Positions 1 to 64,000 of a DNA stretch of 64,000 nucleotides are shown piece after piece. Numbering within the stretch: the first letter of the stretch is position 1; every line of letters starts with the position of its first letter. This DNA comes from an uncultured Eubacteriales bacterium. GTDB lineage: Bacteria; Bacillota; Clostridia; Christensenellales; CAG-138. A model generated the notes under the pieces. The model searched no databases, had not been told where the DNA came from, and saw nothing but the letters and a program-made list of their open reading frames with translations. Where the stretch lies: NCBI GenBank assembly GCA_902797145.1, contig CADBRR010000020.1, forward strand, positions 13,725-77,724. Reading direction: 5' to 3'. Position numbers and translations under genes: made by a program.

Positions 1-1080
1 GCCCTTCCATGACTTGATTACAACCCAATCTTCGCCGGGGTTAGCTTTATCAACGCCTGCGTTCATAAAATATGTAACGTGCGCAAATTTTTCCGTTTCA
101 GCAATTCTGAGCTGTTTTTTGCCGAGCGATGAGAGATATTCGCCTATTGTATTGTTAATATCTACCGGTTCAAATGCAACGTTTACATGACCTGTAAATT
201 CTGAACCATATGTTGACATCGTTGTAAACTCTACCTTGAAATATCCGTTTTCACGAACGAATCCGTCAAAGTCCTCAAATACAAACGCACTCGTCATTGC
301 CTTTGCCCTATCGGGACGGAAGTTAAAGTAAATAATACTGTCGTTTTCCTTGATAGCTTCTGCACCGTCAATAACAGCAGGTACGATAAATTCATCATAA
401 ACACCGTTTGCAAATGATGCTTCAATAGCTTCTTTTGCAGTTTTATAATGTTCGCCTTTTCTCAATACCATTGCATCGTATGCAAGCTTTACTCTATCAT
501 AGTTCTTATCCCTATCCATAGCGTAATATCTGCCCGATACAGTTGCAATTTTACCTACGCCAACTTCTTTTATGATATTTTCTATCATCTCGATATATAC
601 AGGTGATTTATCGTATGATGTATCTCTTCCGTCTGTAAAGCAATGGATATAAACTTTTTCTATGCCATTTCGTTTTGCAAGCTCAAACAACGACTTAATA
701 TGATCAATGTGGCTATGAACTCCACCATCTGAACAAAGTCCCATAAGATGAAGTGCGCTGTTATGCTCTTTACAGTTTTCTATTGCTTTCAATAATGCCT
801 TATTCGTAAAGAATGTTCCATCTTCTATTGAAACATCAATCCTTGTTATATCCTGCATAACCACTCTGCCTGCGCCGATGTTTGTATGCCCTACTTCCGA
901 GTTGCCCATAAGCCCCTTAGGAAGTCCAACATATCTTTCTGATGCCTGAATTAACATATGCGGATATTCATTATATAGCTTTGTAAAATTCTTAACTCCG
1001 TCAATATATATTGCATTTCCCTCGTGCTTTTGAGAGTAACCAAATCCATCAAGGATAATAAGTGCTGTAAAATCCTTCAT
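1..1080 (-). CDS. gpmI: 2,3-bisphosphoglycerate-independent phosphoglycerate mutase; first 360 codons only, 3' end runs off the window
   Basis: My own reverse-strand translation from ATG at 1080 gives MKDFTALIILDGFGYSQKHEGNAI...MGNSEVGHTNIGA. The reading frame stays open to position 1, so it has no stop and is missing from the ORF track. AGGAGG lies upstream, and the gene sits directly downstream of pgk-tpi. Confidence 0.88.
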   Translation of the reverse strand, partial: MKDFTALIILDGFGYSQKHEGNAIYIDGVKNFTKLYNEYPHMLIQASERYVGLPKGLMGNSEVGHTNIGAGRVVMQDITRIDVSIEDGTFFTNKALLKAIENCKEHNSALHLMGLCSDGGVHSHIDHIKSLFELAKRNGIEKVYIHCFTDGRDTSYDKSPVYIEMIENIIKEVGVGKIATVSGRYYAMDRDKNYDRVKLAYDAMVLRKGEHYKTAKEAIEASFANGVYDEFIVPAVIDGAEAIKENDSIIYFNFRPDRAKAMTSAFVFEDFDGFVRENGYFKVEFTTMSTYGSEFTGHVNVAFEPVDINNTIGEYLSSLGKKQLRIAETEKFAHVTYFMNAGVDKANPGEDWVVIKSWKG

Positions 1081-1114
1081 TTATAACATTTCCTCCTATT
1101 TTTTATTCTCTTAA

Positions 1115-1141
1115 GAGCCTTACGGAAAATCCGTAAAGCTC
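1115..1141 (-). promoter_or_regulatory. Intercistronic stem-loop between tpi and gpmI, with no U-tract
   Basis: The stem is 11 bp and is perfect only in the minus-strand RNA; the C.A mismatch on the plus strand becomes a G.U pair on the minus strand. The loop is 5 nt. It is followed by taagagaat rather than a T-run. Confidence 0.4.
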
Positions 1142-1164
1142 CTGCCAATTTCTATAATATTTAT

Positions 1165-3099
1165 TTATACTTGTGTTATTGCAGCAAAATCTTCTGCGTT
1201 AAGGCTTGCGCCGCCAACGAGTCCACCATCGAGGTTAGGTTGTGAAAAGATTTCTTCTGCGTTGCGTGAACAAATGCTTCCACCATAAATCAATCTTACA
1301 CATTCTGCAACATCTTCGCCATACATATCCCTTATCTTATGCCTAATTGTGCATATAGCATCTTCTGCCTGTGCAGATGTTGCGCACTTACCTGTACCGA
1401 TTGCCCATACGGGTTCATATGCTATTATTGATTTTACCACTTGCTCGCCTGTAAAGCCTTCAAGCGCCTTTTCTACCTGTGCAAGTACAACTTCTTCCAT
1501 CTTTCCGTCTTCACGTTCTTCAAGCGTTTCGCCAACGCAGATTATCGGGATTATATCATTTTCAAGTGCTGCCTTTGCACGCTTATTTACCGTTTCGTCT
1601 GTTTCGCCAAAGAATTTTCTTCTCTCGCTATGACCTACTATTGCATATTCAACATCCATACTCTTGAGCATCTTTGCGCTTACTTCGCCTGTAAATGCGC
1701 CATCTTCTGCCCAATGAACATTCTGTGCGCCAAGGTGGATATAAGTATTTTCAGTAATCTTTCTTACCCTATCAAGGCATACGAAAGGCGGAATTACTAT
1801 TACATCGCAATTAACATCTTTTGCAATAGGAAGAATATCGCTTACTAACTTTTCAGCTTCTTCGGGCGTTTTGTTCATCTTCCAATTGCCTGCAATTACC
1901 AACCTACGCTTATTTTCAAGTGCAACTACACCGGGCAAATCTATACCCTCTAAAAATTCGAGTGAAGCGCCGCCGCCTGTTGAAATATGTGTCATCTTAT
2001 CGGCATAGCCGAGCTTCTTTACTGCCGCTGCTGAATCTCCGCCGCCTATAATCGTTGTTCCACCGCATTCTGCGCAAGCGTGTGCTATTGCTTCAGTACC
2101 CTTTGCAAAGTTCGGAAATTCAAATACGCCCATAGGACCATTCCATACAACAGTCTTAGCTTTCTTTATCTCGTTTGCAAACAATTCCCTTGTTTTTTCG
2201 CCTATATCCATGCCCATCATATCAGCGGGAATTGCATCTGACGAAACTGTCATATATTCTGCATCTTTATCAAATTCCTTTGTAACTACTGTATCAACAG
2301 GAATCAAAAGCTTTACACCCTTTGCCTTAGCCTTTTCCATAATGCACTTTGCTGTTTCTATATGTTCTTCATCAAGCAAAGACGTTCCAATCTCTCTACC
2401 CAATGCTTTGAAGAATGTATATGACATACCACCGCCGATAATCAAAGTATCGCACTTACTCATTATGTTCTCAATAACACCAATCTTATCTTTAACCTTT
2501 GCTCCGCCCAATATAGCAACAAACGGTCTTTCAGGGCGTTCGAGCGCTTTGCCCATAACTGAAAGTTCTTTACCGATAAGGAATCCTGCAACTGCCGGGA
2601 TATAATCTGCAACACCTGCTGTTGATGCGTGCGCCCTATGAACGGTACCGAATGCATCCGATACAAAAATATCCGCAAATGATGCAAGTGCTTTTGCAAA
2701 TTCAGGATCGTTCTTTTCCTCTTCCTTGTGGAATCTTGTGTTTTCAAGCAAAAGAATTTCGCCCTCTTTAAGATTTGCTGCCTTTTCCTTAGCGTCATCG
2801 CCAATAACATCGTGCGCAAAAATTACCTTCGTATCGCCCATGAGTTCCTGAAGCCTTCTTGCTACCGTCGCAAGCGAAAATTCTTCCTTGTACTCTCCCT
2901 TAGGTCTGCCAAGATGTGAGCAAAGAATAACCTTTGCATTGTTCTTTACAAGATATTCAATAGTAGGCAATGCTGCAATTATTCGCTTATCATCGCTAAC
3001 GCATTTATTTTCATCGAGCGGCACATTGAAGTCTACTCTTACGAGTACCCTCTTGCCGCTAACACAAATATCCTTAACAGTTTTTTTATTTGTTTTCAT
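1165..3099 (-). CDS. pgk-tpi: Bifunctional phosphoglycerate kinase / triosephosphate isomerase (in-frame fusion)
   Basis: The 644-aa ORF has an N-terminal PGK part ([30 protein letters not shown]). It continues without a stop into TIM (IAGNWKMNK...VGHSERR...[11 protein letters not shown]...YGGS). Confidence 0.92.
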
Positions 3100-3135
3100 A
3101 ATAAACTCCTTAATAACTCCTTACATATAGTCTGA

Positions 3136-4383
3136 TTATTTTCTTATCTGACCTTCGCCATAAATTATATACTTAATGCTTGTTATCTCATTAAGTCCCA
3201 TAGGGCCTCTTGCGTGCATCTTTTGCGTGGAAATACCAATTTCCGCACCGAGTCCGAACTCGAAGCCGTCTGTAAATCTCGTTGAAGCATTCGCATAAAC
3301 GCACGCAGCATCAATCTCACGCAAAAACTTCTGAACTTTAAAATAGTTTTTAGTAACTATCGCTTCAGAATGGCCTGAGCCATGCTCGTTAATATGCTCT
3401 ATCGCTTCATCTATATCTTTTACAATTTTGACCGAAATTATGTAATCGTTATATTCGGTATAATAATCTTCTTCTGTTGCTTCTTTAGCATCTTTAATTA
3501 TTGCCCTTGTCTTTTCGCAACCACGCCACTCAACATTTTTTGCATCGAGCTTTGCTTTTGCAAGCGGCAAAAACTTATCAGCTATTTCTTCATCTACAAG
3601 TAAACTCTCTATTGCGTTGCAAACTGACGGTCTTTGACATTTTGCATTGAACAAAATATCAAGTGCCATATCAAAATCAGCTTCGCTTTCAATATAAAGA
3701 TGACAGTTTCCCATACCCGTTTCAATTACGGGAACCTTTGCATTTTCAACAACGCTTCTTATAAGACCTTTTCCGCCTCGTGGAATAAGCACATCAATAT
3801 ATTTTGTAAGCTGCATAAGCTCTGTTGCGCTCTCCCTTGTCGTATCCTGTACAAGTGCAATACAATCCTCGCTCAAGCCTGCCTTTTTAAGGCATTCACG
3901 CATAATAATTGTCAATGCGTTGTTTGAATGGAATGCCTCCTTACCGCCACGCAATATTGCGCTATTGCCTGCCTTTAAGCACAATACAGCCGCATCAACT
4001 GTTACATTAGGTCTTGCTTCATAGATAATACCAATCGTTCCGAGCGGAACCCTCTGCTTGCCGATAATAAGTCCGTTAGGTCGTTTAACCATTTCGATAA
4101 CTTCGCCAATCGGATCTTTAAGCTGTGCAACCTGCCTTACGCCCTCTGCAATACCTTCTATACGCTCTTTCGTAAGCGTAAGTCTGTCTATCATCTGTGG
4201 CCTAACTCCGTTTTCCTTTGCATTTTTAAGGTCAACTGAATTTGCCTCGATGATAGCATCGCTTTTCTCAACAAGTGTTTTCGCTATGAGCATAAGCGCA
4301 TCATTTTTCATCTGCGTGCTTGCAACAGCAAGCGAAGAAGCTGCTTTTTTAGCTTTAGCTCCCATTATTTCAAGCTCTGTCAT
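3136..4383 (-). CDS. proA: Gamma-glutamyl phosphate reductase
   Basis: 415 aa, aldehyde-dehydrogenase-type ProA motifs (GVIGIIYEARPNVT-like, NASTRFTDG), directly downstream of proB. Confidence 0.92.
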   Translation of the reverse strand: MTELEIMGAKAKKAASSLAVASTQMKNDALMLIAKTLVEKSDAIIEANSVDLKNAKENGVRPQMIDRLTLTKERIEGIAEGVRQVAQLKDPIGEVIEMVKRPNGLIIGKQRVPLGTIGIIYEARPNVTVDAAVLCLKAGNSAILRGGKEAFHSNNALTIIMRECLKKAGLSEDCIALVQDTTRESATELMQLTKYIDVLIPRGGKGLIRSVVENAKVPVIETGMGNCHLYIESEADFDMALDILFNAKCQRPSVCNAIESLLVDEEIADKFLPLAKAKLDAKNVEWRGCEKTRAIIKDAKEATEEDYYTEYNDYIISVKIVKDIDEAIEHINEHGSGHSEAIVTKNYFKVQKFLREIDAACVYANASTRFTDGFEFGLGAEIGISTQKMHARGPMGLNEITSIKYIIYGEGQIRK

Positions 4384-4392
4384 ATTATTCTC

Positions 4393-5172
4393 CTATTCTC
4401 TATCAGCTATAAATAATGTTCCTATTCTTTCACCCTTCAGTATTGAGTATATTACATCGGGGTCGCTTCCATTTGCAATTACCATATTTATTCCGTTATC
4501 CATACAATGCTTTGCCGCTTCAAGCTTTGTAACCATACCGCCCGTTCCACGATTTGACGTCGCATCTCCTGCAAGGTGCATAACGCTATCAATATCACGA
4601 ACTTCGCTTATAAGCTTTGCATTCGCATTCTTATGTGGATCAGAATCGTACAACCCATCAATATCCGTAAACAGTATCAGCAAGTCTGCCTTTATAAGCG
4701 TTGCTACTGTTGCAGAAAGGTTATCGTTATCACCGATAAGAATTTCATCAACTGCAACCGAGTCATTTTCATTTACAATAGGTACGATACCGTATTCAAG
4801 CAGAGTATTGAACGTATTTGTTAGATTTTCACTTCTATGCTCGTTTTCAACATCTTTTTTGTTGAGCAATATCTGAGCAACACTATGTCCATATTCTGAA
4901 AAGAATTTTTCATACATATAAAGCAATGCGCCCTGACCTACTGCCGCAGACGCCTGCTTAATCCTGAGTTCTTTCGGCTTTTCACTCAAACCAAGCCTCG
5001 AAAAACCTGCTGCAATAGCGCCCGATGAAACAAGCACCACCTCAATGCCCATATTCAGGACATCAGACAATACTTTGCTGAGGTGGTCAACATTCTTTAT
5101 ATTTATCTTTCCGTTTTCATGCGTAAGTGTCGAAGAACCGACCTTAACCGCAATTCTCTTTATATTTTTCAC
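4393..5172 (-). CDS. proB: Glutamate 5-kinase, short form without a PUA domain
   Basis: 259 aa with an amino-acid kinase fold (KVGSSTLT, VSSGAIAAG, GDNDNLSA). GTG start. A TGTTATAAT extended -10 lies upstream. Confidence 0.9.
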   Translation of the reverse strand: MKNIKRIAVKVGSSTLTHENGKINIKNVDHLSKVLSDVLNMGIEVVLVSSGAIAAGFSRLGLSEKPKELRIKQASAAVGQGALLYMYEKFFSEYGHSVAQILLNKKDVENEHRSENLTNTFNTLLEYGIVPIVNENDSVAVDEILIGDNDNLSATVATLIKADLLILFTDIDGLYDSDPHKNANAKLISEVRDIDSVMHLAGDATSNRGTGGMVTKLEAAKHCMDNGINMVIANGSDPDVIYSILKGERIGTLFIADRE

Positions 5173-5227
5173 TTTTAACTTCTGCCTTTTTTAAAGTTAT
5201 TACCTATCTATATTATAACAAACCAAG

Positions 5228-5848
5228 TTAATTTTCAACATCAATTTGTTCAATTTCATTATCTTCATCATCTTTTTGCATTTGTGCCTTTAACTGCAAT
5301 TTAAATTCACGCCTAAACCAATATACCACTCTAAACAGGCACACTATTACTGCCACTACAAGGTCAACCCTGCCAAGCAGCATAAACTTGAACCTCAAAT
5401 AATAAAGCGTCATCGTCTTAAATGTTGAAAGCAGCCATTCCATTACTATAACGCACCTTGCAGCAATTACAGTATGCAGCATTGCATAGCCTAAACAAGC
5501 AATTACGGGCGCATATGATTTTACCTTTCCACCTTTCCAGAACAGGTCCGGATCTCCGTGAAAAATTTCGGACAAGTATCTTGTAATCTTTGTCTGATTC
5601 GTATACACCGTTTTATATTTTATATAGCTATAATAACCAAGCGCAGCTATTGCTATTGCTGTAATAAGGTTTACTACAATAAGTCCGGGCCAGCCCCATC
5701 CTAAAAAGAACACGAGCGGATTTCCCTCTTTTTCAAGCGTTGGCGTATTATAATAAGTCAACGCACCATCTACTATTACGAGAAAAGCATATATAAAAAT
5801 AAGTATATAAAACGTTCTCGCCTTTTTCTTCTCCATCATTCCCACCAT
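5228..5848 (-). CDS. Multi-pass membrane protein, DUF5658-like (E-G-NP motif)
   Basis: 206 aa with several hydrophobic helices and a LEKEGNPL motif. Its start abuts the stop of the upstream gene. The family call is from memory. Confidence 0.6.
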   Translation of the reverse strand: MVGMMEKKKARTFYILIFIYAFLVIVDGALTYYNTPTLEKEGNPLVFFLGWGWPGLIVVNLITAIAIAALGYYSYIKYKTVYTNQTKITRYLSEIFHGDPDLFWKGGKVKSYAPVIACLGYAMLHTVIAARCVIVMEWLLSTFKTMTLYYLRFKFMLLGRVDLVVAVIVCLFRVVYWFRREFKLQLKAQMQKDDEDNEIEQIDVEN

Positions 5849-6457
5849 TTATTTTTTCCTGTTTTTTATTTTGTCCGTAATGAATGCAAGTATGAATGCT
5901 ACCGCAAATATAGCTACTGCCCATAATATTGATGCATAAAACGGCTGTTCATAAACATATAAAAACGGATATGGACCATGCATTATTTTAGCTATATTAA
6001 GCAGCGTTGTTATAAACGCATATATAACTGTCGGTATAGTTGCGATAAGCACATTATGTTTAAATTCAGGTCTTTTATCGAAAACTATATATGATACAAA
6101 CGCAAGTATTGGGCAAAGCAAATGATGATAAAGCAAAGCATCATCGAGCAATAAATGCGAAAGCCCACCTGAATTTTTCATTGGCGCAAGCATTGTTACA
6201 ACCACAACAAACGTTATAAACAACATACATACTGACATATATTTTAACATTCCAGCGTTGTTTGACAACTCCTTTTTGCGCAAATAATATACTGCGCAAA
6301 CTATGCACGCTATCTGAGAAAGTATATTGCTATCAACCGTATAGTATGCAAGCATACCAATTCCGTGGTGTGCTATTTCCATAACATCGCCTATTATTCC
6401 AAGGACAGCAATAATTATATTCACGCTTGCAGCCAACAAAAATTTTCTGTCATTCAT
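5849..6457 (-). CDS. Multi-pass membrane protein, Pr6Pr-like
   Basis: 202 aa with about six TM helices and a YYTVDSNIL motif reminiscent of the Pr6Pr family. The family call is from memory. Confidence 0.6.
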   Translation of the reverse strand: MNDRKFLLAASVNIIIAVLGIIGDVMEIAHHGIGMLAYYTVDSNILSQIACIVCAVYYLRKKELSNNAGMLKYMSVCMLFITFVVVVTMLAPMKNSGGLSHLLLDDALLYHHLLCPILAFVSYIVFDKRPEFKHNVLIATIPTVIYAFITTLLNIAKIMHGPYPFLYVYEQPFYASILWAVAIFAVAFILAFITDKIKNRKK

Positions 6458-6527
6458 ACCATACTCCCGATAAAAATACCCTTATATTATTATAATATGT
6501 ATTTCCAAATAAAACAAGGCAATTTTC

Positions 6528-7199
6528 CTATTTTACCGATATTTTAAGCGTTTTTAGATATTCTTTTTTATCGTCGGGTATTCTGTAGCTTTCGACCGCC
6601 TTTTGAATAGCCTTATTATGCGTAAACTTCTTAAGCGTTTTTGCCTCAATATATTTTACTGCTGTATCGTACTGTTTTGCAAGCGCAGTGGCAAGATACC
6701 ACGACTGCATCATATTTATATAATACTCATCGCTTTTGACGGAACAGACCATATCTATATATTCTTTTTTAAATTCATCATCAAGATAGAAACTTAACAA
6801 AAGCCCCATAGCATATCTTATTGTATATGTATGTTCTGATGAAATCCAGCGTTTTATTTCGTTTAAGAGTTTATCTGTATTTTTCTTGAAAACTTTAATT
6901 TTCAAGCTATCGCACGTCGCCCAATTATCGACATATGGCAAAAACGCATCCACTTGCTTTACCGCCTCGTTATAATCCTTAATATTTTCGAGCATAAACG
7001 CATGGAGGTTATTTTCTTCATAATATTTATGGGGGAGAGTTGAAATGAACTCCTTATTAAACCCAATATCTTTTGCTATTTTTTTAAGTTCCGGCGTTCT
7101 TATGCCTATTATTGTTTCTTTATCGACATCAGGTATCAGCTTTGACATAAAATCCCTATATTTTAAATCCTGATGCTCAAATAAAATTCCCTGTATCAT
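6528..7199 (-). CDS. DNA alkylation repair protein (AlkD-like HEAT-repeat family)
   Basis: MIQGILFEHQDLKYRDFMSKLIPD...IGIRTPELKKIAK is typical of this family. I chose the internal ATG at 7199; the ORF-track start at 7304 would overlap the upstream permease. Confidence 0.78.
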   Translation of the reverse strand: MIQGILFEHQDLKYRDFMSKLIPDVDKETIIGIRTPELKKIAKDIGFNKEFISTLPHKYYEENNLHAFMLENIKDYNEAVKQVDAFLPYVDNWATCDSLKIKVFKKNTDKLLNEIKRWISSEHTYTIRYAMGLLLSFYLDDEFKKEYIDMVCSVKSDEYYINMMQSWYLATALAKQYDTAVKYIEAKTLKKFTHNKAIQKAVESYRIPDDKKEYLKTLKISVK

Positions 7200-7290
7200 A
7201 AATTTTCCCTTTACATTTTTTGATTTTATTATAGTATTTTCCGCAAAATAAAACAAGTGCCGCCACAGAATATGCAGCAGCACAATAATA

Positions 7291-9279
7291 TTATTTTTTA
7301 ACAACTATTCTATAATAAGCCCTTGAAGTTATAGAATAAACGAGCGTATACAATACTGCAAATACAGCAAAGCAGATAAGCGTAACCGTAAGCTGAAACA
7401 TAGTATCCTGTATTGAGAACAAAATAAGCAATTTTGATATAATCCTAAATGCAAACGCAATATGGATACCTGCAACAATAAGTGGAAGGAAGAACATAGT
7501 CAACATCTGCGAATTTATAGTTTTTCTTATCTCCTTGTTCGTCATTCCGACATTCTGAAGAATCTCAAATCTATTTTCATCTTCATAGCCCTCTGTTATC
7601 TGCTTATAGTAAATAATAAGTACAGATGCTATCATAAATACGAAGCTTAAAAGTATTCCGAGCATAAAAATTCCACCATACACTGCGAGAAATTCCGCAT
7701 ACGCATCTGCGCTCGAATCTATCAAATACAAGCCCTGTATATCATTATATTTTTCATATTCATCAATGTCCTTGAGAATCTTTGAACGTATACTTTGCTG
7801 TTCCTTGCGATTTGCATCAACATCGAAGCAATGGAATCTATTGACCCTATCCACATCAATAGTACTGCTTGAATAAAAGCCCTTTACAACATCATACAGG
7901 CGATAAACGGAATCCATATCATTAACGACTATCGTAAAGTATTCCCTATCAATAAGGAATCCATTTGTGCCTATTCTATTTTCTACACGCTTAATATTGA
8001 GCTGTGTATTTTCAAGATATATCTTATCATAATTAAACTTTCCGTTCATATTAAGCGTCTGGATAATAACCTCATTATCTTCGAGCGTTTCGTGCTTATT
8101 CTCTACCGTATTATAATAATCAAGGCAAACAACGCTTATGTTACAGCTGTTATTCCTCACAATATTATCCCTTGAATAGGTCAGCTTATCTCCGTCCTTT
8201 TCTGCCATAATATCGAACATAGCATAATCAAGTGTGTTCTTTTGAACTATCCCTTCTTCATCTAAACATTTATTGACTATTGGCATAACCTTTTCATAAT
8301 CAAAAGCGCTTATAATGAACTGCCTTGGATACTGCTTTTCAAAAACGCTTGTGGAGCCAATATATGCAGTAGCGGTCGAAGAAATCATGACAAGAATCAT
8401 CGTTGCAATAATACATATAGAAGCGAGTCCTGCACCGTTTCTATTCATTCTAAACCTCAATGAAGAAACTGCAACAAAATGATTTTTCTTATAATAATAA
8501 CGCTTATTTCTTTTGAGCATATCGAGCAAGGCGCCCGAACCTGCAATAAACACAAGATATGTGCCTATTATAACGCAAGCAACCGCTATAAAGAACATAT
8601 ACATAGCTTTAACCGGGTCATCTGTCGTAAGCGCAATATAATAACCTGCGCCCAAGAAAAGTATGCCAAGAACTGCGCTGACCCACTTGACCTTTAATCG
8701 TCTTTCGCCCTGCGATACGCTTTTTAGAAGTTCAATAGGCTTTAATCTTGAAATCTGTATAAGCGATTTAATATATATAATAAAGAATATAGCTGCGAAC
8801 AAAACTGCTGTAATAACAATTGCGGTTACAGGCAAATGGAATGAAATTTGTACATCACCATCAAGCAGCTTTACTGAAATCATTTCACCGAGCTTTGCAA
8901 AAAGAACACCGCTTATAGTTCCTAAAATCATTGAAATTATATATATAATTATCGTTTCAAACAATAAAACCTTTGCTATATTTCCTTTGCTCATACCGAG
9001 TATGTTATATAAGCCAAACTCAGTTCTTCGCCTTTTCATAAGGAACGAGTTAGTATATATAAGGAAAATTATTGAGAATATTCCTATAACAATCATACCG
9101 ATTAACATCATTCTTGCAAGAACTCCGCCACCCTCGACATATTCAAGGTCCCTGCTTGAACATATTGCGCTTACAATCACGAACATCATAACCATTATTA
9201 TGCACGTGAGCAAATACGGCAAGTACAGTTTTTTGTTCTTTACCATAGAATCTATGGCTATTTTAGGATATAACTTCAC
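7291..9279 (-). CDS. BceB-type ABC transporter permease (FtsX domains, large extracellular loop)
   Basis: 662 aa with about 10 TM helices and a ~200-aa loop between TM7 and TM8. It overlaps the upstream ATPase gene by 4 nt. Confidence 0.85.
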   Translation of the reverse strand: MKLYPKIAIDSMVKNKKLYLPYLLTCIIMVMMFVIVSAICSSRDLEYVEGGGVLARMMLIGMIVIGIFSIIFLIYTNSFLMKRRRTEFGLYNILGMSKGNIAKVLLFETIIIYIISMILGTISGVLFAKLGEMISVKLLDGDVQISFHLPVTAIVITAVLFAAIFFIIYIKSLIQISRLKPIELLKSVSQGERRLKVKWVSAVLGILFLGAGYYIALTTDDPVKAMYMFFIAVACVIIGTYLVFIAGSGALLDMLKRNKRYYYKKNHFVAVSSLRFRMNRNGAGLASICIIATMILVMISSTATAYIGSTSVFEKQYPRQFIISAFDYEKVMPIVNKCLDEEGIVQKNTLDYAMFDIMAEKDGDKLTYSRDNIVRNNSCNISVVCLDYYNTVENKHETLEDNEVIIQTLNMNGKFNYDKIYLENTQLNIKRVENRIGTNGFLIDREYFTIVVNDMDSVYRLYDVVKGFYSSSTIDVDRVNRFHCFDVDANRKEQQSIRSKILKDIDEYEKYNDIQGLYLIDSSADAYAEFLAVYGGIFMLGILLSFVFMIASVLIIYYKQITEGYEDENRFEILQNVGMTNKEIRKTINSQMLTMFFLPLIVAGIHIAFAFRIISKLLILFSIQDTMFQLTVTLICFAVFAVLYTLVYSITSRAYYRIVVKK

Positions 9280-10037
9280 TTTTCATCACCACCTGAAGCA
9301 AGCATTGTAAGCGTATCAGAAATTTTCTTATAAAGCTGTTCATCGGAACTGTCGCCTCTATAAATCTGGTGGAACACTTCACCGTCTTTTATGAACAATA
9401 TCCTGTTTGCATGGCTTGCTGCAAGCACAGAATGAGTTACCATAAGTATAGTTTCGCCCGATTTATTGAGCTTTTCAAACAATTCAAGCAATTCTTGTGA
9501 TGATTTGCTGTCGAGTGCGCCTGTCGGTTCATCAGCAAGAATTATATCGGGGTCGGTTATTATTGCCCTTGCAACTGCTGCTCTTTGTTTTTGTCCGCCT
9601 GAAATTTCATACGGGAATTTATCGAGCAATTCGCTAATGCCGAGCTTTTCTGCAACCTCCATAGCCATCGTTTCAATACTGTTATGATGCTTTCCTGCAA
9701 GTACGAGCGGAAGCAGTATATTATCCTTTACAGAGAACGTATCAAGCAGATTAAAATCCTGAAATACAAACCCTATATTATCCCTTCTAAATTGGGCAAG
9801 GTTTGATTCCTTAATTTTTCCAACATCTACGCCATCCAATATAACTTCACCGCTTGTGGGTCTATCAAGCGATGCAAGAATGTTCAAAAGCGTTGTTTTA
9901 CCACTTCCCGATTCGCCCATTATTGCAACATATTCGCCTCTCTCTACCGAGAAATTAACATCTTTGAGCGCTTCAACGCTGATTGAGCCGAAGCGTGTTG
10001 TATATACTTTCTTTATATGTTTTACTTCAAGTAACAT
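9276..10037 (-). CDS. BceA-type ABC transporter ATP-binding protein
   Basis: Walker A GESGSGKTT, signature SGGQKQR, Walker B ILADEPT. AAGGAG RBS. Confidence 0.92.
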   Translation of the reverse strand: MLLEVKHIKKVYTTRFGSISVEALKDVNFSVERGEYVAIMGESGSGKTTLLNILASLDRPTSGEVILDGVDVGKIKESNLAQFRRDNIGFVFQDFNLLDTFSVKDNILLPLVLAGKHHNSIETMAMEVAEKLGISELLDKFPYEISGGQKQRAAVARAIITDPDIILADEPTGALDSKSSQELLELFEKLNKSGETILMVTHSVLAASHANRILFIKDGEVFHQIYRGDSSDEQLYKKISDTLTMLASGGDEK

Positions 10038-10055
10038 ATTATCACTCCTTTAAAA

Positions 10056-10099
10056 ACAAAAATGGATAACGAAAGCTTTTATCTTTCACTATCCATTTT
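10056..10099 (-). terminator. Intrinsic terminator after the methylase gene, nested in the putative bceAB promoter/5' UTR
   Basis: Minus strand reads aaaatggata-(loop)-tatccatttt followed by tgttttt. It lies only ~20 nt upstream of the bceA RBS. Confidence 0.6.
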
Positions 10100-10128
10100 A
10101 TAGCATTTTTTAAATCCGTACAATTGAT

Positions 10129-11826
10129 TTACCTTACATTTAACGCTTCATTTATTACATTTTTGTAAGGTTCATCTATTTCAAATATCTCATATATAAT
10201 TTCATCAATCTCTAAAAGCGTTTTTGCATTGCTGTCCTTTATATATTCATCTGCAAGAGAGCATATATTTTTATCCTGCTCCTGCGTTATTGACGGGAAC
10301 GGAAGCTCCTCAAGGTTTCCTCGAAGCACCTTGACCTCGCCAAACATCTTTTTATAAAGATACCTGTAAAGCTTTGAATTTAAAAATGCCATAACAGTCT
10401 TTACCGACATATTTTCTATATCGGGAATAAGAATATTTGCGCTGTTTAAAAACAAGCTTTTTGTATTATCATATGCAAAAACCGGCATTGACGATATAAA
10501 CTTATATACGAGTTTTTCTTCTGCCCTGTAAATATCATCCCTTGCAGACTGCTGGAAATTATTTCTATCGTAGACGATATAATATTCGGGTTCTTTAAGC
10601 ACATACGGAAGAATATCCTTGCCCCTATATATCGGTTCCGTATTCTCTTTAATCGTCTTAAACAGCTTATTCTTATTGTCACCTGTTACTATTCCGAGCG
10701 CCCACGTGCTGTTTTTAAGCGAAAACTCGGATTTTGATTTAACCTTCCTTATTATATAAATATCGTCTGCGCTGAGTGGATTGAAAAACAGATTTTCCGT
10801 TTCATAAAACGCTTCAATCCTAACAGTTCTTTCATCAGAACCCTTTATGTATTTAAGCTCCTTTGACTTTACGCCTTTTATCGACGAAATATTGACGTGT
10901 GATGTTACAACGCCTGTAAACAGCCTATCATATTCAACTATGCGTTCAATTTCACAATTCTCTATTATAAATTTTCTAAGCTCCCTGTGCGCTTTAACAT
11001 TTAATACGGAAACAGGGAATAAAAACCTTATGCTTGCGTTATTTTTCAAAAGCTCAAACGCTTTGAAATAAAAATGTGTAAAAATCTCACCCGCTTTTTT
11101 ATGAACGCTACCCCACGGCGGATTTGTAACTATATAATCATATTTTCGTTTATCGAAATAATCAAGAAAATCAACACAAATTATATCGGGTTCAAACTCA
11201 ACATCTGAATATTTTAGAACAAGATTTATCTTTGCAATAAATACCGCAATTTTATCTGAATCAACACCATGCAATCGCATAGGATTATCGGTTTTTACCG
11301 CCATAAGATATGCTCCGCTTCCACAGCATGGATCTAAAAATTCCATATCGCCCGAAAGCGCTATATCGCAAACCATATCTTCAACTATGTTTTTCGGGGT
11401 ATAATACGAGCCTCGCTTGTTCTTCTCCCCCTCCGTCAAAATCGACTGATACAATATTCCAAGTATATCGTATTCATCGGGAAGCTGAATTTGTGTTAGC
11501 TCATCAATTACCTTAACATTATATTTTTTACAATACTCAGCAAGTATTTTCTTTATATTTGACTTTTCATATATGCCTTTTTTGATTAAAAGATTAATTG
11601 CAAGCGAATATATTACATCAAACACTTTAAATTCACAGAAGTCTTTTATAATATTTTCTATTATTTGAATATTTTCCGCATCCGTCAAATATTCAACAGG
11701 CACGAATCGCCTTGATGATTTCAGTTTATTTGCACGATTTGACAGTCTGCCCTCCGGATTTGTACTCAATCGTTCCCAATTCCTTGCAGTAGCATTTGAT
11801 ATGATACGGCTGCCTTTCTCTGCCAT
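10129..11826 (-). CDS. Orphan N6-adenine DNA methyltransferase (Eco57I/TaqI-like, with a TaqI-type C-terminal target-recognition domain)
   Basis: Motif I LDPCCGSGAYL, motif IV NPPWG. The C-terminus has GIVTGDNK...LNSKLYRYLY...LEELPFP. I chose the ATG at 11826, which has a GGGGGGA RBS. There is no nuclease domain or partner gene. Confidence 0.85.
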   Translation of the reverse strand: MAEKGSRIISNATARNWERLSTNPEGRLSNRANKLKSSRRFVPVEYLTDAENIQIIENIIKDFCEFKVFDVIYSLAINLLIKKGIYEKSNIKKILAEYCKKYNVKVIDELTQIQLPDEYDILGILYQSILTEGEKNKRGSYYTPKNIVEDMVCDIALSGDMEFLDPCCGSGAYLMAVKTDNPMRLHGVDSDKIAVFIAKINLVLKYSDVEFEPDIICVDFLDYFDKRKYDYIVTNPPWGSVHKKAGEIFTHFYFKAFELLKNNASIRFLFPVSVLNVKAHRELRKFIIENCEIERIVEYDRLFTGVVTSHVNISSIKGVKSKELKYIKGSDERTVRIEAFYETENLFFNPLSADDIYIIRKVKSKSEFSLKNSTWALGIVTGDNKNKLFKTIKENTEPIYRGKDILPYVLKEPEYYIVYDRNNFQQSARDDIYRAEEKLVYKFISSMPVFAYDNTKSLFLNSANILIPDIENMSVKTVMAFLNSKLYRYLYKKMFGEVKVLRGNLEELPFPSITQEQDKNICSLADEYIKDSNAKTLLEIDEIIYEIFEIDEPYKNVINEALNVR

Positions 11827-11871
11827 AAAAATTCCCCCCAACAGATAATTTACATCCCATCATTCTATGTT

Positions 11872-12858
11872 TTATTCAATTTCAAGCCGTTTTTCATTAA
11901 ACGTTATTTTAATTGTCGTTCCCTTATAAAGCTCGGAGTCGGCACTTATTTTATGCCCAAGCTTTGAGCAAATGCACTTTGTAAGATAAAGACCTATGCC
12001 GGTGGAGCTTTTTTCAATTCTTCCATTAAGCCCCGTATATCCGTTTTCAAATATTCTCGGCAAATCATCCTTTGCAATACCAATTCCCGTATCCGATATA
12101 AAGAGGGAATCGTCTTTAAAATATATAGATATTTTGCCTGCTTTCGTATATTTAAGCGAATTTGATATTATCTGTTCGATAACGAACAATAGTTGCTTTT
12201 CATCAGTAAGCACCACTTTATCAATCTTTTTGTAATCAAGCTCGATTTTTTTGCGAATAAACACAGATGAATATCTCCTGACCGCACTTTTTATAATTTT
12301 ATCGAGGTCATATTCCTTTATAATAAAATCGTTTGTATCAGAATTTATCCTTGCATATGCAAGAACCATATCAGCATATTGTTCAATACGCATAAGTTCC
12401 TGATTTAGCATCGTTTTTTCATCGCACTCACTCGTTTCAAGAATAAGCCGCATTGCAGAAATAGGTGTTTTTATCTGATGCGCCCATTTATTATAATAAT
12501 TTACCATATCATAATAACCGTTATCGTATTCTATCTTCATATCCCTTGCATTTTCAAACAATTGCTCGATTATCAATCTATAATCATCATCAATTATGTT
12601 TTCGCTTGCAGGCAGATTTTCAAGAGTATACACGATATTCTTTTGTGCGTTTAAAAGAGTTCTATGCTTTGATACAAATTTTACAAAATCATATATACCT
12701 ATTATTATTGCAAAAAATAAGCATACAGCTCCCTCATAAATTATTATATGCCAGTCCACATTGCAAAGTAAAGATACTATTACTACTGTAAGTGCGCATA
12801 GATTTACAAGAATCATCGGCAAAATATTAAGTTTTAGATATTTTATCAGCAGCTTCAT
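11872..12858 (-). CDS. BceS-type intramembrane-sensing histidine kinase
   Basis: 328 aa with two N-terminal TM helices and no extracellular domain. H-box WAHQIKTPI; ATPase motifs NSLKYT, DTGIGI, GTGIGLYL. Confidence 0.88.
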   Translation of the reverse strand: MKLLIKYLKLNILPMILVNLCALTVVIVSLLCNVDWHIIIYEGAVCLFFAIIIGIYDFVKFVSKHRTLLNAQKNIVYTLENLPASENIIDDDYRLIIEQLFENARDMKIEYDNGYYDMVNYYNKWAHQIKTPISAMRLILETSECDEKTMLNQELMRIEQYADMVLAYARINSDTNDFIIKEYDLDKIIKSAVRRYSSVFIRKKIELDYKKIDKVVLTDEKQLLFVIEQIISNSLKYTKAGKISIYFKDDSLFISDTGIGIAKDDLPRIFENGYTGLNGRIEKSSTGIGLYLTKCICSKLGHKISADSELYKGTTIKITFNEKRLEIE

Positions 12859-13532
12859 TGCATTTCTATTATATATCCAAGTCCCTTTTTCGTCGTTATA
12901 AATCCTGAAAGCTCTATAGAATCGAGCTTTTTCCTCAGCCTTGCGATATTGACTGTAAGCGTATTCTCATCAATGAAAATATCCGTTTCCCACAGCTTTT
13001 CCATAAGCTTTTCCCTCGAAACGATTTTTCCCTTATTTTCAAGCAAAAGTGAAAGTATCCTCAATTCATTGCGTGTAAGCGATAATTTTTCGCCCCCGTA
13101 TACAATTGAGCCCTCTAAAACATCAAGGACAGCTCCCCTATGTTCAAGAATCGGCTTTTTTTCTACATAGTTGCTATTTCGCCTCAATATTGCATTGATT
13201 TTTGCCATAAGAACATTCAAGTCAAACGGCTTCGTAATAAAATCATCGCCGCCCATGTTCATAGCCATAATTATGTTCATATTATCCGATTGACTTGATA
13301 TGAACACGACCGGGACCTGCGAGCTTTTGCGTATCAGCTGAAGCCAATAATAACCATTATAGAACGGAAGAGATATGTCCATAAGTACAAGGTCGGGCAT
13401 AAACGCATCAAATTCGTCTTTTACGCACGCAAGGTTATGTGCGCATAACGCACTATAACCCCATTTTTCAAGATGTTTTTCAATAGCTGATGCAATTATT
13501 TCGTCATCTTCAACAATAAAAATCTTGTACAT
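12855..13532 (-). CDS. OmpR-family response regulator (BceR-like)
   Basis: MYKIFIVEDDE...DLVLMDISLP receiver domain plus a winged-helix C-terminus (TLTVNIARLRKK). Internal ATG at 13532 chosen. It overlaps the HK gene by 4 nt. Confidence 0.9.
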   Translation of the reverse strand: MYKIFIVEDDEIIASAIEKHLEKWGYSALCAHNLACVKDEFDAFMPDLVLMDISLPFYNGYYWLQLIRKSSQVPVVFISSQSDNMNIIMAMNMGGDDFITKPFDLNVLMAKINAILRRNSNYVEKKPILEHRGAVLDVLEGSIVYGGEKLSLTRNELRILSLLLENKGKIVSREKLMEKLWETDIFIDENTLTVNIARLRKKLDSIELSGFITTKKGLGYIIEMQ

Positions 13533-13536
13533 AGCT

Positions 13537-13998
13537 CTATTCGTGAATTTTCCCTTTTGCGGTAACTTCGTCCATACTGATTTTATAAATCGCAGTCCTT
13601 GAAATACTTCTTGCAATCGCATTATCAAAATCGGGCATATTTGACGGGCAGAACCTTTCGCAAAGCGCCCTGAGCGCCTCGATTTTTTCGTTTATATCGG
13701 TAATTTCTACTGCTTTGCCCTTTACTATTGCAGATTTATAGTATGTTGTAAATTTATCGAGCGCAGGCTCAACATCGTATACAAACGATACGCATACATC
13801 GCCTGAACGCTTCAATATATCGCACTTTCTACCCTCCATTGCGCTATGGAAATAAAGGTTTTCGCCTATCCTCGTTATCGTAAGCGGAATAGCATACGGC
13901 ATATTATTTTCATCTACAAACGATGCAACAGCATACGGCGCATTATCAATAACATCAAGTGCGAAATTATAATCTCTTTCCCTATCTTTTCTTCTCAT
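13537..13998 (-). CDS. Pyridoxamine 5'-phosphate oxidase family (FMN-binding split-barrel) protein
   Basis: 153 aa; MRRKDRE...LPLYFHSA-type pattern typical of the PNPOx-like family. Confidence 0.75.
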   Translation of the reverse strand: MRRKDRERDYNFALDVIDNAPYAVASFVDENNMPYAIPLTITRIGENLYFHSAMEGRKCDILKRSGDVCVSFVYDVEPALDKFTTYYKSAIVKGKAVEITDINEKIEALRALCERFCPSNMPDFDNAIARSISRTAIYKISMDEVTAKGKIHE

Positions 13999-14115
13999 AT
14001 TTTACTCCTTAATTGCCAGAAAAGTAATTATTAGATATATTTTATACTTAATTAAAGTTATTGTCCACACTTTTTAAGCATAAAATGTCCATCATAATAA
14101 AGAACACGCTTTAAC

Positions 14116-14574
14116 TCAATCTAAGCCATGTTCTTTATTATAATCGCAAGCAAAGCACAAATTATTTTCGCCACGATCTGCGTACATTCCACAATTCGGG
14201 CAAGTTCGCATAGCAGCACGCAATTCGGCATTTTCAGCGGCAGAATATGGTCTTGTCCCATGATAGCCCGTTCCACGAAGTTGTTCTGCCTCTTCTTTTG
14301 TAAGTGCTTTCTTTGTATTATACTTTTTCCTTTCTACGGAACTATCGTGTTCAGATGAGTGGTTTGCACTTCTATCAAGGTGTTCAATGCAAAATCTATC
14401 GTCCCAGTTAGGATAAACAGGTCTTTTTCCACAACCATATACACGGCATATAATGTCCGAGCCGTCGTAATTATGCCACACGTCTTTTGAATTGTTATTA
14501 TTTGATATAAGCGCAAGAACCACCACGATAGCGATTATACTAAAAATAAATATTATTGTTTTCTTCGAATCCAT
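14116..14574 (-). CDS. Hypothetical TM-anchored Cys-rich protein with two zinc-knuckle/ribbon-like motifs
   Basis: 152 aa with an N-terminal TM helix. Cys motifs are CRVYGCG...CIEH and CPNCG...CFAC. No family recognised. Confidence 0.6.
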   Translation of the reverse strand: MDSKKTIIFIFSIIAIVVVLALISNNNNSKDVWHNYDGSDIICRVYGCGKRPVYPNWDDRFCIEHLDRSANHSSEHDSSVERKKYNTKKALTKEEAEQLRGTGYHGTRPYSAAENAELRAAMRTCPNCGMYADRGENNLCFACDYNKEHGLD

Positions 14575-14575
14575 T

Positions 14576-15076
14576 TTAACACCTTAATTTAAACATTTTA
14601 TACAATTCATATTGAGCATTTCCTTCACGTGGAGGGAACATTCTCGATTCTGCTTCATCTAGTGAAACCCAGCTTGCCATATCAACTTCTTTAGATAATG
14701 AAAATGCTCTCTTTTTTGTTCTGCCGATAAAACCATGCATAAGCTGTTGTCCTTTTTCAAACCAATAAGTTCCAGCATATTCTAGTGAATCGAGTTTTAC
14801 TCCTATTTCTTCTTCAACTTCCCTATACGCAGTTTTTTCAGCATTTTCGCCCGGTTTTATATAACCGGCAACAAACGTTTCAAAAACATCTGAAATATAG
14901 CTTTGTTTGAGCAAAACTATTTCATCATACTCATTTGCAACAAGGATTATAACGCAACTTGCAAACGAATCAAACCAATACTTTTTACAACTATCACAAT
15001 ATGGTACAAGTCCCTCATCGCCCGCTTCTTTATCAACGAGTTTTTTGCCACATTCCGGGCAGAATTTATAACGCAT
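14576..15076 (-). CDS. NUDIX hydrolase with an N-terminal zinc ribbon (NudC-like architecture)
   Basis: CPECG...CDSC ribbon. Nudix box GYIKPGENAEKTAYREVEEEIGV. Confidence 0.85.
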   Translation of the reverse strand: MRYKFCPECGKKLVDKEAGDEGLVPYCDSCKKYWFDSFASCVIILVANEYDEIVLLKQSYISDVFETFVAGYIKPGENAEKTAYREVEEEIGVKLDSLEYAGTYWFEKGQQLMHGFIGRTKKRAFSLSKEVDMASWVSLDEAESRMFPPREGNAQYELYKMFKLRC

Positions 15077-15568
15077 TTATTTGCTCCTTCTTTCAAGCTC
15101 CAATAGATATTTCTTTCTGTCAAGCCCGCCTGCATAGCCTGTAAGCGAACCATCTTTTCCGATAATTCTGTGACATGGAATGATTATAGAAATCGGATTA
15201 TGTGAAATTGCCCCTGCAACAGCCTGACACGATTTACAGCCAATACTATCTGCAATAAATTTATAGGTTCTCACCTCTCCATAAGGAATTTTCATTAGCT
15301 CATCAAGCACTTTCTTTGAAAATTCGCTTACATCTAAATAAATATCAAATTCCCATTCCGTTTTCTTGCCTAAAAAATAATCATCAAGGCATGATTTTAT
15401 ATCATCGTTTGATAAAAGCACATCACATTCGAGCAATTTTATATCAAAATGCTTTTGATTTTCAAACCACAACCCTGAAACTGCAATCTTATCATTTTCT
15501 ATAAAATACCTTACATAAATCTTGCCAATAAGGCTGCCCATCGGGCTATAATACACAAAATAATTCAT
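15077..15568 (-). CDS. ogt: Methylated-DNA--protein-cysteine methyltransferase
   Basis: Active-site IIIPCHRIIG, then GYAGGLDRKKYLLELE. Confidence 0.9.
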   Translation of the reverse strand: MNYFVYYSPMGSLIGKIYVRYFIENDKIAVSGLWFENQKHFDIKLLECDVLLSNDDIKSCLDDYFLGKKTEWEFDIYLDVSEFSKKVLDELMKIPYGEVRTYKFIADSIGCKSCQAVAGAISHNPISIIIPCHRIIGKDGSLTGYAGGLDRKKYLLELERRSK

Positions 15569-18192
15569 TAAAATAATCCTGCAACAAATCTTAATACGAG
15601 CGTTGCGTCAGAACTATCTATTATTTTATCAGCATTCATATCTGCTGCAAGCTCTTTTCCGCCTGAAAGAATATCAAGCTTTGCAACATGGCGAAGAATA
15701 ACGGTTGCATCTGCGCTGTCGATAACATTATCAATATTTGCATCGCCCCTTAACGCATATATAGCTGTTATAACTGTATCGCCTGTTATATTTGAAAAAT
15801 CCTTATTCCAGCCTATAAATACTTTATCATCAAATTCGGGCGGTATGGGCGCAGTAACCTTTTCGCCATCAAGAATATGATATTCCGATATAACCGTATT
15901 ATCATCGAGCATAAACATTACAACATAATATTCTGCATCTTTTTCATAATAAAGCTTTATATTTATTGCCTTATCCTCACTTGCATAGAACAAGAATCCG
16001 TCATTTAGGAAAGCTAAATATTTATCCTCATATTTAAGCTGCATTTTATTAAAATCGTATTCAAATTCGCTTATTGGCATTTCGCTAAAACCAATTCTCC
16101 CGTTTGAATCAATATCCATATAACCTACTGCATCGTTATATATATAGTATTTATCGTTATTTTTGATAAAGCTCCATTCATATTCAAACAAGTATGCGCC
16201 CGTAAGCGTTTCTCCATCAAGCATAGCAGGATAATGCGCTATAACATTGCCTCCAATCTTCGTGTTTGTAAGCACGAGATTATTATATGCCATAACATAT
16301 TTTTTGTTCTCATCTATCAATTCTTTTTCATAAGTATATTCAGCCTTATTTCTGACCTCAATGCGGCACGTATCCTTGTATTCTCCATCAGCAGTTATTA
16401 TTGTTATAAATGCTTCACCGGCATTTACCGACGTTATCTCGCCGCCTTTTGATACCTTTACAACACCTTCATCGCTCGATTCAAATTTAACATCCTGATA
16501 GCTTGCGTTCAACGGATATATATCATAATATAAAATTTTCTTATATCCACCTTTTAATATTTTTATTTCATCGAGCGCAAACTTAACGGAGTCAACAGGC
16601 ACATATTTTACATTTACTTTAACAATGCCTTTATATTCCGCTTTGCTTTGTTTATCAATGCCTTTTATGATTATGTTCGTTTCGCCCTCGCCTATTCCCT
16701 CAACAACGCCACGACTGCTCACTTTTGCAATCGCTTGATTTTCACTTTCATAAGTTACTAAATAATCCTCAGCATACACGGGTGTCGTTATATATTCTAT
16801 CTGTGCTGTTTCTCCAATATTGACTTCTATCTCTGAATTTACGGCTTCAATACCCTCGATTTTCCTATCGAGTGTCAACACAAAATCGCCATCGCCTGCC
16901 AAACAAGCATAGGCAATTTCGTCCATATCGTATTCGTATTCTTCATCAACATAGTCCGTTTCACCGCAGACGCTCTTTGCATATTCGAGCGCCTCTTCGT
17001 AAGTATTGCCCCTCGTTCTATCATTATCGTTTTGGGCAACCATATATGACCATATATATTTGCACATATTGTTCTCATACTCAAACGATACGGGATTTAC
17101 ATAACCTATATATGCAACACCGCCAAGATTGAGCAACGGTTTGTAAAGCGCATTTGTTGTAAAACCATCACATATTCCAAAGTAAAATACAGTTTTATTA
17201 AATTCCCTTTTTTCCTGCTTATAGTATTTTGTAAAATAACTTCCTGTTATTCCTATCTGACCTCCGCCTACCTGAATTATTCTGCCTGCGCTTAAATCGC
17301 TCGAATCGTAACCTTCCCCGTCCATAATTGCGATATACGACTTATCAAACGCATATATGCCATGGCTATCAACAAGTATTATTCCGCTCTTATAAAAATT
17401 TTCACGAAGCGCAAGCGGATTTGCTTCTCCGTCTTTAAGATCAACGATATTGCCATGAGTTACACTTGAAATGTTCTCTGCCATTTGAATATATAAATCC
17501 TGATAAAATCCGACCTGGCCGCTGTTTCTATATGGTCTTACAACGAGTATATCGGGATTTTCCCATGTAGGGTATGATTTTAACTTAACTTCGCTCTCAT
17601 AATTATTTACCATCTCGTTTTCAAGCGAAATATCAACAACGCCTGAAATTCCCGATTTCATTGTAAATTCAACTGTTTTTAAGCCTTTTGTTGATTTAGA
17701 AATTCCGTTTTGGACACCGATAAGTGTATCTATAAGCACGAGCTGGATTTGTTCATCTATGCCCATATCGTCAGCTTCTTCTCTTAAATCATATATGTTT
17801 TCCCACACTTTCTGGGCTTTTTCCATATCCTCTTTTGTTATATCATCATAAAAGCCAATTTCAAACGCATCGCTCTTTACGCCTGAACACACAGCATAAT
17901 AAGAATGTACGCAAATGTTTTCCTCATAAAGCTCTGCGCTTGAAGAATACTCATTTTCGCCAACCTTATCGAGCTTTACAACAAAATTATCCTGTTCATC
18001 ATATACAAAAATGTCATATGCGCCTATATTTTCCATAATCGCAGTAAATGTTACTGTTGTTTTATTTAATATATGTACATCAAATGTATCAGCTTCAAAC
18101 GATACAAATTGCGCATTATTGTCAGCCATTACGGGCATAACAAGATTTAGCAATACAATAATCACAATACAAATAGAAACTAACTTCTTCAT
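15568..18192 (-). CDS. Secreted multidomain dockerin protein: N-terminal region with a possible caspase-like fold, 2x Big_2, Listeria-Bacteroides repeat, type-I dockerin
   Basis: Signal peptide MKKLVSICIVIIVLLNLVMPVMA (ATG 18192, GGGAG RBS). Big_2-like segments (QAIAKVSSRGVVEGIGEGETNIII; EGVVKVSKGGEITSVNAGEAFITI). FIGWNKDFSNITGDTVITAIY repeat. C-terminal GDANIDNVIDSADAT...DMNADKIIDSSDAT dockerin duplication. Confidence 0.85.
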   Translation of the reverse strand: MKKLVSICIVIIVLLNLVMPVMADNNAQFVSFEADTFDVHILNKTTVTFTAIMENIGAYDIFVYDEQDNFVVKLDKVGENEYSSSAELYEENICVHSYYAVCSGVKSDAFEIGFYDDITKEDMEKAQKVWENIYDLREEADDMGIDEQIQLVLIDTLIGVQNGISKSTKGLKTVEFTMKSGISGVVDISLENEMVNNYESEVKLKSYPTWENPDILVVRPYRNSGQVGFYQDLYIQMAENISSVTHGNIVDLKDGEANPLALRENFYKSGIILVDSHGIYAFDKSYIAIMDGEGYDSSDLSAGRIIQVGGGQIGITGSYFTKYYKQEKREFNKTVFYFGICDGFTTNALYKPLLNLGGVAYIGYVNPVSFEYENNMCKYIWSYMVAQNDNDRTRGNTYEEALEYAKSVCGETDYVDEEYEYDMDEIAYACLAGDGDFVLTLDRKIEGIEAVNSEIEVNIGETAQIEYITTPVYAEDYLVTYESENQAIAKVSSRGVVEGIGEGETNIIIKGIDKQSKAEYKGIVKVNVKYVPVDSVKFALDEIKILKGGYKKILYYDIYPLNASYQDVKFESSDEGVVKVSKGGEITSVNAGEAFITIITADGEYKDTCRIEVRNKAEYTYEKELIDENKKYVMAYNNLVLTNTKIGGNVIAHYPAMLDGETLTGAYLFEYEWSFIKNNDKYYIYNDAVGYMDIDSNGRIGFSEMPISEFEYDFNKMQLKYEDKYLAFLNDGFLFYASEDKAINIKLYYEKDAEYYVVMFMLDDNTVISEYHILDGEKVTAPIPPEFDDKVFIGWNKDFSNITGDTVITAIYALRGDANIDNVIDSADATVILRHVAKLDILSGGKELAADMNADKIIDSSDATLVLRFVAGLF

Positions 18193-18320
18193 ACTAATAC
18201 TCCCTAAAAAACTTCGACATTTCATTTGATAATTTAATTTATTTTATCATTTTTACAATATAAAATCAATCAATTGCACAAATTACCAATTTATTATATA
18301 ATAAAAACTGAGGTGAATTT

Positions 18321-19658
18321 ATGAAACGCAAATCAAAAGTTCAAATAACGCCTGTGCAGGCATTGCTCATAGGTTTTTTTATAGTAATAATAATGGGTAC
18401 ACTGCTTCTTATGTTGCCGATTTCCGTTAAAGGCGACAAACCGCTATCGTTTCTTGACGCTATGTTTACAGCTACAAGCGCATCGTGCGTAACAGGGCTT
18501 ACAGTTGCAGATACAGGTAGCTTTTTCTCGTCATTTGGGCAAGTTGTAATACTATTTCTTATTCAGCTTGGCGGACTTGGTTTTATGACTATTGCAGCAT
18601 ATGCAATAACGCTGTTTGGCAAAAATCTTTCGCTTACTGAGAGAATGACTGTTGCGGAGGGGCTTGGCGAATCTTCGTCGGCTTTTGCGGTTAGAATTGC
18701 AAAGACTGCAACGACTATAACTTTCATTTCTGAAGGGATAGGCGCAATTCTTTTAAGCATAAGATTTATACCGGCTTACGGTGTTGGAAACGGAATATTT
18801 TACAGCATATTCCACAGCATTTCTGCGTTCTGCAACGCAGGATTTGATGTGTTTGGTTACGGCGACTCACTCGTTCGCTTTCAATCAGATGCGTTTATAA
18901 ACATTGTGCTTATAGCGCTTATAATTACAGGCGGACTTGGGTTTATGGTTATTGCGGACTTGAATCCGTTTAAGAAAAAGCTGAGGCTCAAGGTTCAAAC
19001 AAAAGTAGTACTTATAGCAACTGCGATTTTTATATTCGTACCAGCTTTATTGTTCCTTATTTTTGAATACAATAATCCTGAAACAATGGGTAATATGGCT
19101 TTTCCTCAAAAAATGCTTTCGTCCATTTTTCAATCGGTTACTTGCAGAACAGCAGGCTTTGATGCAATAGGTCAGGCGAATTTAACCGAGCAGAGCAAGC
19201 TTTTATCTTCCGCCCTTATGATAACGGGCGGTGCGCCATCGGGAACGGCAGGCGGTATTAAAATAACTACCGTTTCAATACTTATTCTAACTGCAATAAC
19301 ATATATAAAGGGCAGGAAAGATACTGTTATTTTTAAGAGAAGAATATCTCACGACGCTACAAAGCGTGCGCTGAGCGTTTTCGTGTTTGCGCTTTCGCTC
19401 GCATTCATAGCTGCAATGGTTATTATGTGCGTTGAATCATCTTCACTTGCAGATGCTATGTTTGAAACTGTTTCTGCGCTCGGAACTACGGGACTTTCTG
19501 TCGGCATTTCATCTCAGGCAGAAGCAATTTCTAAAATTACGCTGATACTGCTTATGTATATAGGAAGAGTTGGGATACTTTCATTTACTGTCGGGCTTGT
19601 AAAGAGCGATGATGGAGGCAGATATATAAATTATCCTTATGAGGATTTAATGGTTTAA
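18321..19658 (+). CDS. ktrB: Potassium uptake protein, TrkH/KtrB family
   Basis: 445 aa, multi-pass, with repeated pore-loop glycines (TGLT, NAGFD, RTAGFD, GTTGLS). GGTG RBS. Confidence 0.9.
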   Translation: MKRKSKVQITPVQALLIGFFIVIIMGTLLLMLPISVKGDKPLSFLDAMFTATSASCVTGLTVADTGSFFSSFGQVVILFLIQLGGLGFMTIAAYAITLFGKNLSLTERMTVAEGLGESSSAFAVRIAKTATTITFISEGIGAILLSIRFIPAYGVGNGIFYSIFHSISAFCNAGFDVFGYGDSLVRFQSDAFINIVLIALIITGGLGFMVIADLNPFKKKLRLKVQTKVVLIATAIFIFVPALLFLIFEYNNPETMGNMAFPQKMLSSIFQSVTCRTAGFDAIGQANLTEQSKLLSSALMITGGAPSGTAGGIKITTVSILILTAITYIKGRKDTVIFKRRISHDATKRALSVFVFALSLAFIAAMVIMCVESSSLADAMFETVSALGTTGLSVGISSQAEAISKITLILLMYIGRVGILSFTVGLVKSDDGGRYINYPYEDLMV

Positions 19659-19678
19659 AATAATAGGAGGTTGAAGTA

Positions 19679-20332
19679 ATGAAAAGCTTTTTGGTGCTTG
19701 GACTTGGACGATTCGGTACGAGCATAGCAAAGACGCTTTCTTCGCTTGGCTGCGAGGTTATGGGCGTTGATAGAAATATGGAAAGAGTAAAAAATGTTCT
19801 CGGCTTTATTGGCAATGCTGTTCAAGCTAATACTGCTGATGAAAACGCTATGGCAGAGCTTGGCGTTTCTGATTATGATTGCGTTATAATAAGCGCATCG
19901 GGTGATATAAAATCATCTGTTTTGACAACAGTTCTTTGCAAGGAAAATGGAGCAAAATATCTTATTTGTAAGGCAAGCGATGATTTGCACGCAAAGATTC
20001 TTGAAAAGGTTGGCGCAGACAGGGTTGTTATGCCCGAAAAGGATAGCGGAGAGAGGCTTGCACGAACGCTCGTTTCAAAGCATATAACAGACTATATAGA
20101 GCTTTCTGATGAGTTCACAATAAGCGAATTTGTTGTGCCTAAGGAATGGGTCGGCAAAGACCTCGTTTCGCTTCAGGTCAGGAACAAATACGGAATTTCC
20201 GTTGTCGCAGTAAGAAACGATGAAGATATTTCGCTGACAATAGACCCGTATAGGAAAATAGAAAAAGATGATGTTTTCGTTGCGCTCGGTTCATACGATA
20301 GCTTCAGAAAAATAGAAAAGATGAGAAGATAA
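19679..20332 (+). CDS. ktrA: Potassium uptake regulatory subunit, TrkA-N/TrkA-C (KtrA)
   Basis: LVLGLGRFG Rossmann motif, 217 aa, immediately downstream of ktrB. Confidence 0.9.
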   Translation: MKSFLVLGLGRFGTSIAKTLSSLGCEVMGVDRNMERVKNVLGFIGNAVQANTADENAMAELGVSDYDCVIISASGDIKSSVLTTVLCKENGAKYLICKASDDLHAKILEKVGADRVVMPEKDSGERLARTLVSKHITDYIELSDEFTISEFVVPKEWVGKDLVSLQVRNKYGISVVAVRNDEDISLTIDPYRKIEKDDVFVALGSYDSFRKIEKMRR

Positions 20333-20334
20333 AA

Positions 20335-20360
20335 AGCAGGGGTTCGCCCCTGCTTTTGTT
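20335..20360. terminator. Bidirectional intrinsic terminator between convergent ktrA and nrdG
   Basis: agcagggg-ttcg-cccctgct, flanked by an A-run upstream and a T-run downstream. Confidence 0.85.
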
Positions 20361-20865
20361 AAAATTCAAACTCATATGGGTCTTTCCACAACACAATATT
20401 ATCCTTTGATGATTTATTCATATCAATAAGTCGCTGGTTTTTCGAGCCTTTGAACTTGAGTTCAAGCGATTTCTCTGCCTTTACGAATTCTCCATCGACA
20501 AGAACGTCAATATTATTTAGCAATTCATTTATAACTTCATCGTTTTTATCGTAAAGTTCTTCGATAGTATAACCTGTATATACCCACACACTTTTATTGA
20601 GTTTTTTAACCCTTTTTGCAATTTCAAGGCACTCAGCAGGCTGTTCAAGCGGATCTCCGCCTGTCAGGGTTATTCCTGAAAGCAAAGGATTTTCTAAAAA
20701 CTTATTCATTATTTCATCAACGCTCATATCATAACCACCGTTAAAATCATGCGTTTGCGGATTGTGGCAGTCCTCGCAGTTATGAATACAGCCCTGTGTG
20801 AATACAGCAAGGCGAAGTCCCGGTCCATCGACTATTGAATCGTTTACTATACCATTTATTCTCAT
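20359..20865 (-). CDS. nrdG: Anaerobic ribonucleoside-triphosphate reductase activating protein (radical SAM)
   Basis: 168 aa with a CIHNCEDC cluster motif, downstream of nrdD. Confidence 0.92.
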   Translation of the reverse strand: MRINGIVNDSIVDGPGLRLAVFTQGCIHNCEDCHNPQTHDFNGGYDMSVDEIMNKFLENPLLSGITLTGGDPLEQPAECLEIAKRVKKLNKSVWVYTGYTIEELYDKNDEVINELLNNIDVLVDGEFVKAEKSLELKFKGSKNQRLIDMNKSSKDNIVLWKDPYEFEF

Positions 20866-20920
20866 TTTTACCTCTTAAAAATTGTCAGGTGATATTTCAC
20901 ACCTGACAGTAAATTTAATT

Positions 20921-23236
20921 TTATGCGTTAAGTCCGTGCTTTACTCTCTGGCTTTCCTCAGCACGCTTTGCATTATTGAATCTATCGAGCGTTCCTACAA
21001 GGTAGCCTGTAATTCTCCTAATTCTCTGGAACGGAACACCGTCTTCCTCTGTTCTTCCACAATGCGGACAAGTATCGCCTATAATTCCGTTATAACCGCA
21101 TTCTGAGTCACGATCAACGGGATGATTTACTGAACCATAACCTATTCCCGATTCTTTCATACATCTTATAATGCTCTCGAACGCTTCGATATTATTTGCA
21201 GTATCGCCATCGAGCTCAACATACGTAATATGTCCTGCATTAGTAAGCGCATGGTATGGAGCTTCAATCTTTATCTTTTCAAATGCGCTTATCGGATAAT
21301 ATACGGGAACGTGGAAGCTGTTTGTATAATATTCCCTATCTGTAACGCCCTCGATAACACCGAATCTCTGTCTATCTATCTTAACGAATCTACCTGAAAG
21401 TCCTTCAGCAGGTGTAGCAAGCAATGTGAAGTTCAAATGCTTTTCCTGTGTTATTTCATCCAAGCGTCTGCGCATATAGCTTATGATTTCAAGACCCAAA
21501 TTCTGTGCCTTTTCGCTTTCGCCATGATGTTCGCCGATAAGTGCTTTCAAGCATTCTGCAAGGCCTATAAAGCCTACGCTCAATGTTCCGTGCTTTAATA
21601 CTTCGCCAATTTCGTCATCAATGCCGAGGTTTTCGCTGCCTATCCATACGCCTTCGCCCATAAGGAACGGGAAGTTTCTAACCTTTTTCTTGCACTGGAT
21701 AGCAAATCTTTCAAGGAGCTGACCTACGCAAAGCTGAATCTTTCTTTCAAGCTCATCGAAGAACCATTCAATATTGCCGTTTGCCCTTATAGCTATTCTC
21801 GGAAGATTTATTGTTGTAAATGAAAGATTACCACGCCTTGGAGCAACTTCGTTTTCCTTATCAAACTCGTTTGCCATAACCCTTGTACGGCAGCCCATAT
21901 AGCCTACTTCAGTTTCATACTTTCCGGGCTTATAATACTTGAGGTTGAACGGAGCATCAATAAATGAGAAGTTCGGGAACAATCTCTTTGCGCTACATCT
22001 GCAAGCAAGTCTGAACAAATCATAATTCGGTTCGCCGGGATTATAGTTTATGCCTTCTTTAACCCTGAATATCTGTATCGGGAATATAGGTGTTTCGCCC
22101 TTGCCAAGTCCCTGTTCAGTAGCGAGCATAACGTTTTTCATTACCATTCTGCCCTCTGCTGATGTATCCATACCATAGTTGATTGATGAGAACGGTGTCT
22201 GTGCGCCTGCCCTTGAATGCATTGTATTAAGGTTATGGATAAGCGCTACCATTGCCTTGAACGTCATATGGTCTGTATCCTTAATTGCCTTTTCCCTTGC
22301 AAATGACTGCATCTTATCTACAACATCTTCGCTTATGCCCATACCCATGAGCTGTTCTTTTTCGTTCTTCATATATTCAAGTTCATCTGCAAGAGTAGGT
22401 ACTATGCCCTTTTCTTCAAGCGCCTTGAACATTTCTTCAGCCTTTTCCTTTATTCCGTCTTCATCGCAAAGCAATGAGCAAGCTGAAAGCATAAGATCCC
22501 TATAATTCTGCATATATGTCTTTCTTACTCCCGGAGCAAGGCCGTAATCGAAGTTTACTATTGATTGTCCGCCATGCTGGTCGTTTTGGTTAGCCTGTAC
22601 AGCGATACAAGCAAGCGCTGCATAGCTTGAAATATGCTTAGGTTCCCTGAGCGTTCCATGACCTGTTGAAAAACCGTTTTCAAACAACTTCAAAAGGTCA
22701 ATCTGGCAACAAGTAGTTGTCAAAGTATAGAAATCAAGATCGTGAATATGAATATCGCCATCGCCATGAGCCTGTGCATATTCAGGTGCAAGCACGCACA
22801 TCTGGTAGAACTTCTTTGCGCTCTCACTGCCATACTTAAGCATTGTTCCCATCGCTGTATTTCCATCAATATTCGCATTCTCACGCTTTATATCGCTATC
22901 TGAAGCATCAGAGAACGTCAAGTCTTCAAATGTCTTCATAAGGCCTGTATTCATCTCTCTAACCCTCGTTCTGTCAGCACGATAAAGAATATATGCCTTT
23001 GCTGTTATAACATGACCGTTCTCGATAAGAACTCTCTCTACTATATCCTGTATCTGTTCTACTGTCGGATTGAGGTTACCGCTACCTATTAGCTGTTCCT
23101 CTACCTTTTCAGCAAGCGTTCTTGAATCAGATCCCCTACATCCTGATGCTGCAAACGCTTTTTCTATTGCAGTTTGTATTTTATTCAAATCAAACGGAAC
23201 TTCACGTCCGTCTCTTTTCCTTATAGATTCTATCAT
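20921..23236 (-). CDS. nrdD: Anaerobic ribonucleoside-triphosphate reductase (class III), with an N-terminal ATP-cone
   Basis: 771 aa. ATP-cone at the start (KRDGREVPFDLNKI). C-terminal Zn site CPHCG and glycyl-radical motif RITGYL. Confidence 0.95.
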   Translation of the reverse strand: MIESIRKRDGREVPFDLNKIQTAIEKAFAASGCRGSDSRTLAEKVEEQLIGSGNLNPTVEQIQDIVERVLIENGHVITAKAYILYRADRTRVREMNTGLMKTFEDLTFSDASDSDIKRENANIDGNTAMGTMLKYGSESAKKFYQMCVLAPEYAQAHGDGDIHIHDLDFYTLTTTCCQIDLLKLFENGFSTGHGTLREPKHISSYAALACIAVQANQNDQHGGQSIVNFDYGLAPGVRKTYMQNYRDLMLSACSLLCDEDGIKEKAEEMFKALEEKGIVPTLADELEYMKNEKEQLMGMGISEDVVDKMQSFAREKAIKDTDHMTFKAMVALIHNLNTMHSRAGAQTPFSSINYGMDTSAEGRMVMKNVMLATEQGLGKGETPIFPIQIFRVKEGINYNPGEPNYDLFRLACRCSAKRLFPNFSFIDAPFNLKYYKPGKYETEVGYMGCRTRVMANEFDKENEVAPRRGNLSFTTINLPRIAIRANGNIEWFFDELERKIQLCVGQLLERFAIQCKKKVRNFPFLMGEGVWIGSENLGIDDEIGEVLKHGTLSVGFIGLAECLKALIGEHHGESEKAQNLGLEIISYMRRRLDEITQEKHLNFTLLATPAEGLSGRFVKIDRQRFGVIEGVTDREYYTNSFHVPVYYPISAFEKIKIEAPYHALTNAGHITYVELDGDTANNIEAFESIIRCMKESGIGYGSVNHPVDRDSECGYNGIIGDTCPHCGRTEEDGVPFQRIRRITGYLVGTLDRFNNAKRAEESQRVKHGLNA

Positions 23237-23293
23237 TTTAATTTTTCCTCCTTATATTTCCAATGAATTTTTATTTTATTTCCGTATATTTTT

Positions 23294-23339
23294 ACAACAT
23301 TTAGTTTTTAATTAACATTTTAAGCACTACATCTTGTTA
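23294..23339 (-). promoter_or_regulatory. Candidate tandem NrdR boxes in the nrdD leader (weak)
   Basis: Box at 23324-23339 (gCACTAcATcTTGTta) matches ~11/16 of the acaCwAtATaTwGtgt consensus as I recall it. A weaker box at 23294-23309 lies 30 bp away. A TTGACA-17-TAAAAT promoter sits at 23383-23355. Confidence 0.3.
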
Positions 23340-23488
23340 TTGCGTGCATTACCTATTTTATTCCTGAATTGGATTTCTGTCAAGTAGGATATTGAAAATT
23401 TTTTAAGTTAATACTATACTTATATTGAAAATAACCGATTTTTTCGGGGAAAACTAATAAAAAAATTTTTTGAAGGGAGAACTTATCC

Positions 23489-24034
23489 ATGATAGAAAAA
23501 ATAAGGAAGCAGGCACAAGATGTAGTATGTGAGTTGTTTTCAAACATACCCGATATAAGAAAAGGGCAAATTCTTGTAGTTGGTTGTTCAACGAGCGAGA
23601 TAATGGGAAAGTGCATCGGAACAGGTTCAAGCGAAGAAGCGGCGCAGGCAGTTATGGATGCGATACTTCCCAAGGTAAAGGAATACGGATTATATCTTGC
23701 AGTTCAATGCTGTGAGCATTTAAACAGAGTTCTTGTAGTAGAGCGTGAGTGTATGGAAAAATTCGGATTCACTCAGGTTTGCGTTAAACCGCAGCTCCAC
23801 GCAGGCGGAGCATTTGCAGTGGAAGCTACAAAACGCTTTGACGATTATGTTATGGTAGAGGATATTCAGGGCAAAGCGGATATGGGCATTGATATAGGCG
23901 GTGCGTTCATCGGAATGCATATGCACCCGGTTGTAGTTCCTATCCACGCAAACAACAGATATATTGGCGAGGCTTATGTTATGATGGCACGAACAAGACC
24001 AAAATACGTAGGCGGACCACGAGCTGCTTATTAA
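23489..24034 (+). CDS. TIGR01440/DUF436 (UPF0340) family protein
   Basis: 181 aa; GQILVVGCSTSEI...LAVQCCEHLNR is characteristic of the family. GGGAGA RBS; TTGAAA-17-TATACT promoter at 23393. Confidence 0.85.
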   Translation: MIEKIRKQAQDVVCELFSNIPDIRKGQILVVGCSTSEIMGKCIGTGSSEEAAQAVMDAILPKVKEYGLYLAVQCCEHLNRVLVVERECMEKFGFTQVCVKPQLHAGGAFAVEATKRFDDYVMVEDIQGKADMGIDIGGAFIGMHMHPVVVPIHANNRYIGEAYVMMARTRPKYVGGPRAAY

Positions 24035-24091
24035 TAACATATCTTTTATGTTTAAATTTCAATAATCGATATGAGGGCACTCCATTAAATA

Positions 24092-24120
24092 TTGACAATT
24101 TAGGTAAATTTAATTATAAT
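24092..24120 (+). promoter_or_regulatory. Perfect consensus sigma-A promoter (TTGACA-17 nt-TATAAT)
   Basis: ttgaca at 24092-24097 and tataat at 24115-24120, with an exact 17-nt spacer. No protein-coding ORF lies downstream. Confidence 0.75.
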
Positions 24121-24126
24121 TGAAAT

Positions 24127-24375
24127 ATCATATGTCGGGTCTGTGGTTGAAAGTCGATGCCAGTCGCAGGCGAAGCGATCCACGTAAGCAGATATTAAAA
24201 AAATAAATATCTATCCTATCTGTGAGCATGGTGCGGTTTAGATGTAAGTCCGTCCGCCTTATGGCGAGAGGAGTAGTAGTGGGGACGAAATAAGTTATGA
24301 GCGAACCTCCCTGACGGCGAGTGTGGGGTCAAAGACCAGGTCAGCCGACATTGATAAATTGATAATGAAAAAAAT
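24127..24375 (+). ncRNA. Unclassified structured small RNA (~250-280 nt including the terminator)
   Basis: Bounded by the consensus promoter and a terminator. It is GC-richer than the flanking sequence. A closing helix pairs GTCGG(24134-) with CCGAC(-24350). Internal hairpins include gtcgc-aggcgaa-gcgat, agatatt-A-rich loop-aatatct and cgcc-ttat-ggcg. There is no RBS-preceded ORF. Confidence 0.6.
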
Positions 24376-24408
24376 TCGGTCAGCGTTTATCGCTGACCGA
24401 TTATTTTA
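24376..24408. terminator. Bidirectional intrinsic terminator (sRNA on +, prs on -)
   Basis: tcggtcagcg-tttat-cgctgaccga is a 10-bp perfect stem. ttatttta follows on the plus strand and attttttt on the minus strand. Confidence 0.85.
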
Positions 24409-24421
24409 TATGATATTTATT

Positions 24422-25426
24422 TTAATTTTTAAAGCTCCATTCAACAACTCTTTCCTTAAGCCTTTTATAAATATCCGTTGTTGCTTCGTGGTTATGTATT
24501 GTCTTTACAGCTTCTGCAAAGAGAGGAGCTGCTGAGATAATCTTAATCTTATCTGAAGCTTCTATTTCGGGGCAGTAAACAGTATCAGTCGATACGAGCA
24601 TCTTAATCGGGCTTTCGTCAATCTTCTTTACGCCTTTTTCACCAAGAACAACGTGTGATAAGAATGCGTAAATATCTTTTGCGCCCTGTTCTTTAAGTCC
24701 ATGGGTTACATCAACGAGTGTGCCGCCTGAGATTGTGAAGTCATCAATTACGAGGCAGTTCTTGCCCTTAACATCACCGATAATTCCGAGAACCTTTGCA
24801 TTTTCATCGTGACCTGTTCTTACTTTATCGCCAATAGCCACTTCGCAGCCAAGAATGTTTGCAAGCGACCTTGCACGCTTTGCGCTGCCTGCATCAGGTG
24901 AAACAACTACGAGGTTATCATCAACTATTCCAATATGCTTTGCATATTCTGCGAGCAATTCCCTGCCATGGATATGGTCGAGCGGTTTTTTGAAGAAGCC
25001 CTGAATCTGATCTGCGTGCAAATCCATTGTAATAACTCTATCTGCGCCTTCAAGTTCGATACATTCTGCGCAAACCCTTGCACGGATTGATGTTCTCGGT
25101 TCGTCCTTCTTATCGCCCTTTGCATAGCTGAAATAAGGAATGATTACCGTTACAGATGCTGCACTTGCACGCTTGAACGCATCAATCCAGAAAAGAAGCT
25201 CTGTAAACTCGTTATTAGGTTTTTTACCGATAGTCTGTACAATATAAACATCCTGATTACGAACGCATTCATCAACACGAACGAAAGTGTTGCCTTCTGA
25301 AAAGTTTATAACTGTCGATTTACCGAGCTGAACTCCAAGATATTCGCACATCTTTGTTGCAAATGCAAGGCTTGAACTACCTGCATAGATTTTGATTTCA
25401 CCATTTACATCTGTCATGATAATCAC
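24422..25426 (-). CDS. prs: Ribose-phosphate pyrophosphokinase
   Basis: 334 aa with the DLHADQIQGFF and VIDDFTISGGTL PRPP motifs. TTGATA-17-TATAAT promoter at 25481-25453. Confidence 0.93.
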   Translation of the reverse strand: MIIMTDVNGEIKIYAGSSSLAFATKMCEYLGVQLGKSTVINFSEGNTFVRVDECVRNQDVYIVQTIGKKPNNEFTELLFWIDAFKRASAASVTVIIPYFSYAKGDKKDEPRTSIRARVCAECIELEGADRVITMDLHADQIQGFFKKPLDHIHGRELLAEYAKHIGIVDDNLVVVSPDAGSAKRARSLANILGCEVAIGDKVRTGHDENAKVLGIIGDVKGKNCLVIDDFTISGGTLVDVTHGLKEQGAKDIYAFLSHVVLGEKGVKKIDESPIKMLVSTDTVYCPEIEASDKIKIISAAPLFAEAVKTIHNHEATTDIYKRLKERVVEWSFKN

Positions 25427-25581
25427 CTTCCATAAAAAAATTGTCCGTATAAATTATAACACTATTGCGACCGAGTATCAATCATATTTTGCATAAAATT
25501 ATTTTTTATGTCGAAAAAAATTTGCCATGTGCCAATCAAGTGCCACACAGCAATTTTATAAGGATATAAGGATAAACAAAT

Positions 25582-26322
25582 TTATGCTTCAAGAAGTCCG
25601 AACTTTGTCTTGACTCTATCGAGCTTATTAAGCAACGGATTAGTAAGCAGCGCAAGGAAAATAATCGTTGCAACTGCATGGATAATATTATAAATAACAC
25701 CCGATGCGTACATTGCGAGCAACGCTTCCCACGTTATCGTCTGCGAGAACATAAAAAGCGATGCTGTATCCATAATAACACCATATATTATAAATGTTGA
25801 TAGTCCTCCGAAAATACATATCGAAATTAGATTCCTTTTAAGCATTCCCTTTTTATAGAGAACACCTGCCAAGAACCCGATAATTCCGAACGAGAACATC
25901 TGCCACGGAGTCCACGGTCCTTGACCGAAGAAGAAGTTAGAAATAAATCCAGCGCAAGCGCCCACTATAAAACCCGACTCTCCGCCGAACGCAATTCCCG
26001 AAATAATAACGATAGCCACAACAGGCTTAAACTGCGGCAGCATATAGAATGCGCCTCTGCCTGCAACCGCAAGCGCAATCATAACCGCAAGGATTACAAG
26101 TTCCCTCGCCTGAGGTCGCCTCGACTCGAATTTAAGCACGAAAGGAACTGCGCTAAGTATTATAATTCCGATACTTATAATATAATACTGCCTATCTTTC
26201 ATAAGCAATATTCCTGCTGCGATAAGCGCAGGTATGAAAATCAATATTATAATCGCTGCAAGAACAGTTCGTTTGCCGAGTTTTGTATCCTCTGTTATAG
26301 ACCTTGTCTTTGTTTCCTGCAT
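25582..26322 (-). CDS. ECF transporter substrate-specific (S) component, likely corrinoid-specific by context
   Basis: 246 aa with about 6 TM helices. It is the last gene of the riboswitch operon and overlaps the ATPase gene by 28 nt. Substrate is inferred from the riboswitch only. Confidence 0.75.
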   Translation of the reverse strand: MQETKTRSITEDTKLGKRTVLAAIIILIFIPALIAAGILLMKDRQYYIISIGIIILSAVPFVLKFESRRPQARELVILAVMIALAVAGRGAFYMLPQFKPVVAIVIISGIAFGGESGFIVGACAGFISNFFFGQGPWTPWQMFSFGIIGFLAGVLYKKGMLKRNLISICIFGGLSTFIIYGVIMDTASLFMFSQTITWEALLAMYASGVIYNIIHAVATIIFLALLTNPLLNKLDRVKTKFGLLEA

Positions 26323-27935
26323 AGTGCAACTACCTCCTCGGTAAGAACTGCGTTTTCAAATACGCTCCTTGCAATTCTATTTGCGGCTGTCGTGTAGAAA
26401 TGATTCTTTGCAAAGAACGTACGAGGTTCGTTTTCGCTTATTATTGTTCCGTCAAAGAACAGACCGCATCTATCCGCATACTTTGCTGCAAACTCTACAT
26501 CGTGCGAAACCATAATTATCGAAATTCCCTTTGAAGTCATATTTTTAAGCATTGAACCGAACTTTTCTTTAAACGATGCGTCCATACCCTTTGTAGGTTC
26601 ATCAAGCAGCAATATTTCAGGTTCTGTAAGCAAAAGCTTTGCAATAGCAGTCCTCTGCTGTTCGCCACCGCTCAAATCAAACGGATGTGACCCCAGCAAT
26701 TCACGAATGTTCATAAGCTCAATTATATCTTTAAGCTTTTTCTCATCATTCGTTATCTCTTTTAAATCTTCAAGAACAGTATTTTTTACAAACAGCGTTC
26801 GTGGGTCTTGACAGAGTGCGCCAATCTTATAGTCCCTTGCTTGGAAACGCTTTTGTACTTTTCCGTTTATCTTTATTTTGCCTCTATACGGGGTATTCAA
26901 ACCGCTTATAATTGAAAGTGTCGTACTCTTGCCTGTACCATTACCTCCGACTAAGCAAAATATTTCGCCCTTATATGCTTTGAGCGACACGCCCTTTAAT
27001 ATATCGTTGCCCTGCTTTTCATATCTGAAAAAACATTCGTCAAGTTCAAGTACGGGTTCGGTATTTACAGCGTTATTTTCCTTGCTCTCAAGTTTTTCGC
27101 CTTTAAGATTCAAAGAGTTTATAAAATTTCTTCCGTCACGAACTGTCAGGGGACAATCGCATGACTTGTTCGTTTCTATCAGTCTAAACATTCTTGCAGA
27201 TGCCGGCAAGGATTTAAATACATCTTCTTCGATATTGATTTTCTTTGAAACCTCTTGTGGCGTATCAAAAAGCTCTATCTTGCCGTTTTTCATAACAACT
27301 GTTCTATCGGCAATACAGAAAGCTTCTTCAAGCCTGTGTTCAGTCATAATGACAGTAACTCCAAGCTCCGTATTTATTTTTTTTACTGTATTTAAAAACT
27401 CGCTTGCGGCAATAGGGTCAAGCTGACTTGTAGGCTCGTCAAGAATAAGAATTTGAGGATTCATAGCCATTATTGAAGCGAGGTTTAAAAGCTGTTTCTG
27501 ACCGCCTGAAAGCTCCGTAACCGATTTATAAAACCAGTTCTGTATTCCGAAATAGCTTGCCATTTCGCCAACACGAAGGCGCATTGTCGTCTGATCATAG
27601 CCAAGGCTTTCAAGCCCGAATGCCAGTTCGTGCCACACCTTATCCGTAACTATCTGGTCGTCTGGATGCTGCATTACAAAGCCAATATTAGATGCCTGTT
27701 CCCTATCTGAATATTCGCCGAGTGGTTTATCGTTTATAAACACTTGACCTGTTCTCTCTCCATATGGAGTTAATACGCTTTTGAAATGCCTTAAAAGCGT
27801 ACTTTTCCCGCAACCTGAATTACCGCATATAAGCATAAATTCACCATCACGAACGTCAAGATTTATATTTTCGAGCGCATTTTTATCTGATTTAGGATAT
27901 CTGAATGTCAGATTTTCGATTCTAAGCGTCGCCAT
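26295..27935 (-). CDS. ECF transporter ATPase, fused tandem A-A' domains
   Basis: 546 aa with two ABC cassettes: GNSGCGKST/SGGQKQ/ILDEPTS and GGNGTGKST/SGGEQQR/LLDEPTKG. Confidence 0.92.
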   Translation of the reverse strand: MATLRIENLTFRYPKSDKNALENINLDVRDGEFMLICGNSGCGKSTLLRHFKSVLTPYGERTGQVFINDKPLGEYSDREQASNIGFVMQHPDDQIVTDKVWHELAFGLESLGYDQTTMRLRVGEMASYFGIQNWFYKSVTELSGGQKQLLNLASIMAMNPQILILDEPTSQLDPIAASEFLNTVKKINTELGVTVIMTEHRLEEAFCIADRTVVMKNGKIELFDTPQEVSKKINIEEDVFKSLPASARMFRLIETNKSCDCPLTVRDGRNFINSLNLKGEKLESKENNAVNTEPVLELDECFFRYEKQGNDILKGVSLKAYKGEIFCLVGGNGTGKSTTLSIISGLNTPYRGKIKINGKVQKRFQARDYKIGALCQDPRTLFVKNTVLEDLKEITNDEKKLKDIIELMNIRELLGSHPFDLSGGEQQRTAIAKLLLTEPEILLLDEPTKGMDASFKEKFGSMLKNMTSKGISIIMVSHDVEFAAKYADRCGLFFDGTIISENEPRTFFAKNHFYTTAANRIARSVFENAVLTEEVVALCRKQRQGL

Positions 27936-28810
27936 GTTATGTCCTCCATTATATTGAGTATCATGGGCAAATTACAAAACAGCAAAAATGCCAAGTAGCC
28001 CAATATTGATAACGCACCCTCTGCGTTCATTCTTATTGACGGATAATATCTTACATATATTTTTCCACTAATTATACTTGCAGCAAAAATCAATGCAGCA
28101 ATAACGAATATGAGCAGTACCATTTTATCCCTCTTATCAAACTTATATAAAGAATATGCTGTTCTGCCTTTAAGTCCATATCCTCTGCTTTTCATTGAAT
28201 CCGCTGTCACAACTGCATTTTCAAGCGCCCATGTAATAGTTATTGAAAGCACTCGAACACCAGCTATGAGCCTTTTCATAATGTTTCCGTCTTTAACGCT
28301 CCTGCCTATGCTTTCCTGTGCCTTTGAAACTTCCTTTATCTGATGCGAAAATTTAGGCACAAACCTCAATGCCATAGACAATAACAACGACAAGGCAGGT
28401 ATTATCCTGCCAAATAAATATATAAATTTATCCGATGTCATTATATGATTATAGCATGAAAACCACACTATAACGCTGCCGAACATTCCCGAAGCGGCAA
28501 CCCCATATAATACTGCTTCAAGCGTAATAGGATTTCCATTTGATAAATAAAACAGCGTTGTAACACCGGCGTGATTAAACAGCGGATTCATAACCGCCGT
28601 AATAATCATAAGCGGCAAAACTCCAAACAGTTGGAGCTTTACTGCCTTTGCGCCTTTTAAATATATCGCATACACCATTGCTGATATAAGTGATGTCGCA
28701 AGCACTATCGGGTGCATCATAAACATTGTTATAAACAACACCCATACAAAATACAGCATTTCTACTGACGGATGAAGCGTTGAAAACGTATCTCGTTTTT
28801 TCATCTGCAA
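27908..28810 (-). CDS. ECF transporter transmembrane (T) component, CbiQ/EcfT family
   Basis: 300 aa, multi-pass, with an ARGxxxR-type coupling-helix region (MKSRGYGLKGR). It sits between the lipoprotein and ATPase genes. Confidence 0.85.
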   Translation of the reverse strand: MQMKKRDTFSTLHPSVEMLYFVWVLFITMFMMHPIVLATSLISAMVYAIYLKGAKAVKLQLFGVLPLMIITAVMNPLFNHAGVTTLFYLSNGNPITLEAVLYGVAASGMFGSVIVWFSCYNHIMTSDKFIYLFGRIIPALSLLLSMALRFVPKFSHQIKEVSKAQESIGRSVKDGNIMKRLIAGVRVLSITITWALENAVVTADSMKSRGYGLKGRTAYSLYKFDKRDKMVLLIFVIAALIFAASIISGKIYVRYYPSIRMNAEGALSILGYLAFLLFCNLPMILNIMEDITWRRLESKI

Positions 28811-28828
28811 TAATTGTCCTTTATTTTA

Positions 28829-29977
28829 TTATTCACCTGCTATCCATCCGCCGCCTACATCACGGCCTAAATCACAAGTATATCTCCATTCGCAGACATC
28901 GCCATCCTGAAGAATATATCTTGAACAGCCATAATTTGGATACCAGCCGTTTACCCTGAACATCCAACCCGAAAGCTGACCACAATCAAACTCATAAAGA
29001 TTGCCAATTCCCTCAATATATGCGCTATCATATGCAGGTGTCCACGATGCTTCAAGATGAATATTGTTTTCACGGCAAACCCTCTGCAATACATCAAATA
29101 CTGATTCGCCTGCGCTGAACTCAACTGTTACAGCCTTTAATATAACACCATCTTTAGGAAGTATATCGAGTTTTTCAGAGCTTAAATCTCCAAGATTATT
29201 AAAAATTGTTGAACATTCGATTGAGAATGTACAATGCCATTTTTTTGACTCATCAACCTTTTGATCTTCGGGATTTACAGGCTCCTGTTTTCCGCTCGGT
29301 ACGGGATCTGTTTGATACTTATCCTGTTCATTTCTCGTTCCATCAGAAATTTTAACGCTGCCTGCTTCGCCAAGCTTCGTTGTTGAACCTGAAAGATATT
29401 CGTCCTGCTCATTAGTGTTCTGAGGGTCGATATCGCCTTGATTTTCAGGATTATTGTTATAATCAACAACAGCTTCTTTATGCTCGTCACCCTTTACGAT
29501 ATATTCCTTAATCCCCTGTTTGATTGAGAAATTTATGATTGACGGAGTACCTGTCGTTATTGATGCGCCGCAAAGCGAGTTATAATTTACATCAAATACT
29601 GTTGCAGTAAGTGCTTCCCAGCTTTCAGGAACATATACTGAAAGGACTGTATTAAAATCAACATCTCCATTTAAAGTTACCTTAAAGCTTTCGTTTTCAT
29701 AAAGCTCAACGATAACGGACATATCCGTATCCTTTGCATCGCTAATATCTGAACCGAATACTGTCCATTCATATTTTATTCCATTCTTATCCGTACCTGT
29801 AAGCGTAAGAACGGAATTATCATTCTTTATTTTTGAAAAAGTGCTTTTTGAAACTATACCGTTTTCGGGTATTTCAACCTTGCCCGAAAAAACAGTATCA
29901 TTAGCGGCAGTCGAACAGCCTACAGCCATTACAGCCATAAGCAGCGACAACAAAATTATAAATGCACGTTTAATCAT
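28829..29977 (-). CDS. Lipoprotein with a C-terminal DUF4430 (transcobalamin-like beta) domain
   Basis: Lipobox LMAVMAVG-C. A low-complexity linker rich in D/E/Q/P/N. C-terminal FDVLQRV...YIEGIGNLYEFDCGQLSGWMFRVNGWYPNYGCSRYILQDGDVCEWRYTCDLGRDVGG. Confidence 0.85.
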   Translation of the reverse strand: MIKRAFIILLSLLMAVMAVGCSTAANDTVFSGKVEIPENGIVSKSTFSKIKNDNSVLTLTGTDKNGIKYEWTVFGSDISDAKDTDMSVIVELYENESFKVTLNGDVDFNTVLSVYVPESWEALTATVFDVNYNSLCGASITTGTPSIINFSIKQGIKEYIVKGDEHKEAVVDYNNNPENQGDIDPQNTNEQDEYLSGSTTKLGEAGSVKISDGTRNEQDKYQTDPVPSGKQEPVNPEDQKVDESKKWHCTFSIECSTIFNNLGDLSSEKLDILPKDGVILKAVTVEFSAGESVFDVLQRVCRENNIHLEASWTPAYDSAYIEGIGNLYEFDCGQLSGWMFRVNGWYPNYGCSRYILQDGDVCEWRYTCDLGRDVGGGWIAGE

Positions 29978-30650
29978 CAGCTATTGTCCTCCCATCAACG
30001 GTATTAAGAGTATTTTTCGTCATAGCAAGGCTCTGCGAGCTATCCGATGCTGCAAGAACCGCATCTTCAATTACGAAATTCATTACATCGCCTTTAATTA
30101 CACTGCCACGAAGTTTGAATTTGAGCCTTACAAGGATATTTCTATCCTCTTTACTAAATCCTTCGCTCGTAAAAGCATACTTGCCTGCTGTTTGGTCGAG
30201 GTACATAATATTTATAAGCCCGATATCGTTTGAACGCTCATTATTTACGCCCCAATTCGGCAAATCGAAGCCATTATCAGCAAGCACAAACACGTTACCT
30301 TCCTCTATGCCCATAAACTCAAGCCTTGATTTATCAAATGAAATCGAAAAGCTTGCAGCAGGGTACAATACGCCCTCAGGCATATCTGAAAGAGGTATAT
30401 CTATAGTAAATTCCCTATCGCCCGATATACTTACTTTTGAAGGTACATCAAGTTTAATTGTAGGTTTGGCGTAGTTTTTCCTCAGTATAAAAAACAGCGT
30501 TACACCCAATGCGATAAGCAATAATATAAGCAAAATTATAAGAAGAATTCTTTTTTTCTTTTTCTTTTCTTCCTGTTCTTGTTCTGTTATTTTAATATCA
30601 TTTATCTGTTCCATAATCTTGAATAAATGCGTTTTAACGCAACTTCCCAT
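29970..30650 (-). CDS. N-terminally TM-anchored cohesin-like protein
   Basis: 226 aa. A Lys-rich stretch precedes one TM helix (ILLIILLILLLIALGVTLFFIL). Then a ~150-aa beta-domain follows with a cohesin-like pattern (FTIDIPLSDMP..ASFSISFDKSRLEFMGIEEG...LVRLKFKLRG). The start codon is uncertain (30650 or 30614). Confidence 0.65.
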   Translation of the reverse strand: MGSCVKTHLFKIMEQINDIKITEQEQEEKKKKKRILLIILLILLLIALGVTLFFILRKNYAKPTIKLDVPSKVSISGDREFTIDIPLSDMPEGVLYPAASFSISFDKSRLEFMGIEEGNVFVLADNGFDLPNWGVNNERSNDIGLINIMYLDQTAGKYAFTSEGFSKEDRNILVRLKFKLRGSVIKGDVMNFVIEDAVLAASDSSQSLAMTKNTLNTVDGRTIADD

Positions 30651-30766
30651 ATTTTTTATCAGGGCAGAAGTTGCCTCCTGCCCTCTTTCTAATTTTCACG
30701 AGCTTCTATTTATGAATGGAGTATATCTGAAGCTGTGTATTATTTCATTCCCCTATAATTATAAGA

Positions 30767-33547
30767 TTAGTTTGCGCTGAATCTTGCACCGTATGTTACA
30801 ACGATGAATTCTGTGCCGTTTACGAAGTTATCAACGATACCAAGTGCATCATATGTGTTGATTCTTGAATCGCCGTTTACGTTCATTGCGAGCATTGTAT
30901 CGTCAGTTGTAACTTCTGTCTTTCTGAGCCATGCGTTTACTGTATCAAGTGCATCCTGTGCATTGATAACGCCGTCAGCGTTTACATCACCGAATGTGAT
31001 TGAAGCAGGTGTACCTGCAACCATTGTATAGTTAGCAACCTTGTTCATTTCGTCCATTGATGTTTCAGCTGCAACCATTGTTACGTATGTAGCAACGCCT
31101 GTCTTATCTGAAAGCTGCTTGTTGTAACGGAGAACTGTACCGTCTGTGTATGTGATTGTTGTTGCGACTTCGAGTTCTGTTACGAGTACTGCAACTGCCT
31201 TCTTGTCAGCAGGAATGATGTCGATGCCATCGCCTGTGTAGAGTTCATATGCGAATACTGCAACTTCCTTCTTGAGTTCTGATGTTGCCTTTGATGAATC
31301 TGTCATTGTGTTGATTACATGAATCATCTTAGGATCCTGTGAATCGCTGCCGAGCTTCAATGACATACCTGTGATTGCGAAATCAACTGTCTTAGCTTCG
31401 AGAACTTCGTCCATTGTGAATGTTACTGTGAACAAGTCAGCCGGGAATTCTGTAGCGTTTACAACAACGTTTTCATATGTTTCAAGGTTTGCATATACAA
31501 CACGGAGTTTGCCTGTTGCTTCTTCAACATAGTAATATACGCTGCCGCCTGTGAGGTTATTTGTAGCCTGAACGTCTGTTACTCTGAGTCCTTCAGGAAC
31601 TGTAACTATCATATCAACGAGCTTATAATCCTTTGTGCTGTCCCAACCTGTAAGACCGATCTGTGCATTGAATGTTGAACCAGCCTTGTTTGTTACGATA
31701 GCGGGAGTGTTGATATATGATTCAATCTTGAGGAAACCGTTTTCATCGTATTCGGGATTTACGGGTTCTTCTGTCATAACGTCTGTCATATCATAAAGGC
31801 GTGTCTTACCATCGAGCATTCTCTGGTATGAAACAAGTGTGTAGAGAGCCTGTTCTGTAGCCATGCCATCAACACTACCTGTAGCAACATGCTTGAAAGC
31901 ACCGTTATCATAGAAGCTCATGAGTGCATCAACGAGTGAAATATTGTTCTTTATAAATCTTTCATCTTCCTGAGGATCAATGCCCAATGCAACGAGTGCA
32001 CAGATTGTCTGTGAAATGCTTTCTGAGCTTGTAGAACCCCATGATGTGTAGCCACCTTCATCGTTCTGGTTAGCTGAAAGCCATACGAGTGCTTCGTCTA
32101 CTGCTGTCTTTACTGCTTCGTTTGTTGTGTAGTAAGGAGCAAGTGCCTGGATTGTCATTGATGTAATATCAACATCAGCCTTTGTGCCTGAAAGTCCCCA
32201 GCCACCTGTTGCACACTTCTTTTCAACAATGTAGTTGATGAATTCGTTTCTCAAGTTAGCATCTGTTGTTTCATAGTTTCTTGAATCAAGTGCGATGAGT
32301 GCATAAACAGGACCATTGAGACCCTGCCATGATACATCTGACAATACATTCAAAGGAGCTACGATGTTCTTGCCAGCGATAGCTGTTGCATCCTTGTTAA
32401 TTGATGACAAACCGATAATAACTCTTGAGTTATCTGTAAGCTTTCTTGAATGGAGCTTACCTGCTTCTGTAGCGTGTTCGTTTACATATTCAACAACCTT
32501 TGTGTAGTAATCTGTGAAAATAGCATTGTCAAGGTCATACTTTTCTGATCTTGCAAGACCAAGAACTGCCCATTCACCACCTGTAGCACCAACGCTCAAG
32601 CCGTTAGTTTCTGCAAGATTATAAACATGTTCAAGTGTTGCATTGAGTGTATCTGTAATGTCAACTCTCTGATGTTCAGCGCCACCCTGTGCTGCTTCTA
32701 TCAACTGCTGTGCATCAATATCAATCTGGTTAGTGAGCAAATCAATGTCAGCCTGTTCTGTATTAAGAACCTTACAAGCTTCAACATATGCATCAATTGC
32801 TGTTGTAAAGTCATCGTTTGTGCCATAGAGTTCATTGCTCTTATACTTTACGATTGCCTGATAAAGAGCTGATCTGTTGCCTGCTGCATACAAAGGTTCC
32901 ATACCCCAAACCTGATCTGTACCAAGGTCTGCGCCATATCCATAGACTGAGAACTGCCAACGGATAACAGGAATGTTATTAACTACAGGGTAATCTGCGG
33001 GCTGATCGGGCTCGTTTACGAGGAGCCATGCGCCTGCGCCCTTGTTGATCATGTAATTGTTTACTGTTACCATCCAGCCTGCAGAGCTTGTGTAGTCAAA
33101 TTCACCAAGGTTAGCGTCTGAATTTGTTTCGCTTTCAATAAGTTCAACAAATGTTTCGTTTTCCATAAGGAAATCCGGGAATTCAGCAGGAACTGAAGGA
33201 TCATCTATATTGTCGATCGTGCCCATATAGAATGAATCTGAAGCCCAACCGTCACCTGTTGATTCAACAGTAATTCCGAGGCTATCAAATACATAGCCTG
33301 TTGCCATAGCTGCTGTGATAGCTTCTTTTTCAACATTGTACTTATTCATAATATCCTGATAAGCAACAAATGTAGGTTCGATAAAGAAGCCTTTACCGAT
33401 TGAAAGCCCTTCAAGACTTACGATACAACCTTCTTCAGCATCCTTTGTTGTAACAACAACATTCTTTGCTGCGAATGCGGTTGCAGACACTACTTGCAAT
33501 ACCATGAGCATTACAAGCAAAAATGCCACAAATTTTGTCTTCTTCAT
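30767..33547 (-). CDS. Secreted 926-aa protein: DUF4430 domain + prenyltransferase-like alpha/alpha-toroid repeats + cohesin-like module + C-terminal dockerin
   Basis: Signal peptide MKKTKFVAFLLVMLMVLQVVSATAFA. DUF4430-like SSAGWMVTVNNYMINKGAGAWLLVNEPD. Toroid repeats GGWGLSGTKADVDITSMTIQAL and NDEGGYTSWGSTSSESISQTICALVALG. Cohesin-like FNAQIGLTGW...LRVVYANL...FTVTFTM. Dockerin GDVNADGVINAQDAL...NVNGDSRINTYDAL at ~30815-30991. Confidence 0.85.
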   Translation of the reverse strand: MKKTKFVAFLLVMLMVLQVVSATAFAAKNVVVTTKDAEEGCIVSLEGLSIGKGFFIEPTFVAYQDIMNKYNVEKEAITAAMATGYVFDSLGITVESTGDGWASDSFYMGTIDNIDDPSVPAEFPDFLMENETFVELIESETNSDANLGEFDYTSSAGWMVTVNNYMINKGAGAWLLVNEPDQPADYPVVNNIPVIRWQFSVYGYGADLGTDQVWGMEPLYAAGNRSALYQAIVKYKSNELYGTNDDFTTAIDAYVEACKVLNTEQADIDLLTNQIDIDAQQLIEAAQGGAEHQRVDITDTLNATLEHVYNLAETNGLSVGATGGEWAVLGLARSEKYDLDNAIFTDYYTKVVEYVNEHATEAGKLHSRKLTDNSRVIIGLSSINKDATAIAGKNIVAPLNVLSDVSWQGLNGPVYALIALDSRNYETTDANLRNEFINYIVEKKCATGGWGLSGTKADVDITSMTIQALAPYYTTNEAVKTAVDEALVWLSANQNDEGGYTSWGSTSSESISQTICALVALGIDPQEDERFIKNNISLVDALMSFYDNGAFKHVATGSVDGMATEQALYTLVSYQRMLDGKTRLYDMTDVMTEEPVNPEYDENGFLKIESYINTPAIVTNKAGSTFNAQIGLTGWDSTKDYKLVDMIVTVPEGLRVTDVQATNNLTGGSVYYYVEEATGKLRVVYANLETYENVVVNATEFPADLFTVTFTMDEVLEAKTVDFAITGMSLKLGSDSQDPKMIHVINTMTDSSKATSELKKEVAVFAYELYTGDGIDIIPADKKAVAVLVTELEVATTITYTDGTVLRYNKQLSDKTGVATYVTMVAAETSMDEMNKVANYTMVAGTPASITFGDVNADGVINAQDALDTVNAWLRKTEVTTDDTMLAMNVNGDSRINTYDALGIVDNFVNGTEFIVVTYGARFSAN

Positions 33548-33570
33548 ATTAAGAAAACCTCCTTAGATTA

Positions 33571-33602
33571 ATAAAAAAGTGTATCACCGTCCGGGGATAC
33601 AT
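33571..33602 (-). terminator. Intrinsic terminator forming the riboswitch expression platform
   Basis: Minus strand reads tgtatcccc-ggac-ggtgataca (9-bp stem, one mismatch) followed by cttttttatt. It lies ~25 nt upstream of the AAGGAGG RBS of the 926-aa gene. Confidence 0.8.
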
Positions 33603-33689
33603 AAGCAAGCACATTCGTAGCACAAACTAACGAACTTCAAGAAATTTTATTTTAAATAAAACTGCTGTTTGCCCTCGTCTTTCCTCGAA

Positions 33690-33885
33690 ACGATTACAAT
33701 CAACAATGCGGCAGGTCTTCTGACTTATGGCCTCTTTGATATTCGCAGGGTAACTTACTCATATCACTTCCTACCAGCTCCGACTTCCCAAACAAATTAT
33801 GATTCGTTCAGTGTTAAATTGAGCTTTCGTTGCCACTTACAGCAGCGGGACTGTTACGGACTCTCACCGTATTCCCTTTTAATTT
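33690..33885 (-). promoter_or_regulatory. Cobalamin (AdoCbl-type) riboswitch
   Basis: Minus strand reads AAGGGAAUACGGUGAGAGUCCGUAACAGUCCCGCUGCUGUAA ... CACUG...GGGAAG ... B12 box AAGUCAGAAGACCUGCCGC (plus-strand 33708-33725). This matches the conserved core as I know it. Confidence 0.9.
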
Positions 33886-33921
33886 GATATATATCAATTT
33901 GTTTGTATTGATTTATATCAA
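33884..33921. repeat. Two tandem 14-bp palindromes TTGAT-N4-ATCAA between the promoter and the riboswitch
   Basis: 33884-33897 ttgatatatatcaa is a perfect palindrome. 33908-33921 ttgatttatatcaa has one deviation. Their centres are 24 bp apart. Confidence 0.6.
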
Positions 33922-33941
33922 AACCGTATCGTTACATAATA

Positions 33942-33970
33942 AGTATATCATTACCTCAAACCATTGTCAA
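33942..33970 (-). promoter_or_regulatory. Promoter of the riboswitch operon (TTGACA-17-TATACT)
   Basis: Minus strand reads gtgTTGACAatggtttgaggtaatgaTATACTt. The predicted TSS is near 33935, ~50 nt upstream of the riboswitch core. Confidence 0.65.
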
Positions 33971-34022
33971 CACCTTTTTACATTAAAAGCTATGAAAAGA
34001 ATATAATATATAATTTCAATTA

Positions 34023-34051
34023 AAAAAGACTCTTAAAATCTAAGAGTCTTT
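34023..34051 (-). terminator. Intrinsic terminator downstream of the tRNA-fMet/tRNA-Met pair
   Basis: Minus strand reads aaagactctta-gatttt-aagagtcttt followed by a T-run. Confidence 0.75.
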
Positions 34052-34053
34052 AT

Positions 34054-34130
34054 TGGTAGCGGCAATCTGATTCGAACAGATGACACTCCGGGTATGAACC
34101 GAATGCTCTAGCCAGCTGAGCTATGCCGCC
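34054..34130 (-). tRNA. tRNA-Met (CAT), elongator type
   Basis: GGCGGCATAGCTCAGCTGGCTAGAGCATTCGGTTCATACCCGGAGTGTCATCTGTTCGAATCAGATTGCCGCTACCA folds as a cloverleaf. The anticodon loop is TTCATAC and CCA is encoded. Confidence 0.9.
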
Positions 34131-34146
34131 ATATTATTAACTTAAA

Positions 34147-34224
<78 letters not shown>

Positions 34225-34351
34225 TCGTCAACTCAAAACGCACTTTCTGAATGCAATATTTATTGTACCACGGCAAAACAAATAAGTCAAGTCTTTTTTT
34301 TAAAATTTTTTATTGATTTTTTATTTTATTTAGTTTATAATATGTTTGTAT

Positions 34352-34427
34352 GCTGATGTAGCTCAGTAGGTAGAGCACTTCATTGGTAATGAAGAGGTAG
34401 GCAGTTCGAATCTGCTCATCAGCTCCA
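34352..34427 (+). tRNA. tRNA-Thr (GGT)
   Basis: GCTGATGTAGCTCAGTAGGTAGAGCACTTCATTGGTAATGAAGAGGTAGGCAGTTCGAATCTGCTCATCAGCTCCA. TTGATT-17-TATAAT promoter at 34313-34341. Confidence 0.92.
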
Positions 34428-34483
34428 TGTTCCACATTATTATTTTGTGGGGCTTTTTATTTTTTATACTTATTACATTTAAA

Positions 34484-34518
34484 AAATCAAAAACAGCAGG
34501 CTTTTATCGTCTGCTGTT
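34484..34518 (-). terminator. Intrinsic terminator downstream of murC
   Basis: Minus strand reads aacagcag-acgataaaagc-ctgctgtt followed by tttttgatttttt. Confidence 0.75.
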
Positions 34519-34532
34519 TATTAACCTCACAT

Positions 34533-35912
34533 TCAATCTTCAAGGAACAATCTTGTCTTTATATAAACATCTCCGCTGCCCAGTGTAAGAACCAAGTCGC
34601 CCTCTTTTGCGTTTTCGTCAAGATATTTTTTTATCTCCTCAAAAGTCGGTATATACAGTGCCTCAACACCGCCCTCGTTTATAGCCTTAACCATATCCTT
34701 TGCATGAACTATACCTGTATCCTTTTCTCTACCGGGATAAATATCCGGTACAAGAACCAAGTCTGCGCCATCGAAGCAATTTACATTCTCTGTAAACAAT
34801 GTTTTTGCCCTCGTATAGCTATTGCACTGGAAAACGCAGATAAGTCTTTTTTGAGCAACTTTCCTTGCTGCGCTAACCGTTGCCCTAACCTCAGCAGGAT
34901 GATGAGCATAATCGTGATAAATCTTAACTCCGTTCTTCTCACCATAGAACTCAAATCTTCTTCTTGTCGGTCTGAACTCAAAAAGGGAGCTTTCGATTTT
35001 ATCCATATCCGCATTGAGCGTCAGCGCAGTAACTGTTGCGGCGAGTGCATCAATCATATTATGTTCACCCGGAACGCAAAGCTTAATATGACCTATAACT
35101 TCGCCATTATGCGCAACATCAAATTCAGGATTACCCATATCGTATGAAACGTTCACAGGAACGAACTGAGCATTATTCAAGCCATAAGTTATAACATTTT
35201 TAACCTTATGGGGTTCTTTGAGAAGCTCTCTTACATATTTATCATCGTTGCAGGCGATAATAGTTCCGTCTTCGGGCAAAAGTGCAATATACTTTCTAAA
35301 CGCATTAACTATATTATCCATCGTCTTGAAATAATCAAGATGATCGTTATCAATATTGTTTATAACAGCAACAGTTGGTCTTAAAGTTAAGAAGCTTTCG
35401 ACATATTCGCACGCCTCTGTAACGAACAAATCGTGTGAACCCAATCTTACTCCACCGTTTAAGAACTCAACAAAACCGCCAACGTGACAAGTTGCATCAA
35501 ATGCGCCATTCTGTGCCATAAGCGAAAGCATTGAAGTTATAGTAGTTTTACCATGGCAGCCGGCTATACCGACAACGTGTTTATAATCTTCAGAGAGCTG
35601 ACCCAAAGCAACGGAGCGTTCAATTTGAGGTATTCCTCTTCTTTTTGCCTCTACCCTTTCAACGTTATCTTCCTTTATAGCGGCTGAATATATTACCATA
35701 TCGCAATCCTTAATATTATCTGCGCTATGACCTATTGTAACCGGGATTGAAAGTTCTTCAAGCCTTTTAGTAAACGGCGACACATTAGCATCAGAGCCTT
35801 GAACATAATAGCCCTTTGCATTGAGTATTCGAGCAATACCGTTCATTGAACAGCCGCCTATACCTATAAGGTGAATTTTTTTATGATTTCTTATATGATT
35901 ACTATTATCCAT
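34533..35912 (-). CDS. murC: UDP-N-acetylmuramate--L-alanine ligase
   Basis: IHLIGIGGCSMNGIA and GIAGCHGKTTIT motifs. Internal ATG at 35912 chosen, which has a GGGGA RBS; the 30-aa N-terminal extension in the ORF track is unlikely. Confidence 0.92.
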   Translation of the reverse strand: MDNSNHIRNHKKIHLIGIGGCSMNGIARILNAKGYYVQGSDANVSPFTKRLEELSIPVTIGHSADNIKDCDMVIYSAAIKEDNVERVEAKRRGIPQIERSVALGQLSEDYKHVVGIAGCHGKTTITSMLSLMAQNGAFDATCHVGGFVEFLNGGVRLGSHDLFVTEACEYVESFLTLRPTVAVINNIDNDHLDYFKTMDNIVNAFRKYIALLPEDGTIIACNDDKYVRELLKEPHKVKNVITYGLNNAQFVPVNVSYDMGNPEFDVAHNGEVIGHIKLCVPGEHNMIDALAATVTALTLNADMDKIESSLFEFRPTRRRFEFYGEKNGVKIYHDYAHHPAEVRATVSAARKVAQKRLICVFQCNSYTRAKTLFTENVNCFDGADLVLVPDIYPGREKDTGIVHAKDMVKAINEGGVEALYIPTFEEIKKYLDENAKEGDLVLTLGSGDVYIKTRLFLED

Positions 35913-36008
35913 TTTAATTTCCCCTATCGAATAAATGCATAATTCAAAACACAAAAACTTCGAGTCTATTATTATTTGCTGTTTGTATTTTGCATTATGC
36001 ATTAAGAT

Positions 36009-37154
36009 TTATTCTTCATTCAGCAAGTAGACCCTTTTTGTTCTATCCGTAACAAGGCAAGTTATTTCGTAATTTATAGTGCCTGTTTTTTTTGCAACTT
36101 CTTCAGCGGTCATACCATCTCCGCCGAAAAGTGTTACCATATCGCCACGCTTAACATCGCTGCCCGTCACATCAACCATGAGCATATCCATACAAATTGC
36201 TCCGACCTGGTTATACTTTTCGCCATTTATAACGACGAACAATCTGCTTGAAAGCCTGCGTGGTATTCCGTCAGCATACCCTGCTGTTATTACAGCAGAT
36301 CGCATATCCCTCTCAGCCATAAAAGCCCTGCCATAGCTTATAGTAGTTCCTGCTGGGAGATTTTTAACCTGCGCAACCCTTGCTTTAAGCGTCATTACAG
36401 GCCTAAACTTACCGTTCTTTCTTATTACATTATCAGGATACATTCCATAAAGAACAACGCCTTCACGAACCATATCGCATTTTGCCTGCGGATAGTTTTC
36501 TATTGCTGCTGTATTATTCATATGATATGTATCAAAAACTATTCCGTCCTTTTCAAGCCCGTCAACAACACGCATATAGTTTTCTACCTGCCAATCCGTA
36601 TATTCCTTTTCATCGGGCATATTTGCAGCGGCAAAGTGCATATACATTCCGTTCACGTTTAAATTTTCAAGCTTTATTATTCGCTTCACAGCCTCAATAG
36701 TTTCAATGCAATTATCCTCGCCCTGAGCAAACAAGCCTGTTCTTGACATACCTGTATCTATTTTGATATGAGTATTTATCTTAACGCCTGCCTGCCTTGC
36801 CTGTTCATCGAGTTCTATTGCATATTCTTCATCGACTATTGACTGAGTAAGATTGAACTTCGAAATAAGCTCAACACAGCTTGATTCAGTGTATCCCAAT
36901 ATGAGAATAGGTCTTGTTATTCCGCCTTCACGAAGCTCCAACGCTTCATTTATGCACGCAACAGCAAAAGCATCTGCGCCATGCTTTTCAAGATGATTTG
37001 CGCATATAACTGCGCCATGACCATAAGCGTTTGCCTTTACAACGCACATAATTTTTTTGCCCGATTTCTTTACAGTTCTAAAATTATATATGAGCGCATC
37101 TAAATCTATCTCCGCCCACGTTCTGCAAGTGTCAGAAATGCCATATTTATCCAT
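36009..37154 (-). CDS. alr: Alanine racemase
   Basis: 381 aa with the PLP-lysine motif VVKANAYGHG and the C-terminal pattern typical of Alr. Confidence 0.9.
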   Translation of the reverse strand: MDKYGISDTCRTWAEIDLDALIYNFRTVKKSGKKIMCVVKANAYGHGAVICANHLEKHGADAFAVACINEALELREGGITRPILILGYTESSCVELISKFNLTQSIVDEEYAIELDEQARQAGVKINTHIKIDTGMSRTGLFAQGEDNCIETIEAVKRIIKLENLNVNGMYMHFAAANMPDEKEYTDWQVENYMRVVDGLEKDGIVFDTYHMNNTAAIENYPQAKCDMVREGVVLYGMYPDNVIRKNGKFRPVMTLKARVAQVKNLPAGTTISYGRAFMAERDMRSAVITAGYADGIPRRLSSRLFVVINGEKYNQVGAICMDMLMVDVTGSDVKRGDMVTLFGGDGMTAEEVAKKTGTINYEITCLVTDRTKRVYLLNEE

Positions 37155-37253
37155 AACAAGTCTCCTTTCTCATAATATTATGTTGGTATGAGTCGGATAA
37201 TGACTACCCGACTCACATTTTTCCGATAATCAATAATTATTAACTATTTCCTA

Positions 37254-38246
37254 CTACTGTCTGCCGATTGTAGCAACCATTACAGCCTTGATAGTATGCA
37301 TACGGTTTTCAGCCTCGTCAAATACTACTGAATGCTTTGAACGGAATACTTCGTCTGTAACTTCCTGTTCTTTGAGACCATACTTTTCATAGATTTCACG
37401 ACCAACAACTGTTTCAAGGTCATGGAATGACGGCAAGCAATGGAGGAAAATAACTTCCGGATTGCCTGTCTTCTTGAGCATATCCATTGTTACTCTGTAA
37501 GGTTCGAGCATCTTAATTCTCTGTTCAAACTGGTCTTCTTCGCCCATGCTTACCCATACGTCTGTATAGATTACATCTGCGCCTTCAACTGCATCGATTG
37601 ATTCTGAGAATGAGATTGTTGCACCTGTTTCCTTAGCAACTTCACGCATTTCTGCAACGAGGTCTTCTGCGGGGAAGAGTTCCTTGGGAGCGATACCTAC
37701 AAAATCCATACCCATCTTTGCAGCGCCAATCATGAGTGAGTTACCCATATTGTTTCTTGCATCGCCTACATAAACGAACTTAACCTTATTGAGGGGCTTA
37801 TTAACGTGTTCCTTGATTGTGAGGAAGTCAGCAAGAATCTGTGTGGGGTGATACATATCTGTAAGACCATTCCATACGGGAACGCCTGCGTGCTTTGCAA
37901 GAATTTCTACTGTTTCCTGCTTGAAACCACGGAATTCGATACCGTCATAGAATCTGCCAAGAACCTTTGCTGTATCTTCCATTGATTCCTTCTTACCCAT
38001 CTGGCTGTTTGAAAGGAATGTAACGCCAGCGCCTTCGTCCATAGCTGCTACTTCAAATGCGCAGCGTGTACGTGTTGAAGTCTTTTCAAAAAGGAGAACT
38101 ACGTTCTTGCCTTCGAGGAGGTTGTTCTTGATGCCAAGACGCTTTTTCATTTTGAGTTCTGCTGACAAATCAAGAAGATAATTGATTTCAGCGGGTGTGA
38201 AGTCTTTGAGTGTCAAAAAATGACGGCCTTTGAGATTTACGGACAT
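37254..38246 (-). CDS. argF: Ornithine carbamoyltransferase (ArgI/ArcB-like)
   Basis: [13 protein letters not shown] and HCLPSFHD motifs. The C-terminus [19 protein letters not shown] resembles enteric ArgI/catabolic OTCs. Confidence 0.9.
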
Positions 38247-38287
38247 AATTCAATGTTCCTTTCTTTAAATTATTTTTATTTTGTTTT

Positions 38288-39355
38288 TTAATTTATATAG
38301 GTTTTATAAACGTACTCGCTTGTAAAACCTTTGAGTACTGCACCATATGTCATCTTAAAGCAAACGGTGTCTCCAATATTATAACTTTTTGTTGCTGTAA
38401 GGTCAATAAGCAAATGATCAGAGCTTGCGCCAAGTATATCAATTTTTTCATCGAGGCACGTTAATCCATCGATATCCATATCCTGTCTGCCAATCGCAAG
38501 TATAGCCCTTAACATCATTCCCTTATCTACAAACGATACTTCTTCGCCGAACGCATTTACGCCTGTATTACCAATAGGCATACTCGGCTTTATTTTCATC
38601 TCTACTATCTGTGCTTCGAGTATTACTGCATCGTCATAAAGCCCTTCTATCGTTTCGCAAGCGGCAGTATCCTGTCCGAGAACAACCGACTCACCGAGCC
38701 TCAAATTCGTTATTCCATCGGGTATTGTGCCTTCTCTGAGCATTGTAAGCGATGACGAATTTCCGCCCGAAACAAGCGGAAGCTCGATATTATATTTTTC
38801 TCTTATCTTGTTTGCTATTTCAATAAGCTTTCCAAGATTTTCCTTGCTCGGAAGTATTGCGCCATAGCACGTAAGGTTTGTGCCTATTCCATAAAGTTCA
38901 AGGTTTTCCTCGTTCATAACTGCATCGCAAGCCTGGAAAATAAGCTGTTCGTTTTCAAAGAACACGCCTTCCCTCAAATCGCCAAGGTCTATCATAAGAA
39001 CGACTTTATGGTTCTTGCCTGCCTTTCTTGCAGCTTCGCCGAGCAGTTTTATAGTCGTAATCTCGCTTTGAAGTGAAATATCTGCATATTCAACTACCTT
39101 ATCAACTTCGCTTGGCATAGCAATCCTTATAAGCATTTTGGGCTTTTTAAATTCCTTGCACCTTTCAAGGTTTTTAATCCTTGAATCGGCAATAAAGTCA
39201 GCTTCGCTCTCATCAATAATCTTTACAAGCTCCTTATCAGCACAGAAAACCTTTGTTACGGCAGACACTGTAATTCCCTTTGCGTGCGCCATTTTAACGA
39301 GCTTATTTAGATTATTTCTGAATTTTTCTCTATCAACTATTATTCGTGGAAACAT
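38288..39355 (-). CDS. PLP-dependent amino-acid racemase of the YhfX/ornithine-racemase-like family (alanine-racemase N-terminal fold)
   Basis: 355 aa with VSAVTKVFC (PLP Lys) and a TIM-barrel plus beta-domain layout. Substrate is not determinable from sequence alone. Confidence 0.7.
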   Translation of the reverse strand: MFPRIIVDREKFRNNLNKLVKMAHAKGITVSAVTKVFCADKELVKIIDESEADFIADSRIKNLERCKEFKKPKMLIRIAMPSEVDKVVEYADISLQSEITTIKLLGEAARKAGKNHKVVLMIDLGDLREGVFFENEQLIFQACDAVMNEENLELYGIGTNLTCYGAILPSKENLGKLIEIANKIREKYNIELPLVSGGNSSSLTMLREGTIPDGITNLRLGESVVLGQDTAACETIEGLYDDAVILEAQIVEMKIKPSMPIGNTGVNAFGEEVSFVDKGMMLRAILAIGRQDMDIDGLTCLDEKIDILGASSDHLLIDLTATKSYNIGDTVCFKMTYGAVLKGFTSEYVYKTYIN

Positions 39356-39382
39356 ATTTACTCTCCGCTTTTAAACTCACTT

Positions 39383-39418
39383 GTGTATGCCCTAAAAAAC
39401 GGGCATACACGATTTTTT
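39383..39418. terminator. Strong hairpin after ileS; the T-run is on the plus-strand side
   Basis: gtgtatgccc-taaaaaac-gggcatacac is a 10-bp perfect stem. gatttttt follows on the plus strand, but only aagtgagttt follows on the minus strand. Confidence 0.55.
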
Positions 39419-39421
39419 AAT

Positions 39422-42400
39422 TTAGCAAACCTTTACGCCAAGCGTTACGCTTTCGCCATTGATATCCCATTCCTTAACGAAACCGTCTGCGCCCTTATTC
39501 ATCTCGTTTGCGAGCGTATCAGCCATAATATCGCCCTTATACTTTTCGATAATAGCGTCTATCTTTTCGCTGCCGTTATAGCTTATAGCGATATGGTCAG
39601 TTACCTCAAATCCTGCATCCTTACGCATTGTCTGTATCTTAGATACAAGTTCACGAACGAAGCCTTCTTCGATAAGTTCATCTGTCAATGTTGTATTGAG
39701 TACAACGCTCAAATCCCTATCGCTTTCAGCAACAAAACCATCACGCTGCATAGTTTCAACAAGCACATCTTCGCTTGAAAGTGAAACGTGTGTTCCCTCG
39801 ATATCAAACTCGTAATTTTCGCCTGCTTTATGCTTTGCAACTACTTCGTTACCGATATTTTCGCCCTGCAAATATGCGTTTATCTTCGGCAAAACCTTAC
39901 CGTAACGTGGTCCCAATGTTTTAAGCTGTGGCTTTACCCTATATGCGATGAATCCCGACGCATCTTCCATAAACTTAACGCACTTAACATTAAGTTCATC
40001 AGCGATTATTGATATGAACATTTCGGGAAGATTTCCGCCCTGAACGAACATTTCGCCGATAGGCTGACGGTTCTTGATATTTGCAGTATTTCTTGCGCTT
40101 CTGCCAAGAACTACTATCCTCAATACTTCGTCCATATTCTTTTCAAGTTCCTCGTCAATATATGAGTCATCTGCAACGGGAAAGTCACAAAGGTGAACGC
40201 TTTCGGGAGCTTTTTCATCAACGCTCTTTACTATATTCTGATAGATTTCCTCTGTTATGAACGGAACAAACGGTGCTGCGAGCTTTACAAATGTTGAAAG
40301 AACAGTATAAAGTGTCATATATGCAGCTTCTTTATCGTCCGTCATTTCGCTGCCCCAATATCTTTCACGGCAACGGCGAACATACCAATTTGACAAATCA
40401 TCAATAAATCTCTGCAATTCCCTGCCACCCTCAGTTATCTTGAGGTCATTGAGGTCGCTGTCAATTTCCTTTACAAGGCTATTAAGTCTTGAAAGAACCC
40501 ACTTATCCATTGCGGAGAGGTTTTCCTTTTTAAGGCTATGTTCTGTCGGATTGAACTTATCAATTTCAGCATACAGTACATAGAACGCATATGTGTTCCA
40601 CAAAGTACCCATAAACTTACGCTGTGATTCTGATACAGCAGTATCCGAGAACCTTGACGGCAGCCATGGCATTGAATTTGTATAGAAATACCACCTTACA
40701 GCATCTGCGCCCTGCTTATCAAGAACGCTCCACGGGTCAACAACGTTGCCCTTATGCTTTGACATTTTCTGTCCGTCCTTATCCTGAACAAGACCCAATA
40801 CGATACAGTTAAGGAATGCAGGATCATCGAACAAGCAAGCAGCAATTGCGCTCAGAGTATAGAACCAACCACGTGTCTGGTCAACAGCTTCGCTGATATA
40901 GTTTGCAGGGAATCTCTTTTCAAACTCTTCCTTATTTTCAAAGGGATAATGCCACTGTGCAAACGGCATTGAGCCTGAATCGAACCAACAGTCAATAACT
41001 ACCGGTTCCCTCTTCATAGTGCCGCCACATTCAGGGCACTTGAACGTAATCGGATCGAGGAACGGTTTATGAAGCTCAGTATTTACCGGTGCGCCTGTCA
41101 ACTCGTGAAGCTCTTCACGGCTTCCCATAACGTGGATATGACCGCATTCTGAGCACATCCATACAGGCAATGGAGTTCCCCAATATCGTTCTCTTGAAAT
41201 ACCCCAATCTATTACATTTTCAAGGAAGTTGCCCATTCTGCCATCTCTGATTGATTCAGGCAACCAATTTATCTTTCTATTATTTTCAAGCAGTTTATCA
41301 CGAACTGCTGTCATCCTTATGAACCAGCTTTCTCTTGCATAGTAGATAAGCGGAGTATCACATCTCCAGCAGAACGGATAGCTATGTTCAAATTCAAGTG
41401 TCCTAAACAGCTTACCGCTTGCTTTGAGTGTCTTTATAATTTCCTTATCTGCCTTTTTGCAGAACATACCGTCCCACGGTGTTCCGCCTGTCAAGCAACC
41501 CTTGCTGTCAACGAGCTGTACGAACGGCAAATCCCATTTTCTGCCAACTCTACCGTCATCTTCACCGAATGCAGGGGCGATATGAACGATACCTGAACCG
41601 TCTGTCAATGTTACATAATCATCCGATACGATTCTAAAACCTTTCTTGCCCTTATGATTTACCGGGAAGTCAAACAACGGTTCATATTCTATATTTTCAA
41701 GTTCTTTGCCCTTGAATTTTTCAATTATAACAGCATTTTCGCCAAGAACCTTTTCAACGAGTGCTTCAGCCATAATAAGCTTTTCGCCCTCAAATTCTAC
41801 CTTAACATAATCTTCATCAGCATTTACGCAAAGCGCAACGTTTGACGGAAGCGTCCAAGGCGTAGTAGTCCATGCAAGGAATGATGCATCGCCATTTACC
41901 ATTGGGAATTTAGCAAATACAGATGTTTCCTTAACATTCTTATAACCCTGTGCTACTTCGTGTGATGAAAGCGCCGTTCCGCATCTCGGACAATAAGGTA
42001 CTATCTTATGACCTTTATAGAGTAATCCCTTTTCATAAATCTTTTTAAGTGCCCACCATTCTGACTCGATATAGTTATCATCGTATGTAACGTACGGATT
42101 TTCCATATCTGCCCAATAGCCTACACGGTCGCTCATGCGTTCCCACTCGCTCTTATATTTCCATACGGATTCTTTGCATTTCTTGATAAAATCTTCAACG
42201 CCGTATGCTTCGATCTGTTCTTTGCCATCAAGACCAAGCATCTTTTCAACTTCAAGCTCAACCGGCAAACCATGTGTATCCCAGCCTGCTTTTCTCAATA
42301 CATCGTAACCCTTCATTGTTCGGTAGCGAGGTATAATATCCTTCATAGTTCTTGTGAGGATATGTCCGATATGCGGCTTTCCGTTAGCCGTTGGTGGGCC

Positions 42401-42535
42401 ATCGAAGAATGTGAAAGGTTCTTTGCCCTTTCTCCATTCCATGCTCTTTTCAAAAATCTTGTTTTCTTTCCAGAAAGCTAAAACTTCCTGCTCTCTTGAT
42501 ACGAAATCAAGTGTCGTACTAACTTTCTTGTACAT
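39422..42535 (-). CDS. ileS: Isoleucine--tRNA ligase, type 2 (long, eukaryote-like C-terminus)
   Basis: 1037 aa with HIGH-type PHIGH and KMSKS (KMSKHKGN). Preceded by an Ile-specific T-box. Confidence 0.95.
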   Translation of the reverse strand: MYKKVSTTLDFVSREQEVLAFWKENKIFEKSMEWRKGKEPFTFFDGPPTANGKPHIGHILTRTMKDIIPRYRTMKGYDVLRKAGWDTHGLPVELEVEKMLGLDGKEQIEAYGVEDFIKKCKESVWKYKSEWERMSDRVGYWADMENPYVTYDDNYIESEWWALKKIYEKGLLYKGHKIVPYCPRCGTALSSHEVAQGYKNVKETSVFAKFPMVNGDASFLAWTTTPWTLPSNVALCVNADEDYVKVEFEGEKLIMAEALVEKVLGENAVIIEKFKGKELENIEYEPLFDFPVNHKGKKGFRIVSDDYVTLTDGSGIVHIAPAFGEDDGRVGRKWDLPFVQLVDSKGCLTGGTPWDGMFCKKADKEIIKTLKASGKLFRTLEFEHSYPFCWRCDTPLIYYARESWFIRMTAVRDKLLENNRKINWLPESIRDGRMGNFLENVIDWGISRERYWGTPLPVWMCSECGHIHVMGSREELHELTGAPVNTELHKPFLDPITFKCPECGGTMKREPVVIDCWFDSGSMPFAQWHYPFENKEEFEKRFPANYISEAVDQTRGWFYTLSAIAACLFDDPAFLNCIVLGLVQDKDGQKMSKHKGNVVDPWSVLDKQGADAVRWYFYTNSMPWLPSRFSDTAVSESQRKFMGTLWNTYAFYVLYAEIDKFNPTEHSLKKENLSAMDKWVLSRLNSLVKEIDSDLNDLKITEGGRELQRFIDDLSNWYVRRCRERYWGSEMTDDKEAAYMTLYTVLSTFVKLAAPFVPFITEEIYQNIVKSVDEKAPESVHLCDFPVADDSYIDEELEKNMDEVLRIVVLGRSARNTANIKNRQPIGEMFVQGGNLPEMFISIIADELNVKCVKFMEDASGFIAYRVKPQLKTLGPRYGKVLPKINAYLQGENIGNEVVAKHKAGENYEFDIEGTHVSLSSEDVLVETMQRDGFVAESDRDLSVVLNTTLTDELIEEGFVRELVSKIQTMRKDAGFEVTDHIAISYNGSEKIDAIIEKYKGDIMADTLANEMNKGADGFVKEWDINGESVTLGVKVC

Positions 42536-42564
42536 AGCATTTCCTTTCCTGTTCTATCTATAAT

Positions 42565-42846
42565 ATCAAATAAAAATAACGCAATCATCATACAGGACGA
42601 AATGCGTTTTCCGTGGTACCACCTGAATTGTAATAATCATAATAAACATTATAACTTTACCGCTCATTTTCCTTTAACGCAGGAATACGTACAACATTAC
42701 AACTAATAAAATATGTTTTATAGCTTCACATCATCGCTCACAGGTGATATTCATTTTCCCGAACTGTACCGCACTCACACCAACTGCGGCTCGCTTAACC
42801 TCTTGGGAAACTACTTGTCCCGCTCATCGCTTTACTATCAATATCT
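42565..42846 (-). promoter_or_regulatory. T-box leader, Ile specifier (AUC), with a terminator/antiterminator
   Basis: Minus strand shows, in order: stem I (AGCGAUGAGCGGG...), distal GGUGUGAGUGCGG, specifier region GAAUAUCACC, T-box AAUUCAGGUGGUACCACGG, and a terminator aacgca..tgcgtt+AUUUUUAUUU. TTGCAA-17-TATAAT promoter at 42881-42853. Confidence 0.85.
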
Positions 42847-42939
42847 TTTTGTATTATAACATATAATTCCAACTATTGCAAACATTTTATTTGTCGTAAA
42901 ATAAAAAGAGTTGAAAAAAATCCAACTCTCAAGCTTTAA

Positions 42940-43794
42940 TTATTGTTTCTTCCTCTTAAACAATATGCCAATACATTCGGGGCCGCAATGCGTTGCAACC
43001 GTACAACCTGCGTGTGTTTCAAGCACCTCATCAAACTGTGCAAGCTCGTTTACAGTCTGCTTTACAAGTTCAGGAATATTGCTTCCTTCAAGGCAAGTAT
43101 GTGTAATAAAAATCCTGCTATAATCTATATCGTCTCTATCTTTAAGCTTATCCGTAACATATTTCTTTACACAGCTTGCATATTTTCCGATATATTTTTT
43201 GCCTACTATCATTCTTCCGTCAACAACGTTTATATTCGGTTTAAGCGACAATGCCTTTGCGCCAAGTGCGGCAACAGATGAACATCTCCCGCCCATTTTA
43301 AGATAATCGAGCGTATCAATAACAAAGCTTGCTTCAACGAGCGGAGTTGTTTCGTCAAGCACACGCTTAATCTCGGCAGGGTCAACCCCGTTCTGCGCCA
43401 TTATTGCGCCGTCAAGAACAATATGTCCGCTGCCTGTTGAAAGGTTCATGGAATCAACAATATAAACATGCTCAAACTTTTTTGCTGCAAGGCACGCATT
43501 CTGATAGCATGACGAAAATTCATGGCTAATATTTATATGAACTATTGCATCATAACCTTCTGCAAGTATTTTTTCAAAGAACTGTTCATATGTATACTGA
43601 TTAACAGCCGAAGTCTTGCTTATTTCTCCGCCATTTGATACATGATTGAATATATCTATTGGTTCCAAATCGACACCGTCTGAATATACAACCCCGCCGA
43701 GCGTTACATTAAGCGGCAATATCGTTATATTATATTTTTCAACAAGTTCCGGCGAAAGATCGCAAGTGCTATCAGCAGTAATCTTTGTTTTCAT
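42940..43794 (-). CDS. DegV family fatty-acid-binding protein
   Basis: MKTKITADSTCDL...; DegV pattern. ATG at 43794 has a GGAGA RBS and is preferred over the TTG at 43821. Confidence 0.88.
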   Translation of the reverse strand: MKTKITADSTCDLSPELVEKYNITILPLNVTLGGVVYSDGVDLEPIDIFNHVSNGGEISKTSAVNQYTYEQFFEKILAEGYDAIVHINISHEFSSCYQNACLAAKKFEHVYIVDSMNLSTGSGHIVLDGAIMAQNGVDPAEIKRVLDETTPLVEASFVIDTLDYLKMGGRCSSVAALGAKALSLKPNINVVDGRMIVGKKYIGKYASCVKKYVTDKLKDRDDIDYSRIFITHTCLEGSNIPELVKQTVNELAQFDEVLETHAGCTVATHCGPECIGILFKRKKQ

Positions 43795-43955
43795 ATACGC
43801 ATCTCCAATATATTTTTTCAATTTATTTTAACAAATTGAACGATATTTTGCAATATCTATCCGACAATATATTACATTAACAAAATTAACTGAAAATAAA
43901 TTTAGCGAACTTTTCGCACAAATCGAAAAATCCGCATAATTTCTAATTTTTTCAA

Positions 43956-44969
43956 TTATTCTTTATAGCCATTCGGGTTATTTTTCTGGAAATTCCACGA
44001 ATCCCTGCACATATCCTCTATATCGTGCTTTGCATACCAATTAAGCACCTTATTTGCCTTTGACGGGTCGCCATAGTATTCGTCAATATCGCCCGGTCGC
44101 CTTTCAACAATCTTATAAGGAATATCAATATTATTGACTTTCATAAAAGCGTTCACGAGCTGCAAAACGCTTGTTCCCTTACCTGTTCCGAGATTGAACG
44201 CTTCGCTACCTACAAAATCTTTTCCGTATTCAAGCGCTGCGATATGCCCCCTTGCAAGGTCTGAAACGTGGATATAATCACGCACACCTGTTCCGTCAAC
44301 AGTATTATAATCGTTTCCGAACACCCTCAAATACGGAAGTGTTCCTACTGCAACTTTTGTAATATAGGGCATAAGGTTATTCGGAATACCCGACTGATCT
44401 TCGCCAATCATACCCGATGCATCTGCGCCGATAGGATTGAAATATCTAAGCAAAATTACCGACCAATCGCCTCGTGCAGTTGCTTCGTCACGCAAAATCT
44501 GTTCTATCATATATTTTGTCCAGCCATATGGGTTTGAACAATATCTTCTTGCATCTTCAGGAATAGGTGAAAAATCAGGAACTCCATATACAGTAGCAGA
44601 TGAACTGAATACTATTCTTTTTACATTATGCTTTTCCATTGCATAGCATAACGAAATAGTTGCATCAATATTTGTTTCATAATAAAGCAACGGTTTTACG
44701 GAAGATTCGCCAACAGCTTTAAGCCCTGCAAAATGCACAACGCTGTCAATATCGTTTTCTTCAAAAACCTTATCAAGCTTTTCGCCATCTCTTATATCTA
44801 TTTGATAGAATTTTATATCCTTGCCTGTGAGTATCTCAAGCCTTTTTACCGCTTCATAGCTTGAATTTATAAGGCTATCTGCAATAACAACATCATAGCC
44901 TTCCCTGAGAAGTTCGAGCGCTGTATGTGAACCTATATATCCTGCACCGCCTGTTAATAATACTGACAT
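43956..44969 (-). CDS. galE: UDP-glucose 4-epimerase
   Basis: LLTGGAGYIGSH, SSSATVYG and YGWTK (YxxxK) motifs; 337 aa. Confidence 0.93.
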   Translation of the reverse strand: MSVLLTGGAGYIGSHTALELLREGYDVVIADSLINSSYEAVKRLEILTGKDIKFYQIDIRDGEKLDKVFEENDIDSVVHFAGLKAVGESSVKPLLYYETNIDATISLCYAMEKHNVKRIVFSSSATVYGVPDFSPIPEDARRYCSNPYGWTKYMIEQILRDEATARGDWSVILLRYFNPIGADASGMIGEDQSGIPNNLMPYITKVAVGTLPYLRVFGNDYNTVDGTGVRDYIHVSDLARGHIAALEYGKDFVGSEAFNLGTGKGTSVLQLVNAFMKVNNIDIPYKIVERRPGDIDEYYGDPSKANKVLNWYAKHDIEDMCRDSWNFQKNNPNGYKE

Positions 44970-45142
44970 AAAACAATTCTCCTTTCAATGTTTGTCGGAA
45001 AGTTAATCAATTAGAAATTAGAAATTTTTGTTTTGATTGTATTTAAATATGCTAATTACAACACTATTCAAATTATTTTTCCGTATGAAAAATTTCCTGA
45101 ATTTCTCATTTCTTATTTCGCTTGTTCCGCTCCCCTTAACTA

Positions 45143-45700
45143 TTATTTCTCGTAAACCGACCTTTTAAGAACGCCAACATACGGAAGATTTCTATACATC
45201 TGCGCATAATCAAGGCCGTAGCCAACAACAAATTCGTTTTCGATAGTAAATCCGCAATAATCGGGTTTGATATCAACACCTTCTCTTCTGCCTTCGGGTT
45301 TATCGAGCAAGCATACGATTTTAAGCGACTTGGGATTTCTCGTCATAAGAATCTTTTTAAGCTCGCTCAAAGTATAGCCTGAATCAATTATATCCTCTGC
45401 TATTATAACGTTTCTGCCCTCAATATTGCAATCCAAATCTTTCTTTATCTCAACTAAGCCCGAGGTCGAAGCGTTATTGCCATAGCTTGAAACCGTCATA
45501 AATTCAAGGTTTGCCCTCAAATCCATATTCCTTGCAAGGTCTGCAAAAAACATAACTGAGCCTCTGAGAATACAGATAAGCACTATCGGCTCATCATCTT
45601 TATAATCCTCTGTTATCTGTTTTCCAAGCTCTCTTACACGTTCTTTAAGCTCCTGCTCGCTATGGAGTATTCTTTCAACATCTTCTTCCATTCTCTTCAT
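45143..45700 (-). CDS. hpt: Hypoxanthine phosphoribosyltransferase
   Basis: VIIAEDIIDSGYTL PRPP motif. The ATG at 45700 forms an ATGA overlap with the tilS stop. The longer ORF-track start lies inside tilS. Confidence 0.9.
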   Translation of the reverse strand: MKRMEEDVERILHSEQELKERVRELGKQITEDYKDDEPIVLICILRGSVMFFADLARNMDLRANLEFMTVSSYGNNASTSGLVEIKKDLDCNIEGRNVIIAEDIIDSGYTLSELKKILMTRNPKSLKIVCLLDKPEGRREGVDIKPDYCGFTIENEFVVGYGLDYAQMYRNLPYVGVLKRSVYEK

Positions 45701-47037
45701 TTTACATACCTCGCAAATTCTATTTTCAATATTCTTTTTGTGTTTGAATCCACCCTTACAAGCTGTGAAATACAGAATCTCGGAATATACAGCACGTTGT
45801 TTTCCGAGCATATCATAAGCATATTTCTCTGCGTTTGCGGAATTTTCTTATCAATAAACCAATCCTTTAATTTTTTTGCGCCCGGAGCGCCAACAGGATA
45901 AAATCTATCTCCGTTCCTTCTCCTGCGTACCTTTATTTCGCCCTTAACCTTATCATAATCTATATATGCGCAATTATCGCCTTTTTTATATTCATCTACC
46001 AAGAACGCTCTAACTTCCATATCAGCAATTTTAGTTATGCCATTTATAACGAGCGTTGCTTCTTCATCGGCTAAAATTTCTTTATCATTTGTGAACGCTA
46101 TTATATCATAGCTTACATATGCGCTTATATGCTTTATATTTATTCTTGTGCCTGTTTTTGCACCCAAAAGCTTTATAAGCATATCAATATGTTTCTTTTC
46201 AATATCAGTAAAAACTCCGTTTTCCCTAAGTGCCGCACGAAGCGCCCTTGAAAGCACCGGCTTTTCACCTTTTAACAAAATACTCCTTGAATAGCCTGTT
46301 TCAACCCTTGCGTTTTCTAAAAGCTCCAACGCTTTCCTTTCGATATAATCTTCATCATCTAAAAGCAATCGTGCATTTTCGCATAGGCAATCTATTATTC
46401 TCGGATTTATATTTTCCTCAATATACGGAATCAGTTCGAGGCGAAGTTTATTTCGCCTTGCGTCAAGTTCAAGGTTTGTTTCATCTGTGCAGTATTCGAT
46501 GTTATTCTTTTCAAGATATTTTTCTATATCGTTTCGACTTACATCAAGAAATGGTCTTATAATGTTGCCACGAACATATTTCATTCCAACAAGCCCCGAA
46601 AGTCCGCTACCCCTGAACATATGCAGCAATATGCTTTCCGCCTGGTCGTTTTTATGGTGCGCAACTGCAATACTCTTTGCCCCGAATTTTTCCCTGACGC
46701 TTTCGAGAAATTCGTATCTTATATTTCTTGCAGCCTGCTCAATAGTCTGCGATTTTCTTTTAGCCTCTAACGGAATATCTGCATAACCTATTTCGAGCGG
46801 AACACATAACTTTTCACACAGCGCAATGACATATTTTTCATCACGCTTTGCGCTTTCGCCCCTTATTCCATGATTTAAGTGTGCAGCGCACAGTTCAAAC
46901 CCCATTTCACCGGAAAGGGAATTAAGCGCATATAATAGAGCAACAGAGTCAGCGCCTCCACTGACCCCGACAAGGACTTTATCACCCTTATCAATAAGCT
47001 CATGCGTTTGTATTGTCTTTTTAACCCTTTCCAGCAT
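45697..47037 (-). CDS. tilS: tRNA(Ile)-lysidine synthase
   Basis: PP-loop VGVSGGADS; 446 aa; conserved tilS-hpt pairing. Confidence 0.92.
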   Translation of the reverse strand: MLERVKKTIQTHELIDKGDKVLVGVSGGADSVALLYALNSLSGEMGFELCAAHLNHGIRGESAKRDEKYVIALCEKLCVPLEIGYADIPLEAKRKSQTIEQAARNIRYEFLESVREKFGAKSIAVAHHKNDQAESILLHMFRGSGLSGLVGMKYVRGNIIRPFLDVSRNDIEKYLEKNNIEYCTDETNLELDARRNKLRLELIPYIEENINPRIIDCLCENARLLLDDEDYIERKALELLENARVETGYSRSILLKGEKPVLSRALRAALRENGVFTDIEKKHIDMLIKLLGAKTGTRINIKHISAYVSYDIIAFTNDKEILADEEATLVINGITKIADMEVRAFLVDEYKKGDNCAYIDYDKVKGEIKVRRRRNGDRFYPVGAPGAKKLKDWFIDKKIPQTQRNMLMICSENNVLYIPRFCISQLVRVDSNTKRILKIEFARYVK

Positions 47038-47060
47038 TTTTATATTTCCTTAATTATATT

Positions 47061-47687
47061 TTACTTCGTTCCGAAAAGTCTATCGCCTGCATCGCCAAGT
47101 CCGGGTACGATATAGCCATGTTCATTGAGGCAAGTATCTATTGATGCAACGAAAACATCTACATCAGGATGAGCTTCCTGTACAGTCTTTATTCCTTCAG
47201 GTGCAGAAATAAGGCAAACGAGCTTTATGTTCTTGCAGCCTGCTTCTTTAAGAACGTTTATTCCCTCAACTGCGCTTCCGCCTGTTGCGAGCATAGGATC
47301 AACAATTATAGCATCCCTTTCCTGAATATCAGCAGGGAGCTTTTTATAATAAGCAACGGGTTTGAGTGTCTTTTCGTCCCTAAAAATTCCGATATGTCCT
47401 ACCTTTGCAGTGGGAATTAGGCTCATCATACCATCGACCATACCAAGGCCTGCACGAAGAATAGGTACTATTGCGAGTTTCTTGCCTGCTAAAACCTTTG
47501 TCTTTGCGGGAGCAATAGGTGTTTCAACGATAACTTCTTTAAGCGGCAAATCCCTTGTTACTTCATATGCGAGCAAAGTTGCAATTTCCTGAACGAGTTC
47601 ACGAAACTCCTTTGTACCCGTGTTCTTATCCCTAAGAATGCTGAGCTTGTGCTGAACAAGCGGATGATCCAAAACTGTAAGTGACAT
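47061..47687 (-). CDS. upp: Uracil phosphoribosyltransferase
   Basis: 208 aa; [26 protein letters not shown]. Confidence 0.95.
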
Positions 47688-47711
47688 AATCTTAAATCTC
47701 CTTTATAAATT

Positions 47712-48152
47712 TTATTTGTTTTCGTAATTTGTTATCATATCAATTCTCTTCTGGTGACGACCGCCTGTAAATTCAGTTTCAAGCCACACCCTTGTAATTT
47801 CCTTTGCAGTTTCAATGCCTATGATTCTTCCGCCCATTGCAAGGACATTTGTATTGTTATGCTCCCTTGTGAGCTTTGCCGAAAGAACATCTCCGCAGAG
47901 CGCACAGCGTATTCCCTTAACCTTGTTTGCGCAGATACTCATTCCGATACCCGTACCGCACACGAGAATTCCTCTATCAAATTCTCCGTTTGCAACCTTT
48001 TCGCAAAGTGGGAAAGCATAGTCAGGATAATTTACGCTGTCTGTTGAATAACAGCCCATATCCTCAACTTCATGACCCAGAGTCTTAATATATTCCCTTA
48101 TCTCTTCCTTGTGCGCAAATCCGCCATGATCGCTTGCAATTGCAATTTTCAT
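47712..48152 (-). CDS. rpiB: Ribose-5-phosphate isomerase B
   Basis: 146 aa; IASDHGG, LVCGTGIGMSI. Confidence 0.93.
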   Translation of the reverse strand: MKIAIASDHGGFAHKEEIREYIKTLGHEVEDMGCYSTDSVNYPDYAFPLCEKVANGEFDRGILVCGTGIGMSICANKVKGIRCALCGDVLSAKLTREHNNTNVLAMGGRIIGIETAKEITRVWLETEFTGGRHQKRIDMITNYENK

Positions 48153-48165
48153 AATGTTCCTCCAT

Positions 48166-49200
48166 TTATATCGTTTTGAACCCTGCTGCCCTTAAAAGCC
48201 TGTTCATATACGCAAGCCCTTCGCCTGTTTCATCGACCGCCTCGCACAGAATAAGGTCAACGCTCGTGCTATACTGTCTGAGTTTCGCAAACAAAGAATG
48301 TAAAAGCGTCATCGGTTCGTTTCTATCGCCTATTATATCATAATTTTTTGCCATATAAAAGTGTTCTGTTTGTTTTGTTGCAAGAATTATGCACTTTTTA
48401 TTTTCTTTTATCGTTTTTTCGTATTCTTTGTTTATAGCCTCAGCCTGTCTTTCTATATCACCCAAAGCTACGATAACTTCGCAATCAGGCGAATAATGTT
48501 TATGCAGCATTCCCGGAGATTCAGCTTTTTCTCCGTCTTTTAACGGATTTAAAACAGCTTTTGCGACCGAAACATTTTTAATTTCTTCTTCAAGCATTTC
48601 TTTTGTAATCGCACCGGGTCTTAAAACAGTAACGCTATCATCATCATTTATTTTAATTACCGTTGATTCTACGCCAACACGACATTCTCCGCCGTCAAGA
48701 ATAAGCTCTATCTTGCCCTGCATATCGTCATAAACGTGCTTTGCATTTGTGGGACTTGGTTTGCCCGAAGTATTTGCGCTGGGCGCAGCAATCGGTACGC
48801 CTGCAAGTGAAATAAGCTTCCTCGCAGTTTCATTTTCAGGCATTCTTATAGCAACAGTATCAAGCGATGCGCTTACTATATCGGGAACTATGCTTGACTT
48901 TTTATAAATTATCGTCAGCGGTCCCGGAAAAAACCTGTCCATAAGCTTTTTTGCAACATCAGGAACGCCTGTCCACAACTTTTCAGCATCGCCTTTATCG
49001 GCGATATGGAGTATAAGCGGATTATCTGACGGTCTGCCCTTTGCCTTGAATATCTTGCTTACAGCAGCCGCATCAAGCCCGTTTGCGCCAAGCCCATAAA
49101 CAGTTTCTGTTGGGAATGCGACAATCTCTCCATTTTTTATAAGCTCTGCTCCACGCTCTACTGAACCCGGAGCTAAAGCATCAAGTATTTTCGTTATCAT
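48166..49200 (-). CDS. tsaC: L-threonylcarbamoyladenylate synthase (long Sua5/YwlC form)
   Basis: FPTETVYGLGAN, SANTSGKPSPT and the C-terminal Sua5 domain; 344 aa. Confidence 0.9.
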   Translation of the reverse strand: MITKILDALAPGSVERGAELIKNGEIVAFPTETVYGLGANGLDAAAVSKIFKAKGRPSDNPLILHIADKGDAEKLWTGVPDVAKKLMDRFFPGPLTIIYKKSSIVPDIVSASLDTVAIRMPENETARKLISLAGVPIAAPSANTSGKPSPTNAKHVYDDMQGKIELILDGGECRVGVESTVIKINDDDSVTVLRPGAITKEMLEEEIKNVSVAKAVLNPLKDGEKAESPGMLHKHYSPDCEVIVALGDIERQAEAINKEYEKTIKENKKCIILATKQTEHFYMAKNYDIIGDRNEPMTLLHSLFAKLRQYSTSVDLILCEAVDETGEGLAYMNRLLRAAGFKTI

Positions 49201-49229
49201 AACAGCCTTTCACTATTTTATGCTTATTC

Positions 49230-50297
49230 TTATGCTTCTTCACCGCTTAACTGCGCAGTTCTTTCAGCAACTATGAGCGCATCAATTATTTCGTCCATAT
49301 CGCCGTCAAGGAACGCTTCAAGCTTATACAGCGTTATGCCTATTCTATGGTCTGTAACTCGGCTCTGTGGGAAGTTATAAGTCCTAATTCGCTCTGAACG
49401 GTCGCCCGAACCTACAAGGCTCTTTCTTGCGCTTGCTTCCTTTGCGTTTTTCTCGTTTTCATACATTTCAAAAAGCCTTGATTTTAGAACTCGCATTGCC
49501 TTATCCTTATTTTTGAACTGGCTTCTCTCGTCCTGACACTGAACAACAAGCCCTGTCGGTATATGCGTAATTCTAATAGCAGATGAAGTCTTATTTACGT
49601 GCTGACCGCCTGCGCCGCCGCTTCTATATGTATCTATCTGCAAGTCGTTAGGATTGATTTCTATTTCAACATCTTCTGCTTCGGGCATAACTGCAACGGT
49701 TGCAGCGGATGTATGTATTCTGCCCTGCGATTCAGTTTCGGGAACTCTCTGCACCCTATGAACTCCGCTTTCAAACTTCATTCTACTGTATGCACCTTTT
49801 CCCGTAAGGCTCAAAACCACTTCCTTAACTCCGCCCATTTCCGTCATATTCTCTGACAAAAACTCAGTTTTATAGCCATGACGCTCTGCATAACGCTGAT
49901 ACATTCTGAGCAAATCTGCGCCGAATAATGCAGCCTCATCGCCGCCTGTACCTGCCCTTATTTCAATAATAACGTTCTTATCATCGTTAGGGTCTTTGGG
50001 TAGCAACATAATTTTCAAATCGCTTTCAAGCTTTTCGCTCTTCTGTTCAAGCTCTGTCAATTCCTCATGAATAAGCTCCCTCATATCCTGCTCGGATACT
50101 GTTATCATATCTTTAAGCTCCGAAATAGAGTTCGTGCATTTGATATACTCATCATATACAGTAACTATTTCTTCAAGCTGTGCGTGCTCCTTTACAAGCT
50201 CTTTCCACCTTGCCTGATCGCTCATTGCATCGGGCTTTGAAAGCTCCTGCGTCAATTCTTCATATCTCGATTTTAAAATCTTTAATTTATTAAGCAT
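49230..50297 (-). CDS. prfA: Peptide chain release factor 1
   Basis: PET ([12 protein letters not shown]) and GGQ ([12 protein letters not shown]) motifs; 355 aa. Confidence 0.96.
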
Positions 50298-50323
50298 TTA
50301 TATAAATTCCCTTCGGACAAATT

Positions 50324-51172
50324 CTATATTTTTCTAAGACCTACTCTTTTATTGGATCGTTTAATCAATGCAACCACTCTGTCCGTACCTGTTAAATCCT
50401 TTATAACATACGCACGTTTGCCGAGCATATTTACAACAGCCTGCGCCTGTCCTATTCCTACTTCGAGCAACATTGCACCGCCTTGTGTTAAATGTTCATA
50501 ATAATCTGCGGCGATTCGCCTATAAAAGTCAAGTCCATCTTTACCTCCGTCAAGCGCAAGCATAGGTTCATGCTTAACCTCTCTTTGTAGCATTTCTATA
50601 TCGCCTGTCGGTATATACGGAGGATTAGAAACTATAAGGTCGTACTTATCCCATATATTTTCAAAAAGGTCGCTCTTTACAGCAGTGACCTCTGCACCGA
50701 GCCTTTTTGCGTTTTCACAAGTAAGCTCTACGCATTTATCGCTTATATCGCAACAAGTAGTATTAAGCGATGCAAGCAGATTAAGGCTAATTCCTATACA
50801 GCCTGTTCCGCAACAAAGGTCAAGCGCTGTCATATACTCATTTCGCCTCGCAAGGTCTATTGCCGCTTCAACGAGCGTTTCAGTATCCTGACGAGGAATG
50901 AGCGCATTAGGGCTTACCCTGAATCCAAATCCCATAAAATCCCATGTTCCTATAATATACTGAATAGGCATACCCGATTCACGCTTTGAAACGTGGTTAA
51001 GTACTTCCTGCCAATATTTTTCGGGGAACTCATCATTTAGTCGCAATAGCAGTTCAGATATTGAGCATTTCATAACAAACGAAATAATAATTCGTGCCTG
51101 CTGATTAGCCTCTTCTAAAGCTGCCGGGCGTATTCTTTCTTCAACGATTTTTACGGCTTCATAGATTTTCAT
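50324..51172 (-). CDS. prmC: Release-factor glutamine N5-methyltransferase
   Basis: DLCCGTGCIG and NPPY motifs, downstream of prfA. Confidence 0.92.
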   Translation of the reverse strand: MKIYEAVKIVEERIRPAALEEANQQARIIISFVMKCSISELLLRLNDEFPEKYWQEVLNHVSKRESGMPIQYIIGTWDFMGFGFRVSPNALIPRQDTETLVEAAIDLARRNEYMTALDLCCGTGCIGISLNLLASLNTTCCDISDKCVELTCENAKRLGAEVTAVKSDLFENIWDKYDLIVSNPPYIPTGDIEMLQREVKHEPMLALDGGKDGLDFYRRIAADYYEHLTQGGAMLLEVGIGQAQAVVNMLGKRAYVIKDLTGTDRVVALIKRSNKRVGLRKI

Positions 51173-51224
51173 ATAAAATTACCCCCCTTGGTGATTTTAT
51201 GGAATTTTTATAGTATTTATTTAA

Positions 51225-52061
51225 TTATACAGTTTTTCCGACATATGTGAAACAGTTTTTGAATATTTTTTTAATATTTTTTTCCGCATTAACAGCATCG
51301 AGTCTATTTTTGAATATTCCATACACGCATGAACCCGAACCTGTCATACAAGAACTCAATGCACCATATTCTAAAACTGCGTTCTTTATATCATTTATTA
51401 CCGGAAGATACTCTATCGCCGCATCTTCAAGCGAGTTTTCAATTATTTTTGATATTCGTTCAACATCGCCTGAATTTACGACATCAAATATCGTTTCCCT
51501 ATCAATTTTATCATCGTTACAGTTCACCCTATCAAAAAGATATTTTGTGCTGATACCTTCTTCGGGTTTAACGAGCAATATATCTGCATTTATCTTATTT
51601 AGCTTTACGAGCTTTTCGCCTATTCCGCCTGCGTATGCGCAACCGCCCATAAGCTGAAACGGAACGTCTGCTCCGCACAAAAGCGCTATTTCATAAATTT
51701 GCTTTTTATCAACAGTTCCATAGAGCACATCAAGCCCTTTTAAGACTGCCGAACAATCAGCCGATGCGCTTCCAAGCCCTGACTGTGACGGTATAGCGCA
51801 TTTTATAAATATTTCTGCGCTGACCTTTATTCCTGAACTTTTTTCTGAAAACTCGGAATAAAGCATTACTGCCTTTTTTGAAATATTGTTTTCAGGAATC
51901 TCCACATCTGCGCTAACCCTTATTTTATCGCTTTTTTCTATCCTAACAATATCGTACAAGTCGATGGTGTGCATAATCGTTTCCAACTCATGATAACCAT
52001 CTTCTCTTTCGCCAAGAACATGAAGCAGCAGATTTATTTTTGAATAAGCCTTAATTTCCAT
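51225..52061 (-). CDS. ispE: 4-diphosphocytidyl-2-C-methyl-D-erythritol kinase
   Basis: KINLLLHVLGEREDGYHEL and GHMP-kinase PSQSGLGSASAD. Confidence 0.9.
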   Translation of the reverse strand: MEIKAYSKINLLLHVLGEREDGYHELETIMHTIDLYDIVRIEKSDKIRVSADVEIPENNISKKAVMLYSEFSEKSSGIKVSAEIFIKCAIPSQSGLGSASADCSAVLKGLDVLYGTVDKKQIYEIALLCGADVPFQLMGGCAYAGGIGEKLVKLNKINADILLVKPEEGISTKYLFDRVNCNDDKIDRETIFDVVNSGDVERISKIIENSLEDAAIEYLPVINDIKNAVLEYGALSSCMTGSGSCVYGIFKNRLDAVNAEKNIKKIFKNCFTYVGKTV

Positions 52062-52064
52062 AAT

Positions 52065-53705
52065 TTATTTTATCATATCGTTTATAGCCGATACAAGTGT
52101 AGAAATCATTTTATCCGAGTTTTCTTCGCTCTTTGAATTTACACCGATATAGAACTTGATTTTCGGTTCTGTGCCTGACGGCCTTGCGATAATCGTTGAA
52201 CCATCTTCGAGCGTAAACCTTATCATATTCGATTTAGGAAAATCGTTCATTTTCTCAAAATCCTCTGTTTTAGCAACGCATTTTCCGCCGAGCGAATCAA
52301 GTCCGTTTTCCCTTAAATTCCTCATTATATCCGAAATCTTTTCAACGCCCTCTTTGCCCTCGAAAGTGTAGGAGATAGTTTTTTCCTTATAATATCCGTA
52401 TTTATTATAAATTTCAAGGAGTGCATCGTAGAGTGTCATTCCCCTATCGAGGTAGTATGCGCCCGCCTCGCAAATCATCATTGCAGCAAAGACGGCATCT
52501 TTATCCCTTGAAAAACCGCCTGCAAGGTAGCCATGGCTTTCTTCAAAGCCGAATATGAACCTATTGCCGTATTCCTCAATTTTTTCCGATATAAACCTGA
52601 ATCCTGTCGGAACGCTAATCAGTTTTACTCCGAACGACTCCGCAATAGCATCTGCGAGCGTTGTAGAAACTATTGACTTTACGACCATTCCATTTTGGGG
52701 AATATCCTTTTTTGACGAAAGAATATAATAAAGCAGTACTGCGCCTATCTGATTTCCTGTAAGCGTTCTAAATTCTCCGCTGTGCGTTTTAACGCAAACC
52801 CCAAGCCTATCGGAATCGGGGTCTGTGCCTATGAGAAGGTTTGCGCCGACCTTGTCTGCAAGAATTTTTGCCAAATTGAACGCTTCGGGGTTTTCAGGGT
52901 TAGGAACCGAAACTGTCGGGAAATTTCCATCGGGCAATTCCTGTTCTTTAACGGTATATACATTTTTGAACCCTGAACGCTTCAATATCTCACATACAGG
53001 AACGAACCCTGAGCCATGCAGCGGAGTATAGACTATTTTAAGCTCACCGCCATGCTTTTCGATCATATCTCTATTTATCAGCAGGCTTTGAGTTGCCTTA
53101 TAATATTCCTCATCAATTTCCTTGCCGATATATTGGAGCAAACCGCACTCAACAGCCTTTTCTTCGCCCATTTCTTCAACATCAAACGGATTTATTTTTT
53201 CGATATAACCTGTAACGAGCTTTGCAACATCGGGCGTTATTTGACCACCGTCTTTACCGTAAACCTTATATCCGTTATATTCAGGCGGATTATGGCTTGC
53301 AGTTATAACTATGCCTGCTATGCAGCCAAGATGCCTTATAGTAAACGAAAGCTGTGGTACTGAGTGGAGCGTACTATAAAGATATGCTTTTATTCCGTTT
53401 TGAGCGAGCACAAGCGCAGTCCTTTTTGCAAATTCCTTTGACATATTTCTTGAATCATATGCAATAGCAACACCCTTTTCATAATCGGGAAGCGTTTTGA
53501 GATATTCAGCTACACCCTTTGTTGCCTGTCCTACGACATATATATTCATTCTGTTTGTGCCAAGACCGATTTTGCCTCGAAGTCCTGCCGTACCAAATTC
53601 AAGGCTTTTATAAAACCTATCTTCTATCTGTTTAGGGTCGATGTTTTTAAGCTCTGCATCGCCTGTTTTTTCAAACCACAATTTGTAAATATCCATATAT
53701 TCCAT
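52065..53705 (-). CDS. pgcA: Phosphoglucomutase/phosphomannomutase family protein
   Basis: Active-site TASHNPPEYNGYK and the metal loop GTDPDSDR. ATG at 53705 preferred. Confidence 0.9.
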   Translation of the reverse strand: MEYMDIYKLWFEKTGDAELKNIDPKQIEDRFYKSLEFGTAGLRGKIGLGTNRMNIYVVGQATKGVAEYLKTLPDYEKGVAIAYDSRNMSKEFAKRTALVLAQNGIKAYLYSTLHSVPQLSFTIRHLGCIAGIVITASHNPPEYNGYKVYGKDGGQITPDVAKLVTGYIEKINPFDVEEMGEEKAVECGLLQYIGKEIDEEYYKATQSLLINRDMIEKHGGELKIVYTPLHGSGFVPVCEILKRSGFKNVYTVKEQELPDGNFPTVSVPNPENPEAFNLAKILADKVGANLLIGTDPDSDRLGVCVKTHSGEFRTLTGNQIGAVLLYYILSSKKDIPQNGMVVKSIVSTTLADAIAESFGVKLISVPTGFRFISEKIEEYGNRFIFGFEESHGYLAGGFSRDKDAVFAAMMICEAGAYYLDRGMTLYDALLEIYNKYGYYKEKTISYTFEGKEGVEKISDIMRNLRENGLDSLGGKCVAKTEDFEKMNDFPKSNMIRFTLEDGSTIIARPSGTEPKIKFYIGVNSKSEENSDKMISTLVSAINDMIK

Positions 53706-53789
53706 AATTTTAATCTCCCATACTTTAAAAATAACCACCAAAGGATACGCCTTATACATTATCCGCTGATGGTTTTGATTTAAGCTGAT

Positions 53790-54638
53790 TTATTGTTTTG
53801 ATTTTTCGAGTATCTTCGAGTCAGGATACATTTTAGTCAGCACAAATTCAACAAGCCTTGCGGGGAACAATCGTTTAAGGAAAACAAGTATTTTATAGCT
53901 TACGCCTACCGTTTTCCTAACGGGCGGATTTTTCTTTTTTATAACAGAAAGGATTACTTTTGAAACATTTATCGGGTCAACGCCTGTCTGTTCGTCGTGT
54001 TCCATCTGTTTAATAGCCCTTGTCATTCTCTCCCCATACGCTGTATTCTTTGCGTTTTGTGAATATATCCTTGCGCCTGTGAACCCTGTTTTTGTATCGC
54101 CGGGCTCAATAGTACAAGCCTTTACGCCGAACGGTTTTATCTCTATTCTTAAACATTCGGTAAGCGTATCGACAGCGCACTTTGACGAACTATAAAGCGA
54201 TTGGAACGGTATCGGGAAAATTCCGCCAACCGAGCCTATGTTCACTATTAGTCCGTTGTGTTGTCTGCGCATTATAGGCGCTACGAAATTTATCATTCTT
54301 ATAATTCCGAAATAGTTAGTATTAAACTGTTCAAATGCGTCAGATGATGTACAATCTTCAATAGCGCCTGCAATACCTGTTCCTGCGCAATTTATGAGAA
54401 CATCAATCCTATTCTCCATCAAAAGCACTTCATCAACACCATTTTTTACGGATTCATCGTCCGTTACGTCAAGCTTTATCATATGGACAAAGCCGTTACC
54501 TATCTTCTCGTGTCCGCCGCCCTTGCGTGAAGTTCCGTACACCCTGAACCCATTTTCTGCAAGCAGCTTTGCAGTCGCCTTGCCAATTCCGCTCGATGCG
54601 CCGGTTATAAGAACTACATTTCCGTATGGATTTTTCAT
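53790..54638 (-). CDS. SDR family oxidoreductase
   Basis: TGASSGIGKA, NCAG and YSSSK (YxxxK) motifs. Confidence 0.88.
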   Translation of the reverse strand: MKNPYGNVVLITGASSGIGKATAKLLAENGFRVYGTSRKGGGHEKIGNGFVHMIKLDVTDDESVKNGVDEVLLMENRIDVLINCAGTGIAGAIEDCTSSDAFEQFNTNYFGIIRMINFVAPIMRRQHNGLIVNIGSVGGIFPIPFQSLYSSSKCAVDTLTECLRIEIKPFGVKACTIEPGDTKTGFTGARIYSQNAKNTAYGERMTRAIKQMEHDEQTGVDPINVSKVILSVIKKKNPPVRKTVGVSYKILVFLKRLFPARLVEFVLTKMYPDSKILEKSKQ

Positions 54639-54841
54639 ATTACTGTACCAACTATTCTGAATATTATTCCCGAAACAAGCCCAATTATGCTTATAACAAG
54701 CTGTGCTGTCCTCTTATTCCCCTTTGACATATCTATACCTATCATTAATAGCCCAATGCCCGAAAGCACAAACGACAAGCTCGGTATAAACGGGGAAGCG
54801 ATAATTCCGAGTATCCCCAGTATAAATTCCGCAATTTTCAT
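54635..54841 (-). CDS. Small two-TM membrane protein
   Basis: 68 aa, hydrophobic. Its stop overlaps the SDR start by 4 nt. Confidence 0.55.
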   Translation of the reverse strand: MKIAEFILGILGIIASPFIPSLSFVLSGIGLLMIGIDMSKGNKRTAQLVISIIGLVSGIIFRIVGTVI

Positions 54842-54852
54842 AAATCACCTGA

Positions 54853-55233
54853 TTATTTTTCCGTATTTTTATCTTTATTCTTTTCTTCAAATTCCTTATC
54901 AAGGATTTTATTCATTTTTTGTCTGCTATTGTAAGCTATCGTTGTCGTTACAATTATAAGCAATACTGCACAGCCTATTGCGCCATACCATGCTACATCA
55001 ATTAAAACCGACTTGAAGCCCATAAAAAATGCAGTATTTACGATTAAAAGCAATACAGCGACAACTATAAGCCCTATACGCATAACGAGCCTATATTTTT
55101 TCTTGCCCTCTTCGTCATACTTGAACGCATCGTTTTCAAACAGTTTTCCACCGCCAATAACTGCGCAATATATAAGGTACAAAGCAATTATCGTAGATAA
55201 AATATTAAATGCTTCGGATTGAAAATTCTGCAT
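54853..55233 (-). CDS. Membrane protein, unknown function
   Basis: 126 aa with three predicted TM helices and a Lys/Glu-rich tail. Confidence 0.6.
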   Translation of the reverse strand: MQNFQSEAFNILSTIIALYLIYCAVIGGGKLFENDAFKYDEEGKKKYRLVMRIGLIVVAVLLLIVNTAFFMGFKSVLIDVAWYGAIGCAVLLIIVTTTIAYNSRQKMNKILDKEFEEKNKDKNTEK

Positions 55234-55260
55234 AATGCCTCCGTAAAAAGCGTTTAACGC

Positions 55261-56649
55261 TTATATTTTCTTGAGCTTTGCTCCCTCTCTTGTATCCTCT
55301 ACTGCAAAGCCCATAGCTTTGAGCTGTTCTCTTATTTCATCAGCCCTTGCGTAATTCTTTGCCTTTTTAGCTTCCGTTCTCTCGTTGAGAAGATTTATTG
55401 CTTCTTCCGGGAACTCGTCTGCCTTATCCTTAATGAGTATACCGAATACATCAGCAAATTCCATAAACAATTTCTTTGCTTCGTCAATAGCCTTTTTGCC
55501 ACGCTTTTCGCTTACAAAAGCGTTAGTAGTTCTTGCAAATTCAAAGAATACACCGAGCGCACCTGCTGTATTAAGGTCATCGTCCATATTTTCTTTAAAA
55601 GCGTTCCTAAACTCATCAAGCTTTGCGATGAACGCATTATCTTCTGCTGTTTCTTCGCCTACCTGTGCGCTGAACAATCTTTCCTTTGCAGTTTTAAGCC
55701 TTTCATATCCTGCCTTTGCCTGTTCCATAAGCTCCGGATTAAAATCAACCGGGTTTCTATAATGTGCATTGAGCATAAACAATCTTACAACTTCAAGGTC
55801 GTACTGCTCAGAAATTCCCCTTACCGTTTTGAAATTGCCTGCGCTCTTTGACATTTTTTCACCGTCGATATTGATAAATCCGTTATGCATCCAATATCTT
55901 GCAAAGGGCTTACCTGTTGCAGCTTCGCTCTGAGCTATCTCGTTTTCATGATGCGGGAATACAAGGTCTTTTCCGCCTGCGTGAATATCAAATGTTTCGC
56001 CCAATATCTTCATACTCATTGCCGAGCATTCTATATGCCAACCGGGTCTGCCCTTGCCCCACGGTGAATCCCAGCTCGGTTCACCGGGTTTTTCGCCTTT
56101 CCACAATGCGAAATCGAGCGGATCCCTTTTTAGCTCTGTCGGGCTTATTCTTGCGCCGCTTTCAAGAGATTCTATTGACTGACCTGAAAGCTTTCCATAA
56201 GGCGCATAACTTCTAACCGAGAAATATACATCGCCATTTTCAGCAGGATAAGCATAACCCTTTTCAACAAGCGTCTTTACAAGCTCGATAATTTCAGGAA
56301 TATGCTCCGTAGCTCTCGGATTTACCGTTGCCCTCTTAACGCCAAGCGCATCAGCGTCTGTATAATATTCTTTTATATACTTTTCTGCAATATCCTTGAC
56401 TGTTGTGTTTTCTTCGTGGGCACGCTTTATCATTTTATCGTCAATATCTGTAAAATTCTGTACAAATGTTACTTTATATCCTATATATTCAAGGTATCTT
56501 CTCATAGTATCAAAAACTATGAACGGTCTTGCGTTGCCAATATGGAAGAAGTTATAAACTGTCGGTCCGCAAACATACATTCTAATTTCACCCTCATGAA
56601 GCGGTATAAGTTCTTCCTTTTTTCTCGACATTGTATTATAAATCTGCAT
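55261..56649 (-). CDS. cysS: Cysteine--tRNA ligase
   Basis: HIGNARP (HIGH) and KMSKSAGN motifs; 462 aa. Confidence 0.96.
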   Translation of the reverse strand: MQIYNTMSRKKEELIPLHEGEIRMYVCGPTVYNFFHIGNARPFIVFDTMRRYLEYIGYKVTFVQNFTDIDDKMIKRAHEENTTVKDIAEKYIKEYYTDADALGVKRATVNPRATEHIPEIIELVKTLVEKGYAYPAENGDVYFSVRSYAPYGKLSGQSIESLESGARISPTELKRDPLDFALWKGEKPGEPSWDSPWGKGRPGWHIECSAMSMKILGETFDIHAGGKDLVFPHHENEIAQSEAATGKPFARYWMHNGFINIDGEKMSKSAGNFKTVRGISEQYDLEVVRLFMLNAHYRNPVDFNPELMEQAKAGYERLKTAKERLFSAQVGEETAEDNAFIAKLDEFRNAFKENMDDDLNTAGALGVFFEFARTTNAFVSEKRGKKAIDEAKKLFMEFADVFGILIKDKADEFPEEAINLLNERTEAKKAKNYARADEIREQLKAMGFAVEDTREGAKLKKI

Positions 56650-56661
56650 ATTATTTACTCC

Positions 56662-57276
56662 TTACTTATCAACATTATAATTTATTTTAGGCACTAACTT
56701 TGCCTTTTCAAATGGGTACACTGTCACAAACACCCTACCCTCGATTCTATTGAGCGGTATCGGTCCAACATTTGATGAACGGCTGTCATGGCTTCCGCCC
56801 GGTCGCCTGTTATCACCCATAACGAAAACATGGTTTTCATCAAGCGTAACTTCCATATCCGCTGTCCTGAAATAATTATCTTTCCAGTAATCGCTCTCAT
56901 CAAGAAGCTGACCGTCTATATATACCCTGCCATTTTCTATCTTAACAGTTTCGCCCGGAAGTCCAATTACTCGCTTTATGCACGAAACAGCATATCCGGG
57001 ATAGTAACAAACAATTATATCGCCACGTGAGGGCTTTGAGAACATATAGCTAAAACGCTCAAGGAACATCCTCTCGTTATTATCAAGCGTTGTAGTCATG
57101 CTCGTTCCGTCAACCCTTACGGGCTCAATACAGTAATTCCTTATTGCAAACGCAAGTATAACGACTGCAACAAGGTAAATCAAAAAGTCGAGATTATCAA
57201 TAATCATACTGTACTTTTTGTCCTTGTTCTGCTTTTCAGCAAGCTTTAAAAGCTCTTTTTTCTTTTTTTCAGTCAT
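56662..57276 (-). CDS. lepB: Signal peptidase I
   Basis: TM anchor, then GTSMTTTL (catalytic Ser), RGDIIV, KRVIGLPGE and GDNR motifs. Confidence 0.92.
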   Translation of the reverse strand: MTEKKKKELLKLAEKQNKDKKYSMIIDNLDFLIYLVAVVILAFAIRNYCIEPVRVDGTSMTTTLDNNERMFLERFSYMFSKPSRGDIIVCYYPGYAVSCIKRVIGLPGETVKIENGRVYIDGQLLDESDYWKDNYFRTADMEVTLDENHVFVMGDNRRPGGSHDSRSSNVGPIPLNRIEGRVFVTVYPFEKAKLVPKINYNVDK

Positions 57277-57481
57277 TTTTTATATCTCCGTTATTATTTT
57301 CCTTTATAATTTTCTTAGCTTTCTTGATAAAATCCTGTCTGTCGAGCATGATTATCCTATCACAGTTCAGGCATTTTATCTTTATATCAGCGCCAACCCT
57401 CGTTATAACAAACTCGTTCGTTCCGCAGGCGTGCTGTTTTTTCATAACAACCTTATCGTTAAGCTCAAAATCGTCAATCAT
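57269..57481 (-). CDS. DUF951 family protein
   Basis: 70 aa; KKQHACGTNEF...IKCLNCDRIIML is typical of DUF951. Confidence 0.8.
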   Translation of the reverse strand: MIDDFELNDKVVMKKQHACGTNEFVITRVGADIKIKCLNCDRIIMLDRQDFIKKAKKIIKENNNGDIKND

Positions 57482-57505
57482 AATTCACCTTTCATGATTC
57501 ACATT

Positions 57506-58354
57506 TTACTTATCATTTAATTTTACTACATTTACCGCCTGTATGTCTATACCTTCTTGATTAAATTTTTGAGTAATTCGTTTATTGAGTTCACCCTGTA
57601 TTGCCCATTGAGCAAGAGGCTGTACAGGAAGACACATTCTTAATACGGCAACTCCCGATGCAATTTTCTCTACACGAAGAATTTCAGGCTCACCCGTAAC
57701 GAGTTCATTTTCCTTGCCGTATTCTATCGCAATATCCTTCATTATCTCAAGACAATGCGCAGTATCAGAATATGCAGAAACGGGAATTTCAACCATCGCA
57801 AGGAACGTATCCCTTGAATAATTGCGTATCTTTGCGATTTTTCCGTTGGGTATGCTCGTTATATCGCCTTGGAAACTCTGAACATAAGTCGTTCTAAGCG
57901 TTATATCGGTAACAGTACCCTCTGTCACGCCTGACGAATCAAAAAGCTGTACATAATCGCCTACCGCTATCTGGTTTTCAAAAAGCATAGTAAATCCGAC
58001 CGCTATGTCGCTAATAAGGCTCTGTGCGCCAATGCCGAGCGCAATACCGCCTATTCCTGCGGCTGCAAGCATACTGTTCATTGCATTTGCAAAACCAAGC
58101 TCGCCAATAATTATAGCAGCAGCTATAAACCATATAACGTATTTTAGTATGCTTATTGATATTGTTTCAATAGTCTTTATCTTGTTTGCCTTTATCGCAT
58201 CATCGTTGTGTACTTTTTTGGCAACAACAACCCTGATTATTTTTGAAACTACCTTTACAAGTATTGCTGCAGCTATAATCGTGATTATAATGTTAAATAC
58301 CTGCACAAGAAATTCAAGATGATTTTCCTTAATAAAATTATATATAAAATCCAT
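57506..58354 (-). CDS. Small-conductance mechanosensitive channel (MscS family)
   Basis: Three TM helices, then VGDYVQL...GTVTDITLRTT. ATG at 58354 has a GGAGG RBS. Confidence 0.88.
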   Translation of the reverse strand: MDFIYNFIKENHLEFLVQVFNIIITIIAAAILVKVVSKIIRVVVAKKVHNDDAIKANKIKTIETISISILKYVIWFIAAAIIIGELGFANAMNSMLAAAGIGGIALGIGAQSLISDIAVGFTMLFENQIAVGDYVQLFDSSGVTEGTVTDITLRTTYVQSFQGDITSIPNGKIAKIRNYSRDTFLAMVEIPVSAYSDTAHCLEIMKDIAIEYGKENELVTGEPEILRVEKIASGVAVLRMCLPVQPLAQWAIQGELNKRITQKFNQEGIDIQAVNVVKLNDK

Positions 58355-58491
58355 AAAACCGCCTCCTGCCAAAGAATTTATTATAGTATATCATATTTAA
58401 TGTGAAAAAGAAATAAAAAATAGTTGACCTTAAAAATTTTATGGTATAAAATGAATATATGTATGAAAAATACTTTAAGGGAGGTAACACT

Positions 58492-59337
58492 TTGTATACT
58501 ATTGTTAAAAAGCGTCCGCTTCATGATACGGTAACGCTCATGGAAATCGAAGCTCCACTCGTAGCTCGTAAAGCAAGACCCGGTCAGTTCATTATCCTCC
58601 GTGTTGATGAGAACGGTGAACGTATACCGCTCACAATCGCAGGATATGATCGTGAAAAGGGAACAGTAACTATTATTTTCCAGAAGGTTGGCTTCACAAC
58701 AAAGAAGCTCGACTTACTCAACGAAGGCGATGCACTTCAGGATTTCGTAGGACCTCTTGGAACAGCTTCGGAATTTGAAGGCATGAAGAGAGTCGCTGTA
58801 ATCGGCGGTGGTCTCGGTGTTGCTATCGCATATCCGCAGGCAAAGGCTCTTCACGAAATGGGTGCAGAAGTTGACGTAATCGTTGGTTTCAGGAACACAG
58901 GACTTATGATCCTCATGGACGAACTTAAAGCTGCTTGTACAAACCTTTATGTAATGACAGATGACGGTTCAAACGGTCATAAGGGTTTTGTAACAACTGC
59001 TCTTGAAGAACAGCTCAAAGCAGGCGTTAAGTATGATACAGTTATCGCTATCGGTCCTCTCGTAATGATGCGTGCAGTATGTAACCTCACAAAGGAATAC
59101 GGCATTAAGACAATCATTTCAATGAACCCGATAATGATAGACGGTACAGGTATGTGTGGCGGCTGCCGTCTCACAGTTAATGGTGAAACAAAGTTCGCTT
59201 GCGTTGACGGTCCTGATTTCGATGGTCACCAGGTAGATTTTGACGAAGCTATCGCAAGAAGCCGTATGTATAAGAAAGAAGAAGCAGAAAGCAATGAGCA
59301 TTTCTGTAATTTGACAGGAGGTATCCGCAATGCCTAA
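58492..59337 (+). CDS. nfnA: NfnA/SudB-type FAD/NAD(P)-binding, [2Fe-2S] subunit (dihydroorotate dehydrogenase electron-transfer-like)
   Basis: PGQFIILRV and GGGLGVA motifs and a C-terminal CGGCR cluster. TTG start at 58492 lies 7 nt after GGGAGG. Confidence 0.85.
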   Translation: MYTIVKKRPLHDTVTLMEIEAPLVARKARPGQFIILRVDENGERIPLTIAGYDREKGTVTIIFQKVGFTTKKLDLLNEGDALQDFVGPLGTASEFEGMKRVAVIGGGLGVAIAYPQAKALHEMGAEVDVIVGFRNTGLMILMDELKAACTNLYVMTDDGSNGHKGFVTTALEEQLKAGVKYDTVIAIGPLVMMRAVCNLTKEYGIKTIISMNPIMIDGTGMCGGCRLTVNGETKFACVDGPDFDGHQVDFDEAIARSRMYKKEEAESNEHFCNLTGGIRNA

Positions 59338-60721
59338 TATGAGTCTTAAAAAGAATCCCTCAAGGGAACAGGATCCGAACGTTCGTAATAAGAACTTCCT
59401 CGAAGTAAGCCAGGGCTATGATGAAGCTCTTGCAAGAGATGAAGCTGAACGTTGTCTTAATTGTAAAAACCCCAAGTGTATGGAAGGCTGCCCTGTAAAC
59501 GTACATATCCCCGAATTTATTTCAAAGATAAAGGAAGGCAATTATCAGGAAGCATATTCAATCATCAAGGGAACAAGCTCATTGCCCGCAATCTGTGGCC
59601 GTGTATGTCCGCAGGAAAAGCAGTGTGAATCAAAGTGCGTAAGAGGTATCAAGGGCGAACCCGTTGGTATCGGCAGACTCGAAAGATTCGTTGCAGATTA
59701 TGCGTTTGATCATCCCACAGAAGTTGAAGCTCCCAAGTCAAACGGCAAGCGTGTTGCTATCGTAGGTAGCGGTCCTTCAGGCTTGACTTGCGCAGGCGAC
59801 CTCGCAAAGAAGGGTTATGAAGTAACTATATTTGAAGCACTCCACACACCCGGTGGCGTTCTCGTTTACGGTATCCCCGAATTCAGACTTCCGAAGGATC
59901 TCGTTCGTGCAGAAATCAAGACAATCGAAAAGTTGGGCGTAAAGATCGTTACAAACGCAGTTATCGGTCGTTCAATCACAGTTCATGAACTTATGGAAGA
60001 AGAAGGATTCGATGCAGTATTCATCGGTTCAGGCGCAGGTCTGCCTAACTTCCAGAATATCCCCGGCGAAGGTCTCAACGGCGTATATTCAGCAAATGAA
60101 TTCCTCACAAGAATCAATCTTATGAAGGCTTATAAGTTCCCGGAAACAGATACACCTATCCGTGTTGGTAACGCTGTTGCAGTTGTTGGCGGCGGTAACG
60201 TTGCTATGGACGCTGCTCGTTGCGCAAAGAGACTCGGTGCTGAAAACGTTTATATCATCTATCGTCGTGGCGAAGAAGAAATGCCTGCTCGTATTGAAGA
60301 AGTTCATCACGCTAAGGAAGAAGGCATCATCTTCAAGATGCTCACTAACCCCACAAAGGTTATCGGCGATGAAAACGGCTATGTAAAGGGTATCGAATGT
60401 GTTGAAATGGAACTCGGCGAACCCGATGCTTCAGGCAGACGCAGACCTACTCCCAAGGCTGGCAGCGAATTCACAATTGATGTTTCAACAGTTGTAATCG
60501 CTATCGGCAATAAGCCTAATCCCCTCATCAAGAAGACAACAGAAGGTCTTAAGACAAAGCCCTTCGGCGGTATCGAAATTGATGAAGAAACAGGCGCTAC
60601 AAGCATTCCTGGCGTATATGCAGGCGGTGACGCTGTTACAGGCGCTGCTACTGTTATCCTCGCTATGGGCGCTGGTAAGAAAGCTGCTAAATCAATCGAC
60701 GAATATTTGCAGAACAAATAA
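59330..60721 (+). CDS. nfnB: NfnB/GltD-type NADPH-dependent oxidoreductase (glutamate synthase small-chain homologue)
   Basis: CLNCKNPKC and ICGRVCPQ Fe-S motifs, with VAIVGSGPSG and VVGGGNVAMD dinucleotide folds. Confidence 0.9.
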   Translation: MPNMSLKKNPSREQDPNVRNKNFLEVSQGYDEALARDEAERCLNCKNPKCMEGCPVNVHIPEFISKIKEGNYQEAYSIIKGTSSLPAICGRVCPQEKQCESKCVRGIKGEPVGIGRLERFVADYAFDHPTEVEAPKSNGKRVAIVGSGPSGLTCAGDLAKKGYEVTIFEALHTPGGVLVYGIPEFRLPKDLVRAEIKTIEKLGVKIVTNAVIGRSITVHELMEEEGFDAVFIGSGAGLPNFQNIPGEGLNGVYSANEFLTRINLMKAYKFPETDTPIRVGNAVAVVGGGNVAMDAARCAKRLGAENVYIIYRRGEEEMPARIEEVHHAKEEGIIFKMLTNPTKVIGDENGYVKGIECVEMELGEPDASGRRRPTPKAGSEFTIDVSTVVIAIGNKPNPLIKKTTEGLKTKPFGGIEIDEETGATSIPGVYAGGDAVTGAATVILAMGAGKKAAKSIDEYLQNK

Positions 60722-60810
60722 TTTAATAGTTGTTTGATTACATAATTTTAACGCTGCTGCATCTCCTTTATAGGTCTTGCAGCAGCAATTTGATTATAGG
60801 AGCGTTTTTT

Positions 60811-61155
60811 ATGATTAAAAGAAAAGAAGATATGCGTTTGCAGGTTCGTGAAAACCTGCGTGGCGGTAATGGCATAGTTAAAAATTACCACATTTTTGAA
60901 CAAAACGAAACAGGCGATAGGTTTGAACTGTTCACTAAGTTCGTATTTGAACCCGGTGTCGGTATAGGCTACCATGAACATATTGAAAATTGCGAAGCAT
61001 ATTATGTGCTTGAAGGCGAGCTCACACTCGTTGAAAACGGTGTCGAAACTGTCCTCCGCCCCGGTGATGCTTCATTTGTTGCACATGGAAGCCATTCTAT
61101 CGAAAATAGAACAGATAAAACAGCTACAATGCTTGCTGTTATTATAAAGGCTTAA
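60811..61155 (+). CDS. Cupin domain protein
   Basis: GYHEHIENCEAYYVLEG...PGDASFVAHGSHS. ATG at 60811 has an AGGAG RBS. Confidence 0.8.
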   Translation: MIKRKEDMRLQVRENLRGGNGIVKNYHIFEQNETGDRFELFTKFVFEPGVGIGYHEHIENCEAYYVLEGELTLVENGVETVLRPGDASFVAHGSHSIENRTDKTATMLAVIIKA

Positions 61156-61181
61156 TTTTGTCCAATTTGATTATTTAAATT

Positions 61182-61216
61182 AGTCCGATTTATAACTCGG
61201 ACTTTTTTTATTTTTT
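61182..61216 (+). terminator. Intrinsic terminator after the cupin gene
   Basis: agtccga-tttataac-tcggact followed by tttttttatttttt. Confidence 0.85.
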
Positions 61217-61347
61217 GTTTTATAGTATTTTCATGATTATATAGGGCATTTCGCTCATCAAATTTGCTATTGACTTTAAGAAATCGATTTTAACTTTGAT
61301 TAATTTCAAAACGGGCTGCTTTTTATCAACTATTTTTTTAAAAATTG

Positions 61348-61376
61348 TTGACAATATTTGGAAAGTATTATATAAT
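61348..61376 (+). promoter_or_regulatory. Perfect consensus promoter (TTGACA-17-TATAAT) starting a ~330-nt leader
   Basis: ttgaca at 61348-61353 and tataat at 61371-61376. Confidence 0.7.
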
Positions 61377-61469
61377 TTTACTAACCAATACGGAATAATT
61401 TAATGTCTATTAGTAATTAAACAAAATCCGTAGTAAATGTATGGTTGCAAATAACTTTGCGGAGGTGAT

Positions 61470-61523
61470 ATGTTGCGACAACAACGTGCATTTACATATC
61501 GTATAACTTATACGAATAAATAA
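61470..61523 (+). CDS. Candidate 17-codon upstream ORF / leader peptide (MLRQQRAFTYRITYTNK)
   Basis: GGAGGTG lies 4-5 nt before the ATG. A 10-bp hairpin (cgctttatga/tcataaagcg, 61527-61565) follows immediately. It is too short for the ORF track. Coding status is unproven. Confidence 0.3.
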   Translation: MLRQQRAFTYRITYTNK

Positions 61524-61712
61524 GCCCGCTTTATGACTCTGTCGCCAAACTGAACTCATAAAGCGAGCAAGCGTTCATTTGAGGGGCTGTCGCACCCTTT
61601 TCAAATCGAACAATAATATTATACCCGATTTTTATCAAAAATGCAAGTATGAGGGTAAAAGTTTGGCACGCTTGCATAAATTAAAATCTAATTAAATGAA
61701 AGGAGTACTTTT

Positions 61713-62231
61713 ATGAAAAAGTATTTAGCATTGATACTCGCTATCGTAATGATAGTAGCAGTATTCTCACAGACAGCAATGGCTGTAACGTATGCACCGC
61801 ATAGCTGGTCAAGTTGGCCTACACAATCTACAAGCAATTACAAAAAATGGCCTACTATCGTAGTTAAGCGTTATATCAATGAAGCTTATGGCACAAGTTT
61901 TTCTTACACCAGCGGAACTTATACAATAAGTGTAAAGGCACGAGCTTTGATGCTTCAAAATGCATTAAATAACACCGGCAATTATACATTAACAGAAGAT
62001 GGCATTGTGGGCTCTAATACTTGGTATGCCATGCAACATGAACTCTGCCTAAGTGCACACAATAATGCTCGTGATGCTTATAAAGTCTATCACATTGATA
62101 GTTCTAATTATTTCTTAGAAGATACGGTTGGCGTTGCAACTTCCTATTGTTGGGATAAAGTTAATAATAAATGGTGTCTTAATACATCATCAAATGCTTC
62201 AGTTGCAACATGGGAGCTTGTATCATATTGA
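61713..62231 (+). CDS. Secreted protein with a putative peptidoglycan-binding (PG_binding_1-like) segment
   Basis: Signal peptide ending AMA-V. LQNALNNTGNYTLTEDGIVGSNTWYAMQ resembles PG-binding domain repeats. AAAGGAG RBS. Confidence 0.7.
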   Translation: MKKYLALILAIVMIVAVFSQTAMAVTYAPHSWSSWPTQSTSNYKKWPTIVVKRYINEAYGTSFSYTSGTYTISVKARALMLQNALNNTGNYTLTEDGIVGSNTWYAMQHELCLSAHNNARDAYKVYHIDSSNYFLEDTVGVATSYCWDKVNNKWCLNTSSNASVATWELVSY

Positions 62232-62265
62232 TTATTATTGAAGTAATAAATTAAGTTAAAGTTAG

Positions 62266-62294
62266 TTGCATCGGGGATAATTCCCCCGATGCAA
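62266..62294 (+). other. GC-rich 11-bp perfect hairpin between the two secreted-protein genes, with no U-tract
   Basis: ttgcatcgggg-ataattc-ccccgatgcaa. Confidence 0.5.
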
Positions 62295-62317
62295 AATTAT
62301 CAATGAGGAGAAAAACA

Positions 62318-63868
62318 ATGAAAAAATTTCTTATAATGTTACTTGCAGGAATAACGCTTTGTATGTCAGCTTGTCAGCAAACACCTGAAGAACCTGTCGT
62401 TATAAGCAAGAATGACGGTAAATTAAAGAGCATAATTTACGGAGAACCCGCACCGCTTGGCAAATATTCTGCTCCCGAAAAATGGGAAGAAACCATAGAA
62501 GATAATAACAGTATATTGACTGTTAAAATGAATGCTGATATATCAATTCCTGATGTAGAAGCATTTCCTGTATATAGAGTAACTCCGGAAGTTATAACAG
62601 ATGAAAAAGCAAACGATTTTATAACCGCTTGTATAGGTGATGAAAAAATATATTCTGTAGATAATTACAGAACAAAACAGCTTATAATGGACGAAATACT
62701 TAAATTGCAGAATGATATAGATGATCCTAATTCATTATTTAATTATTTGATCGAATTAGAAAAAGACGAGCCGGATTTTGATGAAATTTATGAAGAATCA
62801 ATAAAAGAAGTTCAAGAACAAATAGCGATGCGACAAAACGAATATAAAAATGCCCCCGATGAGGTTCAGATGACCGAAGCAGAGAGAAAATTTGTATTTA
62901 GGGAGGCAGCTTCACCTATCAGAGACGTATGGTATGAAATGTCAGGTGCAACGCATGATCTTGAAAAATATGTATTTGTTCAGCGTGATGAAGACATAAG
63001 AGGCGGATATGGACTTGGAATAAAACAAAAAATGATATATAATATGCGCTATAAAAAAAGGAACTTTCTCGGAGATTCAATTCTTAAGGTCGAGACATCA
63101 CATAAACATAACCTAAGAGGAATGAAATACAGCTATGAAGAAGCAAAAGCACTTGCAGATGAATGTATTCATAATAAATTCGGATATAAAAATTATGATG
63201 TAAACTTTGTAGGTTCTGCATATCATTTGCCGGACGGATATACTGACGAGGAATGGTTACTTATGGGGAAACAGCGAATTGACCTTGATGAGGATTATAT
63301 TTTTATATATACACCTCGGATAGCTGGCATACCGATTACTTATTATAATAATAAAAACTATAAAGTATTTTCCGGTAAAGAGGACGTTGCTCCGATAGTA
63401 TGGAATCAGCACAATATACTTGTGTCAATAGATAATGACGGAATTTCAAGTGTATGTGTTCGTTCATCGCTTGATATAAATGAAGAACTTAACAGTAACG
63501 TTAAACTTCTGCCGTTTGATGAAATAAAGAAAATATTAAAAAAGCAAATATTTTTTAACGCAAATTATAATATAACTTATGAAACACTTGAAGGCGATAA
63601 TCCATCGAAAATCGAACTTAATATAGATAACATACAGTTGGGTTATGTAAAATTAAGGGAGCAAGACGGACTGACAACCGAGGGTATGCTTATTCCAGTG
63701 TGGTGCTTCTTTGGTCTGCAAAGAAATATTTACGAAAAACAGGAAAATTCTCCATACTACCTATTGGATGAAAACAGTAGCGTAACATATCCGGGAGATG
63801 TTGCAATGCCGTTCCTCTGCATAAACGCAATTGACGGTTCAATTATTGATTTGAGCAAGGGTTATTAA
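62318..63868 (+). CDS. Lipoprotein of unknown function (516 aa)
   Basis: MKKFLIMLLAGITLCMSA-C lipobox. ATG at 62318 has a GAGGAG RBS. No recognisable catalytic motif. Confidence 0.75.
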   Translation: MKKFLIMLLAGITLCMSACQQTPEEPVVISKNDGKLKSIIYGEPAPLGKYSAPEKWEETIEDNNSILTVKMNADISIPDVEAFPVYRVTPEVITDEKANDFITACIGDEKIYSVDNYRTKQLIMDEILKLQNDIDDPNSLFNYLIELEKDEPDFDEIYEESIKEVQEQIAMRQNEYKNAPDEVQMTEAERKFVFREAASPIRDVWYEMSGATHDLEKYVFVQRDEDIRGGYGLGIKQKMIYNMRYKKRNFLGDSILKVETSHKHNLRGMKYSYEEAKALADECIHNKFGYKNYDVNFVGSAYHLPDGYTDEEWLLMGKQRIDLDEDYIFIYTPRIAGIPITYYNNKNYKVFSGKEDVAPIVWNQHNILVSIDNDGISSVCVRSSLDINEELNSNVKLLPFDEIKKILKKQIFFNANYNITYETLEGDNPSKIELNIDNIQLGYVKLREQDGLTTEGMLIPVWCFFGLQRNIYEKQENSPYYLLDENSSVTYPGDVAMPFLCINAIDGSIIDLSKGY

Positions 63869-63882
63869 AATATTTCTCCTAT

Positions 63883-63921
63883 GGGGCGGTAGGTTTTGTT
63901 GGGGAACTTCCCTGCCGCCTC
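63883..63921 (+). other. GC-rich hairpin after the lipoprotein gene, with no U-tract
   Basis: ggggcggtagg / cctgccgcctc is an 11-bp stem including G.U pairs, with a 17-nt loop. Confidence 0.45.
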
Positions 63922-64000
63922 GAAATATATTAAATTAAATTTTTTTACTATTTATGTAACCATTTGCCTATTTGAATCGTTTATATTATAAGAGGATATG

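Follow-up and report, generated by a model that had tools for sequence, protein, structure and literature searches.

The intergenic region between the DUF436 gene and prs very probably carries a gene encoding the raiA motif RNA (ModT), a known, free-standing, trans-acting and highly structured non-coding RNA of bacteria. In an Rfam 15 scan of the window, by which we mean the whole 64-kb stretch of DNA analysed here, positions 24130-24353 of the plus strand (224 nt) matched raiA (RF03072) with 185.6 bits against a gathering threshold of 101.3 and an E value of 2.4e-47. The match was complete and untruncated (model positions 1-209 of 209), and it was the only raiA copy inside the window. A permissive local scan, with E values up to 1, returned no competing Rfam family apart from a meaningless 23-bit snoRNA match on the terminator. 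We regard the membership of 24130-24353 in the raiA/ModT family as near-certain.

The original prediction had left this RNA unclassified and possibly the founder of a novel class, with 6S RNA or a raiA-motif-type RNA as candidates. It had proposed a scan against Rfam, a confident hit making the element annotated rather than novel. That scan found raiA at full length, and the element is therefore already annotated and not novel. Of the two candidates raiA was borne out and 6S RNA was not. SRP RNA, tmRNA and RNase P RNA, which the prediction had set aside, were ruled out for 24130-24353 by the full and the permissive Rfam scans alike. The RNA had also been described as comparatively GC-rich; its core has a G+C content of 49%, against 25-33% in the neighbouring intergenic DNA. 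The ORF list held no credible open reading frame inside the RNA region, and the fold of the whole transcript gave a z score of -2.7 relative to shuffled sequences. The raiA family, described in 2017, has been the subject of genetic work and of structure determination by cryo-EM (PMC5737381, PMC10861870, PMC12286853, PMC12968392). The gene described here is a standard member of this catalogued family, real but not new, and a seemingly empty intergenic region of 390 nt is turned into a named RNA gene.

The nearest relatives of both the raiA RNA and the DUF436 protein came from metagenome-assembled genomes of Clostridia. Dockerin and cohesin genes are present within the window and suggest that the source organism is a cellulosome-bearing member of the Clostridia from the rumen or gut. 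The exact DUF436 protein, together with a 100% identical intergenic region and the same gene order, was found on three metagenome contigs in ENA. These contigs are 99.9% identical to the window and so offer no within-species variation.

Promoter, transcript and fold

A promoter of the sigma-70/SigA type is located at 24092-24120 on the plus strand. It consists of a -35 box TTGACA (24092-24097), a spacer of 17 nt and a -10 box TATAAT (24115-24120), and the perfect consensus that had been predicted was found at all 12 of its 12 positions. Only two such perfect matches occur in the 64-kb window, whereas 0.00 were expected from 100 shuffles. Promoters with at least 10 of 12 matches were found directly 5' of P1, the closing stem of the RNA, in 41/106 relatives, whereas shuffled controls yielded none at all. 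The end of the -10 box lies 11 nt from the first pair of P1a (24132). Judged by promoter spacing, transcription would start at about 24127-24130, and a start at this place means that the transcript has next to no 5' leader.

On the 3' side P1 is followed by an A/U-rich linker (24354-24375, plus strand), which as read from the sequence lies outside the conserved family model. Two tandem copies of ATTGATAA (24350-24365) occur in this linker region. The linker leads into a bidirectional intrinsic terminator (24376-24408, both strands), whose stem-loop at 24376-24400 has 10 pairs, 7 of them G-C, and a loop of 5 nt, with a folding energy of -20 kcal/mol and a z score of -5.6. T-runs extend beyond the stem on both strands: a U-rich tract reaches to about 24408 in the plus-strand transcript, and a T-run at 24366-24375 would terminate prs on the minus strand. 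Because of these T-runs the terminator can serve both the raiA RNA and the convergent prs gene, as had been proposed for a 10-bp stem common to the two.

A terminator within 120 nt downstream was found in only 15/104 relatives. In Clostridioides difficile a single SigA promoter drives ModT, of which two forms exist: a core of 215 nt and a stabler RNA of 260 nt reaching to an intrinsic terminator (Lence et al. 2024, PMC11706538). According to the same authors some ModT orthologues have no predicted terminator (PMC11706538), and the scarcity of terminators among our relatives agrees with this account of the ModT forms. By analogy the primary transcript of the present gene would be about 280 nt long and have the layout of the long form, ModT(L). 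The transcript ends, abundance and isoforms that we infer for the source organism have the same standing.

Since the nested structure in Rfam differs from the published model, representing PK1 as a nested helix and leaving P3 unmodelled, the architecture of Soares et al. 2024 (PMC10861870) and of the cryo-EM work of He et al. 2026 (PMC12968392) was threaded by hand onto the window sequence. All 58 of the 58 pairs were canonical, PK1 and PK2 included. A 21-mer spanning parts of P1 and of the GAA(A) turn served to recover relatives and gave at least 120 genomic copies. These came from Acidimicrobiia, Veillonella, Clostridia and others, which is the known phylogenetic range of raiA; hosts of the family belong to Bacillota or Actinomycetota. 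An alignment was built from 62 copies of similar length and the window copy, 63 sequences in all.

The covariation analysis of relatives that had been suggested with the prediction supported the fold. In the 63 sequences the threaded structure was paired in 95.4% of cells, compared with 29-44% when the 3' partners were slid by 1-3 columns. As many as 28 pairs had changed on both sides, and the observed covariation score was reached by none of 500 shuffles; these counts, like those for conservation, come from a sample that the shared 21-mer biases towards similar sequences. The 62 relatives, themselves selected by the 21-mer, have 100 columns with a conservation of 95% or more, and at every one of these (100/100) the window copy had the consensus base. 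In the family as a whole, conservation reaches 97% or more at about 50 nucleotide positions.

All elements of the fold lie on the plus strand. P1 is formed by 24132-24147 and 24335-24351: P1a (7 bp) pairs 24132-24138 with 24345-24351, P1b (3 bp) pairs 24141-24143 with 24342-24344, and P1c (4 bp) pairs 24144-24147 with 24335-24338. The 5' strand carries a GU bulge at 24139-24140 and the 3' strand the conserved GGU bulge at 24339-24341. P1a and P1c correspond to the pairing between the ends of the RNA, GUCGG...UGGU with ACCA...CCGAC, to which the prediction had drawn attention. P1a covaries, with five pairs changed on both sides, and P1b and P1c are invariant; P1 is known to be remarkably conserved across raiA RNAs (PMC12968392). 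The helix P2 is absent, which assigns this copy to the P2-less subtype, like raiA of Clostridium acetobutylicum. Its place is taken by the tetraloop-like GAA(A) turn, with GAA at 24149-24151 and, by homology, the fourth A at 24332. The sequence U-GAA-A at 24148-24152 corresponds to U19-G20-A21-A22-A23 in the numbering of C. acetobutylicum raiA (Ca-raiA), and these columns are invariant in the alignment of 62 relatives and the window copy. From its homologues the turn would be expected to make a tertiary contact.

The P3 hairpin (24153-24179) consists of P3a (24153-24156/24176-24179), an asymmetric A-rich internal loop (AU/GAAG) and P3b (24159-24161/24169-24171). A P3a-P3b unit bent by such a loop belongs to the core of the family (PMC12968392). 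P3 was paired in 100% of cells in the 63 sequences. Its apical loop (24162-24168) donates one strand of the pseudoknot PK1, in which GUCGCA at 24163-24168 forms 6 pairs with UGCGGU at 24232-24237 in the linker between P5 and P6. PK1 was likewise 100% paired, and 4/6 of its pairs had changed on both sides. P4 joins CCAC at 24180-24183 to GUGG at 24323-24326; it is canonical and invariant in 63/63 sequences. The second pseudoknot, PK2, consists of two canonical pairs between UG at 24229-24230 and CA at 24330-24331. At the first of these 56 sequences have U-A and 5 have C-G; at the second 59 have G-C.

The internal hairpin with an A-rich loop noticed in the prediction is P5 (24187-24223), which has a 7-bp stem (24187-24194/24217-24223) and a loop of 22 nt at 24195-24216. 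The canonical stem covaries and is the minimum-free-energy fold, with 61% of the ensemble. An inner hairpin within P5, AGAUAUU/AAUAUCU, is possible on paper and is not favoured by the thermodynamic fold. P5 is 36 nt long compared with 18-20 nt in the nearest relatives, and it exceeds that of all 62 aligned relatives. This expansion is species-specific, yet it is ordinary variation, because P5 is a variable and flexible peripheral arm in the cryo-EM structures. What it illustrates is that the arm tolerates an A-rich expansion of 18 nt.

A single-stranded linker, read as UUAGAUGUAA, runs from PK1 to P6 (24238-24247) and has the consensus TTAGAnGTAA in the alignment. This UUAGAnGUAA linker has been proposed as a recognition site for KhpA-KhpB or another partner (PMC12968392). 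It is followed by the P6-P7-P8 domain (24250-24317), with P6 at 24250-24254/24313-24317, P7 at 24255-24258/24263-24266 and P8 at 24270-24286/24294-24310. In P6, P7 and P8a 3-4 pairs each had changed on both sides, and 98-99% of cells were paired. A putative E-loop-type motif, AGUA/GAA, can be recognised within 24274-24278 and at 24303-24305. A P6-P7-P8 domain with E-loop is present in 68% of raiA members, the others having a simple hairpin.

Gene neighbourhood and alternative explanations

As predicted, the RNA gene lies between a DUF436 gene and prs. The upstream neighbour (23489-24034, plus strand) encodes a DUF436/UPF0340 protein (PF04260, 229 bits), whose homologues in PDB, 1V8D and 7Z06, carry no more telling names than 'hypothetical protein' and 'UPF0340 protein'. 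On the other side prs, for ribose-phosphate pyrophosphokinase, is convergent (24422-25426, minus strand; Pribosyltran_N, 126 bits, with Pribosyl_synth and Pribosyltran). Genes of a two-component system, TrkH/TrkA, NrdG and NrdD are located further upstream, and an ECF transporter operon is found downstream of prs. In the close relatives that were examined the place downstream of raiA is taken not by prs but by a short zinc-ribbon ORF of the same orientation; this small gene is absent from the window. The published survey describes varying contexts, in which comFC typically lies upstream of the RNA (74% of members) and raiA/hpf downstream of it (66%), an arrangement that is common without being diagnostic (PMC10861870). 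Neither comFC nor hpf was found anywhere in the 64-kb window with query proteins from the canonical loci L049, L076 and L002, which matched only the PRTase motif shared with prs. Since the survey reports variable contexts, their absence does not count against membership in the raiA family.

The proximity of the DUF436 gene raises the question whether raiA is functionally coupled to it, with the RNA forming the 3' part of a common transcript, the DUF436 mRNA, and with the two products cooperating. The DUF436 gene stands directly 5' of raiA, on the same strand, in 7/120 raiA loci, and the remaining flanking genes differ. Starting from the DUF436 homologues in metagenomes, raiA was found 100-440 nt downstream on the same strand in 15/66 informative loci. 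No terminator is predicted between the DUF436 gene and the raiA promoter in the window. A scan of 15 loci, with a DUF436-type C-terminus at the end of the upstream ORF in 13, likewise predicted none between that ORF and raiA. Such a terminator-free gap makes co-transcription by read-through possible. Against this, a perfect promoter of its own precedes raiA here and -10 boxes precede it in relatives, and its linkage to DUF436, seen in 8/8 loci at 65% identity or more, drops to 7/58 below 65%. Moreover, DUF436 is found in Thermus and Staphylococcus, while Bacilli have few if any raiA genes (Soares et al.), and for most raiA genes the neighbours are instead comFC and hpf (PMC10861870). As the linkage weakens with divergence, the adjacency looks like synteny within a clade and not a functional partnership, and we consider a coupling of this kind improbable.

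The more specific proposal that the DUF436 (UPF0340) protein is a lineage-specific functional partner of the raiA RNA in a clade of gut or rumen Clostridia appears quite improbable as well. If it were true, it would provide a protein handle on the biochemistry of raiA/ModT. In a weaker variant of the same proposal, the enlarged A-rich loop of P5 may be a species-specific binding platform. The adjacency of DUF436 and raiA goes unmentioned in the main text of the published survey of gene contexts, and it is documented here as a feature limited to one clade.

A further alternative is a riboswitch or leader acting in cis, with the terminator at 24376-24400 as its expression platform. The type label of RF03072 in Rfam is 'Cis-reg; riboswitch', and the terminator is located within about 25 nt of an aptamer-like fold. 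However, the ORF lists, which comprised ORFs of at least 30 amino acids up to position 27000 and of at least 110 beyond, contained no plausible plus-strand gene between the RNA and the tRNA gene at 34352. The plus-strand ORFs listed in this interval were either short or lay inside larger minus-strand genes, and the terminator is followed by the convergent prs and then by a run of minus-strand genes. In other words there is nothing to regulate in cis at this locus, and the gene layout rules out a cis-regulatory role here, just as the prediction had argued when it denied that the RNA was a leader. No anti-terminator alternative is evident, the terminator doubles as that of prs, and a nearby terminator is uncommon in the relatives, as stated above. 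Furthermore, raiA deletions have been complemented in trans in two species (PMC10861870, PMC11706538). Taken together, a riboswitch is very unlikely. The locus is better seen as a natural example of a raiA gene that is under a consensus promoter of its own, ends in a strong terminator and lacks any possible target in cis, which fits action in trans.

The convergent layout, in which the stop codon of prs lies just 22 nt from the terminator common to both genes, could also be taken to mean that the main local role is control of prs, by transcriptional interference or as an antisense RNA, through read-through from the very strong promoter. This is extremely improbable: the terminator is strong, there is no prs downstream of raiA in the close relatives examined, and it is the family fold, rather than any complementarity to prs, that accounts for the conservation of the RNA. 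A 6S-like RNA, acting by sequestration of RNA polymerase, would be a probably abundant, growth-phase-linked small RNA with paired 5' and 3' ends, and the present RNA shares this description; but there was no match to RF00013 at E values up to 1, the assignment to raiA is positive, and the fold is a multi-arm pseudoknotted core rather than a long duplex with a central bubble, so that this interpretation is scarcely credible. The probability of a new, unclassified class of RNA is negligible, as the RF03072 match, the canonical published architecture, the covariation and the 100/100 conserved columns leave nothing in its favour.

Proposed function and comparison with known systems

For the raiA/ModT RNA itself, a course of events can be proposed that rests on the features of the locus and on studied homologues. 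The consensus housekeeping promoter (24092-24120) would start transcription about 3-5 nt ahead of P1. The 224-nt core would then fold into a compact centre of P3a-P3b, P4, PK1 and PK2 clamped by P1b and P1c, from which P1a, P5 and P6-P7-P8 would project as peripheral arms, with the UUAGAUGUAA linker exposed. Termination at the hairpin at 24376-24400 would yield an RNA some 280 nt long that is comparable to ModT(L). The 3' hairpin would probably shield this transcript from exonucleases, and trimming to a core form of about 225 nt may occur. The product would be an abundant, stable, trans-acting RNA whose three-dimensional fold may serve as a protein- or ligand-binding component in the control of growth-phase transitions.

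For abundance, action in trans, physiology and protein partners we infer the properties of the RNA from the literature. raiA/ModT is very abundant in C. acetobutylicum and C. difficile (PMC10861870, PMC11706538), and by homology with these species the present RNA would be expected to be among the most abundant RNAs of the cell. The high expression that the prediction had thought probable would fit this published abundance and the consensus promoter. Action in trans follows from the complementation of deletions by plasmid-borne or ectopic copies and by orthologues from other species, namely C. perfringens and P. sordellii (PMC10861870, PMC11706538). Loss of raiA in C. acetobutylicum leads to less sporulation and less aggregation (PMC10861870). 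In C. difficile, cells without ModT enter stationary phase late, contain more c-di-GMP, sporulate less and produce more toxin (PMC11706538). Work on phenotypes has mainly concerned sporulation in Clostridium species, whereas the source here is apparently a cellulosome-bearing member of the Clostridia from the rumen or gut. A physiological role like that of the studied raiA/ModT RNAs is probable by homology.

The raiA RNA is monomeric, and its fold is new and stable in itself (PMC12286853, PMC12968392). In vitro it is bound at about 2 micromolar by the KhpA-KhpB heterodimer, possibly at the exposed UUAGAnGUAA linker (PMC12968392). The protein partners of raiA are disputed in the literature, and roles as a ribozyme and as a receptor of cyclic dinucleotides are, for raiA, proposals only. 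To the raiA/ModT field the present locus adds little, and it does not advance the biochemical question posed by the family.

Three known RNAs invite comparison. OLE RNA, another large and widespread ncRNA of bacteria, resembles raiA in being highly conserved, intricately folded and abundant and in occurring as a single copy in Gram-positive bacteria; its biochemical function, too, is incompletely defined (PMC10861870). The two show no kinship in sequence or structure, and the partner proteins of OLE RNA are encoded nearby, whereas none are established for raiA.

ModT(L) of C. difficile has, like the window copy, a single promoter of the SigA type, a conserved core and, beyond it, a non-conserved 3' extension closed by an intrinsic terminator hairpin. 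The transcript predicted here is about 280 nt long, compared with 260 nt for ModT(L). In contrast to ModT(L), two isoforms are only putative for the window copy. No internal termination site is evident at the end of its P1, and its terminator also serves a convergent gene.

Ca-raiA of C. acetobutylicum (PDB 9ELY and related structures) belongs to the same P2-less subtype bearing P7-P8. Shared with it are P1a/b/c with the GU and GGU bulges, the GAA(A) turn (positions 20-22), P3a/b, the CCAC/GUGG helix P4, PK1 and PK2, the UUAGAnGUAA linker, and P6-P7-P8 with the AGUA/GAA E-loop motif. Compared with known raiA RNAs the window copy has an A-rich apical loop in P5 that is about 18 nt longer, and its 224 nt exceed the median of 208 nt in the relatives. 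The apical part of its P8 is weak (3 bp), and its neighbours are DUF436 and prs, not comFC and hpf.

The raiA RNA and its Rfam entry

The raiA motif RNA (ModT), whose core lies at 24130-24353 on the plus strand, belongs to a family, RF03072, that is still typed 'Cis-reg; riboswitch' in Rfam, and whose model draws the pseudoknot PK1 as a nested helix and leaves stem P3 unmodelled. In the current literature, however, raiA is a trans-acting RNA with a P3/PK1/PK2 core. Because type and model are at odds with the literature, automated Rfam annotation would mislabel the raiA gene of the window as a riboswitch.

The apical loop of stem P5 (24195-24216) is A-rich and carries an expansion of about 18 nt (UUAAAAAAAUAAAUAUCUAUCC), which was found in none of the 62 aligned relatives of similar length, nor in the nearest DUF436-linked relatives. 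A TATCT direct repeat local to the expanded loop suggests that it arose as a small duplication. Another repeat, a tandem 8-mer (ATTGATAA twice, 24350-24365), overlaps the last two pairs of stem P1a and extends into the linker before the raiA terminator.

Other elements of the window

Besides the raiA promoter, the window contains just one further perfect TTGACA-17-TATAAT promoter, at 61348-61376 (plus strand). No open reading frame of at least 50 aa is present in the roughly 335 nt that follow it, and this leader precedes an ORF of 172 aa with a hydrophobic N-terminus (61713-62231, plus strand). Inside the leader there is a 10-bp hairpin at about 61527-61565. Neither an Rfam match, even at E-values up to 1, nor a predicted terminator was obtained for 61348-61712, and this plus-strand region may represent either an RNA not characterised so far or a regulatory leader of some length.

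A cobalamin riboswitch (33693-33943, minus strand; 101.6 bits) heads a minus-strand gene run at 25582-33943, composed of a 926-aa dockerin/DUF4430 protein, a cohesin-like protein, a second DUF4430 protein, a 300-aa protein without Pfam match, a double ABC ATPase and an ECF S-component. The run has the look of an uptake system under B12 control that carries anchoring modules of the cellulosome type. Three tRNA genes adjoin the riboswitch (34057-34130 and 34150-34224, minus strand; 34352-34424, plus strand). A gene for a class I aminoacyl-tRNA synthetase of 1037 aa (tRNA-synt_1, Anticodon_1 and DUF5915) has a T-box leader upstream of it (42590-42836, minus strand; 112.7 bits), the unit spanning 39422-42836 on the minus strand. 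The intergenic region between the divergent nrdD and DUF436 genes (23237-23488) is very AT-rich (25-27% GC) and had no Rfam match.

The DUF436-raiA pair and its surroundings

DUF436 (UPF0340) and raiA form a same-strand pair, with no terminator between them, which is kept in a clade of Clostridia (window, 23489-24353; related loci L068, L097, L111, L010, L016, L040, L041, L124-L133, L139-L146, L156 and L176), while the other flanking genes vary. The main text of the published survey of raiA gene contexts does not mention this pairing.

In seven of the paired relatives (L124, L130, L131, L132, L111, L040 and L041) raiA has no terminator, and a small zinc-ribbon ORF (MFQDKTLVCKDCG...) lies about 45-190 nt 3' of it on the same strand. 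In the four loci read as sequence (L124, L130-L132) the distance from the end of raiA to the start of this ORF is about 45 nt, and a Shine-Dalgarno-like AAGGGGA lies ahead of the start. The ORF is missing from the window, where, in contrast to these relatives, prs (24422-25426, minus strand) and the terminator occupy its place.

What the first reader, a model, noticed from the sequence alone, without database searches (positions are those of the whole stretch)
28829..29977. Second DUF4430 module as a lipoprotein: hint of a distal-to-proximal ligand relay
The operon contains two DUF4430 domains in different topological contexts. One is far from the membrane on the dockerin-tethered protein. The other is lipid-anchored through a long D/E/Q/P-rich linker next to the ECF genes. 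By analogy with Gram-positive haem relay systems (Isd NEAT proteins), this layout would allow hand-over across the wall. The lipoprotein's N-terminal ~170 aa match nothing I recognise.
Basis: inference. Interest (0 to 1): 0.55.

Follow-up and report, generated by a model that had tools for sequence, protein, structure and literature searches.

The report
Membrane-tethered B12-binding lipoprotein of ECF importer
The gene encodes a lipid-anchored protein carrying a transcobalamin-type vitamin B12-binding domain; with a larger B12-binding protein apparently held at the membrane by a cohesin-dockerin clip, it most likely feeds a B12-riboswitch-controlled ECF importer, a locally new elaboration of a gene cluster type first described by computer analysis in 2007.

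Summary
Window 29977..28829 (minus strand) encodes a 382-aa lipoprotein with a C-terminal DUF4430 domain, the transcobalamin-like beta-grasp (SLBB) domain. It is the third gene of a six-gene operon behind a cobalamin riboswitch. The order is a 926-aa SLBB + alpha/alpha-toroid + dockerin protein, a 226-aa membrane-anchored cohesin, the lipoprotein, EcfT, fused EcfA-A', and a CbrT-like S component.

The order is conserved: 54 of 60 related genomes with enough upstream sequence, and 55 of 56 with enough downstream sequence.

The distal-to-proximal relay idea is only partly supported.
- The dockerin's likely partner is the membrane cohesin encoded between the two genes, so both binders are membrane-held.
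- The big protein's own SLBB is its least conserved folded domain and is absent in some variants.
- The "linker" contains a strongly conserved proline-rich motif.

The constant elements across lineages are a membrane-tethered SLBB, usually a surface-anchored toroid protein, and the ECF genes.

My best reading is that the lipoprotein is the tethered beta-half of a split transcobalamin-like corrinoid trap and passes the ligand to the ECF S component.

Operons with paired SLBB proteins were described in 2007, and a homologous Lactobacillus sakei cluster was assigned to haem uptake. I rate this a new variant of a known kind. Interest is moderate.

The parts
33942..33970 (-). Promoter-like site (TTGACA-17-TATACT with TG), directly upstream of the riboswitch
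   Evidence: 11 of 12 matches. This is a consensus match only.
33693..33943 (-). Cobalamin riboswitch aptamer heading the operon
   Evidence: RF00174, 101.6 bits (gathering score 31.5), E=2.9e-24. A riboswitch lies upstream of the homologous operon in 6 of 7 loci, and in L027.
30767..33547 (-). 926-aa secreted 'alpha' protein: signal peptide, divergent SLBB/DUF4430, helical linker, alpha/alpha toroid, cohesin-like beta-sandwich, Ig-like domain, dockerin
   Evidence: (AF2 mean pLDDT 82.8)
32903..33430 (-). Divergent SLBB/DUF4430 module of the 926-aa protein (aa 40-215)
   Evidence: hhalign probability 95%, E=2e-8; 12 of 31 orthologues hit PF14478; median 18% identity, the least conserved folded domain
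31808..32656 (-). Alpha/alpha toroid (aa 298-580), prenyltransferase / terpene-cyclase-like fold
   Evidence: 86 positions are at least 95% conserved in 51 orthologues; 30% identical to the L. curvatus LPXTG toroid protein (E=2e-21)
31343..31750 (-). Cohesin-like beta-sandwich inside the 926-aa protein (aa 600-735); partner unknown
   Evidence: Foldseek match to 2vo8 cohesin, TM-score 0.80 (normalised to the target), rmsd 3.0 A
30818..31000 (-). Type I dockerin (aa 850-910)
   Evidence: Dockerin_1, 28 bits against cut-off 22.9; 31 of 31 orthologues; median 70% identity
29970..30650 (-). 226-aa membrane-anchored single-cohesin protein (K-rich N-terminus, TM helix at about aa 36-58, cohesin 76-190); presumed docking site for the 926-aa protein
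   Evidence: Cohesin E=5e-4, below the cut-off in this copy; 18 of 18 orthologues hit Cohesin, best 6.8e-10; co-occurs with the dockerin in 54 loci, both absent in 6
28829..29977 (-). The finding: 382-aa lipoprotein with N-terminal beta-sandwich, spacer, conserved motif and C-terminal SLBB/DUF4430 domain
29483..29890 (-). Lineage-specific N-terminal beta-sandwich domain (aa 30-165)
   Evidence: pLDDT above 90; no Pfam match; only 68 cluster representatives among 1.84 billion proteins; the matches of 330 aa or more are N-terminal, and the two scanned carry DUF4430; only weak CBM/Ig-like fold matches
29360..29482 (-). Variable acidic spacer (aa 166-206), predicted disordered
   Evidence: pLDDT below 50; 8-88 aa in orthologues, mean column conservation 0.30
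29258..29359 (-). Conserved proline-rich motif SDGxxxEQDKYxTDPVPEGKPxPVEPE (within aa 207-240)
   Evidence: mean conservation 0.74, many invariant positions; pLDDT 70-80
28853..29245 (-). SLBB/DUF4430 (transcobalamin beta-domain-like) module with six conserved cysteines (aa 245-375)
   Evidence: mean conservation 0.85; Cys249, 255, 301, 332, 351 and 368 conserved at 0.93 or more
27908..28810 (-). EcfT (transmembrane coupling component)
   Evidence: EcfT 5d3m_D, E=1.3e-10. No Pfam hit.
26295..27935 (-). Fused EcfA-EcfA' ATPase (two ABC domains)
   Evidence: TIGR04520 at 346.6 bits, TIGR04521 at 332.2 bits
25582..26322 (-). ECF S component related to the vitamin B12-specific CbrT, with an extra N-terminal TM segment
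   Evidence: 6fnp_A CbrT, E=2.7e-10; ECF-ribofla_trS / ECF_trnsprt; 36% identical to the L. curvatus S component

Best explanation
The lipoprotein is the constant, membrane-tethered beta-subunit (SLBB/DUF4430, equivalent to the transcobalamin beta-domain) of a corrinoid capture apparatus. That apparatus serves a dedicated, cobalamin-riboswitch-repressed ECF transporter with a CbrT-like S component.

Proposed steps:
1. When B12 is scarce the riboswitch lets the six genes be expressed. The regulatory logic is established for the riboswitch class and inferred here.
2. The 926-aa protein is secreted and clipped by its dockerin onto the 226-aa membrane cohesin encoded next to it. This places its alpha/alpha toroid on a stalk of roughly two beta-sandwich domains above the membrane. 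This step is inferred from strict co-occurrence and high conservation.
3. The lipoprotein is lipid-anchored through Cys21. It carries a membrane-proximal beta-sandwich and presents its highly conserved SLBB domain, preceded by the conserved Pro-rich motif, on a variable disordered spacer.
4. The SLBB closes over a corrinoid held in the toroid, as the beta-domain does in transcobalamin, or takes the corrinoid from it. It then delivers the ligand to the S component for ATP-driven import. This step is inferred and not shown.

Both proteins are membrane-held, so any hand-over is a short-range transfer near the membrane surface rather than a passage from the outside of the wall inwards.
For: **Corrinoid context.**
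- A cobalamin riboswitch of 101.6 bits heads the operon. A riboswitch was also found upstream in 6 of 7 homologous loci and in L027.
- The S component's best solved relative is the B12-specific CbrT.
- EcfT and the fused EcfA-A' are identified.

**SLBB identity.**
- Pfam DUF4430 at E=1e-15.
- The best fold matches are haptocorrin and intrinsic factor.

**Operon conservation.**
- 54 of 60 loci carry toroid, dockerin and cohesin upstream. 55 of 56 carry EcfT, EcfA-A' and S downstream.

**Conservation ranking.**
- Mean column conservation: lipoprotein SLBB 0.85 and motif 0.74; dockerin 0.84, toroid 0.73, big protein's own SLBB 0.45.

**Alpha-proteins without any SLBB still pair with a tethered SLBB and the same ECF genes in the same order.**
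- L027: toroid + dockerin, 626 aa.
- L. curvatus: LPXTG-anchored toroid protein, then a TM-anchored SLBB on a ~120-aa linker, then EcfT, EcfA-A' and S. Homology: toroid E=2e-21, SLBB E=2e-24, S component E=5e-44.

**Literature.**
- Burroughs et al. 2007 (PMC1796856) predicted that SLBB and toroid cooperate in B12 binding. They also noted that such proteins sit in operons with a second SLBB paralogue and CbiO/CbiQ-like genes.
- Deleting the homologous L. sakei lsa1836-1840 cluster impairs tetrapyrrole (haem) uptake.
Against: - No binding, transfer or cohesin-dockerin interaction has been measured.
- I could not inspect model coordinates or run a multimer prediction, so an SLBB-toroid interface is not shown.
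- The big protein has its own SLBB, which could be the true partner of its toroid as in other bacterial SLBB-toroid fusions.
- Some relatives keep the lipoprotein and ECF genes with no toroid gene nearby. In L053 the riboswitch sits directly before the lipoprotein. In L012, L014 and L077 (translation and Pfam checked in L012) a beta-propeller + SLH protein takes the toroid protein's place. The lipoprotein can therefore presumably work without an operon-encoded toroid.
- In Collinsella the large partner has four SLBBs and a propeller, with no toroid detected.
- By sequence the toroid resembles terpene cyclases, not the transcobalamin alpha-domain.
- Spacer length shows no clear relation to the partner's anchoring.
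Confidence: 0.5

Rival explanations
1. First reader's model. A like-to-like relay runs from the DUF4430 of a wall-distal dockerin protein to the DUF4430 of the membrane lipoprotein, as haem passes between NEAT domains in the Isd system.
For: Two SLBB modules are present. In Collinsella a 4xSLBB protein is paired with a small membrane-tethered SLBB and no toroid was detected. Burroughs 2007 noted paired SLBB paralogues.
Against: The dockerin's probable partner is a membrane cohesin, so the protein is not distal. The big protein's SLBB is poorly conserved (18% median identity). It is absent in L027 and L. curvatus alpha-proteins. No operon protein matched the Pfam NEAT family.
Confidence: 0.15
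2. Two independent binders. The lipoprotein alone is the substrate-binding protein that loads the ECF S component. The cohesin-docked 926-aa protein only hoards corrinoids at the cell surface, for competition or storage, with no direct hand-over.
For: Lipoprotein and ECF occur without a toroid gene in L053 and L012-type loci. The big protein is a complete SLBB + toroid unit like transcobalamin.
Against: Synteny of all six genes is very strict. Alpha-proteins lacking an SLBB (L027, L. curvatus) could hardly bind tightly alone if binding needs both halves. A high-affinity hoarding protein with no release route would starve the transporter.
Confidence: 0.2
3. The substrate is not a corrinoid but haem or another tetrapyrrole, as claimed for the homologous L. 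sakei lsa1836-1840 system.
For: The L. sakei deletion mutant is impaired in haem uptake. The L. curvatus homologue has no cobalamin riboswitch.
Against: The window operon and most tested relatives are headed by a high-scoring cobalamin riboswitch. The S component is closest to CbrT. The SLBB fold matches B12 carriers best.
Confidence: 0.05
4. The lipoprotein's SLBB processes the ligand rather than carrying it. Possible roles are decyanation, base-off conversion or redox chemistry through its six conserved cysteines. Alternatively it gates the S component.
For: Six cysteines are conserved (0.93 or more) in 81 orthologues. They are absent from the big protein's SLBB and, apart from C351, from the L. 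curvatus SLBB. BtuM uses a cysteine as cobalt ligand for decyanation (paper listed, PMC6072759).
Against: The cysteines may simply form three disulfides. No catalytic motif is recognised. The L. curvatus and Collinsella tethered SLBBs lack them.
Confidence: 0.08

Closest known systems
Bacterial transcobalamin-like SLBB proteins in operons with CbiO/CbiQ-like genes (Burroughs, Balaji, Iyer & Aravind 2007, Biol Direct, PMC1796856)
   Same: Secreted or surface SLBB domains are fused to an alpha/alpha toroid in either order. [quoted passage not shown] The predicted role is scavenging of B12.
   Different: That work is purely computational. In the passages I searched it does not mention cohesin, dockerin or lipoprotein (0 occurrences each). 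It therefore does not describe the membrane cohesin, the lipoprotein's N-terminal beta-sandwich, the conserved Pro-rich motif or the Cys set. It proposes surface complexes, not a tethered-subunit mechanism.
[quoted passage not shown]
   Same: The five core genes come in the same order: alpha-toroid protein, beta (SLBB) protein, EcfT, EcfA-A', S component. The L. curvatus counterpart is homologous to the window proteins: toroid E=2e-21, SLBB E=2e-24, S component E=5e-44. The authors also propose that the alpha and beta proteins capture the ligand and pass it to the S component.
   Different: That system was assigned to haem, and the L. curvatus homologue has no cobalamin riboswitch. Its alpha-protein is LPXTG wall-anchored and has no SLBB. 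Its beta-protein is TM-anchored with a ~120-aa Ser/Gln-rich linker, no N-terminal domain, no Pro-rich motif and a single Cys. I used L. curvatus as a proxy and did not compare the L. sakei genes themselves.
ECF-CbrT vitamin B12 transporter of Lactobacillus delbrueckii (Santos et al. 2018, eLife, PMC5997447; PDB 6fnp)
   Same: The S component is homologous to CbrT (E=2.7e-10), with EcfT and two ATPase domains. The substrates shown there are cobalamin and cobinamide.
   Different: ECF-CbrT shares its ECF module with other S components and works without extracytoplasmic binding proteins. Here the module is dedicated (group I), riboswitch-controlled, and accompanied by three conserved extracytoplasmic proteins. 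The S component also has an extra N-terminal TM segment.
Mammalian transcobalamin / intrinsic factor / haptocorrin
   Same: A beta-grasp domain and an alpha/alpha toroid together sandwich one corrinoid. The lipoprotein's C-domain gives haptocorrin and intrinsic factor as best fold matches.
   Different: The two halves are on separate proteins. The big protein additionally has the order beta then alpha. The toroid shows no sequence match to the Cobalamin_bind family. Anchoring is to a bacterial membrane.
Isd haem relay (NEAT-domain proteins to lipoprotein IsdE to an ABC permease) and Bacteroides BtuG/BtuB surface capture of B12 (PMC6143338)
   Same: The functional logic matches: surface-exposed binders pass a tetrapyrrole to a membrane transporter, with a lipoprotein as the last extracytoplasmic carrier.
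   Different: The domains are unrelated: no NEAT domain and no BtuG-type propeller in the window. The window system has no graded sortase anchoring. The transporter is ECF-type, not type II ABC or TonB-dependent.
Cellulosome/amylosome cohesin-dockerin assemblies
   Same: A type I dockerin and cohesin modules are present.
   Different: The cargo is a vitamin-binding protein, not a carbohydrate-active enzyme. The cohesin is a single-module membrane protein encoded inside the transporter operon. I found no paper linking cohesin-dockerin to B12 uptake in the searchable library.

Membership tests
DUF4430 / transcobalamin-like SLBB clade (Pfam PF14478) | Sequence match to the family model above the curated threshold | tested here: met
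   58.3 bits against cut-off 23.8, E=1e-15, aa 290-367
DUF4430 / transcobalamin-like SLBB clade (Pfam PF14478) | Beta-grasp fold like the beta-domain of transcobalamin, intrinsic factor and haptocorrin | tested here: met
   the best Foldseek PDB hits are 4kki (probability 0.99, E=5e-3), 2pmv (0.90) and 3u7z. Significance is modest because the domain's pLDDT is only about 60-80.
DUF4430 / transcobalamin-like SLBB clade (Pfam PF14478) | Binds a corrinoid | not testable with these tools
   Only context is available: a cobalamin riboswitch and a CbrT-like S component.
Bacterial lipoprotein | Signal peptide ending in a lipobox with invariant Cys | tested here: met
   ...LMAVMAVG-C21.: Cys21 in 81 of 81 orthologues, lipobox-like pattern in 80 of 81. 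Lipidation itself is not testable.
ECF-type vitamin B12 transporter (ECF-CbrT-like) | S component homologous to CbrT, plus EcfT and two EcfA ATPase domains | tested here: met
   6fnp_A, E=2.7e-10; EcfT 5d3m_D, 1.3e-10; TIGR04520 and TIGR04521 above cut-off
ECF-type vitamin B12 transporter (ECF-CbrT-like) | Transports cobalamin or cobinamide | not testable with these tools
   Supported indirectly by the riboswitch.
Transcobalamin / intrinsic factor family proper (Pfam Cobalamin_bind alpha-domain followed by beta-domain in one chain) | Alpha-domain sequence match to Cobalamin_bind, with alpha-to-beta order in one polypeptide | tested here: not met
   No Cobalamin_bind hit. PDB profile hits are terpene cyclases only. 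The order is beta then alpha in the 926-aa protein, and the beta-domain alone sits in the lipoprotein. Only the fold class (alpha/alpha toroid) agrees.
Isd-type NEAT relay | NEAT domains on sortase-anchored proteins at graded wall depth | tested here: not met
   No operon protein matched the Pfam NEAT family. Anchoring is by dockerin plus membrane cohesin and by lipid. Sortase signals occur only in variants L075 and L083.
Cohesin-dockerin pair | Dockerin and cohesin modules recognisable by sequence and fold | tested here: met
   Dockerin_1 at 28 bits against 22.9. The window cohesin scores 20.7 against 24.1, below the cut-off, but 18 of 18 orthologues hit Cohesin, best 6.8e-10.
Cohesin-dockerin pair | The two modules bind each other | not testable with these tools
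   Indirect support only: they co-occur in 54 loci and are both absent from 6, and the dockerin is the most conserved part of its protein.
Lsa1836-1840-type operon | Gene order alpha-toroid, beta-SLBB, EcfT, EcfA-A', S, with homologous products | tested here: met
   using the L. curvatus locus L083 as proxy for L. sakei. The window has the cohesin gene inserted between alpha and beta.

The most novel reading that the evidence does not exclude
A membrane-assembled corrinoid trap with two firsts: an ECF transporter that depends on extracytoplasmic binding proteins, and a cohesin-dockerin pair used for vitamin uptake. The alpha/alpha toroid protein is docked on an operon-encoded membrane cohesin. 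A lipid-tethered SLBB, guided by its conserved Pro-rich motif, completes a split transcobalamin around the corrinoid. It then swings the ligand onto the CbrT-like S component. The six conserved cysteines might take part in ligand chemistry or release.
Probability: 0.3. Interest if true: 0.7.

Novelty: new variant of a known kind. Interest (0 to 1): 0.5.

Why it matters
ECF transporters are usually described as working without separate substrate-binding proteins. How Gram-positive gut anaerobes compete for scarce corrinoids is far less understood than in Bacteroides (BtuG/BtuH) or E. coli (BtuBFCD).

This operon type is common in gut Clostridia. 386 species-level genomes encode a relative of the lipoprotein, and most of the 80 loci I examined (Oscillospiraceae, Acutalibacteraceae, Ruminococcus, Faecousia) carry the whole six-gene operon.

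It offers a defined six-protein system in which a split, bacterial version of transcobalamin could be tested for ligand capture and hand-over to an ECF S component. It would also extend cohesin-dockerin biology beyond polysaccharide degradation.

The conclusions here are comparative and structural predictions. No step of binding or transfer has been shown.

Tried and rejected
- **PDB sequence searches.** Searches with the lipoprotein and with its family profile found nothing.
- **Spacer versus stalk length.** I looked for covariation between lipoprotein spacer length and the alpha-protein's stalk length or anchoring. Alpha-protein length hardly varies. Spacers range from 20 to 101 aa within the cohesin-dockerin class. 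The SLH/propeller class has the shortest spacers and the sortase variant L075 a long Pro/Thr-rich one. No clear rule emerged.
- **Toroid versus transcobalamin alpha-domain.** Sequence-level tests for homology gave only terpene cyclases and prenyltransferases.
- **The two cohesins.** BLASTP between the 226-aa cohesin and the big protein's internal cohesin-like module shows no similarity.
- **Literature.** Searches for dockerin/cohesin together with cobalamin or prenyltransferase gave nothing relevant. Rodionov et al. 2009 could not be retrieved.
- **Organism.** Exact-sequence cluster look-ups gave no names. The closest genome-level relative is a 'Christensenellaceae bacterium' MAG at 61% identity for the lipoprotein.
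- **Other SLBB or N-domain copies.** None was found elsewhere in the window.
Full report
**1. What is at the coordinates**

The interval 28829-29977 is an ORF on the minus strand. It encodes 382 aa beginning MIKRAFIILLSLLMAVMAVG-C21, a signal peptide with a lipobox.

Pfam DUF4430 matches aa 290-367 at E=1e-15, 58.3 bits against a cut-off of 23.8. NCBIfam gives nothing. PDB sequence searches with the protein and with a family profile also give nothing.

I built an AlphaFold2 model from a 32-sequence alignment (A1). It has mean pLDDT 70.8 and pTM 0.63 and shows four parts:
- a confident beta-sandwich at aa 30-165 (pLDDT above 90);
- a disordered stretch at aa 166-206;
- a segment at aa 207-245 with pLDDT 70-80 but almost no secondary structure;
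- an alpha/beta domain at aa 247-366.

The best Foldseek matches in the PDB are haptocorrin 4kki (probability 0.99), intrinsic factor 2pmv (0.90) and the DUF4430 crystal structure 3u7z. The N-domain attracts only weak CBM/Ig-like hits.

**2. The operon**

All genes are on the minus strand.

| Element | Coordinates | Identification |
|---|---|---|
| Promoter-like site | 33970..33942 | 11 of 12 consensus matches |
| Cobalamin riboswitch | 33943..33693 | 101.6 bits |
| 926-aa protein | 33547..30767 | SLBB + toroid + dockerin |
| 226-aa protein | 30650..29970 | membrane-anchored cohesin |
| Lipoprotein | 29977..28829 | the finding |
| EcfT | 28810..27908 | PDB EcfT, 1.3e-10 |
| Fused EcfA-A' | 27935..26295 | TIGR04520 / TIGR04521 |
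| S component | 26322..25582 | best solved relative CbrT 6fnp_A, 2.7e-10 |

Four of the five gene junctions either overlap (8, 28 and 28 nt) or leave an 18-nt gap; the junction between the 926-aa gene and the cohesin gene is a 116-nt gap. CbrT is the B12-specific S component described in PMC5997447.

**3. The 926-aa protein**

Its AF2 model has mean pLDDT 82.8. It resolves:
- a signal peptide;
- an alpha/beta domain (aa 40-215);
- helices (aa 225-290);
- an alpha/alpha toroid (aa 298-580);
- a cohesin-like sandwich (aa 600-735; 2vo8, TM-score 0.80);
- an Ig-like domain (aa 740-845);
- a dockerin (aa 850-910).

In this copy the N-terminal domain scores below the Pfam DUF4430 threshold. Profile-profile alignment nevertheless maps the lipoprotein's DUF4430 onto aa 51-217 (probability 95%, E=2e-8). 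In addition, 12 of 31 orthologues hit PF14478, best 1.7e-10.

No further copy exists in the window.

**4. The 226-aa protein changes the geometry**

It has a Lys-rich N-terminus, one TM helix and, about 15 residues later, a cohesin. The window copy is just below the Pfam cut-off. All 18 orthologues tested hit Cohesin, best 6.8e-10.

Among 60 related loci with enough upstream sequence, cohesin and dockerin are both present in 54 and both absent in 6.

The dockerin is the best conserved part of its protein. Median identity to the window is 70%, against 45% for the toroid and 18% for the N-terminal SLBB.

From this I infer that the big protein is clipped to this membrane cohesin. It is then not "far from the membrane" in the sense of wall-distal. 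Its binding head would still sit on a stalk of two beta-sandwich domains.

**5. Comparative anatomy of the lipoprotein**

The family is large: more than 6,495 homologues, most about 376 aa long and about 50% identical. 386 species-level genomes encode a relative.

In an alignment of 81 orthologues:

| Region | Residues | Mean column conservation | Note |
|---|---|---|---|
| Lipobox Cys | 21 | invariant | 81 of 81 |
| N-domain | 30-165 | 0.59 | moderately conserved |
| Spacer | 166-206 | 0.30 | 8-88 aa in orthologues |
| Motif SDGxxxEQDKYxTDPVPEGKPxPVEPE | 207-240 | 0.74 | strongly conserved |
| SLBB domain | 245-375 | 0.85 | six Cys (249, 255, 301, 332, 351, 368) conserved at 0.93 or more |

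The "long D/E/Q/P-rich linker" is therefore a short variable spacer followed by a conserved functional element of unknown partner.

An exhaustive search of 1.84 billion representatives with the N-domain found only 68 proteins. The matches of about 330 aa or more carry it at the N-terminus, and the two I scanned have a C-terminal DUF4430. There were also faint matches to Ig-repeat giants. The N-domain is a lineage-specific beta-sandwich confined to this family.

**6. Variants that inform mechanism**

- **L053:** the riboswitch lies directly before the lipoprotein and ECF genes, with no big protein.
- **L012, L014, L077:** a different protein takes the big protein's place; in L012, the one translated, it is an 804-aa beta-propeller + 3xSLH protein.
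- **L075:** the alpha-protein is 1,156 aa with an NPKTG sortase-type signal. There is no cohesin gene. The lipoprotein spacer is a 72-aa Pro/Thr-rich stretch.
- **L027:** the operon's alpha-protein is only toroid + dockerin (626 aa, no SLBB). A second riboswitch controls a separate SLBB + toroid protein.
- **Latilactobacillus curvatus (L083):** an LPXTG-anchored toroid protein without SLBB, then a TM-anchored SLBB on a ~120-aa Ser/Gln-rich linker, then EcfT, EcfA-A' and S. The order matches the window, and homology is clear: toroid E=2e-21, SLBB E=2e-24, S component E=5e-44. There is no cobalamin riboswitch.
- **Collinsella aerofaciens (L085):** a 1,264-aa 4xSLBB + propeller protein, followed by a small TM-anchored SLBB on a ~150-aa low-complexity linker.

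The constant element is a membrane-tethered SLBB. The surface partner varies but is most often an alpha/alpha toroid protein. Its anchor is interchangeable:
- dockerin plus membrane cohesin, as here;
- a sortase signal, as in L075 and L083;
- SLH domains, in more distant homologues.

**7. Mechanism**

I favour the following steps.
1. Low B12 relieves riboswitch repression.
2. The toroid protein docks on the membrane cohesin.
3. The lipid-tethered SLBB acts as the beta-half of a split transcobalamin. It closes over, or takes, the corrinoid held by the toroid.
4. It then presents the ligand to the CbrT-like S component for ATP-driven uptake.

What is shown:
- domain identities;
- riboswitch control elements;
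- synteny;
- conservation ranking;
- existence of SLBB-less alpha-proteins.

What is inferred:
- cohesin-dockerin pairing;
- corrinoid binding;
- the alpha + beta interface;
- delivery to the S component.

I put confidence at about 0.5 for the mechanism as stated, and about 0.85 that the lipoprotein is part of a corrinoid uptake system.

The main rivals are:
- two independent binders with no hand-over;
- a non-corrinoid substrate;
- a ligand-processing role for the Cys-rich SLBB.

**8. Relation to what is known**

Burroughs et al. 2007 (PMC1796856) defined the SLBB superfamily. They noted bacterial SLBB + toroid surface proteins, operons with a second SLBB paralogue and CbiO/CbiQ-like genes, the absence of B12 synthesis in the hosts, and a predicted role in B12 scavenging. 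The core observation is therefore not new.

Verplaetse et al. (10.1101/864751) studied the homologous L. sakei cluster. They proposed alpha + beta capture with hand-over to the S component, but for haem.

As far as the searchable literature shows, the following are new:
- the operon-encoded membrane cohesin with a dockerin-bearing toroid protein;
- the lipoprotein's family-specific N-domain;
- the conserved Pro-rich motif;
- the conserved cysteine set.

Membership of the transcobalamin family proper is not met: there is no Cobalamin_bind match and the domain order differs. Membership of an Isd-type NEAT relay is not met. These resemblances are functional only.

**9. Verdict**

This is a real, widespread and well-conserved feature. 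I rate it a new variant of a known kind, of moderate interest. It gives a concrete, testable system for how an ECF transporter could use extracytoplasmic binding proteins to capture vitamin B12 in Gram-positive gut anaerobes.

Noticed in passing
window 24130-24353 (+): raiA RNA motif, 185.6 bits (gathering score 101.3). It lies between a 181-aa ORF (23489-24034, +) and the PRPP synthetase gene (25426..24422, -), just downstream of the operon.
   Followed up: no
window 42590-42836 (-): T-box leader (112.7 bits) ahead of the isoleucyl-tRNA synthetase gene (42535..39422). Three tRNA genes lie at 34057-34424 between the riboswitch and the upstream murC-like gene.
   Followed up: no
window 15568-18225 (-): A second dockerin-bearing protein (885 aa; Big_2 + Dockerin_1, E=2.8e-6). 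It is a candidate ligand for the cohesin-like module inside the 926-aa protein, or for another scaffold.
   Followed up: partly
window 25582-26322 (-): The CbrT-like S component has a ~65-aa N-terminal extension with an extra hydrophobic helix compared with L. delbrueckii CbrT. The match to the L. curvatus S component reaches back to aa 38, against aa 68 for CbrT, so at least part of the extension is shared.
   Followed up: partly
window 28853-29245 (-); lipoprotein aa 249, 255, 301, 332, 351, 368: Six cysteines are conserved (0.93 or more) in 81 orthologues. They are absent from the big protein's SLBB, and all but one are absent from the L. curvatus SLBB. They could form disulfides, a metal site or a cobalt ligand; this is unresolved.
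   Followed up: partly
lipoprotein spacers in L054, L058, L046 and others: A recurring short motif, D-x-Y-L-S ... R-V/I-Y-S-D-G, occurs in the variable spacer. It is duplicated in orthologues with long spacers, which suggests expansion by repeat.
   Followed up: no
L053 11940-14624: An 894-aa ORF where EcfA-A' and the S component are normally separate. This could be a gene fusion or an assembly artefact.
   Followed up: no
L027 174-361 and 7928-8132: Two cobalamin riboswitches in one locus. One heads the toroid-dockerin / cohesin / lipoprotein / ECF operon. The other heads a separate 857-aa SLBB + toroid protein downstream.
   Followed up: partly
L003 2544-2736 and 2815-3003: Tandem cobalamin riboswitch aptamers (84 and 72.6 bits) ahead of the closest homologous operon.
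   Followed up: no
L012 7584-9998: In some relatives the riboswitch-controlled partner of the lipoprotein is an 804-aa PQQ-like beta-propeller + 3xSLH protein instead of the toroid protein. This recalls the propeller fold of Bacteroides BtuG, though that comparison is from memory and was not tested.
   Followed up: partly
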